Assembly: GCF_016903815.1 (NCBI RefSeq)
Contig: NZ_CP069973.1
DNA: 64,000 nt
Origin: Escherichia coli
Lineage (GTDB): Bacteria; Pseudomonadota; Gammaproteobacteria; Enterobacterales; Enterobacteriaceae
Reading direction: 5' to 3' (one strand)
Part shown: positions 1-64,000 of the stretch, in pieces
How positions within the stretch are numbered: the stretch's first letter is position 1
Layout: every line of letters starts with the position of its first letter
Position numbers and translations under genes: made by a program
Notes under the pieces: generated by a model
The model's input: the letters and a program-made list of their open reading frames with translations, nothing else
Told to the model about the DNA's origin: nothing
Database searches by the model: none

Positions 1-10232: not shown

Positions 10233-11423
10233 TTACACTTTTAACTTTCTAGAAAATAAATTTTTCGCTTTTCTGTAAAATGGTAGTTTTTTATTCTTAA
10301 TGGATTTTTCAAGTTTATTCAGCTTTGGCTTACATGTTCGAAGCTCTTGCACAGTCTCTCTAACATAGAGCTGCGTTTGTGTTAGTGGCGGAATTAACCC
10401 ATTATATAGTTTTTTTATATAGTTAATACATAGCTGTGAAGCATTTACCTCTTTATCTACGTAAAAAAGACTTTCACGAAGATTTGATGCTCTTAATACA
10501 ATATCTTGACAGTTATTGAGACAGTGAATTATGGATGGTTCAAAATCAGAAAGACTAGTGCAAACATAACCTATCTCGTCTCTATGTTTAAACTCTAAAG
10601 ATGTAAGATCAAATTTTTGAATACCTATTTTGTTTTTCAATCCAGCTTGATATAGAAGAATAGGTTTTTCTGCATACATACCGTCAAATATAGCCCCAGA
10701 AAAATCACTTATAATCAAATCTGCCGCACAAAGCAATTTTAATTGGTCCGCAGAACCATCGTAAACATGTTTTAAGTTTGCTTTATTTGCAGAATCTACC
10801 CATTCAGGTATTTTTGCATCATTATTGTGATGCATCTTTAATATAAGATTATATTTTGATTGTAACCGAGATATTGTATCCAGAAGTTCAAAATATGAAC
10901 CCAACTCCCCCCAAGTAGGCATGTAAAGCAATGTCTTTTTGGTTATATCTAATTTTAATTCTTTATAAAGCTCTTCTCTATTTGAGTACTTTTGTTTGTA
11001 CTCTAACCAATTATCAAACTTTGGATTTCCAACAGGATAGGATGGCGCATAGTGAGAAACAATATTAGATGAATAGTCACCATACATTAAATTCATGTCA
11101 GCAAGAGAACGCCATTCACCATAATTATGGCGCTCCTTTGCTAAACCATATTGTATTGAAACTAATTTACTATTTTTAATTTTCTCAATACCAGGAAAAG
11201 CCGACTGAAAAAGTAAGATATCATGAGTCCCATCAATAACGGGAACATCATGGGGCTCAATATACACTACATTCCATGATTTGTTATTAATTAACTTCTT
11301 GGGAAACAAGGCAAGGTTATTGTTTTTCCTAATAATAAAAATAGTTGGTTTTTCTAATTTTAATGCAATAGATTTGAATTGAATCAACTGGAATGGATTC
11401 CAGATTATAAATCCTACTTTCAT
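10233..11423 (-). CDS. TagB/TagF-like CDP-glycerol glycerophosphotransferase (putative capsule polymerase/primase)
   Basis: 396 aa ORF; C-terminal motif DLIISDFSGAIFDGMYAEKPILLY resembles the teichoic-acid glycerophosphotransferase signature; next to a cytidylyltransferase. Confidence 0.6.
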   Translation of the reverse strand: MKVGFIIWNPFQLIQFKSIALKLEKPTIFIIRKNNNLALFPKKLINNKSWNVVYIEPHDVPVIDGTHDILLFQSAFPGIEKIKNSKLVSIQYGLAKERHNYGEWRSLADMNLMYGDYSSNIVSHYAPSYPVGNPKFDNWLEYKQKYSNREELYKELKLDITKKTLLYMPTWGELGSYFELLDTISRLQSKYNLILKMHHNNDAKIPEWVDSANKANLKHVYDGSADQLKLLCAADLIISDFSGAIFDGMYAEKPILLYQAGLKNKIGIQKFDLTSLEFKHRDEIGYVCTSLSDFEPSIIHCLNNCQDIVLRASNLRESLFYVDKEVNASQLCINYIKKLYNGLIPPLTQTQLYVRETVQELRTCKPKLNKLEKSIKNKKLPFYRKAKNLFSRKLKV

Positions 11424-11429
11424 ATTTAT

Positions 11430-12689
11430 TCACTTTGTAATTTGTTCAAAAATTATTCTTTCTTTATCCCATTCATGCAGGTGGGTTCCCACTTCATTCT
11501 CATCAACAAAATAATGAGTATGAAAATCTTTATTGTTATGGAAATGAGTAAAACCGAACAAACATTCTTTGGGTATTTTACCAACTATAGAGTAAACCCA
11601 ATAGGCAACTGCTAGTCCTGTACTTGGTAGACCATCTAGTTTTTTTATAAGTGATTTGTACACATGATTTGGTATAACCGTATATTCCATTTCCATTAAT
11701 TGTGGAGCAAGAAAATATTTGTTTGCATCTCTTCTTTTTATTGTGAAATTATTCGCCGCAAAAATAACAAGTCTATTGTTTTTGAGATTATTATTGCTTA
11801 CTTCTTTATTTGCCACTCTAACCCATATATCCTGCTTTGTACCATAATCATCCGGATAGTCCAGGGTATAATTGTTTATTCTAATCACTGTTTTTTTAGA
11901 ATCAATCAACGCTCCATGACCGGTATTTATTTCTGTTGGTGCATTCCCAACAATACAAAAACTACCAGCGGAATTTCTAATTGATTTTATAAACTCATTT
12001 CGTGATTTTAAGATGTGAGAATATTGTTCACTTCCTCTTTGTATATATGGATCATTAAAAATCTTATTCTTTTTAATCTTGTTAAAAACATAAGGACTGC
12101 TTGTATATTTCAACAGAAACTTTTTCCCTATTTGCTTAATAATTTCATTAGCTTTAGCATCCTTATCATTTTGATATAACATTATTGCCAAGCGTAATTT
12201 TTGACTTTTATTTAAATTTCTCAATGATACATCAGAGCAAAGTCGTGATATTATTCTTTTAAGCCTGTCTGATTTATAGCCATATTTTTGTGAAATAAAA
12301 TCAGAATACCTAAGATTAATAGTTATTTCTTTATTTCTGTAATGCGCTGAAATAAAATGTTTTTCTGTAATATCGCTATAGTTACGATATCTTAGTAACC
12401 AATCAGCAATTGAGTAATGAATGTAACGTGATTTTACTTTATTGAATAAGTAAAAAGGTACTATCCCTACATTATCATGCGTTTTTTTTATCTTTATAAA
12501 CAGCAAAGAATTAATAAAATGAAAAAAATGAACTTTACGTATAAACCAAGAACCTTGTAACTTCACCACATTATCTTCACCTATAAAAATGAGTAATCTC
12601 ATTATTAGCTTGTCATAAATACTATATCTAGAAAAATAAACATCTTGCGCTTTTTTTATGAGTATTTTCTTTATTGACATATTATGCAA
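11430..12689 (-). CDS. Putative glycosyltransferase with sialyltransferase-like L-motif
   Basis: 419 aa ORF; segment SFCIVGNAPTEINTGHGALIDSKKTVIRINN resembles the C-x-VGN-x-P ... ID ... V-R-N motif of GT29/GT42-type transferases; assignment tentative. Confidence 0.5.
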   Translation of the reverse strand: MHNMSIKKILIKKAQDVYFSRYSIYDKLIMRLLIFIGEDNVVKLQGSWFIRKVHFFHFINSLLFIKIKKTHDNVGIVPFYLFNKVKSRYIHYSIADWLLRYRNYSDITEKHFISAHYRNKEITINLRYSDFISQKYGYKSDRLKRIISRLCSDVSLRNLNKSQKLRLAIMLYQNDKDAKANEIIKQIGKKFLLKYTSSPYVFNKIKKNKIFNDPYIQRGSEQYSHILKSRNEFIKSIRNSAGSFCIVGNAPTEINTGHGALIDSKKTVIRINNYTLDYPDDYGTKQDIWVRVANKEVSNNNLKNNRLVIFAANNFTIKRRDANKYFLAPQLMEMEYTVIPNHVYKSLIKKLDGLPSTGLAVAYWVYSIVGKIPKECLFGFTHFHNNKDFHTHYFVDENEVGTHLHEWDKERIIFEQITK

Positions 12690-12782
12690 GTTTCTTTTGT
12701 TAGTTCGCTCTAAGCCTCAACAGACATAGGTGTTCATTCCCTTTTCAAGGGGATGAACACCTACCTGAACATAAACATTAAT

Positions 12783-13178
12783 TTAACTGTATTTTTTAAT
12801 CTCCGTAATAAGTTTTGTAGTAGAAATGCCTTCCGTCCTTGGTAAATAAATAACCTCGCATAACTTTTTAAACATATCAAACTTTCCTTCCCAATCATTA
12901 CCCATAATAAGAATGTTAGCTTTATATTTTTTTATATACTCACCTTTTAATTCAAGTGACTCCTCAAGAAATACGTCATCAACATATTGTAGAGAACGAA
13001 TAATTTCACATCGCTCATTTTCTGGGTAAACTGGGTATCTTTGCTTTTTAGAGAAACTTAATGCATCGGATGACACGCCAACAATTAATCGATCACCATA
13101 TTTCTTTGCTCTTTCTAAAATTTTAATGTGGCCAATATGTAAAACATCAAATGTTCCAAAGGTTATGACTGTACGCAT
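12783..13178 (-). CDS. Glycerol-3-phosphate cytidylyltransferase (TagD-like)
   Basis: About 131 aa; N-terminal ITFGTFDVLHIGHIKIL contains the HxGH nucleotidyltransferase signature and matches the TagD-family start; ORF track gives 12783..13190, start trimmed to the Met before RTVITFGTFD. Confidence 0.7.
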   Translation of the reverse strand: MRTVITFGTFDVLHIGHIKILERAKKYGDRLIVGVSSDALSFSKKQRYPVYPENERCEIIRSLQYVDDVFLEESLELKGEYIKKYKANILIMGNDWEGKFDMFKKLCEVIYLPRTEGISTTKLITEIKKYS

Positions 13179-13347
13179 TGTATATTCCAATTTATATAAA
13201 GAGAGATTTTTTGATAACGGAAATCAAGATTTAGCAAAATAAATACCATCGCCATCAACCTCACCTCATAAAGTCAGTAAATACAAATGAGAACAAGGTG
13301 ATTTCGTGATAATAATTGCATGAATTACACAACTTGAATGAAGATAA

Positions 13348-14022
13348 TCAATATGTATTAATTGTTATGTTGTTTTTATACTCCTCTATCCCCTCCTGAA
13401 CATCCTCATGAAAACTAACCGCATTATCATCCATAAACACAATGGCCACATCGCAAAACTCTTTCAATGAATTCAAACTATGTGAAACCATTAAAAAACT
13501 AGATTCTTTATGCCTTTCTTTAAACAATTGAGCGCACTTTTCTTTAAACCTGGCATCACCGACCGCCGTTACTTCATCGACGATATAATAATCAAACTTA
13601 AATGCCATGCTTAAACCAAAGCCCAGGCGAGATCGCATACCTGATGAGTAAGTTTTAATCGGCATATCAAAGTACTTACCGAGTTCGGCAAATTCTTCGA
13701 CAAACTCAATTTTCTCTTTCAGTTCTTCTTGCTTCGCGTATAACCGCGCAACAAATTTTACGTTTTCGCGTCCGGTTAAACTTCCCTGAAATCCACCTGC
13801 GAGGCCGACTGGCCATGATATTGTTTTATTAGTGATGATCTTTCCACTGTCGGGGCGGTCAATGCCGCCAATCATTCTCAGTAACGTTGATTTACCCGCT
13901 CCGTTGCGACCAATAAAGGCAACACTTTTTCCTGAAGGGATTTCAATATTTAAATCCTTAAAGACATAGTGTCGACCCGTTGGCGTGCGATAGGACTTCG
14001 TCAAATTCTCAATCTTAATCAT
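13348..14022 (-). CDS. kpsT: Capsule ABC transporter ATP-binding protein KpsT
   Basis: 224 aa ORF; Walker A GRNGAGKST, ABC signature YSSGMRSRLGF, Walker B YYIVDE; ATGA overlap with kpsM. Confidence 0.92.
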   Translation of the reverse strand: MIKIENLTKSYRTPTGRHYVFKDLNIEIPSGKSVAFIGRNGAGKSTLLRMIGGIDRPDSGKIITNKTISWPVGLAGGFQGSLTGRENVKFVARLYAKQEELKEKIEFVEEFAELGKYFDMPIKTYSSGMRSRLGFGLSMAFKFDYYIVDEVTAVGDARFKEKCAQLFKERHKESSFLMVSHSLNSLKEFCDVAIVFMDDNAVSFHEDVQEGIEEYKNNITINTY

Positions 14023-14795
14023 GATGTCAGCATTGCCTCTTCACGCGTTCGGTATAACGCCAGACCGATGAACAGGGTGACCAGAGTGAACATTGCCAGG
14101 TAGTTCAGACTTACGCCTTCGCTGATATAGCCAGGCATAACAGCCTCGCGGCTTAGCTCCACCACATGTACTAATGGGTTCCAGAGTAGATATGACCAGT
14201 ATTGCTTTGGAATCGAGTGTAGAGGGAACATGATGCAGGAGATGAAATACAGCGGCTTAAGCAGTATCGGCAGAACCTTTTGCATTTCGGGGAAGGTTTT
14301 ACCAACGACCATGAATATTAAGCCGACGCCACATGAAAGAATGATCAGCAGGCTCCAGGTAGCCACAAGTTGTAAAAAATTTGTTATCTCGAAATATTCG
14401 CCTGCCATCCAGACAATGAGCATAAGCAGAATATAAACAGCAACGTAAATCAGTGTCTCAAGCAGTGCGCGTGCAATGATCGTATCGATGGGTTTTACTG
14501 GTCGATAATTAAACAACCCCTGATTCGCTTCAATAGCACCTACAGAACGATTGCTGATACTGCTAAAGATAAAAAAGGGAATCAGGCCATTAAGTAAAAA
14601 CACCGGGAATGAGATGTCTGGCATCGTGCGGTGCATAATGTAACCAAAAATGCCCAACAGTATCAGCAAATGCGCAGAGGGTTCGAGAATCGCCCACAAA
14701 TATCCCAGACGGAACTTACCAAAGCGTGTTCGTATTTCTCGTAGAAATAATGCCTCTACGGTGACTTTCTGGACTTCAAATCCACTTCTTGCCAT
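14019..14795 (-). CDS. kpsM: Capsule ABC transporter permease KpsM
   Basis: 258 aa polytopic membrane protein starting MARSGFEVQKVTVEALFLREIRTRFG; the ORF track extends to 14936 but that extension covers the ops element and is not coding. Confidence 0.9.
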   Translation of the reverse strand: MARSGFEVQKVTVEALFLREIRTRFGKFRLGYLWAILEPSAHLLILLGIFGYIMHRTMPDISFPVFLLNGLIPFFIFSSISNRSVGAIEANQGLFNYRPVKPIDTIIARALLETLIYVAVYILLMLIVWMAGEYFEITNFLQLVATWSLLIILSCGVGLIFMVVGKTFPEMQKVLPILLKPLYFISCIMFPLHSIPKQYWSYLLWNPLVHVVELSREAVMPGYISEGVSLNYLAMFTLVTLFIGLALYRTREEAMLTS

Positions 14796-15855
14796 TTGAT
14801 GATGTGATCCTAATCTCTTCAGGTACGCTACCGCCCCTGGCTTAACAGCTACCAATACACTGGAGGTAATACTTGACTTGTTTGTAACTGGATAAAATTC
14901 ATTCGGACGGCTTGACCTTTTAATAGCCAAAAACAATTTCAGCAGAAATTATTTCCGCAGGGATAAATAGATCTATTTCCGTCTCGTTTCTTCTAATCCA
15001 TTCTTCAGGCATGAATGTATTCGGTCTTCTGGTAATTTCAGAAAACTGGCCGTTTTAGAATGCAGAGTTAATTTCTCAGGAAATTATTTTTTGTGATTAC
15101 TGTTAACTACTTGATTATAATATCCCCTATGGATTTTATGCGTAACAATACCTACAATCTGTTTCAAACCAGAACGCACGCGATTGATTACCAATAAATT
15201 GTTCACCGAGAAACTATTTCCCTATTTAAAATTCACTCGTGTACTTCTTATTTATATCTACAGCCCCCTCTTTACAGCCATATTTGTGATTCATATCACA
15301 TTTAAATGGTGTTATTTAAGTCGCATCAATAATCCCGAAGGTAATTATTTTCGTCGATTAAAATATACATCTTGATTATTTTGTGTGTTTATTTTAACCA
15401 GTGTTACAACCAACACCATCCCTCAGTAGATATACCTGAGCAGACATTTCTTAAAATCAACGAATAGTTTCACTGGAAATTATTATGCTTATTTGAAATT
15501 CCCTTTCTGATTATCTCCAGGAATTTTACTAATTTCCAAGCTACACAAAATACAGATCACACAAGAATTATCCTATATGTTTTGGCCTATCAATTGTTAC
15601 TCAATGATTTATTGCAACTATTAATAATCATAATGTGTCAAAACACTTAAGCAACTTTACAGTCTGAGAAAGGTGTCGATTAACGAAGGCTACATGGTGA
15701 AAAACAGGTTCCTTCAGTGTTACCGAATATTCCGTGGTGGTCTGGAGGGAGATAATTCTTGCTACATCGAAACTCAGCCCGGTAAGCGGGTTTGACAGTT
15801 CCGCACTCACCATTGGGCTAAGGGTTATCAGGTGGGGTTAAGGAAATGGCAATAC
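14796..15855 (-). promoter_or_regulatory. kps region 3 promoter and long untranslated leader (capsule-island to backbone junction)
   Basis: About 1 kb AT-rich non-coding region between kpsM and gspM with no convincing ORF; the region 3 promoter is known to lie several hundred bp upstream of kpsM. Exact -10/-35 not assigned. Confidence 0.5.
14824..14835 (-). promoter_or_regulatory. ops-like element (RfaH recruitment site) within a JUMPstart-like leader upstream of kpsM
   Basis: Minus-strand sequence GGCGGTAGCGTA about 30 nt upstream of the kpsM ATG matches the ops core GGCGGTAG; this is the known position for kps region 3. Confidence 0.8.
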
Positions 15856-16392
15856 CTACCCCCGTCCAAATTCCAGTCGCTGCACATTCACCATCCCAGG
15901 CTTCTCACCCGCACTGACATCAATTTGTGTCACCCGCAGCGCATATTTTTCATCCAGTGCGTTTAACCATTTCAGCAGGTCATTAAACACCACAGGTTCT
16001 ATCCAGACCTGAATATTCTCCCCACGCTCGGCTATTCGCTTGATGACCACAGAGTGCACGGAAGCACTATCGCTGATGACCCGCGATACCTGCGCAGGCG
16101 TTGTTGTGGCAGATTTTCGCGCTGCAATAATATCCGGCGCGGCGCTCTTCAGTCGCGCGTTCATCGCCACCAGCTGCTGCAACATCGTCTCCTGTTGCTC
16201 AATCCGTTCGCTCAACGGCTGCCAGATGAGAACGTAATATCCGGCGCTAAACAGGAACACTACCGCTGCCAGTAACATGCCTTTTTCACGCGGAGAACGC
16301 CCCGCCAGGTGTTGTGTCAGCCAGTGTTCGCCACGGCTTAACTGGCGTTCACGCCATTGCTGAAAATAGTGAATAAATTTATCGCGTAACAT
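15856..16392 (-). CDS. gspM: Type II secretion system protein M
   Basis: 178 aa ORF, single N-terminal TM segment, last gene of the gsp operon, translationally coupled to gspL. Confidence 0.85.
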   Translation of the reverse strand: MLRDKFIHYFQQWRERQLSRGEHWLTQHLAGRSPREKGMLLAAVVFLFSAGYYVLIWQPLSERIEQQETMLQQLVAMNARLKSAAPDIIAARKSATTTPAQVSRVISDSASVHSVVIKRIAERGENIQVWIEPVVFNDLLKWLNALDEKYALRVTQIDVSAGEKPGMVNVQRLEFGRG

Positions 16393-16393
16393 G

Positions 16394-17572
16394 TTATTTC
16401 CTCCGCAACGTTACGCCGCCGGAAACCGCATCACCATCTTTCTGTAACGCGTCCTGTTGCACAACATAATCTGCCGCCAGTGCGCTACGCAGTTTGTCGA
16501 AGCTGGCAAAGTTCGCAGCCCGTAGCTGGAGGTGAAGCGTCTGGCGTTTTTGATCAAAGGTGAAACCACGCATTTCGATGTCGGTAAGTGACGCTGATTT
16601 CAGGGTACTGGCGATCGCTGACAATTCTGCGAGCAGCCGGGTATCGTCGGCCTGTGGGCGATATTTTTTCAGCGCCATCGTCACCTGAGAGCGTAAATTC
16701 ACAATCCGCTTCTGCTCCGGGAATAGCGTTAAGAACTGTTTCTCCGCCTGGGTGCGGCTTTGCGCCACCTGTTCGCTGACGCTCCATAACGTCACGCCCC
16801 GTTCCACTACCAGCGCAACCAGAATCAGCAATATCGGCAGAATCATCACCCGCCAGCGCGCCCACTGTTTTCGGTAGCTGACACGAGGCTGCCACGGCCC
16901 TGTTAGCAGGTTCCCTTCCGGTTCGCCATAAGTGGTAATGGCTGGCAGAGCCGTAACGGTCAGGCGTTCGGCGTCCGCACCAGCCCATGCAGATAGTTCT
17001 TCCGGTGCAATGCCGACCACGGTTAGCGAAAGCGGTAAATTCTGCTCATTGAGCTGTGCGCGGAACATGACCGGAGCCAGCGCCCGCCCGGCGCTCCATC
17101 CCCGGCATTCATCGATGCGGCAGATAACCCGTTGCGCATCGCCAGCCATAAACCCACAAGGAATGGACATCCAGTCCGGCGCGACGGTAGCGTGGGTGAT
17201 GCCGTTTGCCTGCAACCATTGCGCAATGTTGCGCATATGCTGCTGGTGAATCACAGCTACGGTTGCCAGTTGCTGGTCGATTTTCAACGGGGCGAAATGC
17301 AGTTCATCGATATCCTGGTTCAGCTCTTCTTCCAGCAAGGCGGGCAGAATCGTCGGTATCTGCTTACGGGGCACATCAGGCAGTTCAACCTGCCAGACGC
17401 TGATCCATTCGCCGGGAATATAGAGTCGAATCGCATCAGTTTGCAGCCATTGCTGGAGACATTCATCAGCAACGTCAGGCCAGATGCCGCACTCCACGTC
17501 GGCGGTACGACGCTGCCAACGGATGGGAGCGGAAGCGCAAAGCGGGAAAAAAATCTCAAGGATGGAACTCAC
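16394..17572 (-). CDS. gspL: Type II secretion system protein L
   Basis: 392 aa ORF with central TM segment (WRVMILPILLILVALVV); operon position. Confidence 0.85.
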   Translation of the reverse strand: MSSILEIFFPLCASAPIRWQRRTADVECGIWPDVADECLQQWLQTDAIRLYIPGEWISVWQVELPDVPRKQIPTILPALLEEELNQDIDELHFAPLKIDQQLATVAVIHQQHMRNIAQWLQANGITHATVAPDWMSIPCGFMAGDAQRVICRIDECRGWSAGRALAPVMFRAQLNEQNLPLSLTVVGIAPEELSAWAGADAERLTVTALPAITTYGEPEGNLLTGPWQPRVSYRKQWARWRVMILPILLILVALVVERGVTLWSVSEQVAQSRTQAEKQFLTLFPEQKRIVNLRSQVTMALKKYRPQADDTRLLAELSAIASTLKSASLTDIEMRGFTFDQKRQTLHLQLRAANFASFDKLRSALAADYVVQQDALQKDGDAVSGGVTLRRK

Positions 17573-18546
17573 TCACTTTCTCCTGTCTGATGCCAGAGAA
17601 CAGAAAAGTGTTGTGGGCCCATGCGGACAATTAACGAATTCATCGTCAGTTCAATCTCATTCACGGTGATATCTGAACGCAGCCAGAAGTAATTGCTGTC
17701 CACGCTCAGGACGGTTTTTAGCTGTTTTTTAGTACGCTCATCGACGTCAGCGAGTAGCGGCTGTGCAAGAAACTGATCGACATCTTCCCAGCCCTTCGCC
17801 GGACGTTGTTGTAATAACACCCGCGCCTGAACAGGGCTTAACCACGGGTCAAACAGCGCCTCAAGAATCACACTTTGCGTGACGTCTAAGGTATTGATGT
17901 TGATTTGCTGGCGGGTCATCGGCAGCGCACAGACCAGCGGTTTCAGTTTTTGATAAAGCCCGGCGTCCATTCCCTGTACCACGCGCATCTCACTGATATC
18001 GGCCAGCGGTTGATTGGCGGCGTAGAACGGCACCGAGCGGGCGAGATACTCGCTGTCTTCACGCCCCAGACGCGTCTGCACGCTGCGGTCTTCGTCAATA
18101 AACTCCCACAGGCTTTCGGCTATCAGTTCGGCCCGATAAGCAGGCACATCCAGGCGCGTGATCAGGGCAATCAGTTGTTGTACCGCGATAGGACGCGACG
18201 CCGTCGTCGGCTGAGCGAGAGCATTCAGGTTAAAGCAGGCCTGTGCGTCACGCAGAGTGACGGCGATTTGCCCCTGCGGCAGTGGGAAAAAACGAGGGCC
18301 GGAAGCCCACGGCTGCGCCAGATGCACGCGCTTTTCATTTTTCAGGCTCAGACTGAGTGCGCTCAACGCCAGGCTTTCCGCACTGGCGCTGTACCACAGC
18401 GCCTGCTGGTACTCCTGCTGGCTGCGCGTTCGCCCAAGTTGTTGCTGCATTCGCCCGGAAAGCGTGATGGTCACCAGCATCATAACCGCCAGCAATACCA
18501 GCACCACGACCAGTGCCATTCCGCGTTTTGGTGGTGAGGTGATCAT
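17569..18546 (-). CDS. gspK: Type II secretion minor pseudopilin K
   Basis: 325 aa ORF; N-terminal hydrophobic segment after MITSPPKRGMALVVVLVLLAVMMLV; overlaps gspJ and gspL. Confidence 0.85.
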   Translation of the reverse strand: MITSPPKRGMALVVVLVLLAVMMLVTITLSGRMQQQLGRTRSQQEYQQALWYSASAESLALSALSLSLKNEKRVHLAQPWASGPRFFPLPQGQIAVTLRDAQACFNLNALAQPTTASRPIAVQQLIALITRLDVPAYRAELIAESLWEFIDEDRSVQTRLGREDSEYLARSVPFYAANQPLADISEMRVVQGMDAGLYQKLKPLVCALPMTRQQININTLDVTQSVILEALFDPWLSPVQARVLLQQRPAKGWEDVDQFLAQPLLADVDERTKKQLKTVLSVDSNYFWLRSDITVNEIELTMNSLIVRMGPQHFSVLWHQTGESE

Positions 18547-19148
18547 GATAATTGCGGCCCGCGTAACAACCAGATGCGTTCAATTTCGCCCCATTGCGGC
18601 GAATGCAGGGTTATGCGTACCGCCACAGGGATCGCCTGTACTGACGACCAGCTCTCCTGCCAGCGCGTGCCGTCGTAGAACTGCAAACGGAGCGAATCCG
18701 CCGGAATCAACTTTTGCATTGTCGGCTTCACGCTGCCTGCTGCGTCGGTCAGCGGCCAGGCTAACCGTTCGAGATAGCCGTCATGAATGCGGTAACCGAC
18801 GGTGAGCAGATTACTGCGTGGCAGACGCATCAACGGGTTAACCACACCGCCGCGCACAAAGCGCATCCCTTCACTCTCAGACGCCAGCACGCCAGCGCCA
18901 GCCAGTAACGCTGGTTCACGCTGGCCCTGATCGTCTCTTACCGGACGCGGCATCATTTGTGTCAGATCGTGGGTCAGAAAACTCATCGTTTGCTGCATGA
19001 GGTTTAGTTTTTGATCGTGTCCGGCGACGGCGCTATTCACGCGCGTGACGCCGTTAGTCACCTGCTGCGCCATCAGTGCCAGCGAGGCAAAAATGGCAAT
19101 TGCCACCAGCATTTCCAGTAACGTGAAACCAGCGCGAGCCCTTCTCAC
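18543..19148 (-). CDS. gspJ: Type II secretion minor pseudopilin J
   Basis: 201 aa ORF; prepilin-type N-terminus RAGFTLLEMLVAIAIF. Confidence 0.85.
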   Translation of the reverse strand: MRRARAGFTLLEMLVAIAIFASLALMAQQVTNGVTRVNSAVAGHDQKLNLMQQTMSFLTHDLTQMMPRPVRDDQGQREPALLAGAGVLASESEGMRFVRGGVVNPLMRLPRSNLLTVGYRIHDGYLERLAWPLTDAAGSVKPTMQKLIPADSLRLQFYDGTRWQESWSSVQAIPVAVRITLHSPQWGEIERIWLLRGPQLS

Positions 19149-19516
19149 TGTTGGCCTCCCACGGCGCTAAACCAGGCGCGTCGTGACTGAATCACCGGCG
19201 AAAAGTCTTCGTGAAGGCTGACTTCAATATCCACCGCCTGGAGCAGCGCGTTGCCTGTACTCAGCGGTGTGGTTCGCCAGTACCAGCGGCTTCCTGCCAT
19301 ATCGCTCTCGCCCTGATGCCTGACCGCCCGCTGCTCGCGGGTCATCAGGTAGAGCAGCGCGGTCTGGTTTTCAGCCACCCACCCCGCTACCGTTTTTTCC
19401 TCAAGAACGTGCTGATTACTCAGCGCGCCGCTGGCAATCTGTAACACCGCCGTGGCAGCCAGCGCAAAAATCGCCAGCGCGAGCATCACTTCCAGCAAGG
19501 TAAATCCGCGCTTCAT
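19145..19516 (-). CDS. gspI: Type II secretion minor pseudopilin I
   Basis: 123 aa ORF; prepilin-type N-terminus KRGFTLLEVMLALAIF. Confidence 0.85.
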   Translation of the reverse strand: MKRGFTLLEVMLALAIFALAATAVLQIASGALSNQHVLEEKTVAGWVAENQTALLYLMTREQRAVRHQGESDMAGSRWYWRTTPLSTGNALLQAVDIEVSLHEDFSPVIQSRRAWFSAVGGQQ

Positions 19517-20076
19517 CGCATCCTCTCATCACATTGATTGAGGGATAACGCGCCATCGTGTGCCAGTTTTACCGCCCAACATGCGTTTTGCGCCGCCGAG
19601 TAGAAGCGCAGCGTAAACGGCGTGGCGGGTTCAAAAGGCGAAAAACGGATCTGCGGCGTCTTCTTTTTCGCCTCTTTTTGCAGCTCCAGTTCAATATCGT
19701 GCAGCGTCAGGCGACGACGCTGCAGCTCCAGCGCATATTCCTTCTGCCAGATATCACTTCCGGGTTGTAACAGCATCTGCACCTGTTTCGGCACCGTAAC
19801 CTGTGCCGATAACCGGGTCGCAGAAACGGGCAACCACTGCCCCTGACGACGCTGCATAAACTGGTATCCCGGCGGGTCGATTAGTACACCGAGTGTCTGC
19901 CCTTCGATCACTGCCCTGTCTTTAAACTGCGCAAAGCGAGTCAGAAAATCCTGCGCCGCTTTTTTCGCGGGCGATTCAGAATCGGTCGCAAAAGTCTGCA
20001 CCACGCCCGCACTGGCAAGGCCGATAAGGAAAATCACCAGCATGATTTCCAGAAGTGTGAATCCGCGTTCAGGCAC
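19513..20076 (-). CDS. gspH: Type II secretion minor pseudopilin H
   Basis: 187 aa ORF; prepilin-type N-terminus ERGFTLLEIMLVIFLIGL. Confidence 0.85.
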   Translation of the reverse strand: MPERGFTLLEIMLVIFLIGLASAGVVQTFATDSESPAKKAAQDFLTRFAQFKDRAVIEGQTLGVLIDPPGYQFMQRRQGQWLPVSATRLSAQVTVPKQVQMLLQPGSDIWQKEYALELQRRRLTLHDIELELQKEAKKKTPQIRFSPFEPATPFTLRFYSAAQNACWAVKLAHDGALSLNQCDERMR

Positions 20077-20079
20077 TGA

Positions 20080-20535
20080 TTACTGAAACTCCTGCAAATT
20101 CCAGTTACCGATATCTGCGCCAGCGCCCTCCCCGTTTTCCTGACCATCTGCCCCCAGGGTATAAACATCAAACAGTCCTTTTTCACCCGGGCTGAGATAC
20201 TGATAATCATTGCCCCACGGATCTTTTGGCAGTCGTTTAATGTATCCACCGGTACGGTAGTTGCGGGAGTCCGCCATATTGGCCGGTTGCTGGATCAGCG
20301 CCTCAAGCCCCTGCTCGGTAGTCGGATAACGCCCGTTATCCAGTCGGTACATATCCAGCGCATTCTCCAGCGCCACGATATCGCTGATGGCTTTTTGCCG
20401 ATCGGCTTTCTCTTTGTTGCCCAGCAGGTTAGGCACCACCAGACTTGCCAGGACGCCAAGAATAACAATCACCACCATCACTTCCAGCAGGGTAAAACCT
20501 GCCCGTGGTTTTTGTGTGCGGGATAACGAATTCAT
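20080..20535 (-). CDS. gspG: Type II secretion major pseudopilin G
   Basis: About 151 aa from MNSLSRTQKPRAGFTLLEVMVVIVILGVLA; classic prepilin cleavage/methylation motif; the ORF track start at 20562 is probably an upstream extension. Confidence 0.88.
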   Translation of the reverse strand: MNSLSRTQKPRAGFTLLEVMVVIVILGVLASLVVPNLLGNKEKADRQKAISDIVALENALDMYRLDNGRYPTTEQGLEALIQQPANMADSRNYRTGGYIKRLPKDPWGNDYQYLSPGEKGLFDVYTLGADGQENGEGAGADIGNWNLQEFQ

Positions 20536-20551
20536 GTGATAACTCCGTAAA

Positions 20552-21775
20552 TTACATTCCAACCATATTGTTCAGTTGCAGCATCGGCTCGAGGATGGCG
20601 ATGACGATAAACAGCACCACGCCCGCCATCATCACCACCAGCGCCGGTTCAAACAGCCCTAACGCCAGCCCCACCTGGGTATCAAATTCCCGTTCCTGGT
20701 TGACTGCGGCCTGCTCAAGCATGGTTTCCAGTTCGCCGCTCTGTTCGCCGGAGGCGATCATGTACAGCATCATCGGCGGGAACAGGCGCAACTCCGCCAG
20801 CGCAGCGCGCAGACTGCTTCCTTCGCGGACGCGATCTGCCGCCAGCAGCAGTTGTTGTTCGACATAACGATTTGCCGACACGGCGGCGGCGGTCTGAATG
20901 CCTTCCAGCAGCGGAACACTGCTGGCGGTGAGGATGCTTAATGTGCGGGAAAAACGCGCCGTATTCAGTCCGCGCGCAACACGCCCCGTCACGGGCAAAC
21001 GCAGCAAGGTTTTATCCCAGCGCAGGCGCATCGCAGGATTTTTGAGTAGCCGTTGCCCCAGCACCAGAAGCCCCAGCAAACCCGCCAGCCAGTACACGCC
21101 GCTGGCCTGTAACGCGTCGCTCATGGCGATGAGCGTGCGGGTGGAGGCAGGCAGCGCGTGTCCGAGATGATCAAACTGTTCGATGATTTTCGGCACCACT
21201 GACGTCAGCAAAATAGTGACTACGCCCGTTGCCACCACCAGCAATACCAGCGGATAAAGCATGGCCTGCAGCAGGCGAGATTTCAGGCGCTGTCGCTGTT
21301 CGGTGTAATCCGCCAGGCGATTGAGCACCACGTCGAGATGCCCGGATTTTTCACCGGCAGCAACCATCGAACAAAACAGAGAATCAAAGACGCGGGGATG
21401 TTCGCGCAGGCTGTCCGACAGGGTGTAACCTTCCTGAATCCGGCTGCGCAGCGCCATTCCGAGGCTTTTTACATGCAGTTTTTCACTTTGCTCACTGACC
21501 GCCTGTAAGCAGGTTTCCAGCGGCATTGCTGCCTGTACTAATGTTGCCAGTTGGCGTGTGAACAGCGCCAGATCTGCCGCCGCCACGCGACGATGTGCGT
21601 GCCGCCGACGCTGCAACATCCCCCCTGCCGATGCATTCATCCGGGCTTCAATGTGCACGGGAATGAGGTCTTTACCACGCAACAATTGACGGGCATGACG
21701 CGCGGAATCCGCCTCAATCATGCCTTTGGTTTTGCGACCATTACGCTCCAGCGCCTGATAGTAAAACAGTGCCAT
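20552..21775 (-). CDS. gspF: Type II secretion inner-membrane platform protein F
   Basis: 407 aa polytopic membrane protein; operon position between gspE and gspG. Confidence 0.88.
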   Translation of the reverse strand: MALFYYQALERNGRKTKGMIEADSARHARQLLRGKDLIPVHIEARMNASAGGMLQRRRHAHRRVAAADLALFTRQLATLVQAAMPLETCLQAVSEQSEKLHVKSLGMALRSRIQEGYTLSDSLREHPRVFDSLFCSMVAAGEKSGHLDVVLNRLADYTEQRQRLKSRLLQAMLYPLVLLVVATGVVTILLTSVVPKIIEQFDHLGHALPASTRTLIAMSDALQASGVYWLAGLLGLLVLGQRLLKNPAMRLRWDKTLLRLPVTGRVARGLNTARFSRTLSILTASSVPLLEGIQTAAAVSANRYVEQQLLLAADRVREGSSLRAALAELRLFPPMMLYMIASGEQSGELETMLEQAAVNQEREFDTQVGLALGLFEPALVVMMAGVVLFIVIAILEPMLQLNNMVGM

Positions 21776-23268
21776 TACGCCTCCATGGTTACCCGCAGAA
21801 CTTCATCGAGAGAGGTTTCTCCGGCGAGCACTTTCTCAATGCCATTGCTGCGGATGCCCGCAGAGTGTTGCCGGACATAACGTTCCAGCTCCAGTTCCCC
21901 GGCCTGACGGTGGATCAAATCACGCAATGTGGCGTCCACCACGATCAACTCATGGATGGCAGTACGCCCGCGAAAACCTTTGTGATTACAGGCGGGACAG
22001 CCCTGTGGATGGTACAGAGTGACGGTACGGGCGTCGGTAATTCCCAGCAGGCGTTTTTCTTCGTCAGTGGCAGGCAGGGCCTGGCGGCAGTCGGGGCACA
22101 GCGTACGGACCAGTCGCTGCGCCATCACGCCCGTCAGACTGGAAGAGAGCAGGAAAGGCTCTACCCCCATATCCTGCAAACGCGTAATCGCCCCCACCGC
22201 CGTGTTGGTATGCAGCGTGGAAAGGACCAGGTGTCCGGTAAGTGAAGCCTGGACGGCGATTTCTGCGGTTTCGGTATCGCGGATTTCACCGACCATCACT
22301 ACATCCGGGTCCTGACGCAAAATCGCGCGCAGGCCACGGGCGAAGGTCATGCCGACGCGGGTGTTAACCTGTGTCTGACCGATCCCTTCAATCATGTATT
22401 CGATGGGATCTTCAACCGTGAGAATGTTGCGCGAATGGTTGTTCAGCTCCTGCAATCCGGCGTACAGCGTGGTGCTTTTGCCGGAACCTGTCGGCCCCGT
22501 CACCAGAAAGATGCCGTGCGGTTTGTGTAACAGCTGGCGCAACTGCGCAGTCAGTTCGTGACTTAAACCCAGACGCTCCAGCGTCAGGCGGGCCTGGTTT
22601 TTGTCCAGCAGTCGCAGCACCACGCGCTCGCCCCAGGCGGAAGGCATGGTGGAGACGCGCACGTCGATCGCCCGACCGCCCAGCAGCAGCGCAATACGGC
22701 CATCCTGTGGTACGCGCTTTTCGGCGATATCCAGACGCGCCATCACCTTGATACGCGAGACCAGCAGCGAGGCCAGCTTGCGACCGGGGCGCAACATTTC
22801 ATGTAATGTGCCGTCAACACGAAAACGGATCACCAGACTCTTTTCAAACGTCTCGATGTGGATATCCGAAGCGCCTTCTTTAATCGCCTCTGCCAGCATG
22901 GCGTTGATCAGTTTGATGATCGGCGCATCGTCGTCACTTTCCAGCAGATCTTCCGTTTCCGGCAGTTCTTCTGCGAGGGTAAAAAAGTCCTCGGCAGAAC
23001 CGAGATCTTCCATCAGTTGGCGAGCCTCGGAAGAGTCCCGCTGCCAGACCGCATTCAGCCGCTGTTCAAATTCGGCTTCGTCGATTTGCCGCAGCGTAAA
23101 GGGCGCGTTCAGCCCCCGCTGCAGCTCCTGCAAAACAGAGAGCGACAACGGATGAACATGGAGGATCTCCAGCGACGCTTCGCACCATGCCACCAGGCTA
23201 AACCGACGGCTGAAACTGTAGGGCAGACGCACGGTGTTAGCAGTGGTTTCCTGTGCTACAGGCACCAT
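21775..23268 (-). CDS. gspE: Type II secretion ATPase E
   Basis: 497 aa ORF; Walker [11 protein letters not shown]-terminal tetracysteine motif (CPDC...CPAC). Confidence 0.9.
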
Positions 23269-25328
23269 TAACGCGTTCTCCCGGCATTGAGGAATGCGCG
23301 AACTTCCGGCGGTAAGGCCTGGTTTTGCGCTGGCAGTACCGGCTGCGCGGTGTGCGGCATCAGGCTTAAGCCTTGCTCATCGCAGTAGATTTGCTCGGCG
23401 CGCATGTAGTTATATTTGCGCTGCGACACGCCGTCTGCCGCCATACCGTCACGCAGAATGGTCGGGCGGATAAACACCATCAGGTTACGTTTTTCTTTTT
23501 TATCCGCCGTCGATTTAAACAGGTTACCAATCAACGGGATATCGCCCAGCAGCGGCACTTTCGCCACGCTTTCTCCTGCCTGATCATCCATCAGACCGCC
23601 AAGCACAATCAGCTCGCCATCGTTAGCCAGCACGGTGGTCTTCAGTTTGCGCTCACCAAACACGACGTCGAGGCTGGTCTGTCCTTCCACCTTCGAGACT
23701 TCCTGCTCAATCACCATCTGTACCGCGTTTCCTTCGTTAATCTGCGGCGTGACTTTCAGCATGATGCCGACTTTTTTCCTCTCTACCGTATTGAAAGGAT
23801 TGCTGTTATTGGAGCCAACGGTAGATCCAGTTAATACCGGAACGTCCTGGCCCACCATGAAGAAGGCTTCCTGGTTGTCCAGCGTGGTGATGCTCGGCGT
23901 GGAGAGCACGTTAGAGCTGGAGTCGTTTTTAACCGCCTGCACCAGCGCCATCCAGTCGCCTTTCACCACACCAACCGCCGTACCGCTAAAGCCGGAAAGA
24001 AGCTGAGCAAGCGTGGAGAGATCGCCGTTAGTATCCGGATTTATGGTGGTAGCGCCGTTTTCACTGATTACCGTCGAGCCTTTCTGCGGTTTCGCCTGAG
24101 AAATGGCTGCCCCCAGCGTGCCAATAGGGATCTGCGTACCGTTAGCAAACTGCATTAATCCGGCATCTTTCGACGCCCACTGCACGCCGAAGTTGATATT
24201 GCTGCCTTCAGCAACTTCCACGATCAACGCCTCGACATGCACCTGAGCACGGCGAATATCCAGTTGTTCAATCACGCTTTGCAGCGACTGCATGATGTCC
24301 TGCGGCGCGGTAACAATCAGGGCATTACTGTGTTTGCTGGCGGCGATGGAGACAACCTCACGCCCGCTACCGACCGTGCCTTCCGCCTCTTCTTTAGCCG
24401 CCGTGAGCGTACCGCTGACCTGCTTCAGTACATCGACCAGATCTTCGGCTTTGCTGTATTTGAGATAGAAAACCTGGCTGTTGCCGCTGCGCTCCATTTC
24501 TGAGTCCAGGCGACGGATCAGACGGCGCATTTTGTCCCGCGTGGCGGGGTCACCACTGACAATCACGCTGTTGGTGCGTTCATCGGCGACAATTTGAGAT
24601 TTCAGCGTTGCTGGCTGGTTCTCGCCGCTGTTTTTGGTCAGGCTTTCCAGCACGCGGGCGATTTCCGAAGCCGAGGCGTTATCCAGCGGGATCACCTCTT
24701 CAGTGCGATTACCCGCGTGATCCACACGCTGGATCACTTCCGTCAGGCGCTCCACAACGGAGGCGCGTCCGGTGAGCATAATCACGTTGGAGGGATCGTA
24801 ATTAACAACGTTGCCTGAGCCTGCGCTGTCGATCATCTGGCGCAGAATCGGTGCCAATTCGCGGACCGACACATTACGTACCGGCACTACTTTGGTGACC
24901 ATTTCATCGCCCGCGTAGTTGTCGCTGCCTTCACCGACCAGCGGCAGTGGCTCGACTTTCGCGGCGCTGGATTTCACCACCTTCAGCACGTCGTTTTCCA
25001 TCGGTACGACGGCATACCCCTGTGCTTCCAGCAGGTTAAGGAATAGCTGGTAATACTGGCGTTCATTGAGCGGAGTCATGGTACGAATACTCACTTTCCC
25101 CTGTACGCCCGGCCCCATAATGATGGTTTTATTAAGGTTAGCGCCGACGGTTTCGATGAACGATTTCAGGTCGGTATCTTTAAAATTGGCGGTGAAAGTG
25201 GCTTCTTCCGCCCAAACCGGTGAACTGCATAATGCCGCTGCCAGCACCAGCGGCAGTAAACGCTTTTTTGTTTTGAGGCCAGTTGTCTTCTTACGCCAGA
25301 CCGACAACGTAATATCACGCCAAAACAC
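23268..25328 (-). CDS. gspD: Type II secretion outer-membrane secretin D
   Basis: 686 aa ORF with signal peptide and secretin-like C-terminal region ([14 protein letters not shown]); operon position. Confidence 0.9.
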
Positions 25329-25357
25329 GATGAATGATTCTCCTGGATTAAATGCGG

Positions 25358-26317
25358 TTAGCGCAGCGCGATGGAAATGTCGTGGCGCGCACCCTTGCGT
25401 AAAACCGTAAGTTGAATGGAATCCATTGAAGGTAACTGCCGCATCAGAGCAATCATTGCTCGTGGATCAGTGAAATCCTGCTGATTTAGCGCAATGGCGA
25501 TATCGCCTTCCCTGAAACCGCTGACATCGAACAGAGAACGATCTGCCCCCGGCTTCACTGCATAACCGACAATCCCCTCCTTACGCACAGGCGTAAGCTG
25601 GATATAGTTAAAAATTTTCTGCGGATCTTTCGCCAGTGCCTGACGCACGGCAGTCGGGATCTCAACTGGCGCACTGACAGCAGGTTCAGCAACAGCTTGC
25701 TTTGCTTCGTCACTGACAGCTTTTTTGTTGGTCACGGCAACGGTGGAACGCTCCTCTTCAGCCAGGCTCAGGCGCTCTATTTTTCCCTGATAGCGCAGCA
25801 TCACATGGTCGCGGTTGATTTCCTCAATCACCGCGTTGTGAGAACCAAGCCGTTCCCCCTGCAAATAGACCTGCTGTTTGCCACCTTCTTCAATAACCGC
25901 GCCAGGTCTGGCACCAAAGGCGATCCCGCGCAGCACCACATTAAGACGTGTTTCTGCCACAGGCACAGGTTCAGGTTGTTTTACCGGTGCGGCGACGGGC
26001 TGATATTTGCCAAACCAGTTTTGCTGGCTGATTAATTGCACGTCATTTTTATCGAACGTTTTTGCATCTGCACGGGGCGGTTTATTCGCCGATGGGGAAA
26101 CCGCCGTATATTCCGCAGAAAAGGAGAAATAGCGCCAGAGTGAATGCGCCACTTTTGCAGAAATAATAAGCAGCATCAGCCAGAACATCGCGCGTACAAT
26201 TTTTCGCAGATGCTCTTTGTCTGTATTAAGAGATTGTCTCTGGTTAAGAGTGTGACGAATTTTTGTCAGCCATTGAATGAGATAAATTCGTGCGTCACGA
26301 AAAACAACCCGCGCCAA
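25358..26317 (-). CDS. gspC: Type II secretion protein C
   Basis: 319 aa ORF with single TM segment near the N-terminus; immediately upstream of gspD. The start codon is uncertain. Confidence 0.75.
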   Translation of the reverse strand: MARVVFRDARIYLIQWLTKIRHTLNQRQSLNTDKEHLRKIVRAMFWLMLLIISAKVAHSLWRYFSFSAEYTAVSPSANKPPRADAKTFDKNDVQLISQQNWFGKYQPVAAPVKQPEPVPVAETRLNVVLRGIAFGARPGAVIEEGGKQQVYLQGERLGSHNAVIEEINRDHVMLRYQGKIERLSLAEEERSTVAVTNKKAVSDEAKQAVAEPAVSAPVEIPTAVRQALAKDPQKIFNYIQLTPVRKEGIVGYAVKPGADRSLFDVSGFREGDIAIALNQQDFTDPRAMIALMRQLPSMDSIQLTVLRKGARHDISIALR

Positions 26318-26334
26318 TTTATATCTACCCGACG

Positions 26335-26745
26335 TTATGCTTTGACTATTCCACAGGTGGTACGATCCAGTTTCCGCTGATACTGGTTACCTGTACGTGT
26401 ATCATTAATCATTATGCTGTAATTAATTCCCTCGGTTATCATTAATTTCACCGTCGGGTCAGCGCACATTTGTCGTTGATAGCTGGTTAAAAAGGCATCA
26501 GGCGTCTGCGTGGTCTGAGCACCCGCTTCGCTGATAATGGTCATTTTTACCGTCGTGCCGCTACTTTGCGCCAGCACTAAGGTATATCCCGCAGATTTAA
26601 TCGGCAGGTTTTGGCTGATATTTTGCGCCTGTTTTTTCGCCAGTAAACTGGCATTTTCATTATGGCTGGCACAGCCACTTAATAATCCTGTAACGCTCAA
26701 CAATAGCGATATTAATACCCTCCCTGGCATTTGTTTTATCGACAT
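26335..26745 (-). CDS. yghG: T2SS-associated lipoprotein (pilotin GspS-beta/AspS, YghG)
   Basis: 136 aa ORF; lipoprotein signal with lipobox (LLSVTGLLSGC); between pppA and gspC. Confidence 0.8.
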   Translation of the reverse strand: MSIKQMPGRVLISLLLSVTGLLSGCASHNENASLLAKKQAQNISQNLPIKSAGYTLVLAQSSGTTVKMTIISEAGAQTTQTPDAFLTSYQRQMCADPTVKLMITEGINYSIMINDTRTGNQYQRKLDRTTCGIVKA

Positions 26746-26810
26746 GGTAAATAATCTCTAAGGTTATTAATAAGAGTTAAAATATCACTTTGATAATGAC
26801 GTTGTTATCA

Positions 26811-27620
26811 TTAAAACAATGCCTGTAGATAAAGTGTTGCTATACCGCCCAGACTTAAACACGGTCCAAAAGGCAGTGTGGTTGATCCTCTTTTTGTAAT
26901 AACGGCATATATCAGGCCGCAGCATGAGGCGATTAAAGCAACGTTGGGCAGTGATAACGCCCCCACCCAGCCACCTAAAGCGGCGAAGAGTAATACATCG
27001 CCCATGCCTAATGCTTCTTTACGCAGAACTATTCCGGCTATCCAGCGCAGGGAGTAAAAAGTGATAAACCCCACCAGGACGCCGGTGACTGCGTCTTGTA
27101 GCGTTAACGGACTCTGTTGCGCCCATGCCGCAATCAGCCCGGTCCACAATACGCCCTGAGTAAAAACATCGGGCAGCCATTGGTTGTCGAGGTCGATGAT
27201 GCTCGCGGCAATCAGCCACGCGGATAATATCATCACCGCCAGTCCCCATCCACTTTCTGGCCACACCAGACTCGCCAGCAAAAAAGCAAGTGCTGTCAAT
27301 AACTCAACCAGCGGATAACGCTTGCTGATTTTCGCCTGACAGTCGCGGCAGCGCCCTTTGAGCATCAACCATGAGAGCAGCGGAATATTGTCACGAACGC
27401 GGATAGTCTGCTGGCAATGCGGACAGTGCGAACGCGGTAGCGCAAGGCTTATTTTTGACTGCGTACTCGGCGTTTCACCATGAAACTCCGCCATTTGTTG
27501 GCGCAGCATGATGGGGTAACGCCAAATCACCACATTCAAAAAACTGCCGATGATCAATCCTCCGACGGTTGCCAGTATGGGCATCGCCGCGGGGTATTGC
27601 TGAAAAACATCAAAAAGCAT
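26811..27620 (-). CDS. pppA: Prepilin peptidase (A24 family)
   Basis: 269 aa polytopic membrane protein; tetracysteine motif (CPHCQQ...CRDCQ) typical of prepilin peptidases. Confidence 0.88.
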
Positions 27621-27633
27621 GGTTAAAGGTTAT

Positions 27634-27765
27634 TTGTTGTAATTTGCCGGATGCGGGCCTGCAGGTGTATGCCATATGGCTTTCCTCCAGGCCCGATAAG
27701 ATGGCGCATCGGGCAAATGTGTTAACCCGATGCGCCTTATTTCATGCCGGATGCGGCGTGAACGC
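27634..27765. repeat. REP (repetitive extragenic palindromic) element cluster
   Basis: Intergenic copies of the REP consensus, e.g. GCCGGATGCGGCGTGAACGCCTTATCCGGCCTACA and an inverted partial copy, between pppA and sslE. Confidence 0.8.
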
Positions 27766-27783
27766 CTTATCCGGCCTACAGGC

Positions 27784-30700
27784 TTACTCGGCAGACATCT
27801 TATGCTCGGTAACCTTATTAATGGTTTCCGGCCCCTGTTCCGGTTTCGGCAGCTTGAGCGACGCGAGCGTGTTGTAAGCCGACTGGCTCACACCGCCCTC
27901 GAAGCTCATCTCGCTCGCCCCCGGCAGCTGGTAAGCATTCGCACCTGGATTCCATTTCTTAAAGAACTCCGAAAGATCCGTCTGGGCGACCCAGGAGGCG
28001 CACAGCATCAGCGTGTCGGCAGCGTTACCGTTTGACTCAGCACAGTAATTTCTTTCGCCAAACTTGGTTTTACCAACATCATCGCCGCGTGCTTTACGGT
28101 GCATCAACTGGAACAGGTTCCAGCCTTTCATCCCTTCACGATCGCTGTAGAACGCTGGCAGAGAGCCTTCTGGATACCATTTCTTGATATCAAAGTTTTT
28201 CTCTGCCCATTCCTTCAGTTGTGCGTACATCAGCAGACGGTCACCCGCACCGCCGCGCGCCCATGCCTGACCGTTGCTCTCGTCCAGATATTCCGGCGCG
28301 ACGGTAATGTCGTCAGCGACACGGTTCATCTTACCGAGATAGCGATCCTGCATGTACAGCGCCAGCACGTTGTTCGCCACTTCAGTTGCACCCGGTACGT
28401 TCAGCGGTGTTTCTGCAGCGTTATGACCGACTTCGTGCCAAATCAGCCAGTCGTTCAGCGGCGTCGTCGGCAGCGTGGTGCTGTTCGTCGAGAAGCTGCT
28501 GTTCATTACCGGGTAACCCGAGTGCGCATCACCGATGGAGATCTGCACATCGTTGGCGAAACGATGTTTATGCCCCGTCAATGCTTTATAGGTAAACATC
28601 CGGTGCTTACCGCTTTCGCCATCACGACCGTAGAAGTCATTCATCGAGCTGGCAAAGGTATCCAGATCGTTAGCGAATTCTGCTACACCACCAGTGAAAT
28701 TGCTGGCCTCAAGGTTCTTCTTCGGCGTGGTATAAACGAAAGCGTCTGATTCCAGCTCGCCCAGCGGCGCAGGGGAGTTCAGAGCGTTTTTCCATTCGCC
28801 GTCTTTATAGAACGGCGCTTTTACCACACCAGTAAAGGTGAATTCGGCTGACTCATTCTTTGGGCTGTTGCCCTTGATATAAATCAGACCACCGTAAGGC
28901 ACCTTGAAGGTCACCTTATCATTGGCTTTCAGATCATAGGTTTTCGTCACTTTTGGCGGACGGTTCAGCGCGACTTCATGCTTCTCGCGTCCGGTCAGAT
29001 CGTCGGCCAGCGCCACGGTGACAGTCACAGGAACTGATGCAGTAGACTCAATGGTGACCTCTTTCTGAGCCGGAGCCCACAGGCCAGTAGACTGCATGTT
29101 ACCCGCAAACCATTTGGTCGGGTTCGAGTACAGGCTGATGCTTTCAGTAACCTTCTCACCTTCTGCCGATACCGCTCCCGGATACTTCTCGACATCAACT
29201 TTGATGTTCAGATCCCACCAGGAACGACCCAGCATCAGGCGCGTCAGCGGTTTTTCCATATAGTTGAGCGGATAGCTTGGGTTCATCATGCCTGCTTTGC
29301 TGCTACCGTCACCGTAGATCATGTTGTTATCGACAAGCGATTTTTTCAGATCTGCAGAACACTGCGTGCCTTCGCTATAGGCATTGTTGGCGTAGCAGTT
29401 CAGGAACTCAGTGAACGTTTTAAAGCCCAGCTCGTCATCCTTGTCGTTTTCATAGCGATATTCAATTTTATTCCACAGCCAGACCGACATGTTCTGGTAC
29501 AGACGTTCCAGATCGACGCTGCTCAGACGCTCACCTTTGCGACCATTGGTCCGGAAGTAGAGCTCATGCTGATAAAGACGCTGAATATTGGTGCCTAAAT
29601 CCGCAGCCTGCACCATCGCTTTTGCCGTGTCGGCGTTAAGGCTTAGTTGCGTATACTGTGGAACATACATGCCACCAGTAACCGGAACCCCCGTGCCAGG
29701 ACGGTATTCCAGACAGTTGACCTCGTAGTGGTAGTCAGAATCCTTACACTCTTCCAGCCCAGGGAACGCGTCCAGAATTCTCTTCTTCGCCGCAGCCAGC
29801 AACTCAGGCGTTTTGTAGTCGGCTTCATCAATAAACGCGTATTGAGTTACTTGTTCACCATCAACCTCTTCTTGCCAACTGGCAACTTCCAGCTTCGGTT
29901 TCTTATCAGGTTTGTTATCAATCTGATATTTCCAGGTAACTTCGCCTGTCTCAGAATTAATGGTGTACGGCAGCGCACCTTCCACAACCGGATAACGTTC
30001 ATAAACCCAAATGCCATCCGCTCGGCGCTGGCGCTCGCGGTTCGGATAACCCTGCGGATCGTTATTCACCACCGACTTGTTCAGTGCCATTGACAGACCC
30101 GCGGCATCCAGCAGACGCACAAAGCCAGACGCGCTCTCTTCCTTAAGATTGCTCATCACGTTTTCCATGATCAGCACCGAACCGCCTTTGTTCAGATAGG
30201 CGATCAGATCGGTCACATCCTGCTGGCTCAGCTTCGGTTTGCTGGTATCTGCACGCAGCGGGATTGCATAAGGATCGTTACCCACCTGAGTCACATATTC
30301 AAAGCCGTTAAGGATCAGCAGCGGCATTTCCTGCGGATCGAGATCGCCATAGCTACTTAAATGCTCAACAGAGATGCCCGCAAAATCCGGATGGAAGTCG
30401 AACGCAGCGCTGTTTCCTGTAACCTGACCATGACGTTTAAAATAGACAGTATCCAGGTTGGTGCCTACGGTCATGCTGGCTTTCGCGTCCGGCTTCCATT
30501 TATCGTCGGACAGATAGCGCAGCACGTTCTCCATGAAGTTCTTCATGTCATCCGGGTCGCTGTTGAGCGTACACTGCCCATCTTTATTAACGCCCCCGTT
30601 CCAGCTGTAACCGTTCGGGCAACGCAAAATGCTGTTGTAGTGTGGGTTACCGATAACCATCAGTTTGCCCTCACCGACTTGCCCCAGCGAAATAAACGGC

Positions 30701-41503: not shown

Positions 41504-42268
41504 ATGAAAGATGAACGTCGCCCTATTTGCGAAGTGGTTGCAGAGAGTATCGAACGGTTAATTATCGACGGCGTACTGAAGGTCGGTCAGCCGCTTCCCT
41601 CGGAACGTCGACTGTGTGAAAAGCTCGGCTTCTCACGCTCCGCACTGCGTGAAGGGCTGACCGTGCTGCGCGGGCGCGGGATTATTGAAACGGCGCAGGG
41701 TCGCGATTCTCGTGTCGCACGGCTTAATCGGGTGCAGGACACCAGCCCGCTAATTCATCTGTTCAGCACGCAGCCGCGAACGCTGTACGATCTGCTCGAC
41801 GTTCGCGCATTACTGGAGGGCGAATCGGCAAGGCTGGCGGCAACGCTGGGAACGCAGGCTGATTTTGTTGTGATAACTCGCTGTTATGAAAAAATGCTCG
41901 CCGCCAGTGAGAATAACAAAGAGATTTCGCTGATCGAACATGCGCAGTTGGATCACGCTTTCCATCTCGCCATTTGTCAGGCTTCTCACAATCAGGTGCT
42001 GGTGTTTACGCTGCAATCATTGACCGATCTGATGTTTAATTCAGTGTTTGCCAGCGTAAATAATCTCTACCATCGACCACAGCAAAAAAAGCAGATCGAT
42101 CGCCAGCATGCGCGGATCTACAACGCGGTGTTGCAGCGGCTGCCGCACGTCGCCCAGCGCGCAGCACGCGATCATGTGCGGACCGTGAAAAAGAATCTCC
42201 ACGATATCGAGCTGGAAGGCCACCATTTGATTCGCTCGGCGGTGCCGCTGGAGATGAACCTGAGTTAG
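41504..42268 (+). CDS. glcC: GntR/FadR-family transcriptional activator of the glc operon
   Basis: About 254 aa from MKDERRPICEVVAESIERLI; N-terminal winged-HTH (GntR-type) and FadR-like C-terminal domain; divergent from glcD. Confidence 0.88.
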   Translation: MKDERRPICEVVAESIERLIIDGVLKVGQPLPSERRLCEKLGFSRSALREGLTVLRGRGIIETAQGRDSRVARLNRVQDTSPLIHLFSTQPRTLYDLLDVRALLEGESARLAATLGTQADFVVITRCYEKMLAASENNKEISLIEHAQLDHAFHLAICQASHNQVLVFTLQSLTDLMFNSVFASVNNLYHRPQQKKQIDRQHARIYNAVLQRLPHVAQRAARDHVRTVKKNLHDIELEGHHLIRSAVPLEMNLS

Positions 42269-42274
42269 CTGGTA

Positions 42275-43399
42275 TTAAATTTGCTTTTCATACAATCGGT
42301 AACGCTTGTACGGCTCCGCCCCAATGCGTTCCAGCATGTTATTCATGCCTGTATTGGTTTCGAGGATCCATGACATCTCCAGCGCATCGATCTTCCGGCG
42401 GGCAAACGGATCGCGTAAGGCTTCAATCAATAACAGCGCAATCACCGGGCCGATGCGGCTGAACTGATACTCGTCGCGCACGCCCATCAGCGGTACTCGC
42501 GCAGTTCGCACACCGCTGACTTTCAAACGCCACAGCAATTTTGCCCAGCCGAAGGGAAAGAGCGATCCGTTCAGATCGGCAATCGCCTCGTTGATGTTCG
42601 GCAAGCCGACAATAAACGCGCAGGGTGCAGAATCAATCTCAGCGATATAGATCATATCGTCCGGCACCAGATATTTAAGTTGATCGCCCATGGTCGCGAA
42701 TTCATGTTCGGTAAACGGCACAAATCCCCAGTTGTGCTGCCAGCCAGAGTTGAAAATCTCACGCAGGATCTGCATCTCTTCGGCAAACCGCTGACGATTG
42801 ATGCAGCGAATGGTCACCTTTTTGCGCACCTGATCCATCAGTTTTTTTAGCGCCGGAGAGAAAGTGAGATCGGTTCGCTGCATCCACCACGCCAGTAAAT
42901 CAATGCCTTTGTGATAACCCAGTTGTTCAATATGCGCGGCATACCACGGTTTGCCGTGTGGCATCATCGCACAGGGTGGTGTGTCAAAACCTTCAATCAG
43001 TAATCCGCTTTCCTGATTGATATTCAGGCTGAAAGGACCGCTGATCTTACTTGCACCTTGTGACTTCAACCACGCTTCCGCTGCGCCAAACAACGCGGCA
43101 AAAACCTGCGGATCATCAATGGCGTCAATCATGCCGAAATGACCGGTATCTTTGCCGTAACGCTCGCGGTGCAAGGTATCTATTTGCGCGGTAATACGCC
43201 CAACTATCTGCCCCGCTTTTTTTGCCACCCACGCCTGCCAGATGATATGGTCCGTCCCCGGATTTTTCGCAGACAAATGCTCGTTGCGTTCAATGAATAA
43301 AGGGGGTATCCAGTTTGGATCGTCGGGATAAAGTGATGACGGAAAAGCGATAAATGCCTTAAGGTCATTTTTATTAATTACTTTTTCAATTTTAATCAT
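42275..43399 (-). CDS. yghO: YghO family protein; candidate N-acyltransferase partner of the adjacent lipid operon
   Basis: ORF open from 43495, with more plausible starts at internal Mets (MIKIEKVINKND..., at about 43399); divergent from the acyl-AMP ligase operon. Acyltransferase assignment is an inference, not a motif call. Confidence 0.6.
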   Translation of the reverse strand: MIKIEKVINKNDLKAFIAFPSSLYPDDPNWIPPLFIERNEHLSAKNPGTDHIIWQAWVAKKAGQIVGRITAQIDTLHRERYGKDTGHFGMIDAIDDPQVFAALFGAAEAWLKSQGASKISGPFSLNINQESGLLIEGFDTPPCAMMPHGKPWYAAHIEQLGYHKGIDLLAWWMQRTDLTFSPALKKLMDQVRKKVTIRCINRQRFAEEMQILREIFNSGWQHNWGFVPFTEHEFATMGDQLKYLVPDDMIYIAEIDSAPCAFIVGLPNINEAIADLNGSLFPFGWAKLLWRLKVSGVRTARVPLMGVRDEYQFSRIGPVIALLLIEALRDPFARRKIDALEMSWILETNTGMNNMLERIGAEPYKRYRLYEKQI

Positions 43400-43784
43400 C
43401 AGCAGATCGCATTCCATAGTTCTGTTCTGTGGGTAACAAATAATTAACGGTGACAAACAGGTTGCAACAGCAACGAACGGCACCTTAATAATCAACCCAA
43501 TGAATACAAACGACGAATAAATAGTATTTATTAATGATTACGATAAGGTCAGAGACTACACAGAAGCGCCACAATGCCTTTTGTCGATTTAAGGCGACCG
43601 GACAAGGCTTCTTCTTAATATATTCATAAATTAAATATCATTCACAATAAAAACAAAAAAACTCAAACTCATTATTTAAATCAATGTTCATTTTCACACT
43701 GATGAAAATACTATCTCATTTATCTTTTATGCCTATATAATCCACCGCATTATTGTCATTTTATTTTGGATATCCAATTTTTTC

Positions 43785-45515
43785 GTGGTGTATATGTCTA
43801 ATAAAATCTTTACGCATTCCCTACCTATGCGCTATGCCGATTTTCCAACGCTTGTTGATGCTTTGGACTACGCCGCTCTGAGTAGCGCCGGAATGAATTT
43901 TTATGACAGACGTTGCCAACTTGAAGATCAACTGGAATATCAGACGTTAAAAGCACGTGCCGAAGCTGGTGCGAAGCGGTTGTTATCGCTGAACCTGAAA
44001 AAAGGCGATCGCGTGGCACTGATTGCCGAAACAAGTAGCGAGTTCGTAGAGGCTTTTTTTGCCTGCCAGTATGCCGGCTTAGTCGCCGTCCCGTTGGCGA
44101 TTCCAATGGGCGTTGGTCAGCGGGATTCCTGGAGCGCCAAATTGCAGGGTTTACTGGCAAGTTGCCAGCCCGCAGCCATTATCACTGGTGATGAGTGGTT
44201 GCCACTGGTCAATGCCGCGACGCATGACAACCCCGAATTACATGTTTTAAGCCACGCCTGGTTTAAGGCATTACCGGAAGCCGATGTTGCGCTCCAGCGT
44301 CCAGTTCCGAACGATATCGCCTACCTCCAGTACACCTCCGGCAGCACCCGTTTTCCCCGTGGCGTCATTATCACCCATCGCGAAGTGATGGCTAATCTAC
44401 GTGCTATAAGCCACGACGGCATTAAATTACGCCCTGGCGACCGCTGCGTCTCCTGGCTGCCTTTCTACCATGATATGGGACTGGTCGGCTTTCTCCTGAC
44501 CCCCGTCGCCACGCAGCTTTCAGTAGATTATTTGCGCACTCAGGATTTTGCCATGCGTCCTCTGCAATGGCTTAAATTGATCAGTAAAAATCGCGGCACC
44601 GTTTCCGTTGCGCCGCCGTTTGGCTATGAATTGTGCCAGCGCCGCGTGAATGAAAAAGATCTCGCTGAACTGGATCTTTCCTGCTGGCGCGTCGCTGGTA
44701 TTGGTGCAGAACCCATCTCCGCAGAACAACTCCATCAATTCGCTGAATGTTTCCGTCAGGTTAACTTTGACAATAAAACTTTCATGCCGTGCTACGGACT
44801 GGCAGAAAATGCGCTGGCTGTCAGCTTCTCTGATGAAGCCTCCGGGGTTGTGGTTAACGAAGTGGATCGCGACATCCTCGAATATCAGGGTAAAGCCGTC
44901 GCGCCGGGTGCAGAGACACGCGCCGTATCGACTTTCGTCAACTGCGGCAAAGCGTTGCCGGAACATGGTATTGAAATCCGCAATGAAGCAGGTATGCCGG
45001 TCGCGGAACGTGTGGTAGGCCATATTTGCATCTCCGGTCCCAGTCTGATGAGCGGTTACTTTGGCGACCAGGTTTCGCAAGACGAGATTGCCGCGACGGG
45101 CTGGTTAGACACCGGCGACCTCGGTTATCTGCTGGACGGTTATCTGTATGTCACCGGACGCATTAAAGATCTGATTATTATTCGTGGCCGTAATATCTGG
45201 CCGCAGGATATTGAATATATAGCGGAACAGGAACCGGAAATTCATTCTGGCGATGCGATTGCTTTTGTTACCGCCCAGGAAAAAATCATTTTGCAGATCC
45301 AGTGTCGGATCAGCGACGAAGAACGTCGCGGGCAGCTTATCCACGCGCTGGCGGCACGGATCCAAAGCGAATTTGGCGTGACCGCGGCTATCGATCTGTT
45401 GCCGCCCCACAGTATTCCCCGAACGTCCTCCGGCAAGCCTGCCCGTGCGGAAGCGAAAAAACGTTATCAGAAGGCTTATGCTGCCAGTCTTAATGTGCAG
45501 GAATCCCTGGCATGA
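43785..45515 (+). CDS. Fatty acyl-AMP ligase / acyl-ACP synthetase-like adenylating enzyme
   Basis: 576 aa ORF; AMP-binding motif YTSGSTRFPRGVIITH, later TGDLG and GRIKDLIIIRGRN motifs; 4-bp overlap with the next gene. Confidence 0.85.
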   Translation: MVYMSNKIFTHSLPMRYADFPTLVDALDYAALSSAGMNFYDRRCQLEDQLEYQTLKARAEAGAKRLLSLNLKKGDRVALIAETSSEFVEAFFACQYAGLVAVPLAIPMGVGQRDSWSAKLQGLLASCQPAAIITGDEWLPLVNAATHDNPELHVLSHAWFKALPEADVALQRPVPNDIAYLQYTSGSTRFPRGVIITHREVMANLRAISHDGIKLRPGDRCVSWLPFYHDMGLVGFLLTPVATQLSVDYLRTQDFAMRPLQWLKLISKNRGTVSVAPPFGYELCQRRVNEKDLAELDLSCWRVAGIGAEPISAEQLHQFAECFRQVNFDNKTFMPCYGLAENALAVSFSDEASGVVVNEVDRDILEYQGKAVAPGAETRAVSTFVNCGKALPEHGIEIRNEAGMPVAERVVGHICISGPSLMSGYFGDQVSQDEIAATGWLDTGDLGYLLDGYLYVTGRIKDLIIIRGRNIWPQDIEYIAEQEPEIHSGDAIAFVTAQEKIILQIQCRISDEERRGQLIHALAARIQSEFGVTAAIDLLPPHSIPRTSSGKPARAEAKKRYQKAYAASLNVQESLA

Positions 45516-46426
45516 ATCAAACTGTCGCGGTGACGGGCGCTACCGGGTTTATCGGTAAATATATTATCGATAACCTGCTCGCCCGCGGCTTTCACGTTCG
45601 CGCATTGACGCGTACTGCCCGCGCTCACGTCAATGATAATCTCACCTGGGTGCGCGGTTCGCTGGAAGATACTCATTCACTTAGCGAGCTGGTTGCCGGA
45701 GCCAGCGTAGTGGTCCATTGCGCCGGGCAAGTGCGCGGGCACAAAGAAGAGATTTTCACCCGCTGTAACGTTGACGGCAGCCTGCGCCTGATGCAAGCAG
45801 CAAAAGAGAGCGGCTTTTGCCAACGTTTTCTGTTTATCTCTTCGCTGGCGGCGCGCCATCCCGAGCTCTCCTGGTATGCAAAATCCAAATACGTCGCCGA
45901 GCAACGACTGGCAGCAATGGCGGACGAAATTACGCTGGGCGTTTTTCGCCCGACAGCCGTGTATGGTCCCGGCGATAAAGAGTTAAAACCGCTGTTTGAC
46001 TGGATGCTGCGCGGCCTGCTGCCACGACTTGGTGCGCCAGATACACAGCTCTCTTTTCTGCACGTCACCGATTTCGCGCAAGCAGTGGGTCAGTGGTTAA
46101 GCGCCGAAACTATACAGACGCAAACCTATGAATTATGCGATGGCGTCGTCGGCGGCTATGACTGGCAACGCGTACAGCAACTTGCCGCCGACGCCCGTTG
46201 CGGTTCCGTGCGAATGGTTGGCATTCCTCTGCCGGTACTCACCGGCCTTGCGGATATCAGTACCGCGTTGAGTCGCCTGGCAGGTAAAGAACCTATGCTG
46301 ACCCGCTCGAAAATTCGTGAATTAACCCACGCCGACTGGTCGGCAAGTAATAACCGTATTTCTGAAGATATTAATTGGTTTCCCGGGATTAGCCTGGAAC
46401 ACGCATTACGCAACGGGCTATTTTGA
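45512..46426 (+). CDS. NAD(P)-dependent epimerase/dehydratase-family reductase (candidate ketosphinganine/ceramide reductase)
   Basis: 304 aa ORF; N-terminal Rossmann motif VTGATGFIGKY; operon position between the adenylating enzyme and the ACP. Confidence 0.8.
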   Translation: MNQTVAVTGATGFIGKYIIDNLLARGFHVRALTRTARAHVNDNLTWVRGSLEDTHSLSELVAGASVVVHCAGQVRGHKEEIFTRCNVDGSLRLMQAAKESGFCQRFLFISSLAARHPELSWYAKSKYVAEQRLAAMADEITLGVFRPTAVYGPGDKELKPLFDWMLRGLLPRLGAPDTQLSFLHVTDFAQAVGQWLSAETIQTQTYELCDGVVGGYDWQRVQQLAADARCGSVRMVGIPLPVLTGLADISTALSRLAGKEPMLTRSKIRELTHADWSASNNRISEDINWFPGISLEHALRNGLF

Positions 46427-46457
46427 TTGTCTTGTTTAAAGGTGTGTTAACGTTTCT

Positions 46458-46706
46458 ATGGTAAATCGTGAAATAGTAATGGATTACATCCTTTCCTGTT
46501 TACAGGATTTGGTCGAAAACGGTGTGGAAATTAAGCCCGACAGCGATCTCGTCAACGATCTTGGCCTGGAGTCGATCAAAGTGATGGATCTCTTAATGAT
46601 GCTGGAAGACAGATTCGATATTTCCATTCCTATTAATATTCTGCTGGATGTCAAAACCCCTGCGCAATTAATGGAAACTCTACTTCCATGGCTGGAGAAT
46701 AAATAA
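46458..46706 (+). CDS. Dedicated acyl carrier protein
   Basis: About 75-82 aa; phosphopantetheine attachment motif DLGLESI; acidic; stop overlaps the start of the following synthase gene. Confidence 0.8.
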   Translation: MVNREIVMDYILSCLQDLVENGVEIKPDSDLVNDLGLESIKVMDLLMMLEDRFDISIPINILLDVKTPAQLMETLLPWLENK

Positions 46707-47878
46707 TGGGGCTATACGATAAATATGCGCGCCTTGCTGGCGAGCGACTGCAATTTAGTGACAACGGGTTAACACCGTTTGGCACCTGTATTGATGAAGT
46801 GTATTCCGCCACCGAAGGCCGGATCGGCAATAAAAAAGTGATTCTGGCCGGGACCAATAATTATCTCGGTTTAACCTTTAATCATGATGCCATCAGCGAA
46901 GGTCAGGCCGCGTTAGCGGCCCAAGGTACCGGCACCACCGGTTCTCGTATGGCAAACGGCAGTTATGCGCCGCACCTGGCGTTAGAGAAAGAGATTGCCG
47001 AGTTTTTCAATCGCCCTACCGCTATCGTTTTTTCAACCGGTTATACCGCTAATTTAGGCGTCATCAGCGCACTTGCCGACCATAACGCCGTGGTGTTACT
47101 GGATGCCGACAGCCACGCCAGTATTTATGACGCCTGTTCTCTCGGTGGCGCGGAAATTATTCGTTTCCGCCATAACGATGCTAAAGATCTGGAACGGCGC
47201 ATGGTTCGCCTCGGTGAACGGGCGAAAGAGGCGATTATCATCGTTGAGGGTATCTACAGCATGCTCGGTGACGTTGCGCCGTTAGCGGAAATTGTTGATA
47301 TCAAACGTCGTCTCGGTGGTTATTTGATTGTCGATGAAGCGCATTCGTTTGGCGTGTTAGGCGCAACGGGGCGCGGACTGGCTGAAGCTGTCGGCGTTGA
47401 AGATGATGTGGATATTATCGTTGGCACCTTCAGTAAAAGTCTGGCCTCGATTGGCGGTTTTGCTGTCGGTTCGGAAGCGATGGAAGTGCTGCGCTACGGC
47501 AGCCGCCCGTATATTTTTACCGCCTCTCCTTCTCCGTCCTGCATTGCGACCGTGCGCTCGTCGTTAAGAACTATTGCCACACAACCAGAGCTGCGGCAAA
47601 AGCTGATGGATAATGCCAACCATCTGTATGACGGTCTGCAAAAACTGGGTTATGAGTTAAGTTCACATATTAGCCCGGTAGTGCCGGTAATAATCGGTTC
47701 GAAAGAGGACGGTTTACGCATCTGGCGCGAGCTTATTTCGCTGGGCGTTTATGTGAATCTTATCCTGCCACCTGCCGCGCCTGCAGGCATCACGCTGCTG
47801 CGCTGTAGCGTAAACGCTGCTCACAGTCGTGAGCAAATCGATGCCATCATTCAGGCATTTGCTACTCTGAAGCAGTAA
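46706..47878 (+). CDS. Alpha-oxoamine synthase, serine palmitoyltransferase-like (PLP-dependent)
   Basis: 390 aa ORF; PLP-lysine region GTFSKSLASIGGF typical of the AOS family (Spt/KBL/BioF/CqsA); paired with an ACP and an acyl-AMP ligase. Confidence 0.85.
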   Translation: MGLYDKYARLAGERLQFSDNGLTPFGTCIDEVYSATEGRIGNKKVILAGTNNYLGLTFNHDAISEGQAALAAQGTGTTGSRMANGSYAPHLALEKEIAEFFNRPTAIVFSTGYTANLGVISALADHNAVVLLDADSHASIYDACSLGGAEIIRFRHNDAKDLERRMVRLGERAKEAIIIVEGIYSMLGDVAPLAEIVDIKRRLGGYLIVDEAHSFGVLGATGRGLAEAVGVEDDVDIIVGTFSKSLASIGGFAVGSEAMEVLRYGSRPYIFTASPSPSCIATVRSSLRTIATQPELRQKLMDNANHLYDGLQKLGYELSSHISPVVPVIIGSKEDGLRIWRELISLGVYVNLILPPAAPAGITLLRCSVNAAHSREQIDAIIQAFATLKQ

Positions 47879-47883
47879 TGTGA

Positions 47884-47916
47884 GCCCGCCGTGGTGTTGC
47901 GCCACGGCGGGTTTAA
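47884..47916 (+). terminator. Rho-independent terminator-like hairpin between convergent genes
   Basis: Perfect 10-bp GC-rich stem CCCGCCGTGG/CCACGGCGGG followed by TTTAATGTT, just after the Spt-like stop and overlapping the stop of the convergent permease gene. Confidence 0.6.
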
Positions 47917-48992
47917 TGTTGTCTGTCATACCAATACACCAGGCTCAACGCCACCAGCACAAACGCTATCGGTAAACCGAGCGCGGTAACAGGTGCGCTC
48001 AACGCAAATAGCAATCCCAGATTGACCATGATTTGATAGCTGATCCAGGTGAGTAAGCCAACGATGACACCTACAGCGAGACGGCTACCCATCCCTGGCG
48101 AGCGCGGGGCGCTAAAGGTAAACGGCACAGCCAGCAAAATCATCGCCAGGGTCAGGATGGGTTGCCCCAGTTTTTCCCACAGTGCAAGGCGGTATTCGCT
48201 GCTGGGTTGCCCGGTTTCCTGCAAATAATGGATGTAATGATTAAGCTGACGGACAGAAAAAGTATTGCCCGGCATTGATAACTCTTCAAGATCCATACTG
48301 GTGAAGGCCGATTGCCAGGCAAGATTATCTAATGTTTCCAGCGTTTCTTTGCCATTCAGCCATTTTTTATGATTCACACCATGCAGGATCCACGTTTTGT
48401 CGTCTTCAATGGTGGCACTGCGTGCATAAATGTAGGATTCGAGCGAGAGATCGTCGCGATAATGAAAAATCTCCACGCCCACCGGCTGGCCCTGCTCGTT
48501 CAGCGATTTCACCGTCACAAATTCATTACCACGCCTGGCCCACAGCATATTGCCGGTAATGTCATCGTCCTCCCCCAACGCGGTGGCGGTCGATTTGATT
48601 TGCAACGCCTGTTGCTGTAATGGCGACGCTACCCACTCATCTATCGCGCCTAACGAAACAGTCCACAATATCCCTGTAACCAGCGCCACCAGTGCAATAC
48701 GGAAGATAGAAAACCCCATGCTGCGAATGGCGGTAAGCTCACTGTTTTTCGATAACTGCCCCAGGCCGACAATCCCTCCCAATAAGGCGATAAATGGCGA
48801 AAGTTCGACCAGTGTGCGCGGTAAGGTCATTAGCACCACCAGCACCGCCTGAGTCCAGCGATAACCGCCCGGGCTGACATCATCCAGTTCGTTAATCAGG
48901 TTGAAGGTGGTAAAAAGCGGCAGCAATAGCCCTGCGGCGGCGGCAAAACCGAGAAAGAGATGACGGATTAAATAGCGGCTGAAAACATTCAT
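47913..48992 (-). CDS. LptG-like (YjgP/YjgQ family) permease, paralog
   Basis: About 359 aa from MNVFSRYLIRHLFLGF; polytopic membrane protein with a large periplasmic loop; ATGA overlap with the upstream paralog; the ORF track start at 49073 is likely an extension. Confidence 0.75.
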   Translation of the reverse strand: MNVFSRYLIRHLFLGFAAAAGLLLPLFTTFNLINELDDVSPGGYRWTQAVLVVLMTLPRTLVELSPFIALLGGIVGLGQLSKNSELTAIRSMGFSIFRIALVALVTGILWTVSLGAIDEWVASPLQQQALQIKSTATALGEDDDITGNMLWARRGNEFVTVKSLNEQGQPVGVEIFHYRDDLSLESYIYARSATIEDDKTWILHGVNHKKWLNGKETLETLDNLAWQSAFTSMDLEELSMPGNTFSVRQLNHYIHYLQETGQPSSEYRLALWEKLGQPILTLAMILLAVPFTFSAPRSPGMGSRLAVGVIVGLLTWISYQIMVNLGLLFALSAPVTALGLPIAFVLVALSLVYWYDRQH

Positions 48993-50059
48993 CGGGAAAA
49001 TTTCTGCAGCAAAGAGAAGTCGCGTGCGACCAGCATCAGCAGGCCCATTAGCATGAGTCCGGGTACTAACCACAAACCAGGAATGAGGGGAATCGCGCCG
49101 TTAGCCACCAGCGTACGGCAGACGTCACCGCCATAAAAAATGGCAATAAACAGCAACGTCAGTGGCAATAACGTTGAAAATCGCCCTTGCCGCGGTTTTA
49201 CCCGACTTAATGAAATGGCCAGCAGCGCCATCAACAATGCGGTCAGGCCACGGCTTTGCCGCCATTGCAGTTCGGCATGATCGGCTGGAAAGACGGAGCG
49301 CGCCAGCTCCGTGACCGATTTCGCTTTGCGTTTGACGTTAGGGCTTTGATCCAGCGGATTCAGATGTAATTGCAGATTACGGTAGATCTGTTCGTTGTCA
49401 TCACGCCCCTGATGATCGATAAGATAGGCAGTGCCGTTGTGCAACATAACGGTCGGTTTCTCGGGTGATGGGTCAATCACATCAACCGAACGGGCGCGGA
49501 AAATGCGGGTTCGATTGGCAGTAGAAGTATAAATCAGCGCGTCAGTCAGGCGATTATTATCCTGATCAACCGTCTGCGAAAGGATCATTCGTCCGTTATC
49601 GTTAGTGTTAAATTTCTTTGCCCGCAACTGGCGAACATCCAGCTCCGACTGCGACTGCTGCTCCAGTTGATAAATCTGCGCATAAGCCCACGGACGACCA
49701 TACATCGACAGAAGGGTGACAAAAATACTTAGCGGTATCGCCAGATAAAGAACGGCTTTGTACAAGCGTCCCGGACTGCCCCCCGCCGCAGAGATAGCGG
49801 TAATTTCCGAGTCGGTATACATCTGCCCTAGCGTCACGCCAACTGACACATACAGACCAACAGGTAACAACATCTCCAGTGCAATCAGTACTTTGTAGAA
49901 AACGATATCCAGCACAACATCAAGAGCTAATGTCCCATTTGCCGCTTCGGTCAGATAACGCTGTGCGGAGTAGCTGGCGAAAATAAAGATCAGAAAACCG
50001 ACGATAATCAGCACCAGACGGCGCGTACCACGCATGATGTAGTGTTCAACCAGCTTCAT
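48989..50059 (-). CDS. LptF-like (YjgP/YjgQ family) permease, paralog
   Basis: 356 aa polytopic membrane protein with a periplasmic loop; paired with the LptG-like gene; no adjacent ABC ATPase. Confidence 0.75.
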   Translation of the reverse strand: MKLVEHYIMRGTRRLVLIIVGFLIFIFASYSAQRYLTEAANGTLALDVVLDIVFYKVLIALEMLLPVGLYVSVGVTLGQMYTDSEITAISAAGGSPGRLYKAVLYLAIPLSIFVTLLSMYGRPWAYAQIYQLEQQSQSELDVRQLRAKKFNTNDNGRMILSQTVDQDNNRLTDALIYTSTANRTRIFRARSVDVIDPSPEKPTVMLHNGTAYLIDHQGRDDNEQIYRNLQLHLNPLDQSPNVKRKAKSVTELARSVFPADHAELQWRQSRGLTALLMALLAISLSRVKPRQGRFSTLLPLTLLFIAIFYGGDVCRTLVANGAIPLIPGLWLVPGLMLMGLLMLVARDFSLLQKFSR

Positions 50060-50089
50060 CTCACTAACGCCCTCAATCCTTTGAGTTTT

Positions 50090-50653
50090 TTATTCATTGA
50101 TCAGTTTCTGCGCCAACGCAATGACATGATCTACCTCTTCCGGCGTCAGGCTGCCGTCCTTTGCCCACTGAATTTGCCCGGCTTTATTCAGCACCAGAAT
50201 GGTTGAACTCTGCTCCGGCAAGCGCCAGGCAACGCGTCCCTGTCCATTGCCGTCAATAACGAATTGCGCCCACGGATAGCGGCGTTTATTTTTTTCGATT
50301 TTGCCAACAACAAAATAGCCAGTACCAAAGATGGCATCATCGGTGTTCACAATGGTGGTGGGCTGAAAACGATCCTGCGGAAAGTTTGCCGCTTCAACCG
50401 CTTTAATTAACAGTGAGTTCTTTTTCTTCGCCGACTTACGCCCGGCGATATACTGAATAATGCGGACTTTTCCCGCTAATTGTGTGCTGTTCCACTTTTG
50501 GTAGTGAATTTCGTCGTCGCTATTCAGAAGCAGCTCGCCGCCTTCCTGGATATAAACAGGGGTAACCGTTTTGCCAGTGACGAAATTGTGTGCCTGCACA
50601 CCCGGGGCTAAGAGCATGATAATCAACGCAATAATCAAACGAGATGACATCAT
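50090..50653 (-). CDS. YtfJ-family-like periplasmic protein
   Basis: 187 aa ORF with signal peptide (MMSSRLIIALIIMLLAPGVQA); family assignment from recollection of YtfJ-like proteins, not verified. Confidence 0.6.
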   Translation of the reverse strand: MMSSRLIIALIIMLLAPGVQAHNFVTGKTVTPVYIQEGGELLLNSDDEIHYQKWNSTQLAGKVRIIQYIAGRKSAKKKNSLLIKAVEAANFPQDRFQPTTIVNTDDAIFGTGYFVVGKIEKNKRRYPWAQFVIDGNGQGRVAWRLPEQSSTILVLNKAGQIQWAKDGSLTPEEVDHVIALAQKLINE

Positions 50654-50661
50654 TGCTCCGG

Positions 50662-64000: not shown

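What the first reader, a model, noticed from the sequence alone, without database searches (positions are those of the whole stretch)
11430..12689. Region 2 glycosyltransferase carrying a sialyltransferase-like L-motif in a locus without sialic acid genes
The segment CIVGNAPTE...GALIDSKKTVIRINN resembles the conserved nucleotide-sugar-binding motif of GT29/GT42-type enzymes, but no CMP-sialic acid synthesis genes are present. It may be a sialyltransferase-fold enzyme repurposed for a hexose or for Kdo.
Basis: seen in the sequence. Interest (0 to 1): 0.45.

Follow-up and report, generated by a model that had tools for sequence, protein, structure and literature searches.

The report
Sialyltransferase-fold enzyme, probable capsule Kdo transferase
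This E. coli capsule gene encodes a true relative of animal sialyltransferases (family GT29). It most likely adds the eight-carbon acidic sugar Kdo, not sialic acid, to build the K24 capsule of Kdo and glycerol phosphate, a sensible but untested candidate for an enzyme type not yet characterised in bacteria.

Summary

The window is an E. coli group 2 kps locus. Its region 2 is 96% identical to that of strain A0 34/86 (O83:K24:H31) and has the gene order of the K24 reference locus. K24 contains alpha-Kdop. Its glycerol phosphate component rests on my memory of the 1990 paper's title.

Region 2 offers two transferase candidates, a TagB/TagF-like glycerophosphotransferase and this GT29-like protein. 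GT29 enzymes invert CMP-beta-ulosonic acid donors to alpha products, so it is the best candidate for the inverting alpha-Kdo transferase.

Three further results support this. The GT29-like, TagB-like and TagD-like genes form a conserved triad in other bacteria. In 32 of 50 long relatives the domain is fused to KpsC-type Kdo transferase modules, and never to TagF-like modules. Some related loci have no CDP-glycerol genes.

No biochemistry exists. RefSeq already names the protein GT29, and a 2026 paper proposes Kdo transfer for the GT29 domain of K6. I rate it a new member of a known kind, of moderate interest.

The parts
11430..12680 (-). GT29-like protein (K24_11 equivalent), 416 aa from the RefSeq ATG at 12680.
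11973..12680 (-). N-terminal all-helical TPR-like repeat domain (residues 1-236)
11433..11972 (-). C-terminal GT29-type (GT-A variant 2) catalytic domain (residues 237-416)
11871..11957 (-). Sialylmotif L equivalent: C242-IVGN...IDSKKTVIRIN-N270
11550..11627 (-). Sialylmotif S equivalent: P352-STG...LFGF377
11508..11516 (-). Motif III equivalent: H389-Y390-F391
11460..11477 (-). Motif VS equivalent: H402-EWDK-E407. H402 sits at the position of the GT29 catalytic-base histidine.
   Evidence: (H 98%, E 98% in 166 domains)
10233..11423 (-). TagB/TagF-like CDP-glycerol glycerophosphotransferase with a basic C-terminal tail. It starts 6 nt after the GT29-like stop codon and is the proposed Gro3P-onto-Kdo transferase.
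   Evidence: conserved adjacency
12783..13178 (-). TagD-like glycerol-3-phosphate cytidylyltransferase (CDP-glycerol supply)
   Evidence: TIGR01518 is the best hit, 129 bits
9038..10204 (-). Alpha/beta-hydrolase domain (GVSMGG, Asp, His) plus C-terminal TPR. Possible capsule O-acetyltransferase or scaffold; not a glycosyltransferase.
7657..8655 (-). Beta-propeller protein (PF21311), function unknown, conserved in K24-like loci of Pseudomonas
3364..4104 (+). kpsU, the CMP-Kdo synthetase that would supply the proposed donor
4101..7395 (+). kpsC and kpsS, retaining beta-Kdo transferases that make the poly-Kdo anchor
13348..14795 (-). kpsT and kpsM, the ABC exporter (region 3)
14828..14835 (-). 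ops element GGCGGTAG upstream of kpsM. It marks the RfaH-dependent transcript that reads through region 3 into region 2.
   Evidence: the role is from established knowledge of kps regulation

Best explanation
The gene encodes a cytoplasmic two-domain enzyme: an N-terminal TPR-like helical domain and a C-terminal GT29-type catalytic domain. I propose it is the inverting alpha-Kdo transferase of the E. coli K24 capsule.

Proposed mechanism:
1. The GT29-like enzyme takes CMP-beta-Kdo, made by KpsU/KdsB, and transfers Kdo to a hydroxyl of the terminal glycerol phosphate of the growing chain. CMP is released and an alpha-ketoside forms. H402 of the VS motif acts as the base, and motif III H389/Y390 and the L and S motifs hold the CMP.
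2. The adjacent TagB/TagF-like enzyme then adds glycerol 3-phosphate from CDP-glycerol, made by the TagD-like enzyme, onto Kdo.
3. Alternation of the two single-domain enzymes builds a teichoic-acid-like poly(Kdo-glycerol-phosphate) on the KpsS/KpsC beta-Kdo glycolipid.
4. The polymer is exported by KpsMTED.

What is shown: GT29 homology, fold and motif conservation, the identity of the locus with K24, the conserved gene triad, and the fusion pattern.

What is inferred: the donor, the acceptor, the alternation of the two enzymes, and the roles of individual residues.
For: Homology to GT29:
- Pfam PF00777 above its cut-off.
- The profile hits only GT29 structures, at E 1e-14 to 1e-9.
- Motif residues are conserved across 166 domains: N246 98%, D260 98%, R267 100%, P352 98%, G355 99%, H402 98%, E407 98%.

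Identity of the locus:
- Region 2 is 95.9% identical over its whole length to strain A0 34/86, the O83:K24:H31 probiotic.
- Gene order and sizes match the K24 reference locus, genes K24_8 to K24_12.
- K24 contains alpha-pyranosidic Kdo (PMC12887879).

Elimination within region 2:
- The other region 2 proteins are a cytidylyltransferase, a TagB-like glycerophosphotransferase, an alpha/beta hydrolase with TPR, and a beta-propeller.
- KpsC and KpsS are retaining beta-Kdo enzymes.

Context in other bacteria:
- The GT29-like gene sits directly upstream of the TagB-like gene, with a TagD-like gene present, in every locus read for a close homologue: Pseudomonas, Pusillimonas and metagenomic contigs.
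- kdsA and kdsB/kdsC lie alongside in three of those loci.
- 32 of 50 long relatives are fused to KpsC/KpsS-type Kdo transferase modules, and none to TagF-like modules.
- Loci L009 and L010 carry the fused domain but no CDP-glycerol genes.

Precedents:
- Cps7A, a TagB-like enzyme, transfers Gro3P specifically onto Kdo (PMC11666461).
- Plant GT29 RCKT1 is a putative inverting CMP-beta-Kdo transferase (PMC11288761).
- The dual GT29-GT107 ORF of K6 has been proposed to make poly-Kdo (PMC13171606).
Against: - There is no enzymatic or genetic test of this protein.
- The glycerol phosphate component and the linkage positions of K24 rest on my memory of Lenter, Jann and Jann 1990. The paper is not in the library and could not be read.
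- The window's allele is 4% diverged from the serotyped strain.
- CMP is also the leaving group of CDP-glycerol, so motif conservation alone does not discriminate between the donors.
- Locus L007 has an additional TagF-like plus GT4 polymerase. There the pair might build a linker rather than the bulk polymer.
- The TagB-like protein did not retrieve Cps7A among its 80 best homologues.
Confidence: 0.7

Rival explanations
1. The GT29-like domain uses CDP-glycerol, which also releases CMP. It would act as a glycerol-phosphate transferase or polymerase, a functional analogue of the LicD-type CpsC, while the TagB-like enzyme only primes the Kdo anchor.
For: CMP is the leaving group in both reactions. 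The gene always co-occurs with TagD-like and TagB-like genes in the close family. In App7, CpsA plus CpsC make a poly(Gro3P) linker.
Against: K24 would then lack any alpha-Kdo transferase. Related domains occur in loci with no CDP-glycerol genes. They are fused to Kdo transferases and never to TagF-like modules. No GT29-fold phosphotransferase is known to me.
Confidence: 0.1
2. It is a transition or capping enzyme acting once per chain on the KpsC-made beta-Kdo linker. It would add a single alpha-Kdo or other CMP-activated residue rather than serve as the repeat-unit polymerase component.
For: The domain is often fused C-terminally to KpsC-like proteins. Locus L007 has a separate full TagF-like polymerase.
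Against: Region 2 of K24 has no other candidate for the repeat-unit Kdo linkage. In the Pusillimonas locus the triad stands with no TPR or propeller gene next to it.
Confidence: 0.12
3. It is a genuine sialyltransferase or other nonulosonic acid transferase, using a CMP-nonulosonate made elsewhere in the genome.
For: Full sialylmotif set and GT29 fold.
Against: No neu-type genes are in the locus. The K24 polymer contains Kdo and is not known to contain sialic acid. The homologous loci supply Kdo genes, not NulO genes.
Confidence: 0.04
4. It is a hexosyltransferase using a UDP- or GDP-hexose, with the sialylmotifs retained only structurally.
For: Arabidopsis GALT29A is named as a GT29 member with a galactosyltransferase-type name.
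Against: No hexose is known in K24. The sialylmotif positions that GT29 enzymes use for CMP binding, and the catalytic His and Glu, are 98-100% conserved. There are no hexose-nucleotide genes in region 2.
Confidence: 0.02

Closest known systems
Eukaryotic GT29 sialyltransferases (ST3Gal-I, ST6Gal1, ST6GalNAc2, ST8SiaIII)
   Same: GT-A variant 2 fold. Sialylmotifs L, S, III and VS, including the VS His and Glu. Expected inverting chemistry with CMP as leaving group.
   Different: The protein is cytoplasmic, with no predicted signal anchor. The catalytic domain is compact, about 180 aa. The L-S disulfide is absent: the L-motif Cys is only 52% conserved (Ala 42%) and there is no Cys at the S-motif position. 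It has an N-terminal TPR-like domain. The predicted donor is CMP-Kdo and the acceptor a glycerol phosphate.
Plant GT29 RCKT1/MGP2, the putative RG-II CMP-beta-Kdo transferase (PMC11288761)
   Same: A GT29-fold enzyme in an organism that makes no sialic acid, proposed to make an alpha-Kdo linkage from CMP-beta-Kdo.
   Different: RCKT1 is a Golgi type II membrane protein acting on pectin. It is 32% identical to ST3Gal-I, whereas this protein is about 17%. Neither enzyme has been assayed in vitro.
Bacterial GT29-like sequences (Petit et al. 2018, PMC5811610) and GT29-like domains of E. coli K6, K94, K111 and K126 loci (PMC13171606)
   Same: The same bacterial branch with all sialylmotifs. The dual GT29-GT107 ORF of K6 is already proposed to transfer Kdo.
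   Different: Here the domain stands alone with a TPR-like N-terminus and is paired with a TagB-like enzyme rather than fused to a GT107 or GT4 module. The main text of that paper does not mention K24 or its enzyme.
TagF-like capsule polymerases and transition transferases (Cps3D/Cps7D, Cps7A/Cps7C; PMC5974469, PMC11666461)
   Same: Teichoic-acid-like group 2 capsule. CDP-glycerol supplied by a TagD-like enzyme. A PF04464 Gro3P transferase. TPR modules.
   Different: The glycosyltransferase partner is GT29-like (a CMP donor), not a UDP-hexose GT-B or GT-A enzyme. The two activities are on separate polypeptides. There is no LicD-type CpsC.
Known Kdo transferases: WaaA (GT30, inverting alpha) and KpsC, KpsS, WbbB, KrkA (GT107, GT99, GT140, retaining beta)
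   Same: The same donor, CMP-beta-Kdo. KpsC-type modules are often fused to this domain in other bacteria.
   Different: An unrelated fold, with no PF05159 or GT30 match in this protein. The predicted alpha product contrasts with the beta products of the capsule enzymes.

Membership tests
GT29 (Pfam PF00777 / CAZy GT29 fold family) | Match to the family HMM above the curated threshold | tested here: met
   31.3 bits against a cut-off of 23. RefSeq name 'glycosyltransferase family 29 protein'.
GT29 (Pfam PF00777 / CAZy GT29 fold family) | Sialylmotifs L, S, III and VS in order | tested here: met
   The HMM alignment to ST6GalNAc2, ST3Gal-I and ST8SiaIII covers all four motifs.
GT29 (Pfam PF00777 / CAZy GT29 fold family) | GT-A variant 2 fold | tested here: met
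   [not shown]
GT29 (Pfam PF00777 / CAZy GT29 fold family) | Conserved L-S disulfide and type II membrane/stem architecture of eukaryotic members | tested here: not met
   The L-motif Cys is 52% Cys and 42% Ala across the family, and there is no Cys at the S-motif position. The N-terminus is a soluble helical repeat. No transmembrane prediction was run.
GT29 (Pfam PF00777 / CAZy GT29 fold family) | Sialyltransferase activity with a CMP-sialic acid donor | not testable with these tools
   Context argues against it: no neu genes in the locus, and a Kdo-containing K24 polymer.
GT29 (Pfam PF00777 / CAZy GT29 fold family) | Formal CAZy GT29 assignment | tested here: inconclusive
   In the dbCAN table of PMC13171606, K24_11 has no family call (N in the three tool columns) and appears only as 'GT0'.
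GT42 (CstI/CstII-type sialyltransferases) | Closest structural or sequence match to GT42 | tested here: not met
   [not shown]
E. coli K24 kps locus | Region 2 gene content and order as in the K24 reference, and sequence identity to a serotyped K24 strain | tested here: met
   The K24_8 to K24_12 descriptions match. 95.9% identity over 5.7 kb to A0 34/86, which is O83:K24:H31.
E. coli K24 kps locus | K24 serology or polymer chemistry of the strain carrying this exact allele | not testable with these tools
   The window's allele is 100% identical in about 50 genomes of unknown K serotype.
Retaining beta-Kdo transferases (GT99, GT107, GT140; PF05159) | PF05159/KpsC-like module in this protein | tested here: not met
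   Only PF00777 is found. PF05159 occurs in KpsC and KpsS and in fused relatives.
TagF-like capsule polymerase systems | PF04464 Gro3P transferase plus CDP-glycerol synthesis in region 2 | tested here: met
TagF-like capsule polymerase systems | Glycosyltransferase, TagF-like and TPR modules on one polypeptide | tested here: not met
   The genes are separate. The glycosyltransferase is GT29-like.

The most novel reading that the evidence does not exclude
This would be the first bacterial GT29-fold enzyme with an assignable reaction: an inverting alpha-Kdo transferase. With a TagB-like partner it would form a minimal two-enzyme polymerase for a Kdo-glycerol-phosphate capsule. It belongs to a large prokaryotic GT29-like family, about 1,800 clusters at 50% identity, frequently fused to KpsC-type Kdo transferases. 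The ancestral donor of that family may be CMP-Kdo. If so, eukaryotic sialyltransferases and plant RG-II Kdo transferases would descend from bacterial capsule Kdo transferases.
Probability: 0.45. Interest if true: 0.65.

Novelty: new member of a known kind. Interest (0 to 1): 0.5.

Why it matters
Alpha-linked Kdo in capsules needs an inverting transferase, and none has been characterised. Recent papers say the variable-region Kdo enzymes are largely unstudied and note the need for an inverting enzyme.

K24 offers the simplest test bed, with one GT29-like enzyme and one TagB-like enzyme.

K24-type loci occur in the probiotic strain A0 34/86 (Colinfant), in the adherent-invasive strains LF82 and NRG857C, and in about 50 other complete genomes, many from human isolates.

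An assayable bacterial GT29 enzyme would also help the stalled biochemistry of plant RCKT1, and would inform the origin of eukaryotic sialyltransferases.

Tried and rejected
1. My first guess was the K2 capsule (Gal-glycerol-phosphate), because of the TagD-like and TagF-like genes. I rejected it: there is no hexosyltransferase or glf gene, and region 2 matches the K24-typed strain and the K24 reference locus instead.

2. I considered CDP-glycerol as the donor of the GT29-like domain. I kept it as a minor rival after finding fusions to Kdo transferases and related loci without CDP-glycerol genes.

3. I tested whether the 'TPR protein' could be a CpsC-like LicD polymerase or a hidden glycosyltransferase. 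It is not. Its N-terminal domain is an alpha/beta hydrolase with a GVSMGG motif, and its best named structural relative is the NmA capsule O-acetyltransferase CsaC.

4. I tried to link the TagB-like protein directly to Cps7A through a homologue search. App proteins were not among the 80 best hits.

5. I tried to find the published K24 repeat-unit linkages. No paper in the library holds 'K24 antigen', and EK3D and the BMC Genomics paper do not list it in their text.

6. With the close-family profile alone, the PDB sequence search was only marginal (E 0.01-0.1). It became decisive only after I broadened the profile.

Full report
**Observation.** The window region 11430-12689 holds one long ORF on the minus strand. 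RefSeq annotates it from the ATG at 12680, giving 416 aa. Residue numbers below use that start. The quoted peptide is real: 11871-11957 (-) translates to CIVGNAPTEINTGHGALIDSKKTVIRINN.

**Locus.** The gene lies in a low-GC block, about 0.28-0.33 against about 0.52 in the flanks. This block is region 2 of an E. coli group 2 kps capsule locus.
- Region 1: the kpsF 3' end, then kpsE, D, U, C and S on the plus strand at 3-7395.
- Region 3: kpsT and kpsM on the minus strand at 13348-14795. An ops element, GGCGGTAG, lies at 14828-14835.
- The locus sits next to the gsp type II secretion genes.

**Is it more than a motif resemblance?** Yes.
- Pfam PF00777 (GT29 sialyltransferase) matches residues 217-412 at 31.3 bits, above the curated cut-off of 23.
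- Among 23 close homologues the invariant residues fall exactly in the four sialylmotifs:
  - L: C242, G245, N246, D260, R267, N269
  - S: P352-S-T-G355, G376-F377
  - III: H389-Y390
  - VS: H402 and E407
- In 166 domain instances drawn from an exhaustive profile search, these stay at 86-100%, except H389 (70%) and the L-motif Cys (52% Cys, 42% Ala).
- A profile of the close family alone hit only GT29 structures in the PDB, but weakly (E 0.01-0.1).
- A profile from 30 diverse domains hit all eight GT29 sequences at E 3.5e-14 to 8e-10 and nothing else below 0.029. Its alignments run from motif L to motif VS.
- The AlphaFold model (pLDDT 88.7, pTM 0.87) has an N-terminal all-helical repeat (1-236) and a C-terminal alpha/beta domain (237-416).

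So this is a GT29-type enzyme rather than GT42. It lacks the eukaryotic L-S disulfide, and its N-terminus is a soluble helical repeat rather than a membrane anchor.

**What locus is this?**
- The gene is present in 60 of 5,426 complete E. coli genomes, always on the chromosome, and is named 'glycosyltransferase family 29 protein'.
- The whole of region 2 (5.7 kb) is 100% identical in about 50 genomes. It is 96.1% identical in LF82 and NRG857C (O83:H1) and 95.9% identical in strain A0 34/86. A0 34/86 is the Colinfant probiotic, serotyped O83:K24:H31.
- The K24 reference locus in the supplement of PMC13171606 has the same gene series: K24_8, a beta-propeller; K24_9, a TPR protein of 385 aa; K24_10, a 396-aa teichoic-acid primase-like protein; K24_11, with no dbCAN family call and listed as GT0; and K24_12, a cytidylyltransferase.
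- K24 contains alpha-pyranosidic Kdo (PMC12887879).
- From my own memory of the title of Lenter, Jann and Jann 1990, the polymer consists of alpha-Kdop and glycerol phosphate. I could not read that paper. The CDP-glycerol genes in the locus fit that composition.

**Inventory of region 2.** There are five genes:
- 12783-13178: a TagD-like cytidylyltransferase. Its best NCBIfam hit is glycerol-3-phosphate cytidylyltransferase, at 129 bits.
- 11430-12680: the GT29-like protein.
- 10233-11423: a TagB/TagF-like PF04464 protein with a basic C-terminal tail. It starts 6 nt after the GT29-like stop codon.
- 7657-8655: a beta-propeller protein, PF21311.

A Kdo-glycerol-phosphate repeat needs one ketosidic bond and one phosphodiester bond. 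The phosphodiester bond fits the TagB-like enzyme, because its relative Cps7A transfers Gro3P from CDP-glycerol specifically onto Kdo (PMC11666461). Only the GT29-like protein is left for the alpha-Kdo bond. GT29 enzymes invert CMP-beta-ulosonic acid donors to alpha products (established knowledge, restated). The capsule enzymes KpsC and KpsS, and the GT99, GT107 and GT140 families, are retaining and give beta products.

**Evidence from other bacteria.**
- Close homologues are few: 27 clusters at 90% identity.
- In every locus read for a close homologue, the GT29-like gene lies directly upstream of a TagB-like gene of about 390 aa. The spacing runs from a 12-nt gap to a 43-nt overlap. A TagD-like gene is present, and the setting is an ABC-transporter capsule locus. 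These loci are from Pseudomonas kurunegalensis, four metagenomic contigs and Pusillimonas.
- Three of these loci also carry kdsA and a kdsB-kdsC fusion next to the triad, which suggests high CMP-Kdo demand.
- In the Pusillimonas locus the triad has no TPR or propeller gene next to it.
- The wider family is large: 1,804 representatives at E < 1e-3 and 795 at E < 1e-10.
- Of the 50 members in hand of at least 550 aa, 32 carry KpsC/KpsS-type beta-Kdo transferase modules and none carries a TagF-like module. Others are fused to GT4, GT8, DUF4422 or pyruvyltransferase domains.
- Locus L009 has a KpsC-TPR-GT29 fusion, further PF05159 proteins, a pyruvyltransferase and a full Kdo pathway, but no other recognisable glycosyltransferase and no CDP-glycerol genes.
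- Locus L010 resembles the E. coli K126/K6 arrangement and also lacks CDP-glycerol genes.

These patterns point to CMP-Kdo, not CDP-glycerol, as the family's donor.

**Rivals.**
- CDP-glycerol as donor (0.10) is chemically conceivable because CMP is again the leaving group. It would leave K24 without a Kdo transferase, and it conflicts with the fusion and context data.
- A once-per-chain transition or capping role (0.12) is suggested by the KpsC fusions and by the extra TagF-like plus GT4 polymerase in locus L007. K24 has no other candidate for the repeat-unit bond.
- True sialyl or nonulosonate transfer (0.04) and hexose transfer (0.02) lack any support from the locus or the polymer.

**Comparison with what is known.**
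- Bacterial GT29-like sequences with all sialylmotifs were reported in 2018 (PMC5811610).
- RefSeq already names this protein as a GT29 family member.
[quoted passage not shown] Its main text does not mention K24.
- Plant GT29 RCKT1 is the nearest functional precedent, a putative CMP-beta-Kdo transferase making alpha-Kdo.
- Within the TagF-like capsule systems, K24 is a variant in which the sugar-adding partner is a separate GT29-like enzyme.

**Verdict.** The finding is a new member of a known kind. It is real and biologically coherent. It is partly anticipated in annotation and in recent literature, and it has not been tested biochemically. Confidence in the alpha-Kdo transferase assignment is about 0.7. 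Interest is 0.5.

Noticed in passing
[not shown]
   Followed up: partly
window 7657-8655 (-): A beta-propeller protein (PF21311, annotated 'phage baseplate protein') is conserved in the K24-like capsule loci of Pseudomonas and of metagenomic contigs. Its function is unknown and there was no NCBIfam match.
   Followed up: partly
window 12783-13178 (-): RefSeq names this gene 'pantoate--beta-alanine ligase' or 'FAD synthase family protein'. Its best curated match is glycerol-3-phosphate cytidylyltransferase (TIGR01518, 129 bits), which fits CDP-glycerol supply. This is a likely misannotation.
   Followed up: yes
window 12727-12763: A 17-nt inverted repeat, 94% complementary with a 3-nt loop, lies in the intergenic space between the TagD-like and GT29-like genes. 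No T-run follows on the coding strand. It may be an mRNA stability or processing element.
   Followed up: no
L009:9400-12915 and neighbours: A metagenomic capsule locus encodes a 1,171-aa KpsC-TPR-GT29-like fusion. It also has further PF05159 proteins, a pyruvyltransferase and a complete Kdo pathway, but no other recognisable glycosyltransferase. It is a candidate (pyruvylated) Kdo homopolymer capsule.
   Followed up: no
P0083, P0113 (relatives): Some GT29-like domains are fused to a radical SAM/SPASM domain, or to MptE-like and nucleotide-diphospho-sugar transferase domains. These architectures are unexplained.
   Followed up: no
L007:9339-11936: One K24-like triad is accompanied by an 865-aa TagF-like plus GT4 polymerase. 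In that organism the GT29-like/TagB-like pair may build a linker rather than the main polymer.
   Followed up: no
window 26001-27000, 32001-33000, 43001-44000: Further low-GC kilobase blocks (0.41-0.44 against about 0.53) lie outside the kps locus. I did not examine them.
   Followed up: no
window 14828-14835 (-): The ops/JUMPstart core GGCGGTAG lies 33 nt upstream of the kpsM start. The 305-aa ORF from the mechanical ORF list overruns it, and the real kpsM is 258 aa.
   Followed up: yes

Follow-up and report, generated by a model that had tools for sequence, protein, structure and literature searches.

The stretch of DNA analyzed here (64 kb of Escherichia coli, hereafter the window) holds a locus, adjacent to the gsp/yghD operon, that is 100% identical to that of E. 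coli strain 7/2 (NZ_CP023820) and is laid out as a canonical E. coli group 2 capsule cluster, with kpsFEDUCS followed by an AT-rich region 2 and then by kpsTM (Table 1). As the ORFs of the window and the RefSeq annotation of the strain 7/2 locus show, kpsMT is convergent with kpsFEDUCS, and the two sets of genes flank region 2, whose G+C content is 24–34% versus 50–60% in the flanks. The kps ORFs that lie wholly inside the window are all intact. Upstream of kpsM, beyond a leader of 1060 nt, are yghD/gspM and the gsp operon.

Table 1. Features of the capsule locus and of the leader upstream of kpsM, in window coordinates.
Feature	Position	Strand	Basis
kpsF (cut by the window edge), kpsE, kpsD, kpsU, kpsC, kpsS	1-7395	plus	ORFs, RefSeq
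Region 2, serotype-specific, five co-oriented genes	7657..13178	minus	ORFs, annotation, Pfam
kpsT, ABC ATPase; start overlaps the kpsM stop	13348..14022	minus	ORFs, annotation, profile
kpsM, 258 aa (777 nt), ABC-2 permease of the capsule exporter	14019..14795	minus	RefSeq; NCBIfam KpsM NF050053; Pfam ABC2_membrane
yghD-kpsM intergenic region, 1060 nt, long 5' leader of the region 3 transcript	14796..15855	minus	ORFs, annotation, literature
Spurious 47-codon upstream extension of the kpsM ORF, from TTG 14936, across JUMPstart/ops	14796..14936	minus	ORF list
AGGA, weak Shine-Dalgarno-like, 12 nt before the kpsM ATG	14811..14808	minus	Read from sequence; function inferred
ops 12-mer, GGCGGTAGCGTA	14835..14824	minus	Sole exact match in the 64-kb window
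Complete 39-nt JUMPstart, with ops as its 3' end	14862..14824	minus	Rfam RF01707
JUMPstart 5-bp stem-loop, UUGGU / 9-nt loop / GCCAG	14837..14855	minus	Rfam consensus structure line
Tandem CAAGTCAAGT, 5-bp CAAGT duplication that shifts the upstream frame	14871..14880	minus	Alignment of 8 leaders
Predicted PR3 promoter region	15498..15577	minus	Second most conserved leader block (0.78-0.80 of columns invariant); published distances projected
-35/-10-like pair, TTGGAA/GATAAT	15539..15510	minus	Promoter scan

The region 2 found here is of a type that is complete in just 60 of 5426 complete E. coli genomes. Its genes encode a small cytidylyltransferase (labeled 'pantoate--beta-alanine ligase' or 'FAD synthase' by RefSeq, and matching Pfam CTP_transf_like with an E value of 4e-26), a GT29 (sialyltransferase-family) protein, though neu genes are absent, a CDP-glycerol glycerophosphotransferase, a TPR protein, and a protein with a phage 5-bladed beta-propeller receptor-binding domain (PF21311). 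The yghD-kpsM leader of BL21(DE3) is 99.9% identical, yet past kpsT (window 13340 and lower) that strain has another region 2, with a glycerophosphotransferase and an IspD/TarI cytidylyltransferase, in which the match is confined to the distal end of the 'phage baseplate' gene (97.5%). This points to recombination breakpoints inside the cluster.

Outside the capsule cluster, the window holds a block of accessory genes between yghO and yghS (~43827-53639) that encode a fatty acyl-AMP ligase, an epimerase/dehydratase, an acyl carrier protein, serine palmitoyltransferase (spt), LptF/LptG paralogues, a YtfJ-family protein and a 'lipopolysaccharide biosynthesis protein'; it looks like a sphingolipid-like or lipid-export gene set. 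The Rfam scan also returned the sRNA C0719 between glcA and glcB (34590-34811, plus strand, 299 bits) and a naRNA4/REP-type palindromic element at 60053-60129, with matches of 92.6 and 60.1 bits on the two strands.

Immediately upstream of kpsM is a complete JUMPstart. In the Rfam scan of the whole window, it matched all of RF01707 (model positions 1-38 of 38) with 57.1 bits and an E value of 1.8e-10, the gathering score of the family being 35 bits, and it stands, as these elements do, upstream of genes for polysaccharide export and biosynthesis, here kpsMT and region 2. The ops that ends it has an exact core, GGCGGTAG (14835..14828, minus strand), with G4, G5, T6, A7, G8 and the potential C3:G8 pair all present; T11 is also present, and position 12 is A where the consensus has G. 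It is oriented with the kpsM strand inside the intergenic leader, that is, on the non-template strand side of the gene. Observed directly are its sequence and strand, where it lies, the family to which it belongs, how far it is conserved and which genes surround it. For an exact 12-mer the expectation in 2 x 64 kb is about 0.008 occurrences, and with one mismatch or less at least one match turned up in 17 of 100 shuffles, so that the 12-mer, taken alone, is only moderately improbable by chance. Chance is excluded for this ops because it ends a complete JUMPstart with the score and E value given above.

The initial annotation had placed an ops/JUMPstart element on the minus strand about 30 nt before kpsM, within 14796-14860. 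As read from the sequence, 28 nt separate the last base of the ops from the A of the kpsM ATG (14795..14793, minus strand), and the ops falls inside that span; the JUMPstart, on the other hand, reaches 14862, 2 nt past its upper coordinate. The assignment of the element to kps region 3 was borne out by its sequence class and strand, by a 28-nt spacing like that in K5, and by the match to the Rfam model. An ops/JUMPstart before kpsM is a well-known signal; here it had been read correctly, and it is an ordinary and already known one.

How well is the element conserved? Alignment with published kpsM leaders had been named as a check on the assignment. The leader of the window was aligned with seven others, from BL21(DE3), an O2:K2 strain and five more, whose identity to the query (leader plus flanks) goes down to 80.7%. 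The distance from the end of the ops to the ATG is exactly 28 nt in all eight, including the leader that is 80.7% identical overall. Seven of the eight have GGCGGTAGCGTA as their 12-mer, and the K2 strain has GGCGGTAGCATA. No part of the leader is more conserved than the block from the JUMPstart to the ATG (14871-14792): in the seven-leader alignment from which BL21 was left out, 0.90-0.95 of its columns are invariant, versus 0.1-0.8 elsewhere. The leader was found in 1593 of 5426 complete E. coli genomes, and the 91-nt junction, at 80% coverage or more, in 1595 of the 5426; shorter additional matches to the junction query are JUMPstart copies at other loci.

A large 5' UTR has been described for kps region 3 (PMC8960920). 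In K5, the promoter PR3 lies 741 bp and the ops 28 bp upstream of kpsM (PMC8960920, review by Aldawood and Roberts), and in CFT073 the transcription unit, with a predicted start, begins 817 nt upstream of the kps ops and has a UTR of 846 nt (PMC9765446). Projected onto the alignment, these starts fall at ~15536-15541 (K5) and ~15528 (CFT073), about 700 nt upstream of the ops, and it is from them that the ops is taken to be transcribed. The predicted PR3 was placed solely by this projection of published distances; the promoter scan of the leader gave 3 sites versus 4.2 expected and does not discriminate. Transcription starts downstream of the element had been named as the observation that would speak against it; the starts described for K5 and CFT073 lie far upstream, of kpsM and of the ops, respectively. 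The leader also has a 115-116-nt indel at ~15085-15090: the K2 strain and two divergent lineages have the segment, which the window lacks, and it alters the length of the UTR from ~741 to ~855 nt.

The function of the element can be judged from work on related strains. RfaH-mediated read-through is called essential for region 2 expression in kps in a passage of the review on these clusters (PMC8960920, citing Stevens 1997 and Xue 2009). In CFT073, where the kpsM ops, GGCGGTAGCATA, begins at -40 relative to the gene start (PMC9765446), it marks the strongest RfaH ChIP-seq peak in the genome, with a fold enrichment of 70.9 (Hustmyer et al., PMC9765446); the RfaH peak spans kpsM to the end of region 2 and continues into antisense kpsS, and downstream RNA polymerase occupancy collapses in a delta-rfaH strain unless hns and stpA are deleted (PMC9765446). 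The exact 12-mer of the window, GGCGGTAGCGTA, recruits RfaH at c1882 in the same strain (PMC9765446, Data set S2). RfaH reads a hairpin of the non-template strand at ops, for which G4-G8 are essential (Zuber et al. 2018, PMC5995543), and all of these bases are present in the ops of the window. From its sequence and by analogy with these systems, the element is very probably the ops within the JUMPstart of an E. coli group 2 capsule region 3 operon, working as the RfaH loading site that had been proposed.

How would such a site act in this cluster? Transcription would start at PR3, some 700-750 nt upstream (window ~15530-15540, minus strand), and RNA polymerase would transcribe the long leader as far as the ops, where the exposed non-template strand, GGCGGTAGCGTA, would form a small hairpin recognized by the N-terminal domain of RfaH. 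RfaH would then load, displacing or excluding NusG, its C-terminal domain would refold, and it would stay with the polymerase. Modified in this way, the polymerase should resist pausing, Rho-dependent termination, and silencing by H-NS/StpA filaments, and would go on to transcribe kpsM, kpsT and then the AT-rich genes of region 2 (13178..7657). Rho and H-NS are presumed to be the barrier that RfaH overcomes, since a simple terminator scan of 6000-14100 returned nothing convincing as an intrinsic terminator between kpsT and region 2: of the 5 terminator-like sites that it gave, versus 3.6 expected, none lies in that gap. The refolded KOW domain of RfaH probably also helps to load ribosomes at kpsM, because the AGGA there is a weak and poorly spaced Shine-Dalgarno-like site. 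RfaH-dependent read-through into region 2, which the initial annotation had drawn from the presence of the element, would thus hold for this cluster by analogy; the PR3 start, the binding of RfaH and the dependence of region 2 on rfaH are presumed here by transfer from K5, K1 and K2 strains.

The base at position 12 deserves a closer look, since it is A in every kps leader sampled (8 leaders). A pause-inducing TG at ops positions 11-12 is common to the validated K-12 targets, and the change G12C abolishes the U11 pause yet leaves RfaH recruitment in vitro (PMC5995543), while the A12 sites kps and c1882 are bound by RfaH in CFT073 in vivo (PMC9765446). Because the A12 sites of CFT073 bind RfaH and because recruitment survives G12C, G12 appears to be a feature of the consensus and not essential. 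A12 is probably a natural variant and no failure of ops membership, and the U11 pause may be weaker here owing to it. It is possible, if unlikely, that the kps ops is a pause-weakened variant that loads RfaH with less dependence on the U11 pause than the K-12 paradigm, aided by slow transcription through an H-NS-coated leader or by the upstream half of the JUMPstart, and tuned mainly for ribosome recruitment at kpsM. The observations cited for this are the A12 of all kps leaders sampled, a start codon 28 nt away with a poorly spaced Shine-Dalgarno-like site, and an unusually long, H-NS-bound leader. If true, it would refine a known mechanism and would not constitute a new system.

Does the JUMPstart, or its upstream half, act mainly as an RNA structure of the leader (the stem-loop at 14855..14837), on mRNA processing, stability or translation, instead of or besides recruiting RfaH at the level of DNA? 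Rfam does model the JUMPstart as a cis-regulatory RNA with a 5-bp stem, and the stem can form in all nine JUMPstarts that were aligned (7 kps and 2 group-1 cps copies, with columns 97% identical): pairing is possible in all 25 cells (100%), and the outer pair is of three types, U-G, U-A and C-G. Moreover, in these nine sequences the 27 nt preceding the ops are conserved to the same degree as the ops, although RfaH requires only the latter. Such high conservation, however, suits recognition of DNA or by protein equally, and pair counting in the nine sequences found no pair changed on both sides and a pairing of the stem no better than in shuffled controls. Nor was the local RNA fold of 14880..14790 more stable than shuffled sequence (z = 0.70). 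The stem is thus neither supported nor refuted by the pairing and folding tests, and the RfaH/ops mechanism is experimentally sufficient for read-through. A mainly RNA-based action is improbable, and a role for the upstream half of the JUMPstart, including a separate one at the RNA level, is unsupported.

The ops also falls within a longer reading frame, and the element would be part of a longer KpsM coding region if the 305-aa ORF from TTG 14936 were real, with the 12-mer encoding Gly-Ala-Val-Ala. The frame is indeed open for 47 codons above the ATG in the window and for 34 codons in other lineages. It is open in the window, however, because of the 5-bp CAAGT duplication, which is present only in the window/BL21/7-2 lineage among the 8 leaders, 9 nt upstream of the JUMPstart; in the six other lineages an in-frame TGA lies 34 codons upstream of the ATG. 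RefSeq annotates kpsM as a 777-nt gene from the ATG in every genome examined. The ATG at 14795 opens the protein MARSGFEVQK..., the minus strand reading ...CCAGTGTATTGGTAGCTGTTAAGCCAGGGGCGGTAGCGTACCTGAAGAGATTAGGATCACATCATCAAATGGCAAGAAGT... in this part of the window, and this Met is residue 48 of the 305-aa ORF. The KpsM and ABC2_membrane profiles begin just past it, at about residues 56-61 (position 5 of NF050053 aligns with residue 60, and ABC2_membrane starts at residue 61), and no family profile covers the 47-codon extension. The stretch matches, moreover, a non-coding family with an E value of 1.8e-10. A longer KpsM is accordingly very improbable, and the comparison of leaders and profiles argues that the 305-aa ORF is an artefact, the true start of kpsM most probably being ATG 14795. 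The initial annotation had also called the extension an artefact, and this stands on the duplication, the TGA of six lineages, the RefSeq start and the profiles; its reason, the presence of the ops, does not carry the conclusion, since an ops does not by itself exclude coding.

Also very improbable is the reading that the match arose by chance or is a decayed relic that no longer functions in this strain: the core GGCGGTAG is found four more times in the window, within genes and without function, and the related E. coli B/BL21 lineage has the leader at 99.9% identity, but none of those four 8-mers has T11 or a JUMPstart context, the match here is to a full-length JUMPstart (E 1.8e-10), its position and sequence are invariant across divergent leaders, and the kps ORFs wholly inside the window are intact, so that conservation has effectively refuted this reading already.

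The other four 8-mers were rejected as ops sites, all of them being intragenic and outside any JUMPstart. The five copies, at window positions 6708, 14828, 40221, 55630 and 62758, are all on the minus strand, and their number compares with 1.07 expected, five being reached in 1 of 100 shuffles. Three of them are in sense orientation within glcD, pitB and hybC, all minus-strand genes, and the strand bias probably stems from the coding strand or from codons, not from regulation. The copy near 6708 belongs to an ops-like sequence, GGCGGTAGCGAG (6704-6715, minus strand), which is antisense within kpsS (6163-7395, plus strand) and on the non-template strand of the region 2 read-through transcript. 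It is probably inert, since it has A, not T, at position 11; the same antisense kpsS site has been catalogued in CFT073 (c3691), without RfaH reloading (PMC9765446).

For the annotation of this locus, the consequence is that kpsM should be given as 258 aa from ATG 14795 and the 305-aa ORF should not be called. As an RfaH loading site, the element shows the point from which expression of the capsule synthesis genes would depend on RfaH, and the prediction follows that RfaH and H-NS control this less common type of region 2 as they do those of K1, K2 and K5. The finding matters as correct annotation only and advances no open question.

The closest known counterpart is kps region 3 of E. coli K5 (and K1), which is the same locus in another strain. 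In K5, compared here by its published description, the ops is 28 bp before kpsM, with a 5' UTR of ~740 nt from PR3 (PMC8960920), and there, too, kpsMT is followed by an AT-rich region 2 in an operon convergent with kpsFEDUCS. The window differs only around the element, in having another set of region 2 genes and the 5-bp CAAGT duplication. The kpsM ops of CFT073 (K2) is at the same position (-40) and shares A12, and in that strain RfaH and RNA polymerase run from the ops through region 2 (PMC9765446). Its position 10, on the other hand, is A (GGCGGTAGCATA), where the window has G, and K2-type leaders carry a 116-nt insertion at ~window 15090 that the window does not have. The JUMPstarts of group 1 capsules, found before wzi-wza-wzb-wzc in E. 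coli, agree with that of the window at 34-35 of 39 positions and have the same stem-loop and ops core, but they precede a Wzy-dependent locus, ~370 nt before its first gene, whereas kps is an ABC-transporter locus; at the two such loci that were opened, found with the longer leader query, position 12 of the ops is C or A (ending in GTC or GTA). The K-12 ops sites of rfaQ/waaQ, the rfb/wzx operon and wza (GGCGGTAGCGTG) have the same first 11 bases as the window, and they likewise belong to the non-template strand of a 5' leader, within a JUMPstart. In these, however, G12 completes the TG, while all kps leaders sampled have A12, and the UTR upstream of the ops, which is 817 nt for kps (CFT073), is 27-67 nt at the K-12-type sites (PMC9765446).

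Follow-up and report, generated by a model that had tools for sequence, protein, structure and literature searches.

REP clusters in the sslE-pppA and yghU-hybG spacers, and their absence from the neighbouring kps locus, in an Escherichia coli chromosome

The REP units of Escherichia coli, imperfect palindromes of 30-40 nt, are reportedly of three kinds, Y, Z1 and Z2, and are said to combine into BIME-1, BIME-2 and atypical BIMEs, a description credited to Gilson, Bachellier and Hofnung. REPs that lie between cistrons, in malE-malF and similar operons, were reportedly treated by Newbury, Higgins and colleagues in 1987-88. The Y/Z REP family is common to enterobacteria and could move with transferred DNA. 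In K-12, 584 REPs have been counted, they fall into BIME classes and their copy number varies from locus to locus (Ton-Hoang et al. 2012, PMC3333891); another study gives a figure of 355 for annotated REP elements, of which about 80 % are transcribed (Qian et al. 2015, PMC4550694). In the yjdM-yjdN operon, REP325 shields the message of the upstream gene, yjdM, and attenuates read-through to yjdN in part via Rho; genome-wide, tandem gene pairs containing a REP show upstream-biased expression, while at convergent pairs with a REP both genes are raised; the effects are context-dependent and vary widely (Harris et al. 2026, bioRxiv preprint 10.64898/2026.03.23.713779).

Here, a stretch of 64,000 nt from E. 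coli contig NZ_CP069973.1 (the window) was analysed. It is 99.99 % identical to E. coli strain 7/2 (NZ_CP023820.1), with 2 mismatches and one 2-nt indel over the 64 kb, and is laid out as follows.

1-7395, plus strand: kps region 1, partial (kpsF tail, kpsE, D, U, C, S)
7396-13347: kps region 2, GC 0.298, with its genes on the minus strand at 7657-13178
13348-14795: kps region 3, kpsT and kpsM
14796-15855: AT-rich kpsM-gspM spacer, 1.06 kb
14824-14862: JUMPstart element, beyond kpsT/kpsM
15856-27620, minus strand: T2SS-beta genes gspM through gspC, gspS-beta and pppA
27618-27620, minus strand: pppA start codon (ATG), at the downstream end of a 163-nt spacer within the sslE-gsp operon
27784-27786, minus strand: sslE stop codon (TAA)
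27784-32343, minus strand: sslE
past sslE: glcA-glcC, an 8.4-kb segment absent from K-12, yghR-T, pitB, gss, yghU, hybG and the hyb operon
60020-60022, plus strand: stop codon of yghU, which ends at 60022
60145-60147, minus strand: hybG stop codon

Exactly four full REP units are present in the window, in two intergenic clusters, and none was found elsewhere in it. The earlier note on this DNA had placed REPs between pppA and sslE (site 1) and between yghU and hybG (site 2), and the scans agree with it. We read both sites as ordinary members of the REP/BIME family, site 1 as an eroded atypical BIME and site 2 as a BIME-2-type pair, with the absence of REPs from kps a weak marker, and put the probability of this reading at about 0.85. 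As in E. coli REPs generally, the site sequences match the consensus (35/35 for Y, 36/37 for Z2), the units alternate in orientation, are extragenic and multicopy, and copy number varies from strain to strain at each locus, as it does in the REP/BIME family.

When the window was searched with the full-length Y, Z1 and Z2 consensus sequences (blastn-short), the only full-length matches were 27745-27779 (35/35 to Y), 60052-60084 (33/33 to Y, minus strand) and 60096-60132 (36/37 to Z2). A head-and-tail scan that allowed a variable loop of 2-21 nt returned four units at no more than 2 mismatches, adding a Z1-like unit at 27687-27714 (minus strand), and in 30 composition-preserving, locally matched shuffles there were 0 units at up to 3 mismatches and a mean of 0.03 at up to 4. 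The same four units scored 42-61 bits with a covariance model built from 17 units of the window, K-12, E. albertii and Escherichia sp. E1V33 and run with filters off, the next best score being 12.8 bits (E 0.27). A fixed-loop IUPAC REP pattern matched exactly at the Z2 unit 60096-60132 alone, since the loop of Y units is shorter and such a pattern misses them. In the 17 units, pairing is kept in 97 % of stem cells, and G-C, C-G and U-A all occur at the stem pair of columns 5/30, a three-way compensatory change; this pair signature separates the Y, Z1-variant and Z classes. The conserved GTAG/CTAC foot, the context for recognition and cleavage by RAYT, is kept in two of the four units (27745-27779 and 60096-60132) and is CTGG in the other two (27687-27715 and 60050-60084).

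Both clusters are found outside genes and next to gene 3' ends, site 1 between the sslE stop and the pppA start and site 2 between the yghU and hybG stops. In 5425 of 5426 complete genomes, a 441-nt query centred on site 1 matches a median of at least 39 places, and the queries containing either cluster a median of at least 35-39 places (5425/5426 genomes). The presence of REP units at both sites, far beyond chance, is thus confirmed. Two further candidates were rejected: a REP-like match within gspK (18127-18154; 5 mismatches, 8.5 bits) was at chance level (shuffle mean 0.8), and a palindrome 3' of glcA (32793-32819) scored 9.8 bits and is not a REP. No ERIC/IRU primer sites were found in the window. 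The K-12 RefSeq record carries no REP features, and K-12 REPs were placed by scanning; 46 kb of K-12 and 48 kb of window backbone together contain 5 REP loci in 94 kb, in agreement with the published density.

Site 1 occupies the 163-nt spacer at 27621-27783, inside the sslE-pppA-gspS-gspC..M operon. From the sslE end, it comprises the following.

27745-27779, plus strand: canonical Y unit, reading TGCCGGATGCGGCGTGAACGCCTTATCCGGCCTAC; 35/35 to Y, 0 mismatches, 60.9 bits, E 5e-15
27726-27744, plus strand: truncated Z1-like head (CCCGATGCGCCTTAT) and short linker; inverted repeat of 16 nt, 88 % complementary
27687-27715, minus strand: Z1-like variant unit, reading TGCCCGATGCGCCATCTTATCGGGCCTGG; 2 mismatches, 42.1 bits, E 1e-9
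27666-27686: shortened linker from the remnant to the Z1-like unit; two deletions, of 11 and 5 nt, against the long allele
27645-27665, plus strand: remnant of the pppA-proximal Y unit, its head TGCCGGATGCG fused straight to the foot GGCCTGCAGG

Read on the sslE mRNA (minus strand), the Y unit at 27745-27779 begins 5'-GUAGGCCGGAUAAGG..., so that its GTAG starts 4 nt, and its stem 8 nt, past the sslE stop codon. The Z1-like unit follows the pattern GCCCGATGCGCC..CTTATCGGGCC (27687-27714, minus strand), has a C-G pair in place of the T-A of Z1, a compensatory change, and has CCAGG in place of GTAGG in its foot (CTGG in place of CTAC). The truncated head pairs with the head of this adjacent unit, forming a 12-bp stem in the RNA fold, and is conserved in K-12, E. 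albertii and E1V33. In alignments with K-12, E2348/69, E. albertii and E1V33, 18 nt of palindrome are gone from the Y remnant, which retains a 12-nt exact match to the Y head and reaches just 9.4 bits with the covariance model. Though canonical units had been described at this site, that term fits 27745-27779 and not the rest, which consists of a Z1-like variant, a Y remnant and a truncated head. The cluster ends also need correction: 27765 should be 27779, as the unit had been cut 14 nt short, and 60043-60123 should be 60050-60132, end coordinates thus being 9-14 nt short.

BIME-1 elements consist of Y and Z1 with a long L linker that often holds an IHF site (PMC3333891). Site 1 differs in having no IHF consensus, extra units, a Z1 variant with the C-G pair and a Y unit that is largely deleted. 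The ancestral linker between the Y and Z1-like units is approximately 40 nt, and the IHF consensus (WATCARNNNNTTR) was found in none of the spacers of the window, K-12 and E. albertii. Because the linker of no allele contains it, site 1 is classed as an atypical BIME, partly eroded as judged from its sequence. Like site 1, REP325 lies between two co-transcribed tandem genes, but it has six tandem Y/Z2 repeats whereas site 1 has two units, Y and Z1-like, plus fragments.

The sslE-pppA spacer is 129, 139, 147, 155, 163, 194 or 197 nt long among E. coli, and two sharply distinct haplotypes, long and short, coexist in the species. Relative to the 197-nt spacer of K-12, the window is shorter by 18 nt in the Y unit nearer pppA and by 11 and 5 nt in the linker, and the 129-nt alleles retain just the sslE-proximal Y unit. 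The ancestral form is Y, long linker, Z1-like unit, truncated Z1-like head and Y, making the window allele a derived, short one. This cluster has stayed whole in K-12, E2348/69 and E. albertii, and in E1V33 it has been amplified to five units. Hairpin-associated deletions cost the window allele part of its linker and the greater part of its pppA-proximal Y unit.

Site 2 comprises a single pair of units, located where the 3' ends of yghU and hybG converge.

60050-60084, minus strand: Y unit, reading TGCCGGATGCGGCGTGAACGCCTTATCCGGCCTGG; foot CTGG for CTAC; 33/33 to Y, 56.3 bits
60085-60095: head-to-head linker of 11 nt (ATCGTGCACAA) between the Y and Z2 units
60096-60132, plus strand: Z2 unit (TGCCTGATGCGACGCTGCCGCGTCTTATCAGGCCTAC); 36/37 to Z2, 48.8 bits

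The Y unit starts 27 nt past the yghU stop and, on the hybG mRNA (minus strand), the GTAG of the Z2 unit lies 12 nt and its stem 16 nt past the hybG stop. By its unit sequences, site 2 is a pair of the BIME-2 type: it has the inverse Y(-)/Z2(+) arrangement with an 11-nt linker seen in BIME-2 (PMC3333891), but is a single pair and not a tandem array. The site is identical in K-12, with one Y/Z2 pair in each. Its length varies among E. coli genomes (matches to a 401-nt query span 348-544, with longer alleles in some strains), and this fits the published variation of BIME copy number between strains (PMC3333891).

The earlier note had also described kps region 2 and its flanks as without REPs and had taken REP clusters to mark backbone and their absence from kps to fit its recent acquisition. 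Consensus blastn, the head-tail scan and the covariance model all found no REP in kps and its flanks (1-15856), region 2 included, where a REP would have counted against that account; the best matches had E values of at least 6 and are noise. Nor was a REP found in an extra 10 kb of the pheV island upstream in strain 7/2, or in the K5, glycerophosphate-type and two K1 kps loci, where the only REPs were those at the sslE-pppA junction. K-12 homology resumes at 15857, exactly at the gspM stop codon. The presence or absence of REPs might serve by itself as a clock, with a REP indicating long-resident backbone and its lack recent acquisition, a reading that we consider possible but on the doubtful side. 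It predicts the right direction for both loci: E. albertii has the REP-bearing junction too, and REP-free region 2 has a GC content of 29.8 % and occurs in only 60 of 5426 genomes. The same logic has been used genome-wide in Pseudomonas fluorescens Pf-5, where REP-free regions coincide with recently acquired DNA and where a polysaccharide-synthesis locus of atypical composition lacks the host REPs, as kps does here (Paulsen et al. 2005, PMC7416659). However, Pf-5 has >1000 REPs, which gives power at the scale of an island, whereas E. coli has about 300-600, for which 16 kb is too small.

At 284-355 loci per 4.64 Mb, or one REP locus per 13-16 kb, 1.0-1.2 loci are expected in 15.9 kb, and the Poisson probability of finding none is 0.30-0.38, rising to 0.63-0.70 for region 2 alone; these estimates assume an even spread of REP loci, which are in fact unevenly spread. 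Hence, the power of a single locus is close to zero. Among window spacers of at least 40 nt that adjoin a gene 3' end, a REP is present in 0 of 6 in the island and 2 of 8 in the backbone (hand count; one-sided exact p approximately 0.31). Six of the eight backbone spacers thus lack a REP, as does the 8.4-kb stretch at 43378-51766, REPs could ride in on DNA from another enterobacterium, and the REP-bearing operon is itself absent from about 35 % of genomes. When the four other kps loci and the 10 kb of pheV island are pooled, approximately 49 kb of non-redundant DNA contain no REP, with a probability of about 0.02-0.05, which is suggestive only. The pooled loci repeat the conserved regions 1 and 3, which leaves about 49 kb as independent by our own estimate. 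The kpsMT genes are present in 1599 of 5426 genomes and kps adjoins pheV; the low GC content of region 2, its rarity and its pheV-adjacent position are the strong evidence that it is foreign and often exchanged. A GC content of approximately 30 % and K-type-specific gene content are far stronger evidence for acquisition of kps than is the lack of REPs, which agrees with a recent horizontal origin, as had been proposed, but is nearly uninformative for a single locus and carries little weight alone.

The age of the sslE-gsp operon was examined through its relatives. In a scan of the SslE C-terminus against one genome per bacterial species, which is pattern-limited and may miss some relatives, the only close relatives came from Escherichia sp. 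E1V33 (93 %) and E. albertii (89 %), and distant ones (51-56 %) from Enterovibrio, Grimontia and Vibrio. The 197-nt spacer of E. albertii contains Y, Z1-like and Y units, and that of E1V33, of approximately 326 nt, five alternating units, in both cases directly past the sslE stop; the order in the E. albertii contig is glcF-glcG-glcB-glcA-sslE-REP-pppA-gspS-gspC..L. As the same cluster and junction are found in E. albertii, the sslE-pppA REP cluster most likely predates the split of E. coli from E. albertii. Long residence of the T2SS operon, which the earlier note had argued from the REPs within it, is therefore upheld by the sharing of the cluster with E. albertii and E1V33 and by E. albertii synteny; REP presence by itself is no proof of residence because the family is enterobacteria-wide and transferable. 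The term backbone was, however, too strong. The sslE-pppA junction is present in 3534 of 5426 complete E. coli genomes, K-12 has lost 8 kb of the operon, the gsp genes have a GC content of 54.9 % compared to 51.6 % for glc-hyb, and the SslE loci of the Vibrionaceae have neither REPs nor pppA alongside. For these reasons, the comparison suggests that the operon is an old acquisition rather than part of the original backbone, and that its REPs were gained inside an enterobacterial genome.

Alternatively, the REP cluster may have come with the operon from another REP-bearing enterobacterium, or have spread by recombination among Escherichia. The pheV/kps neighbourhood does look recombinogenic, with identity to K-12 rising from 95.7 % to 97.2 % to 99.96 % away from kps, and both the raised GC content of the gsp genes and the coexistence of two sharply different spacer haplotypes would be accommodated. 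Nevertheless, we consider this quite improbable: the pattern-limited scan revealed no enterobacterial donor, close SslE relatives being confined to Escherichia and distant ones to the REP-less Vibrionaceae that lack pppA; E. albertii has glcA and glcB in identical flanking synteny; and the divergence from E. albertii (89 % identity for the SslE C-terminus and 93.5 % for PppA) looks like ordinary divergence between species, a judgement made without reference genes.

That both sites are ordinary REP/BIME members also bears on a match to the Rfam naRNA4 model (RF02564; gathering score 59.5), which site 2 exceeds at 60053-60129 with 92.6 bits on the plus strand and 60.1 on the minus, site 1 falling under the threshold at 43.6 bits. 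On this basis, the yghU-hybG pair, and more weakly site 1, could be supposed to encode a nucleoid-associated RNA resembling naRNA4 and acting with HU in the organisation of the chromosome. However, a single Y/Z2 unit of REP325 served to define naRNA4 (PMC4550694), so the match is expected: the Rfam model is in effect a Y/Z2 BIME unit, both strands match, and the match shows sequence family, not function. Moreover, deletion or overexpression of REP325/naRNA4 does not compact the nucleoid, and REP-REP contacts are HU-independent (bioRxiv 10.64898/2026.03.23.713779), making such a role very improbable.

The 181-nt sslE-pppA RNA, on the sslE mRNA strand, has a predicted fold of -80.2 kcal/mol (z = -6.75) with three hairpins, the Y unit at 27745-27779 being a hairpin in the minimum free energy fold, and both strands of site 2 are predicted to fold with z of -3.3 and -3.7. 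A scan of 27300-28100 found no sigma-70-like promoter and no intrinsic terminator, there being no U-tract as terminator criteria demand, and no T-run follows the REPs at either site; an internal promoter or terminator at site 1 was therefore dropped from consideration. A reading of the palindromes as intrinsic terminators, or as regulatory hairpins specific to their locus, with only a resemblance to REPs, as their stable folds at gene 3' ends might suggest, is refuted by their perfect or near match to the consensus and their tens of copies per genome, in addition to the lack of a U-tract and the empty terminator scan.

As members of the REP/BIME family, the two clusters may act on the transcripts that contain them. 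According to PMC5012682, where Yang 2007 is cited for the statement, sslE is co-transcribed with 13 downstream genes as a polycistronic message, which makes site 1 an intra-operon REP directly after the gene for a secreted substrate. Transcribed REP hairpins would block 3'-to-5' exonucleases and partly attenuate read-through. By analogy, site 1 could raise the message for the secreted substrate, sslE, over those for the 13 downstream machinery genes, a role on which we are evenly balanced. The malE-malF REPs are like site 1 in lying directly after a highly expressed first gene that is needed in excess over downstream genes for membrane machinery. Site 2 would, by the same analogy, shield yghU and hyb transcripts at their 3' ends.

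A REP that lies <16 nt past a stop codon downregulates translation, as the work of Liang, Rudd and Deutscher 2015 is summarised in PMC12306157. The sslE-proximal unit falls within this distance (4 nt to GTAG, 8 nt to the stem), the unit behind hybG is borderline (12 and 16 nt), and that behind yghU, beginning 27 nt past the stop, is outside it. Hence, the sslE-proximal unit, within 15 nt of the stop, may stall terminating ribosomes and lower SslE translation, though this argument by analogy leaves the effect somewhat unlikely. It is less likely still that the alleles, from one unit in 129 nt through the ancestral three in 197 nt to the five of E1V33, form a variable dial of the ratio of SslE to T2SS, which would operate by graded attenuation, graded protection of the mRNA and stop-proximal stalling of ribosomes.

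In many lineages the site 1 cluster has been deleted piecemeal, down to the single unit of the 129-nt alleles, which argues against strong selection on the full structure.

Overall, these are known kinds of element at known positions, and the value of the analysis lies mainly in annotation and in the corrected coordinates. For a single island in E. coli, whether REPs are present gives too weak a signal to date its acquisition. The sslE-pppA spacer is an old REP cluster with several length alleles, inside the operon for a mucinase that is a vaccine candidate and for its secretion system, and offers a concrete, cheap hypothesis for variable SslE expression. Differences in SslE secretion between strains have been reported for UPEC (PMC5012682) and, if the alleles do act as a dial, they would contribute to these differences.

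Identity to E. coli K-12 (comparison sequence L001) across window positions 15857-64000 increases stepwise going away from kps and pheV, from 95.7 % at 15857-17358 to 97.2 % at 25359-43377 and 99.96 % at 51767-64000. As judged from these sequence comparisons, the steps look like a recombination gradient adjoining the capsule locus. The intervening segments are missing from K-12. Breakpoints located using blastn place the first, an 8-kb stretch from inside gspL to inside gspC (17359-25358), in the T2SS-beta locus, and its absence is the known T2SS-beta truncation of K-12. The second (43378-51766, 8.4 kb) is replaced by IS5 in K-12, was found to include no REPs, and has the appearance of an uncharacterised lipid or envelope cluster. 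Its gene content is listed below together with that of kps region 2, which is of a rare type common to only 60 of 5426 complete genomes, and with the Rfam matches.

7657-13178, genes of kps region 2 as annotated: GT29-family glycosyltransferase, CDP-glycerol glycerophosphotransferase, TPR protein, 131-aa protein annotated 'pantoate--beta-alanine ligase', protein annotated 'phage baseplate protein'
14824-14862, minus strand: JUMPstart element upstream of kpsM (Rfam match, 57.1 bits)
34590-34811, plus strand: C0719 sRNA in the glcA-glcB interval (Rfam match, 299 bits)
43378-51766: fatty acyl-AMP ligase, epimerase/dehydratase, acyl carrier protein, serine palmitoyltransferase-like enzyme, LptF/LptG paralogues, YtfJ-family protein, yghQ-like flippase

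Two of the labels in kps region 2 call for comment, as the 131-aa protein is more likely to be a small cytidylyltransferase than a pantoate--beta-alanine ligase, and the phage baseplate label is doubtful.

Immediately 3' of glcA, positions 32793-32819 form a palindrome that is perfect and GC-rich (GCCGGATG...CATCCGGC). Though it has the REP head octamer in common, it scores only 9.8 bits with the covariance model built from 17 REP units, and it is probably a glcA 3' hairpin.

The REP locus in the sslE-pppA spacer is enlarged in Escherichia sp. E1V33 and undergoing erosion in E. coli. In E1V33 the spacer (L003 4054-4379) is approximately 326 nt long and includes five alternating REP units, an arrangement that looks like a tandem duplication of a Y/Z1-like BIME. 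In an E. albertii contig (L023 9878-9991), the public gene call includes a 37-aa ORF that lies wholly within the REP cluster and is almost certainly spurious.

The BIME locus between yghU and hybG also varies in length among E. coli genomes, where the spans matched by a 401-nt query (59900-60300) range from 348 to 544 nt. In some of these genomes the match goes no further than where the Z2 unit ends, suggesting insertions or expansions at this site.

Follow-up and report, generated by a model that had tools for sequence, protein, structure and literature searches.

Which enzyme would supply the N-acylation step of the sphingolipid gene cluster found in this stretch of Escherichia coli DNA, and is it the product of the neighbouring gene yghO? 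The sequence analysed here (64,000 nucleotides, referred to as the window) carries its genes in the order glcDEFGBA, glcC, yghO, the sphingolipid cluster, yghRST, and pitB. The preliminary description had proposed YghO as the N-acyltransferase of the operon with adjacency as its only argument; this proposal is now supported by a tandem GNAT fold, by coupling to the operon, and by published homology to the Caulobacter protein CC_1154. With a probability of roughly 85%, the bacterial ceramide synthase (denoted bCerS, CerS, or Aca; CC_1154 = CCNA_01212) has its E. coli ortholog in YghO, which would play the role in the pathway proposed below. The assignment is not new, since it was already published in 2022 as a bioinformatic ortholog call. 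The legend of Fig. 9 in Padilla-Gómez et al. (2022) reads ‘aca: CC_1154, yghO ECD_02850’ for E. coli BL21 (PMC9386255). CC_1154 and YghO are full-length homologs, with an E value of 1e-107, 44% identity, and 98% coverage for CC_1154 versus ECD_02850, figures that are those of the paper (PMC9386255, Table S2) and not of this analysis.

The yghO locus, its start codon, and its distribution in E. coli

The four-gene operon is located on the + strand, and yghO is divergent from it, as had been described before. Its first gene, aasR (43797..45515, +), encodes a fatty acyl-AMP ligase/acyl-AcpR synthetase (NF006624, 878 bits). It is followed by cerR/epi (45512..46426, +) for an SDR-type reductase with matches to NAD-dependent epimerase/SDR families (ECD_02852 in PMC9386255), acpR (46458..46706, +) for a specialised acyl carrier protein with ACP family matches, and spt (46706..47878, +) for a serine palmitoyltransferase (NF047599 equivalog, 599 bits versus a cut-off of 500). 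The start of aasR is ambiguous (43797 or 43826): in RefSeq (strain MB19) the protein starts with MRYADF and comprises 562 aa, the NF006624 alignment begins at residue 5 of the longer form (MSNKIF, 572 aa), and the ORF lister gives a GTG at 43785 as a further possible start.

The 397-bp intergenic region between yghO and aasR (43400..43796) presumably holds both promoters. Its AT-richness, also noted in the preliminary description, was borne out (32.7% GC versus 49.6% for the window), and is unexceptional, as 9.6% of 400-bp windows are equally low. A scan of this spacer for promoters and terminators yielded one weak sigma-70-like match on the - strand, not above chance, and an alignment of the spacer between genera revealed a conserved block at the start region and nowhere else. 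Since a cross-genus conserved block beyond the start region is missing, no regulatory site is proposed.

Downstream of spt, lptG2-lptF2 (47913..50059, -) encode paralogs of LPS export permeases (TIGR04408 and TIGR04407, both above their cut-offs). By analogy, LptG2/LptF2 are likely sphingolipid transporters; the Caulobacter LptF2/LptG2 homologs have been implicated in this transport (bioRxiv 10.64898/2026.04.12.717747). Beyond them, the flippase-like protein YghQ is encoded on the - strand. Between lptF2 and yghQ (50090-51486, -) reside the genes of a YtfJ-family protein (TIGR01626) and of a 274-aa protein for which no NCBIfam match was obtained. Both accompany the sphingolipid cluster across Enterobacterales, and a homolog of the 274-aa protein with 51% identity is encoded near the yghO homolog of Luteibacter (locus L054 of this analysis).

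The genes yghR, yghS, and yghT (52881-55252) encode P-loop kinase paralogs annotated as ‘dTMP kinase’. They accompany the sphingolipid cluster in several genera (loci L006, L008, L010, L012, L017, and L040), and in one of these (L040, a MAG from the Betaproteobacteria), the spt operon and the yghO homolog flank a gene for a YghS homolog of 55% identity. YghR, YghS, and YghT could be head-group or lipid kinases of the sphingolipid pathway. In the present strain, yghR (52881-53641, -) is frameshifted and continues in frame for ~99 codons before it reaches a stop (…SPALWARR), while the intact yghR of strain MB19 encodes 252 aa and continues …SPALWAAVIMYC… (L001, 22606-23364).

The ORF of yghO (42275-43495, -) counts 406 codons from a TTG and contains Met codons at positions 27 (MECDLLM) and 33 (MIKIEK). 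The ambiguity of its start, pointed out in the preliminary description, is real with respect to these two Met codons; the 406-aa form, by contrast, does not correspond to a protein. It is an artefact of ORF calling, because a 92%-identical Escherichia genome (L003) shows in-frame stops there, within an Escherichia-specific insertion of ~80 nt that substitutes for the leader of the other genera and contains the whole TTG-to-Met27 stretch. The TTG-initiated extension (43418..43495, -) is accordingly non-coding. The favoured CDS (42275..43399, -) starts at Met33 and comprises 374 aa plus the stop. Homologs with ~80% identity (from Serratia, Citrobacter, Pluralibacter, Pantoea, Erwinia, Hafnia, and others) are nearly all 374 aa long, and the ATG equivalent to Met33 is conserved in other Enterobacterales genera, where it is preceded by the sequence TAAGG(C/T)TGTTT with a conserved, well-spaced AAGG Shine-Dalgarno motif and by in-frame stops immediately 5' of the ATG. 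RefSeq places the start at Met27, giving 380 aa, and Met27 is also kept in L003. The six codons by which this form is longer (MECDLL, 43400..43417, -) are an Escherichia-only stretch; both of its two differences from L003 are non-synonymous, compared with 79% synonymous differences in the body of the CDS. On these sequence comparisons, Met33 (43399, 374 aa) is the more probable true start, with Met27 as the alternative, and the MECDLL stretch is probably part of the 5' UTR. yghO is under strong purifying selection, with a dN/dS of 0.06 versus L003 and of 0.06-0.09 versus other genera.

Of the 5426 complete genomes of E. coli surveyed, 4548 carry yghO and 4183 carry the operon; both are contiguous in 4068 (75%), contiguous meaning that at least 80% of the 5.6-kb query was found in one place. 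K-12 and its derivatives form the main class of genomes with yghO only. In K-12, an IS5 element adjoins the 5' end of yghO, and the DNA from aasR into yghQ is deleted (L002, DH10B, 5001-7152). The encoded protein starts with MISYQGLVRTFL instead of the native MIKIEKVI, with the native first 8 residues gone, so K-12 YghO is left without its native promoter and first beta-strand. This altered N-terminus matters for experiments using yghO from K-12 or the ASKA collection. IS insertions in or beside the locus are also found in several strains.

These observations bear on the alternative that survives best, namely that YghO is a genuine bCerS by descent whose locus is cryptic in E. coli, i.e. silenced or never expressed, and yields no physiological product. 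The AT-rich spacer with its promoter signal not above chance would agree with this, as would the loss of the operon in K-12 with no obvious harm, the frameshift in yghR, the IS insertions, and the fact that no report of E. coli ceramides was found in the literature searched. Against it, the dN/dS of 0.06 across Escherichia and the ~80% protein identity across genera point to continuing selection, and three quarters of the complete genomes hold all of these genes intact and side by side. A cryptic locus is regarded as unlikely.

Linkage to sphingolipid genes across taxa

The wider YghO family encompasses 6480 clusters at 50% identity (E<=1e-3). Relatives were collected with the pattern [AG]WxxNW[GE]F[VLI]P, chosen automatically from the most conserved peptide; the scan of 100,044 species genomes gave 599 relatives, and 80 loci were kept. 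The kept set represents the closer relatives, and Caulobacter CC_1154 is not among them. Linkage was scored by tblastn with the proteins of the window, and in 55 loci the flanks extended for 8 kb or more in both directions. Of these 55, 51 have spt, aasR, or lptF2/lptG2 paralogs no further than 10 kb away: spt was found within 10 kb in 31 loci, aasR in 2, lptF2/lptG2 only in 18 (the arrangement of Nitrosomonas), and none of these genes in 4. In 30 of the 80 loci, as in the window, the gene and aasR point away from each other over a distance of less than 1.5 kb; such loci come from Enterobacterales, Pseudomonas, Salinicola, Nitrococcus, Nitrospira, and Gemmatimonadetes. Uncoupling of yghO from the operon was thus not seen, either in the loci with full flanks or in the contiguity among E. 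coli genomes. The syntenic taxa include the proven ceramide producer Roseovarius tolerans. YghO shares 43% identity with the homolog of this species (L080) and 50% with that of Nitrosomonas eutropha (L071); all five ceramide genes have been reported from both species.

Names and fusions within the family point in the same direction. A natural fusion from Chenggangzhangella (A0A9E6RH89 in AFDB, 752 aa), annotated as LptF/LptG family permease, contains a domain resembling YghO with a TM of 0.95 to the model, and one homolog was named by its source ‘Hypothetical protein associated with Serine palmitoyltransferase’.

Other long fusion forms of the family comprise 784, 630, and 940 aa (P0121, P0132, and P0191). 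On a metagenome contig (L083, 9448-11149), a 44%-identical member (P0135) is encoded beside a NUDIX hydrolase gene, and spt is absent from the stretch that the contig covers, i.e. ~10 kb on the upstream side and ~2.4 kb on the downstream side. This neighbour is probably the origin of the family misnomer ‘dATP pyrophosphohydrolase’, and the NUDIX linkage suggests a sub-clade with a different role. Shimwellia pseudoproteus (L004 and L013) harbors two yghO paralogs, an 84%-identical copy with the full operon and a second one of 75% identity (L013) with no sphingolipid gene within 10 kb. Given the NUDIX-linked members and the unlinked Shimwellia copy, belonging to the family is no guarantee that a protein acts as a ceramide synthase; in the case of YghO, the gene neighbourhood dispels most of this doubt.

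In Caulobacter, CC_1154 is needed for the formation of dihydroceramide (PMC11324152). Its gene and yghO are alike in that both reside in a transcription unit apart from aasR-cerR-acpR-spt, yghO being encoded on the strand opposite to aasR and divergent from it, and both are found beside lptF2/lptG2-type genes in one sphingolipid locus. They differ in distance, as yghO is directly divergent from aasR whereas the Caulobacter gene lies several genes away. The Caulobacter region also comprises genes for the phosphoglycerate head group (CC_1158-1161, CC_1152/1153). CC_1154 is the genetically defined N-acyltransferase, while activity, donor, and product of the E. coli protein are predicted.

Fold of YghO and its predicted acceptor

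YghO was recognised with confidence as a tandem GNAT acyltransferase and shows no regulator fold, in agreement with the earlier proposal of an acyltransferase. The GNAT alpha/beta fold occurs twice, as seen in the AF2 secondary structure and in matches to tandem-GNAT structures; the assignment is model-based, drawing on the predicted structure together with marginal profile matches (E 0.033). While the sequence is beyond the reach of current HMMs, the fold is not. YghO gave no Pfam match even at E<=10 and no NCBIfam match, a precomputed PF00583 match is present on a few close homologs (Pluralibacter and one other relative), and sequence and profile searches versus PDB chains produced chance or marginal matches only.

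The N-terminal GNAT-like domain (residues 1-178; 42866..43399, -) is delimited by AF2 secondary structure and tandem-GNAT matches and harbors the near-invariant residues G67, R68, I69, A71, G86, F88, and G89; on inspection by eye, the canonical CoA-binding motif A, i.e. the pyrophosphate-binding loop [QR]-x-x-G-x-[GA], was not seen in this domain. The C-terminal GNAT domain (residues 179-374; 42278..42865, -) is the predicted acyl-CoA-binding and catalytic domain. Profile matches to the GNAT core (3tt2 with E 0.033, 2ge3, and 7ovv) fall at profile positions 307-379, and W220, N223, W224, R301, G306, E341, W344, N349, K365, and Y367 are invariant or near-invariant. A motif-A-like segment, MGVRDEYQFSRIGPVIALLL (residues 305-324; 42428..42487, -), aligns to ‘vGVRRPWRGRGIALALL’ of the GNAT protein 3tt2; here, ‘VRDEYQFSRIG’ is set against ‘VRRPWRGRGIA’ with a 4-residue insertion and at an E value of only 0.033. 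The most conserved peptide is the family signature GWQHNWGFVP (residues 219-228; 42716..42745, -). Judged from the AF2 model alone, YghO forms a compact alpha/beta globule with no long hydrophobic helices. bCerS was reported as a peripheral protein (PMC11087976), and relatives of YghO are reported to be cytoplasmic and peripherally membrane-associated.

Known structures of tandem-GNAT N-acyltransferases include MAB_4324 (7q3a), glucosamine N-acetyltransferase (5kf1), the clavulanate protein ORF14/CBG (2wpw), and the mycothiol synthase MshD (1ozp, 2c27), all with no more than 12-15% identity to YghO. They acetylate soluble acceptors, whereas YghO, which is longer by ~40-80 residues, would be expected to use long-chain donors and a lipid acceptor. 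A more distant match is N-myristoyltransferase (2p6e), whose acceptor is a protein N-terminal glycine and which provides a mechanistic analogy only. Eukaryotic ceramide synthases (Lag1/CerS, with a TLC domain) catalyze the same net reaction, the N-acylation of a sphingoid base by acyl-CoA, but they are multi-pass ER membrane proteins of unrelated fold, whereas the bacterial enzyme is a soluble or peripheral tandem GNAT. Stankeviciute and colleagues are said to have described the two types in 2022 as a case of convergent evolution.

The acceptor is the point on which a second alternative departs from the ceramide synthase assignment: YghO would be a GNAT with a non-sphingoid target, for instance lysine residues of proteins, amino sugars, or amino acids, and its adjacency to the operon would be incidental. 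The nearest solved structures indeed use sugars, a mycothiol precursor, aminoglycosides, or histidine (glucosamine N-acetyltransferase, MshD, Eis, histidine N-acyltransferase), yet at 12-17% identity to YghO they have the fold in common and not the specificity. Some family members are not linked to spt; against this stand the 51 of 55 full-flank relatives linked to genes of sphingolipid synthesis or transport, and the genetic requirement of the Caulobacter ortholog for dihydroceramide. YghO was furthermore included as a candidate GNAT in a screen for lysine acetyltransferases (PMC6199490). That screen, however, used the K-12 allele with the altered N-terminus. Reportedly, YghO was not one of the four new lysine acetyltransferases that emerged from it. 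A non-sphingoid target thus appears quite improbable. The legacy reading of YghO as a DNA-binding transcriptional regulator of the divergent operon, which is kept alive by several UniProt/AFDB and NCBI family entries named ‘DNA-binding protein’ or ‘DNA-binding transcriptional regulator’ and by a divergent arrangement that is common for regulators, is rejected on the fold, as no DNA-binding protein is among the structural matches listed for YghO.

Proposed ceramide pathway and its meaning for E. coli

Three proteins of the operon, AasR, AcpR, and Spt, have been found active in their E. coli BL21 versions: AasR was shown to acylate AcpREc, and Spt is active in vitro (PMC9386255). The same paper reports a 4'-phosphopantetheine prosthetic group for the BL21 ACP ECD_02853. 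The literature searched yielded no test of YghO in E. coli, whether by enzymology, genetics, or lipidomics.

Fold, family membership, synteny, and purifying selection of YghO are shown in this analysis; the following scheme is what we infer with regard to donor and acceptor of the acyl group, to the succession of reactions, and to the very formation of the lipid in E. coli. AasR would adenylate a fatty acid and load it onto the dedicated carrier AcpR, and Spt would condense acyl-AcpR with serine to 3-ketosphinganine. YghO, as the ceramide synthase, would then attach a further fatty acyl chain to the amino group at C2 of the long-chain base. The C-terminal GNAT domain would bind the donor, an acyl thioester that is most likely acyl-CoA, with the long-chain base held in the cleft between the two domains. 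The SDR protein CerR is supposed to reduce the 3-keto group before or after N-acylation, forming dihydroceramide; even for Caulobacter, there is disagreement on whether acylation or reduction comes first. Finally, dihydroceramide may be exported by the YghQ-type flippase together with LptF2/G2.

The E. coli locus has already been drawn in this way by two groups, in 2022 (PMC9386255) and in a 2026 preprint that shows the sphingolipid operons of E. coli UTI89 beside those of Caulobacter (bioRxiv 10.64898/2026.04.12.717747). Added here are an independent confirmation of the fold, the linkage numbers, the likely start codon, and the non-native N-terminus of YghO in K-12 and ASKA. If right, the assignment would also correct the database names ‘DNA-binding transcriptional regulator’ and ‘dATP pyrophosphohydrolase’.

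Provided that the prediction for YghO is right, a full ceramide pathway, equipped with an Lpt-like transporter of its own, is encoded in most natural E. coli strains and has been lost from K-12 via an IS5-associated deletion. Such a pathway would bear on the outer-membrane biology of E. coli, its susceptibility to polymyxin, and its interaction with the host. A further and more tentative proposal, to which we give somewhat less than even odds, is that roughly 75% of E. coli strains (the share among the complete genomes), K-12 excepted, produce an outer-membrane lipid based on ceramide in some natural setting, with YghO as the obligatory N-acyltransferase and LptF2/G2 as the dedicated exporter; in a sub-variant, YghO would draw on acyl-AcpR as the donor instead of acyl-CoA. 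Should this be true, work with laboratory strains would have missed a whole lipid class of the model organism.

Follow-up and report, generated by a model that had tools for sequence, protein, structure and literature searches.

Does Escherichia coli carry the genes to make a sphingolipid? The question is raised by four closely coupled genes within a window of 64,000 nucleotides from E. coli (NZ_CP069973.1), the whole stretch of DNA analysed here, which the initial annotation read as a ceramide or sphingolipid biosynthesis core. Every element of that reading holds, and we put the probability at roughly 90% that aasR-cerR-acpR-spt is the sphingolipid-base/ceramide operon of E. coli and, together with the neighbouring yghO, specifies a Caulobacter-type pathway of five enzymes leading to dihydroceramide. 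The identification is not new. The initial annotation knew of no functional characterization, but the operon has already been published and partly tested biochemically (PMC9386255, PMC8460268), one of its proteins has a solved structure (PDB 3PBK), and gene 4 is named spt in RefSeq.

The ORF list of the window contains exactly the four co-directional plus-strand genes described, at 43785-45515 (576 aa), 45512-46426 (304 aa), 46458-46706 (82 aa) and 46706-47878 (390 aa), and the four motifs quoted for them are all present in the translations. The aasR TGA and cerR ATG overlap as ATGA, cerR and acpR are 31 nt apart, and the acpR stop and the spt ATG share one nucleotide (TAATG), such that acpR ends at 46706 where spt begins, with aasR lying two genes upstream of spt. 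The proposed extent of 43785-47878 was right at its end and wrong at the start of gene 1, since 43785 is the GTG of the longest ORF, whereas RefSeq and 3PBK begin at the ATG at 43827. Divergent from the operon is yghO, and the AT-rich intergenic region between them (43418..43826, GC 0.32) presumably holds the promoters of both; a simple sigma-70 scan of 43418..43826 found no plus-strand site above chance. At the convergent junction of spt and lptG2, folding and a stem scan located a GC-rich hairpin (47881..47915) with a 16-bp stem including 10 GC pairs and a dG of -30.3 kcal/mol (z -7.0; 0 of 200 shuffles fold equally well). Because its T-tract is weak, we only infer its function, which is likely that of a bidirectional terminator serving the operon and the convergent lptG-like gene.

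The first gene, aasR (43827..45515, plus strand), encodes the fatty acyl-AMP ligase EcFAAL. Read from the ATG at 43827 the protein has 562 aa, as in RefSeq and in the crystallised construct, and it matches 3PBK with 100% identity over all 562 residues; the AMP-binding motif YTSGSTRFPRGVIITH falls at residue 183 of the longer ORF that starts at the GTG at 43785. AasR is thus of the FAAL type in structure, and also in sequence, scoring 878 bits against the NCBIfam fatty acyl-AMP ligase model NF006624 (cutoff 600). It is identical to BL21(DE3) ECD_02851 at 559 of 562 residues. AasR charges the dedicated acyl carrier protein with a fatty acid, as shown for identical or near-identical proteins: EcFAAL loads 14C-lauric acid onto holo E. 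coli ACP in vitro (PMC8460268), with the proviso that the "EcACP" of that study is UniProt A0A2X1NC35 and may differ from the ACP of this operon, and acylation of AcpR-Ec by AasR-Ec was inferred from the product formed in vivo (PMC9386255). EcFAAL is reported to favour C12/C14, and the native long-chain base may therefore be shorter than C18. There is no protein-level difference between the crystallised EcFAAL (Zhang et al., 2011, as cited in PMC8460268 and PMC11837247) and gene 1; the structural papers use EcFAAL as a model FAAL, with no connection to sphingolipids.

The carrier itself is encoded by acpR (46458..46706, plus strand), whose 100% identical counterpart in BL21(DE3), ECD_02853, is labelled in vivo by beta-alanine and so carries 4'-phosphopantetheine (PMC9386255). 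The predicted attachment site is Ser39, within the DLGLESI motif that begins at residue 34. ACP models cover residues 22-60, all at scores below their cutoffs (35.6 bits against 71), and we therefore regard this small, serine-bearing protein as distinct from housekeeping AcpP. It shares 41% identity with AcpR of Caulobacter sp.

Directly downstream lies spt (46706..47878, plus strand), encoding a serine palmitoyltransferase (SPT), a PLP-dependent alpha-oxoamine synthase that is 100% identical to BL21(DE3) ECD_02854. The PLP-lysine region GTFSKSLASIGGF starts at residue 240 and contains the PLP lysine, Lys244. The placement by profile HMM that had been proposed as a check on the synthase gave a single outcome: Spt clears only the SPT equivalog NF047599, at 599.2 bits against a cutoff of 500. 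Its closest relative among PDB sequences is the Sphingomonas paucimobilis SPT (2JG2), and when the two are aligned the catalytic residues H137, D210, H213, K244 and R366 are invariant, corresponding to H159, D231, H234, K265 and R390 of the S. paucimobilis enzyme. The HMM score, these residues, and the location of acpR immediately upstream with aasR nearby are all as found for rhodobacterial, ACP-dependent SPTs.

Two further enzymes would complete the pathway. The product of cerR, also called epi (45512..46426, plus strand), is an extended short-chain dehydrogenase/reductase (SDR), with VTGATGFIGKY at residue 7, TGxxGxxG at residues 8-15 and YxxxK as YAKSK at residues 122-126. It passes no NCBIfam model (best, HpnA, 95 bits against a cutoff of 368). 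Its identity to the syntenic Caulobacter sp. protein is 33% (E 1e-31 to 1e-33), close to the published comparison with CC_1164 (34%, E 7e-38), and its orthology and synteny with CC_1164 (CCNA_01222) make it a homologue of the Caulobacter ceramide reductase and a predicted 3-keto reductase. BL21(DE3) ECD_02852, identical at 303 of 304 residues, was suggested as a possible reductase and no more (PMC9386255). The divergent gene yghO (42275..43417, minus strand) encodes a predicted bacterial ceramide synthase (bCerS, or aca), homologous over its full length to CC_1154 (CCNA_01212) and located near spt. YghO is 100% identical to its BL21(DE3) counterpart, shares 42-43% identity over 380 aa with Caulobacter sp. 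orthologues (E about 1e-97; 44% and E 1e-107 in the published comparison with CC_1154), and gave no match in Pfam, NCBIfam or PDB sequences.

The experiments that bear most directly on this locus concern ECD_02850-ECD_02854 of BL21(DE3), corresponding to yghO/aca, aasR, epi, acpR and spt (Padilla-Gómez et al., 2022, Front Microbiol 13:961041; PMC9386255). The two strains share one and the same locus, since over 12,995 bp their island DNA matches at 99.9% identity, differing by a few allelic substitutions and by a 2-bp frameshift in the yghR of our window. Co-expression of AasR-Ec, AcpR-Ec and SPT-Ec yielded 3-oxo-sphinganine, and in extracts SPT-Ec, which favours acyl-AcpR, converted L-[14C]serine and palmitoyl-AcpR to a 3-oxo-sphinganine-like product; the E. 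coli product was assigned by its co-migration on TLC, and the high-resolution mass spectrometry cited there is that of the Caulobacter protein set. The same study named yghO as an N-acyltransferase homologue. In the pathway we propose, AasR adenylates a free fatty acid and passes it to the 4'-phosphopantetheine arm of AcpR, a step demonstrated with proteins that are identical or nearly so. Using PLP bound at Lys244, Spt then condenses L-serine with acyl-AcpR to give 3-oxo-sphinganine and CO2, as the identical protein does upon overexpression and in extracts. Judging from orthology with CC_1154 and CC_1164, YghO could N-acylate the base and CerR could reduce the 3-keto group, in either order, forming dihydroceramide, which lptF2/lptG2 and yghQ would probably flip and export.

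These transport candidates lie beyond the hairpin. The minus-strand genes lptG2 (47913-48992; TIGR04408, 309 bits) and lptF2 (48989-50059; TIGR04407, 318 bits) encode proteins with just 28-29% identity to canonical K-12 LptG and LptF, and are duplicates of the LPS-export permeases that form a candidate sphingolipid exporter. In Caulobacter, sphingolipid transport depends on LptF2/G2; the preprint reporting this also draws the locus of E. coli UTI89. An accessory block follows (50090..55252), encoding, on the minus strand, a YtfJ-family protein (50090-50650), a 274-aa CHAD-like protein (50662-51486), the MOP-type flippase YghQ (51486-52835), YghR (52881-53641) and YghS (53673-54386), and, on the plus strand, YghT (54560-55252). 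YghR, YghS and YghT are three thymidylate-kinase-like P-loop paralogs, and the assignments within the block draw on fold evidence. The block is syntenic with spt in Enterobacterales, Methylotenera/Rhodocyclaceae and Luteibacter/Dyella, a co-location that suggests it may be part of the pathway.

The resemblance to Caulobacter crescentus (CC_1152-CC_1168; ccna_01212-01226) is extensive. The order adenylating enzyme, reductase, ACP, synthase had been likened to that of Caulobacter, and aasR, cerR, acpR and spt indeed occur there in identical order and strand, accompanied nearby by genes for a bCerS homologue and a YghQ-like flippase and by an lptF2/G2 pair. Pairwise comparison with Caulobacter sp. 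loci of the same order gave identities of 55% for Spt, 43% for AasR, 41% for AcpR, 33% for CerR and 43% for YghO, reproducing the published values (Spt 53%, AasR 42%, AcpR 41%, Epi 34%, Aca 44%). Unlike Caulobacter, the E. coli island lacks homologues of cpgA/B/C and lacks lptC2, and has YghR/S/T, the CHAD-like protein and the YtfJ-family protein in their place; Caulobacter CpgB belongs to the LCB5/DAG-kinase family and not to the P-loop kinases. A native product has been demonstrated in Caulobacter, whereas the 3-oxo-sphinganine made by the E. coli proteins is known from overexpression. Of 80 loci from other species, 51 keep the order and strand of aasR-cerR-acpR-spt; they belong to Enterobacterales, Nitrospira, and beta-, gamma- and deltaproteobacteria. 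A yghO homologue is found beside the operon in 56 of the 80, and lptF2/G2 are close to spt in 45.

An intact operon could nevertheless be cryptic, with wild E. coli making no sphingolipid under any natural condition and the genes on their way to being lost. BL21(DE3) carrying the chromosomal operon and empty vectors formed no 3-oxo-sphinganine, either in vivo or in extracts (PMC9386255), and under those conditions the native operon was therefore expressed weakly or not at all; a literature search turned up no account of unmodified E. coli containing a sphingolipid. At least three lineages have lost the island or had it disrupted by insertion sequences. In laboratory K-12 an IS5-associated deletion removed the entire block, and 350 genomes share the IS5 junction left in its place; IS1 has hit the island in CUPF09 and the operon itself in strain 2018-11-1BCC; and yghR is frameshifted in our window. 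We consider this reading unlikely, though to be taken seriously. All 11 island genes compared with a divergent Escherichia have dN/dS values of 0.03-0.15 (dS 0.13-0.67), which indicates sustained purifying selection, and the full 13-gene set is kept in many Enterobacterales genera. The operon (at least 80% coverage) is present in 4067 of 5426 complete E. coli genomes (~75%), and its proteins are active once expressed.

Far less probable is that Spt uses an amino acid other than serine, to make a CqsA-type signal, a capnine/sulfonolipid precursor from cysteate, or an aminolipid from glycine or alanine. The fold and PLP-lysine motif are common to all these enzymes, the next non-SPT match is cysteate-C-fatty acyltransferase (205 bits), and Leu354 occupies the position of S. 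paucimobilis Arg378, which touches the serine carboxylate, in all four enterobacterial Spt proteins aligned. However, the SPT match, at 375 bits, is far above those to the cysteate acyltransferase, Kbl, BioF, ALAS and CqsA structures (at most 205 bits), and the other models stay below their cutoffs: bioF TIGR00858 at 333 bits (426), Kbl NF005394 at 297 (460), TIGR01822 at 248 (493) and ALAS at 219 (339). The identical protein used L-[14C]serine, and in 56 of the 80 loci spt is syntenic with homologues of both bCerS and CerR. The alternative products first considered, a CqsA-like signal and a sulfonolipid precursor, thus find no support, with the CqsA autoinducer synthase equivalog NF005526 reaching 221.5 bits against 428 and CqsA structures about 125 bits. 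The idea that gene 4 encodes a redundant paralog of BioF or Kbl for biotin or threonine metabolism, which shared superfamily membership and matches with E values of about 1e-50 to 1e-59 might suggest, is effectively refuted already by scores under both curated cutoffs, by translational coupling to a dedicated ACP with a FAAL in the same operon, and by 3-oxo-sphinganine as the experimental product.

Among other bacterial SPTs, the enzymes of S. paucimobilis and S. wittichii (PDB 2JG2, 2X8U) align with E. coli Spt over the full length at 47% identity (375 bits), although in Sphingomonadaceae aasR is distant from acpR-spt, unlike in E. coli. The SPTs of Bacteroidota and deltaproteobacteria are alike in reaction and fold (Sphingobacterium multivorum, PDB 3A2B/8GUH; 264 bits), but form a separate subgroup without a dedicated ACP or FAAL partner (PMC9386255), and E. 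coli Spt falls short of the NCBIfam CFB SPT model, at 340 bits against a cutoff of 640.

The reading of the four-gene operon as a ceramide/sphingolipid biosynthesis core, proposed from gene content in the initial annotation, is supported, and both the locus and its interpretation are already known. Four plus-strand genes correspond exactly to the ORF list: a fatty acyl-AMP ligase (aasR, gene 1; 43785-45515, 576 aa as the longest ORF), an extended SDR (cerR, gene 2; 45512-46426, 304 aa), an acyl carrier protein (acpR, gene 3; 46458-46706, 82 aa) and a synthase (spt, gene 4; 46706-47878, 390 aa). The AMP-binding, Rossmann, phosphopantetheine and PLP-lysine motifs quoted for them lie at residues 183, 7, 34 and 240 of the respective proteins. 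The coupling is as tight as described, with an ATGA overlap between genes 1 and 2, a 31-nt gap before the ACP gene, and a one-base overlap of the ACP stop and the spt start (TAATG). The proposed operon start at 43785 holds for the longest ORF, which opens with GTG, but RefSeq and the crystallized construct (3PBK) begin at ATG 43827 (562 aa); neither codon is preceded by an obvious Shine-Dalgarno sequence, and the start of gene 1 is ambiguous. The downstream end is marked by a hairpin at 47881-47915 (16-bp stem, dG -30.3 kcal/mol, z -7.0 against shuffles) that adjoins a convergent lptG-like gene. An Rfam scan of 42-56 kb of the window returned no RNA family.

Gene 4 was placed among the alpha-oxoamine synthases by profile cutoffs and PDB bit scores. 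The protein scores 599 bits on NCBIfam NF047599, the serine palmitoyltransferase (SPT) equivalog (cutoff 500), and falls below the cutoff on all other alpha-oxoamine synthase models: bioF 333 (426), Kbl 297 (460), CqsA-type 221 (428) and ALAS 219 (339). Its best solved-structure matches are the SPTs of Sphingomonas paucimobilis and S. wittichii (372-375 bits), compared with 264 bits for the Sphingobacterium SPT, 205 for cysteate acyltransferase, about 204 for Kbl, about 175 for BioF, about 171 for ALAS and about 125 for CqsA. Assignment as CqsA, BioF, Kbl or ALAS is thereby ruled out, including the BioF or Kbl placement on which the ceramide reading was to stand or fall. In alignment, residues H159, D231, H234, K265 and R390 of S. 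paucimobilis SPT correspond to invariant H137, D210, H213, K244 and R366. In contrast, Arg378 of that enzyme, which contacts the serine carboxylate there, is replaced by Leu354 in all four enterobacterial Spt sequences aligned (window about 47765-47767), while Arg390 is kept as R366.

Gene 1 scores 878 bits on the fatty acyl-AMP ligase model, above its cutoff of 600, and its 562 residues are all identical to those of PDB 3PBK, the crystal structure of the E. coli ligase (EcFAAL). Gene 2 has the extended-SDR motifs TGxxGxxG (residues 8-15) and YAKSK (122-126) and stays under every curated family cutoff, the best being HpnA (95 bits, cutoff 368). For gene 3, ACP models give hits below their cutoffs only, as expected of a specialized carrier rather than AcpP. 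RefSeq names the four in E. coli genomes as fatty acyl-AMP ligase, NAD-dependent epimerase/dehydratase family protein, acyl carrier protein and 'spt: serine palmitoyltransferase'.

The initial annotation was not aware of any functional characterization, but proteins of the same locus in E. coli BL21(DE3) have been tested (Padilla-Gómez et al., 2022; PMC9386255). There, ECD_02851 is named AasR, ECD_02852 'epi', ECD_02853 AcpR and ECD_02854 SPT, and yghO (ECD_02850) is identified as the N-acyltransferase 'aca'; only Caulobacter crescentus and E. coli BL21 were reported to have all five dihydroceramide genes in one cluster. AcpR-Ec incorporated beta-alanine and thus carries 4'-phosphopantetheine, 3-oxo-sphinganine was formed when AasR-Ec, AcpR-Ec and SPT-Ec were produced together, AasR-Ec worked with AcpR-Ec and not with Caulobacter AcpR, and extracts with SPT-Ec much preferred palmitoyl-AcpR over palmitoyl-CoA for the conversion of L-[14C]serine (PMC9386255). 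Spt, AcpR and YghO of the window are 100% identical to their BL21(DE3) counterparts, AasR is identical at 559 of 562 residues and the reductase at 303 of 304, and at the DNA level the island shows 99.9% identity across 12,995 bp, so the published experiments apply directly to the window. The structure of gene 1 dates from 2011, before the 2022 locus paper. EcFAAL has also been shown to pass 14C-lauric acid in vitro to a holo E. coli ACP that the authors term cognate (PMC8460268), possibly the ACP of this operon, and a review lists C12:0 and C14:0 as its substrates.

The likeness to Caulobacter extends to the neighboring genes. The order aasR, cerR, acpR, spt on one strand, noted in the initial annotation as resembling Caulobacter, recurs in three long-flank Caulobacter/Caulobacterales loci. 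At two of these loci (L079 and L080), identity to the E. coli proteins is 43% for aasR, 33% for cerR, 41% for acpR and 55% for spt; both also have a YghO homologue (42-43%, E about 1e-97), with a YghQ-like flippase (27%) upstream and lptF2/G2-like genes (23-25%) downstream. These tblastn identities agree with the published table (42% for AasR, 34% for epi, 41% for AcpR, 53% for Spt and 44% for YghO/aca). In the window, a second lptG/lptF pair occupies the minus strand at 47913-50059, shares only 28-29% identity with canonical LptG and LptF of K-12, and is labeled by RefSeq as LPS export permeases. A recent preprint found that LptF2/LptG2 of the Caulobacter sphingolipid locus are required for sphingolipid transport and bind LptB, and its figure places the E. 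coli UTI89 sphingolipid operons next to the Caulobacter and S. wittichii ones (10.64898/2026.04.12.717747). The pair in the window is probably the sphingolipid counterpart, as in Caulobacter.

YghR, YghS and YghT are not homologues of CpgB, the Caulobacter ceramide kinase, which belongs to the LCB5/DAG-kinase family with a GGDG motif, whereas the YghS fold is thymidylate kinase-like. Neither YghO nor the 274-aa protein matched in Pfam or NCBIfam sequence searches, nor did YghO in a PDB sequence search; the 274-aa protein was grouped with CHAD domains by fold comparison only.

Together, the genes suggest the following pathway. The ligase adenylates a fatty acid and loads it onto holo-AcpR, and Spt then forms 3-oxo-sphinganine by condensing acyl-AcpR and L-serine; both reactions have been documented with these or identical proteins. 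On the basis of orthology, YghO may then N-acylate the base and the SDR may reduce the 3-keto group to yield dihydroceramide, in an order that is debated even in Caulobacter, after which YghQ and LptF2/G2 would flip and export the lipid.

The operon is common in E. coli, with a match in 4183 of 5426 complete genomes and at least 80% of its 4.1 kb, at 95-100% identity, in 4067. IS elements have removed or interrupted the island on at least three occasions. In K-12 MG1655 (locus L002, 3129043-3132408), an IS5LO is flanked by a yghO that lacks its 5' end and by a truncated yghQ, and the genes from aasR through the 274-aa gene are absent; 350 genomes, in essence the laboratory K-12 lineage, have this junction. 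In strain CUPF09 (L085), an independent deletion associated with IS1 runs from aasR to yghS, and in strain 2018-11-1BCC an IS1 is inserted within the operon. All 11 island genes tested have dN/dS values of 0.03-0.15 against a divergent Escherichia locus (dS 0.13-0.67), the only comparison used because saturation of synonymous sites often made the ratio impossible to compute against Hafnia, Shimwellia and Pluralibacter. These values indicate that the genes are kept by purifying selection, though they are dispensable in the laboratory. In the source strain, two extra bases (CG) at 53340-53341, absent from BL21(DE3), split yghR (52881-53641, minus strand) into ORFs of 102 and 155 aa, so that the gene is a frameshifted pseudogene unless the insertion is a sequencing error.

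Some observations speak against native activity. In BL21(DE3) with empty vectors, 3-oxo-sphinganine was not detected either in vivo or in extracts, although the strain has the operon (PMC9386255), and our literature searches turned up neither a report of a sphingolipid native to E. coli nor anything relevant on the function of yghO or yghQRST. Silencing may plausibly account for this. The divergent yghO-aasR intergenic region (43418-43826, 409 bp) has 32% GC, compared with about 50% for the whole window, and a sigma-70 consensus scan of it found no plus-strand promoter above chance, features of the sequence that would fit putative xenogeneic silencing by H-NS. It is possible, at odds that we would put at roughly three in ten, that wild E. 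coli and many other Enterobacterales natively make a sphingolipid of the outer membrane that has so far gone undetected. This lipid would have a head group unlike that of Caulobacter ceramide phosphoglycerate, built by the thymidylate-kinase-like paralogs YghR/S/T that travel with the operon and by the CHAD-like 274-aa protein; YghQ would flip it across the inner membrane and LptB-LptF2-LptG2 would export it. If so, the textbook sphingolipid-free E. coli lipidome would be partly an artefact of the K-12 IS5 deletion and of silent laboratory expression. As a discovery the locus matters little, since it was published in 2022, the product of gene 1 has been crystallized, spt is named in RefSeq and a 2026 preprint draws the E. 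coli locus together with lptF2/G2. For biology it serves as a reminder that roughly 75% of complete E. coli genomes have the five-gene ceramide pathway intact and under purifying selection, with a predicted dedicated Lpt-like exporter, and that the IS5 event removed all of it from K-12.

Related loci are found well beyond E. coli. Screening one genome from each GTDB species with an Spt alignment gave 80 loci, against which the island proteins were compared by tblastn. In 51 of the 80, all four genes lie within 4 kb with order and strand unchanged; 56 have a yghO homologue and 45 have lptF2/G2 homologues. Eighteen Enterobacterales species are represented, including members of Escherichia, Pseudocitrobacter, Hafnia, Serratia, Shimwellia, Tatumella, Mangrovibacter, Erwinia, Pluralibacter, Cedecea and Rosenbergiella as well as Citrobacter youngae; distant groups include Nitrospira, Geobacteraceae, Methylotenera, Rhodocyclaceae, Luteibacter/Dyella and many gammaproteobacterial MAGs. 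In the eukaryotic proteome set eukprot, a 443-aa protein (P0045) is 99% identical to E. coli Spt with an added ACP domain (PF00550); it looks like E. coli contamination in which a gene caller merged the overlapping acpR and spt.

What the first reader, a model, noticed from the sequence alone, without database searches (positions are those of the whole stretch)
47913..50059. Orphan LptF/LptG-like permease pair without a cognate ATPase, convergent on the lipid operon
Two translationally coupled YjgP/YjgQ-family membrane proteins sit immediately 3' of the Spt-like operon. Canonical LptF/LptG pair with the ABC ATPase LptB to extract LPS, but no ATPase gene is adjacent here. This second pair could be a dedicated extractor for the predicted lipid product, borrowing LptB or another ATPase.
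Basis: partly seen in the sequence, partly recalled or inferred. Interest (0 to 1): 0.65.

Follow-up and report, generated by a model that had tools for sequence, protein, structure and literature searches.

The report
Second LptFG pair for sphingolipid export
This is a real second copy of the E. coli membrane proteins that pull lipopolysaccharide out of the inner membrane; it sits in the ceramide (sphingolipid) gene cluster, most likely exports that lipid using the shared LptB motor, and this idea was already published for Caulobacter in 2024-2026.

Summary
Window 48989-50059 (-) and 47913-48992 (-) encode full-length LptF-type and LptG-type permeases, with stop and start overlapping by 4 nt. 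The window is E. coli chromosome. The pair lies between the ceramide operon (yghO, aasR, cerR, acpR, spt) and ytfJ, an orphan gene and yghQ.

They are extra paralogs. The canonical lptFG is in 5425 of 5426 complete E. coli genomes, including one identical to the window over this pair. The second pair is in 4131. K-12 lost it through an IS5-associated deletion.

"No adjacent ATPase" is not an anomaly, because canonical lptFG is also far from lptB.

In 80 loci from other species, F2 is always followed by G2 and never flanked by pepA. Ceramide genes are nearby wherever enough flank exists. The coupling-helix glutamates are invariant and dN/dS is 0.04-0.12. The LptG residues that bind lipid A phosphates (K34, K40, K41, R133) are replaced by N/D, D/E, D and L/I.

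That preprint also draws the E. coli UTI89 locus. The E. coli proteins themselves are untested. Verdict: real, interpretation supported, already known, modest interest.

The parts
48989..50059 (-). lptF2: LptF-type permease, 356 aa
   Evidence: PF03739 E 1.8e-53. TIGR04407 317.8 bits. 29% identity to K-12 LptF. AlphaFold model pLDDT 83.4; best PDB matches are LptF chains, TM 0.81. E85 aligns with LptF E84.
47913..48992 (-). lptG2: LptG-type permease, 359 aa (true start is the ATG at 48992, not the GTG at 49073)
   Evidence: PF03739 E 1.7e-69. TIGR04408 309.1 bits. 28% identity to LptG over 350 residues. Model pLDDT 84.8; best PDB matches are LptG chains, TM 0.83-0.86. E85 aligns with LptG E88.
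48989..48992 (-). ATGA overlap of the lptF2 stop and the lptG2 start (translational coupling)
   Evidence: Sequence read. A 4-nt overlap is found in 71 of 79 orthologous loci.
47881..47915 (.). GC-rich hairpin in the 34-nt gap between the convergent spt and lptG2 genes; probable shared terminator
   Evidence: 16 pairs, 10 of them G-C, the strongest terminator-like site in 43400-54600.
50090..50653 (-). ytfJ-family periplasmic protein, directly upstream of lptF2 in the same operon
   Evidence: TIGR01626 212 bits. An N-terminal signal-peptide-like sequence is visible. Co-conserved with F2G2 in Enterobacterales only. No solved relative.
50662..51486 (-). 274-aa protein with no recognised family; same operon
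   Evidence: No NCBIfam, Pfam or PDB match. Co-conserved with F2G2 in Enterobacterales.
51486..52835 (-). yghQ-type MOP-family flippase, first gene of the tightly spaced - strand gene run; candidate flippase for the lipid
   Evidence: Weak MOP flippase match, NF007773 E 1.9e-08. PGAP calls it 'lipopolysaccharide biosynthesis protein'. Truncated by IS5 in K-12.
43827..47878 (+). aasR-cerR-acpR-spt operon (acyl-ACP synthetase, reductase, specialised ACP, serine palmitoyltransferase), convergent on lptG2
   Evidence: PGAP annotation. NCBIfam fatty acyl-AMP ligase 877.9 bits. The E. coli B enzymes were characterised in PMC9386255.
42275..43417 (-). yghO: bacterial ceramide synthase (bCerS/aca) homolog
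   Evidence: Named as the 'aca' gene of the E. coli BL21 cluster in PMC9386255. It is the ceramide gene most constantly linked to F2G2: 47-52% identical copies lie next to F2G2 even in Nitrosomonadaceae.
52881..55252 (.). yghR (frameshifted in this window), yghS and yghT: P-loop proteins resembling dTMP kinase, co-located with the cluster in many Enterobacterales

Best explanation
The two genes encode LptF2 and LptG2, the membrane half of a second Lpt-type lipid extractor. Shown here: they have the complete LptF and LptG architecture (three TM helices, a periplasmic beta-jellyroll, three more TM helices). They keep the cytoplasmic coupling helix with its invariant glutamate. They are co-translated as a pair. 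They are additional to the housekeeping lptFG. They are inherited together with the ceramide biosynthesis genes in many proteobacteria. Inferred: ceramide-based lipid is made in the cytoplasm by AasR, AcpR, Spt, YghO (bCerS) and CerR, and is flipped to the periplasmic leaflet, probably by the MOP-family YghQ in Enterobacterales. An LptF2-LptG2 heterodimer then takes it up laterally and expels it from the inner membrane. The power comes from the cell's single LptB dimer docking on the conserved coupling helices. The lipid then passes along the Lpt bridge to the outer membrane. The lipid A phosphate and core contacts on LptG TM1 (K34, K40, K41) and R133 are replaced by neutral or acidic residues, while a subset of basic residues is kept (G2 R59 and K133; F2 R34 and R315). 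This argues that the cavity has been re-tuned for a smaller, differently charged head group and does not carry LPS.
For: Family and fold. Extra copy: the canonical pair is in 5425 of 5426 E. coli genomes, including strain 7/2, and the second pair is in 4131. The aasR-spt operon is in 4183, so the two are kept or lost together at the population level. Synteny: in 80 loci from other species, G2 follows F2 in 79 of 79 and pepA is never adjacent. At least one ceramide gene is present in 71 of 80, and the other 9 loci are all cut short on the upstream side. spt is present in 59 and all five genes in 51. Coupling helices: F2 E85 and G2 E85 are invariant in all 80-81 sequences, as are G2 L86 and G93. 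These correspond to LptF E84 and LptG E88, which mediate LptB binding (PMC5082905). No stand-alone LptB-like ATPase lies in any F2G2 neighbourhood, and lptB occurs at one place per E. coli genome at DNA level. Substrate-site changes against the residue list of PMC6744409: K34 becomes D/N/T/E, K40 becomes D/E in 80 of 80, K41 becomes D in 76 of 80, and R133 becomes mostly L/I. K34E is lethal in LptG. Purifying selection: dN/dS 0.04-0.12. Experiments in a related system: Caulobacter LptF2 and LptG2 co-purify with each other and with LptB, and can only be deleted when spt or cpgB is deleted. The same authors draw the UTI89 locus, which has the gene order of the window.
Against: Nothing has been measured in E. 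coli. Native sphingolipid production by E. coli has not been reported in the papers read here; only activities of overexpressed enzymes have. Sequence orthology to the Caulobacter pair could not be tested. PMC11324152 reports only 24-25% identity between the Caulobacter pair and the Azotobacter and P. luteola pairs, which is no closer than F2 is to canonical LptF. The accessory genes in E. coli (ytfJ, the 274-aa orphan, yghQ, yghRST) differ from the Caulobacter/Pseudomonas CPG-type set, so the transported head group is unknown. The use of LptB, and of LptC, LptA and LptDE, is inferred. The residue mapping in TM1 rests on alignments at about 28% identity, although the G alignment is almost gap-free.
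Confidence: 0.72

Rival explanations
1. A redundant or condition-specific second LPS exporter, as the database names 'LPS export ABC transporter permease LptF/LptG' imply.
For: Both proteins exceed the NCBIfam equivalog cut-offs for LptF and LptG, and PGAP names them accordingly. The fold is that of LptF and LptG.
Against: The LptG residues that contact lipid A phosphates and inner core are replaced across the whole clade: K34 by N/D, K40 and K41 by D/E, R133 by L/I. K34E is lethal in LptG. The pair is absent from about 24% of E. coli genomes, including K-12. It always travels with ceramide genes and never with pepA. In Caulobacter its deletion is tolerated once sphingolipid synthesis is removed.
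Confidence: 0.05
2. An extractor for the cluster's lipid that is powered by an ABC ATPase other than LptB.
For: No partner has been shown in E. coli, which has many ABC ATPases. Pseudomonas-type clusters contain an MsbA/HepA-like ABC protein.
Against: That Pseudomonas protein is a fused TMD-NBD exporter of 575 aa, not a stand-alone NBD, and it is absent from the enterobacterial clusters. No stand-alone NBD is consistently linked to F2G2. The coupling-helix residues needed for LptB docking are invariant. In Caulobacter both proteins pull down LptB.
Confidence: 0.08
3. An exporter of a different, non-sphingolipid envelope glycolipid made by the - strand operon (yghQ flippase, the 274-aa orphan, ytfJ, yghRST), with the adjacency to spt being incidental in E. 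coli.
For: In E. coli, lptF2G2 is transcribed with ytfJ, the orphan and yghQ, not with spt. yghQ belongs to the MOP flippase family, which usually handles lipid-linked glycans.
Against: Outside Enterobacterales the ytfJ, orphan and yghQ genes are absent, yet F2G2 still sits beside bCerS and spt. The constant partner of F2G2 is therefore the ceramide pathway.
Confidence: 0.08
4. A silent, decaying remnant without present function.
For: K-12 lost the region without obvious cost. Truncated and fused variants occur in some E. coli and Shigella sequences. yghR is frameshifted in this window.
Against: dN/dS is 0.04-0.12 with no internal stops in seven comparisons. Intact copies are found in most of 4105 genomes and in many genera. 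Functional residues are invariant.
Confidence: 0.03

Closest known systems
Caulobacter crescentus LptF2 (CCNA_01214 / CC_1156) and LptG2 (CCNA_01213 / CC_1155), sphingolipid-locus paralogs of LptFG (PMC11324152; bioRxiv 10.64898/2026.04.12.717747)
   Same: A second F+G pair in addition to the canonical one. It is encoded inside the ceramide/sphingolipid locus next to bCerS and spt, with no dedicated ATPase in the locus. Proposed role: extracting sphingolipid from the inner membrane using LptB. The preprint's Fig. 2B shows the homologous E. coli UTI89 locus, which has the same gene order as the window and is 96.4% identical in DNA over the pair.
   Different: No LptC2 is found in E. coli (the preprint says lptC2 is restricted to Caulobacter). 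The accessory genes differ: ytfJ, the 274-aa orphan, MOP flippase yghQ and yghRST replace the cpgABC-type genes, so the head group is probably not CPG2. Sequence relatedness to the Caulobacter pair was not testable here, and is reported as only about 24-25% identity for related gammaproteobacterial pairs. No experiments exist for the E. coli proteins.
Canonical E. coli LptB2FGC lipopolysaccharide extractor (LptF b4261, LptG b4262)
   Same: Same family, F then G gene order with overlapping stop and start, same fold (TM 0.8-0.86 to solved chains), and conserved coupling-helix glutamates. The genes are likewise not adjacent to lptB.
   Different: Only 28-29% identity. The genomic context differs (ceramide cluster versus pepA/yjgR). 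It is dispensable at species level, being absent in about 24% of genomes. LPS-phosphate and core contacts are replaced: LptG K34, K40, K41 and R133, and LptF K322 and Q248. The LptF R212 position is Ala or Ser.
LptF R212G/C/S suppressors that bypass LptC (PMC4986956, PMC9972910)
   Same: The conserved G-x-R-[FY] motif of the canonical LptF beta-jellyroll reads G-T-A/S-Y in the whole F2 clade. A small residue therefore occupies the position where small substitutions make LptC dispensable.
   Different: This is a natural state of a paralog, not a selected suppressor. Whether it has the same consequence (direct hand-over to LptA without LptC) is inference only.

Membership tests
LptF/LptG permease family (Pfam PF03739; membrane domains of the Lpt-type ABC extractor) | Full-length match to the family profile | tested here: met
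   PF03739 covers model positions 2-352 of 353 for F2 and 1-352 of 353 for G2.
LptF/LptG permease family (Pfam PF03739; membrane domains of the Lpt-type ABC extractor) | One F-type and one G-type subunit encoded as an adjacent pair | tested here: met
   TIGR04407 317.8 bits versus TIGR04408 64.5 bits for the upstream protein; TIGR04408 309.1 versus TIGR04407 86.8 for the downstream one. Reciprocal BLASTP. A 4-nt overlap joins the genes.
LptF/LptG permease family (Pfam PF03739; membrane domains of the Lpt-type ABC extractor) | Fold of 3 TM helices, a periplasmic beta-jellyroll and 3 more TM helices | tested here: met
   AlphaFold models have pLDDT 84.8 and 83.4, with six beta-strands between helices 96-140 and 235-293. 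The best PDB matches are LptG chains (TM 0.83-0.86) and LptF chains (TM 0.81).
LptF/LptG permease family (Pfam PF03739; membrane domains of the Lpt-type ABC extractor) | Cytoplasmic coupling helix with the strictly conserved glutamate (LptF E84, LptG E88) | tested here: met
   F2 E85 and G2 E85 align to E84 and E88, and are invariant in 81 and 80 sequences respectively.
LptF/LptG permease family (Pfam PF03739; membrane domains of the Lpt-type ABC extractor) | Physical complex with an LptB dimer | not testable with these tools
   Shown only for the Caulobacter paralogs.
LPS extractor proper (functional LptFG of the LPS pathway) | It is the genome's lptFG copy (universal, in the pepA-lptF-lptG context) | tested here: not met
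   The canonical pair is present as well, in 5425 of 5426 genomes including strain 7/2. The second pair is in 4131 and is never next to pepA.
LPS extractor proper (functional LptFG of the LPS pathway) | Basic residues that bind lipid A phosphates and inner core (LptG K34, K40, K41, K62, R133, R136; LptF R33, K317, K322) | tested here: not met
   K34 becomes N (D/N/T/E across the clade), K40 becomes D, K41 becomes D, R133 becomes L, and K322 becomes N. Retained: K62 as R, R136 as K, R33 as R, K317 as R.
LPS extractor proper (functional LptFG of the LPS pathway) | Essential for LPS export; can support growth as the sole LptFG | not tested
   No experiment is available. A literature search for essentiality data in strains carrying both pairs found nothing.
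Sphingolipid-locus LptF2/LptG2 (as defined in Caulobacter) | Encoded within or next to the ceramide synthesis genes, in addition to the canonical lptFG | tested here: met
   The pair is 34 nt from spt, with yghO (bCerS) 4.5 kb away. The linkage holds in 71 of 80 loci of other species, and the remaining loci are truncated.
Sphingolipid-locus LptF2/LptG2 (as defined in Caulobacter) | No dedicated ATPase in the locus | tested here: met
   tblastn with LptB finds no stand-alone NBD near F2G2 in the window or consistently in the 80 loci. The Pseudomonas hit is a fused MsbA-like exporter.
Sphingolipid-locus LptF2/LptG2 (as defined in Caulobacter) | Sequence orthology to CCNA_01214 and CCNA_01213 | not tested
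The literature reports 24-25% identity between the Caulobacter pair and related gammaproteobacterial pairs.
Sphingolipid-locus LptF2/LptG2 (as defined in Caulobacter) | Deletion is lethal only when anionic sphingolipid is made; F2 and G2 bind each other and LptB | not testable with these tools
   Experimental criteria.

The most novel reading that the evidence does not exclude
In Enterobacterales the F2G2 pair may belong to a distinct sphingolipid export route that differs from the Caulobacter one in three ways. It may serve a non-CPG head group made or handled by the enterobacterial-only genes (ytfJ, the 274-aa orphan, MOP flippase yghQ, P-loop yghRST). It may be naturally LptC-independent, because the LptF R212 position is Ala or Ser throughout the clade. 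And it may mean that about three quarters of E. coli strains can place a so-far undetected ceramide lipid in their outer membrane under conditions not reproduced in the laboratory.
Probability: 0.25. Interest if true: 0.6.

Novelty: already known. Interest (0 to 1): 0.3.

Why it matters
E. coli is usually treated as a sphingolipid-free organism, and K-12, the reference strain, has lost this whole region. Most natural isolates, including uropathogenic strains and BL21, keep an intact, selected ceramide pathway with its own Lpt-type extractor. If the system is active, the essential LptB motor, and possibly the Lpt bridge now being targeted by antibiotics such as zosurabalpin-class compounds, is shared between LPS and a second outer-membrane lipid. 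That would affect envelope physiology, polymyxin and detergent resistance, and host recognition. It also matters for annotation: PGAP labels both pairs 'LPS export permease LptF/LptG', which overstates what is known. None of this is a new concept, since the model has been published for Caulobacter. What remains open is whether and when it operates in E. coli, and with which lipid.

Tried and rejected
1. The look-up of encoding contigs on the two nearest non-enterobacterial representatives (P0127, P0129) returned contigs of only 1.7-2.3 kb with no useful context.

2. A 26-sequence alignment was too diverse for the search for related loci. An 8-sequence alignment worked.

3. I tried to reach the Caulobacter locus by scanning metagenome contigs with the published cpgB primer and found nothing.

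4. I asked whether yghR/S/T might be the ceramide kinase. The Caulobacter kinase CpgB is a DAG-kinase/LCB5-type enzyme, whereas yghS and yghT are P-loop proteins resembling dTMP kinase. I rejected them as CpgB homologs, and their role is unknown.

5. The ABC ATPase hits near F2G2 in Pseudomonas and Azotobacter loci looked at first like a dedicated motor. They turned out to be a fused MsbA/HepA-like exporter, more likely a flippase.

6. Pfam, NCBIfam and PDB sequence searches of the 274-aa protein, and the PDB search of YtfJ, gave nothing.

7. A literature search for transposon essentiality data on lptFG in strains carrying both pairs gave no papers.

8. An Rfam scan of 41-57 kb found no RNA family. 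The promoter-like site count was not above the shuffled expectation.
Full report
**What is there.** The window is E. coli chromosome. The 2147 bases of the finding are 100% identical to strain 7/2 and to many other isolates. In window order the region reads:
- a group 2 capsule locus, the gsp type II secretion genes, sslE, and the glc operon;
- yghO (-);
- aasR, cerR, acpR and spt (+);
- lptG-like, lptF-like, ytfJ-family, a 274-aa orphan gene and yghQ (all -);
- yghR, yghS, yghT, pitB and gss.

Both ORFs of the finding are full-length PF03739 proteins.
- The upstream one (48989-50059) is F-type. It is 29% identical to K-12 LptF (E 3e-22) but scores only E 0.10 against LptG, and TIGR04407 gives 317.8 bits against a cut-off of 230.
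- The downstream one is G-type. It is 28% identical to LptG over 350 residues (E 4e-39), and TIGR04408 gives 309.1 bits against a cut-off of 240.

The real start is the ATG at 48992, which overlaps the F-type stop as ATGA. The same 4-nt overlap occurs in 71 of 79 orthologous loci. A 16-pair GC-rich hairpin at 47881-47915 fills the 34-nt gap to the convergent spt gene. AlphaFold models built from ortholog alignments (pLDDT 84.8 and 83.4) show three TM helices, a beta-jellyroll and three more TM helices. Their best solved matches are LptG chains (TM 0.83-0.86) and LptF chains (TM 0.81). Sequence searches of the PDB agree.

**Extra copy, not the housekeeping one.** The K-12 lptFG sequence is found in 5425 of 5426 complete E. 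coli genomes. In strain 7/2 it lies at 4,916,586-4,918,768, so that strain has both pairs. The second pair is in 4131 genomes and the neighbouring aasR-spt operon is in 4183. In K-12 an IS5 element replaces everything from the 5' end of yghO to the 5' part of yghQ.

The 'orphan' label is misleading. Canonical lptFG lies between pepA and yjgR, while lptB lies with lptC and lptA elsewhere on the chromosome. lptB occurs at one place per genome at DNA level.

**Not degenerate.** Pairwise dN/dS against Escherichia, Pseudocitrobacter, Citrobacter and Pluralibacter orthologs is 0.04-0.12, with no internal stops. The coupling-helix glutamates that mediate LptB binding in LptF (E84) and LptG (E88) (PMC5082905) correspond to F2 E85 and G2 E85. 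Both are invariant in all 80-81 clade members, as are G2 L86 and G93. The second refutation criterion is not met either.

**Linkage to ceramide synthesis.** A scan of one genome per species returned 80 loci encoding F2 relatives at 33-97% identity. They come from Enterobacterales, Pseudomonas, Azotobacter, Nitrosomonadaceae, Nitrococcus, Salinisphaera and deltaproteobacterial MAGs.
- G2 follows F2 on the same strand in 79 of 79 loci.
- pepA is never nearby.
- At least one of yghO, aasR, cerR, acpR or spt lies within the fetched flanks in 71 of 80 loci.
- All nine exceptions have less than 7.5 kb of upstream sequence.
- spt is present in 59 loci and all five genes in 51.
- In the most distant loci (33-38% identity) a bCerS homolog sits about 1 kb upstream of F2.

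The adjacent enzymes are the known E. coli B/BL21 ceramide set: AasR, AcpR and Spt have been characterised biochemically, and yghO and the epimerase-like gene have been assigned as bCerS and CerR (PMC9386255).

**Substrate site.** I used the residue list from the LPS-bound cryo-EM structure (PMC6744409) and an almost gap-free alignment to compare the clade with canonical LptG and LptF.

| Canonical residue | State in the F2G2 clade |
|---|---|
| LptG K34 | D 49, N 23, T 5, E 3 (N31 in E. coli) |
| LptG K40 | D 61, E 19 |
| LptG K41 | D 76 of 80 |
| LptG R133 | mostly L or I |
| LptG K62 | R, retained as basic |
| LptG R136 | K or R, retained as basic |
| LptF R33 | R in 78 of 81, retained |
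| LptF K317 | R or K, retained |
| LptF K322 (inner-core contact) | N or Q |
| LptF Q248 (inner-core contact) | A or S |

K34E is lethal in LptG. V. cholerae LptG keeps K, R and K at the first three positions. This charge reversal across the whole clade argues against LPS as the substrate and for a smaller head group. The argument is an inference from alignment, not a demonstrated specificity.

**A second difference.** Canonical LptF has a G-x-R-[FY] motif containing R212. The F2 clade has G-T-A/S-Y at that place. R212G/C/S are the suppressors that make LptC dispensable and allow a six-protein bridge (PMC4986956, PMC9972910). No LptC- or LptA-like gene is detectable near F2G2, and the Caulobacter preprint states that lptC2 is restricted to Caulobacter. 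A naturally LptC-independent extractor is a reasonable hypothesis, but it is untested.

**ATPase.** tblastn with LptB finds only kpsT in the window, and no stand-alone NBD consistently near F2G2 elsewhere. The hits in Pseudomonas and Azotobacter loci are a 575-aa fused MsbA/HepA-like exporter downstream of spt, more likely the flippase of those clusters. Enterobacterales have the MOP-family yghQ instead. They also have ytfJ, a 274-aa protein with no detectable family, and the P-loop yghR/S/T genes. Pseudomonas-type clusters carry CDP-alcohol-transferase-like and YegS-like kinase genes that resemble the Caulobacter CPG pathway. The E. coli head group is therefore probably different and is unknown.

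**Comparison with the literature.** The Geiger laboratory named CC_1156 and CC_1155 'LptF2' and 'LptG2' and proposed that they move phosphosphingolipids to the outer membrane (PMC11324152). A preprint of April 2026 (Uchendu, Isom and Klein, bioRxiv 10.64898/2026.04.12.717747) reports the following:
- lptF2, lptG2 and lptC2 can be deleted only when spt or cpgB is deleted;
- LptF2 and LptG2 co-purify with each other;
- both proteins pull down the single LptB.

Its Fig. 2B shows the sphingolipid locus of E. coli UTI89, and the text says lptF2 and lptG2 occur in many alpha- and gammaproteobacterial sphingolipid loci. UTI89 has exactly the gene order of the window and is 96.4% identical over the pair. 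No other paper in the library mentions these names.

**Caveats.** No experiment exists for the E. coli proteins, and no report of native E. coli sphingolipid was found. I could not obtain the Caulobacter sequences. The published tables give only 24-25% identity between the Caulobacter pair and the Azotobacter and P. luteola pairs. The latter are 52-54% identical to E. coli F2. The functional transfer therefore rests on conserved synteny and family-level features, not on close relatedness.

**Verdict.** The kind of system is already described, including this locus. What this analysis adds is the prevalence of the pair in E. coli, the breadth of the synteny, the clade-wide replacement of the LPS-binding residues, and the Ala/Ser at the R212 position. 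Interest is modest (0.3).

Noticed in passing
window 52881-53641 (- strand), insertion near 53340: yghR carries a 2-bp GC insertion relative to strain 7/2. It is the only difference in 20 kb, and it splits the 252-aa gene into ORFs of 155 and 102 aa. It could be a real pseudogene or a sequencing error.
   Followed up: partly
window 50059-50092; proteins P0003-P0006, P0014-P0016, P0106: The ytfJ stop and the lptF2 start are 30 nt apart and in frame. The database holds 553-aa YtfJ-LptF2 read-through products. It also holds about 450-aa products combining LptF2 with a PitB (PF01384) segment, which implies deletions of the intervening genes in some strains, and 238-aa truncations in Shigella boydii.
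   Followed up: no
L085 (K-12 MG1655 3,130,146-3,131,340): In K-12 an IS5 (insH9) replaces aasR, cerR, acpR, spt, lptG2, lptF2, ytfJ, the 274-aa gene and the 5' part of yghQ. It also clips yghO. The reference strain therefore lacks the whole system.
   Followed up: yes
window 50662-51486 (- strand): A 274-aa cytoplasmic-looking protein has no Pfam, NCBIfam or PDB relative. It is co-conserved with lptF2G2, ytfJ and yghQ across Enterobacterales (49-90% identity) and absent from Pseudomonas-type clusters.
   Followed up: partly
L047 1644-16273 (Pseudomonas putida ASAD); similar in L041-L048 and L053: Pseudomonas and Azotobacter clusters have a different accessory set around lptF2G2. It comprises a fused MsbA/HepA-like ABC exporter after spt, a nucleotidyltransferase-like gene, a CDP-alcohol phosphatidyltransferase-like gene, a YegS-type lipid kinase and a metallophosphoesterase-like gene. 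This resembles the Caulobacter CPG pathway rather than the E. coli set.
   Followed up: partly
window 1-15000: This is a group 2 capsule (kps) locus. Its region 2 has 30% GC (about 7.6-13.2 kb) and encodes a GT29 glycosyltransferase, a CDP-glycerol glycerophosphotransferase-family protein and a TPR protein. kpsT and kpsM lie at 13348-14795. Only 58 of 5426 genomes match at least 80% of the first 25 kb, so the capsule type is uncommon.
   Followed up: no
window 47913-50059 versus L039 (E. coli SCPM-O-B-8794): Synonymous divergence between two E. coli alleles of the pair is high: dS 0.24 for F2 and 0.49 for G2. This suggests old allelic lineages or recombination at this locus.
   Followed up: no
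L026 (record titled Martelella alba BGMRC 2031): A contig attributed to an alphaproteobacterium carries an enterobacterial-type cluster: F2 at 64% identity, with ytfJ, the orphan gene, yghQ and yghRST. It is probably contamination or misassignment of the assembly.
   Followed up: no
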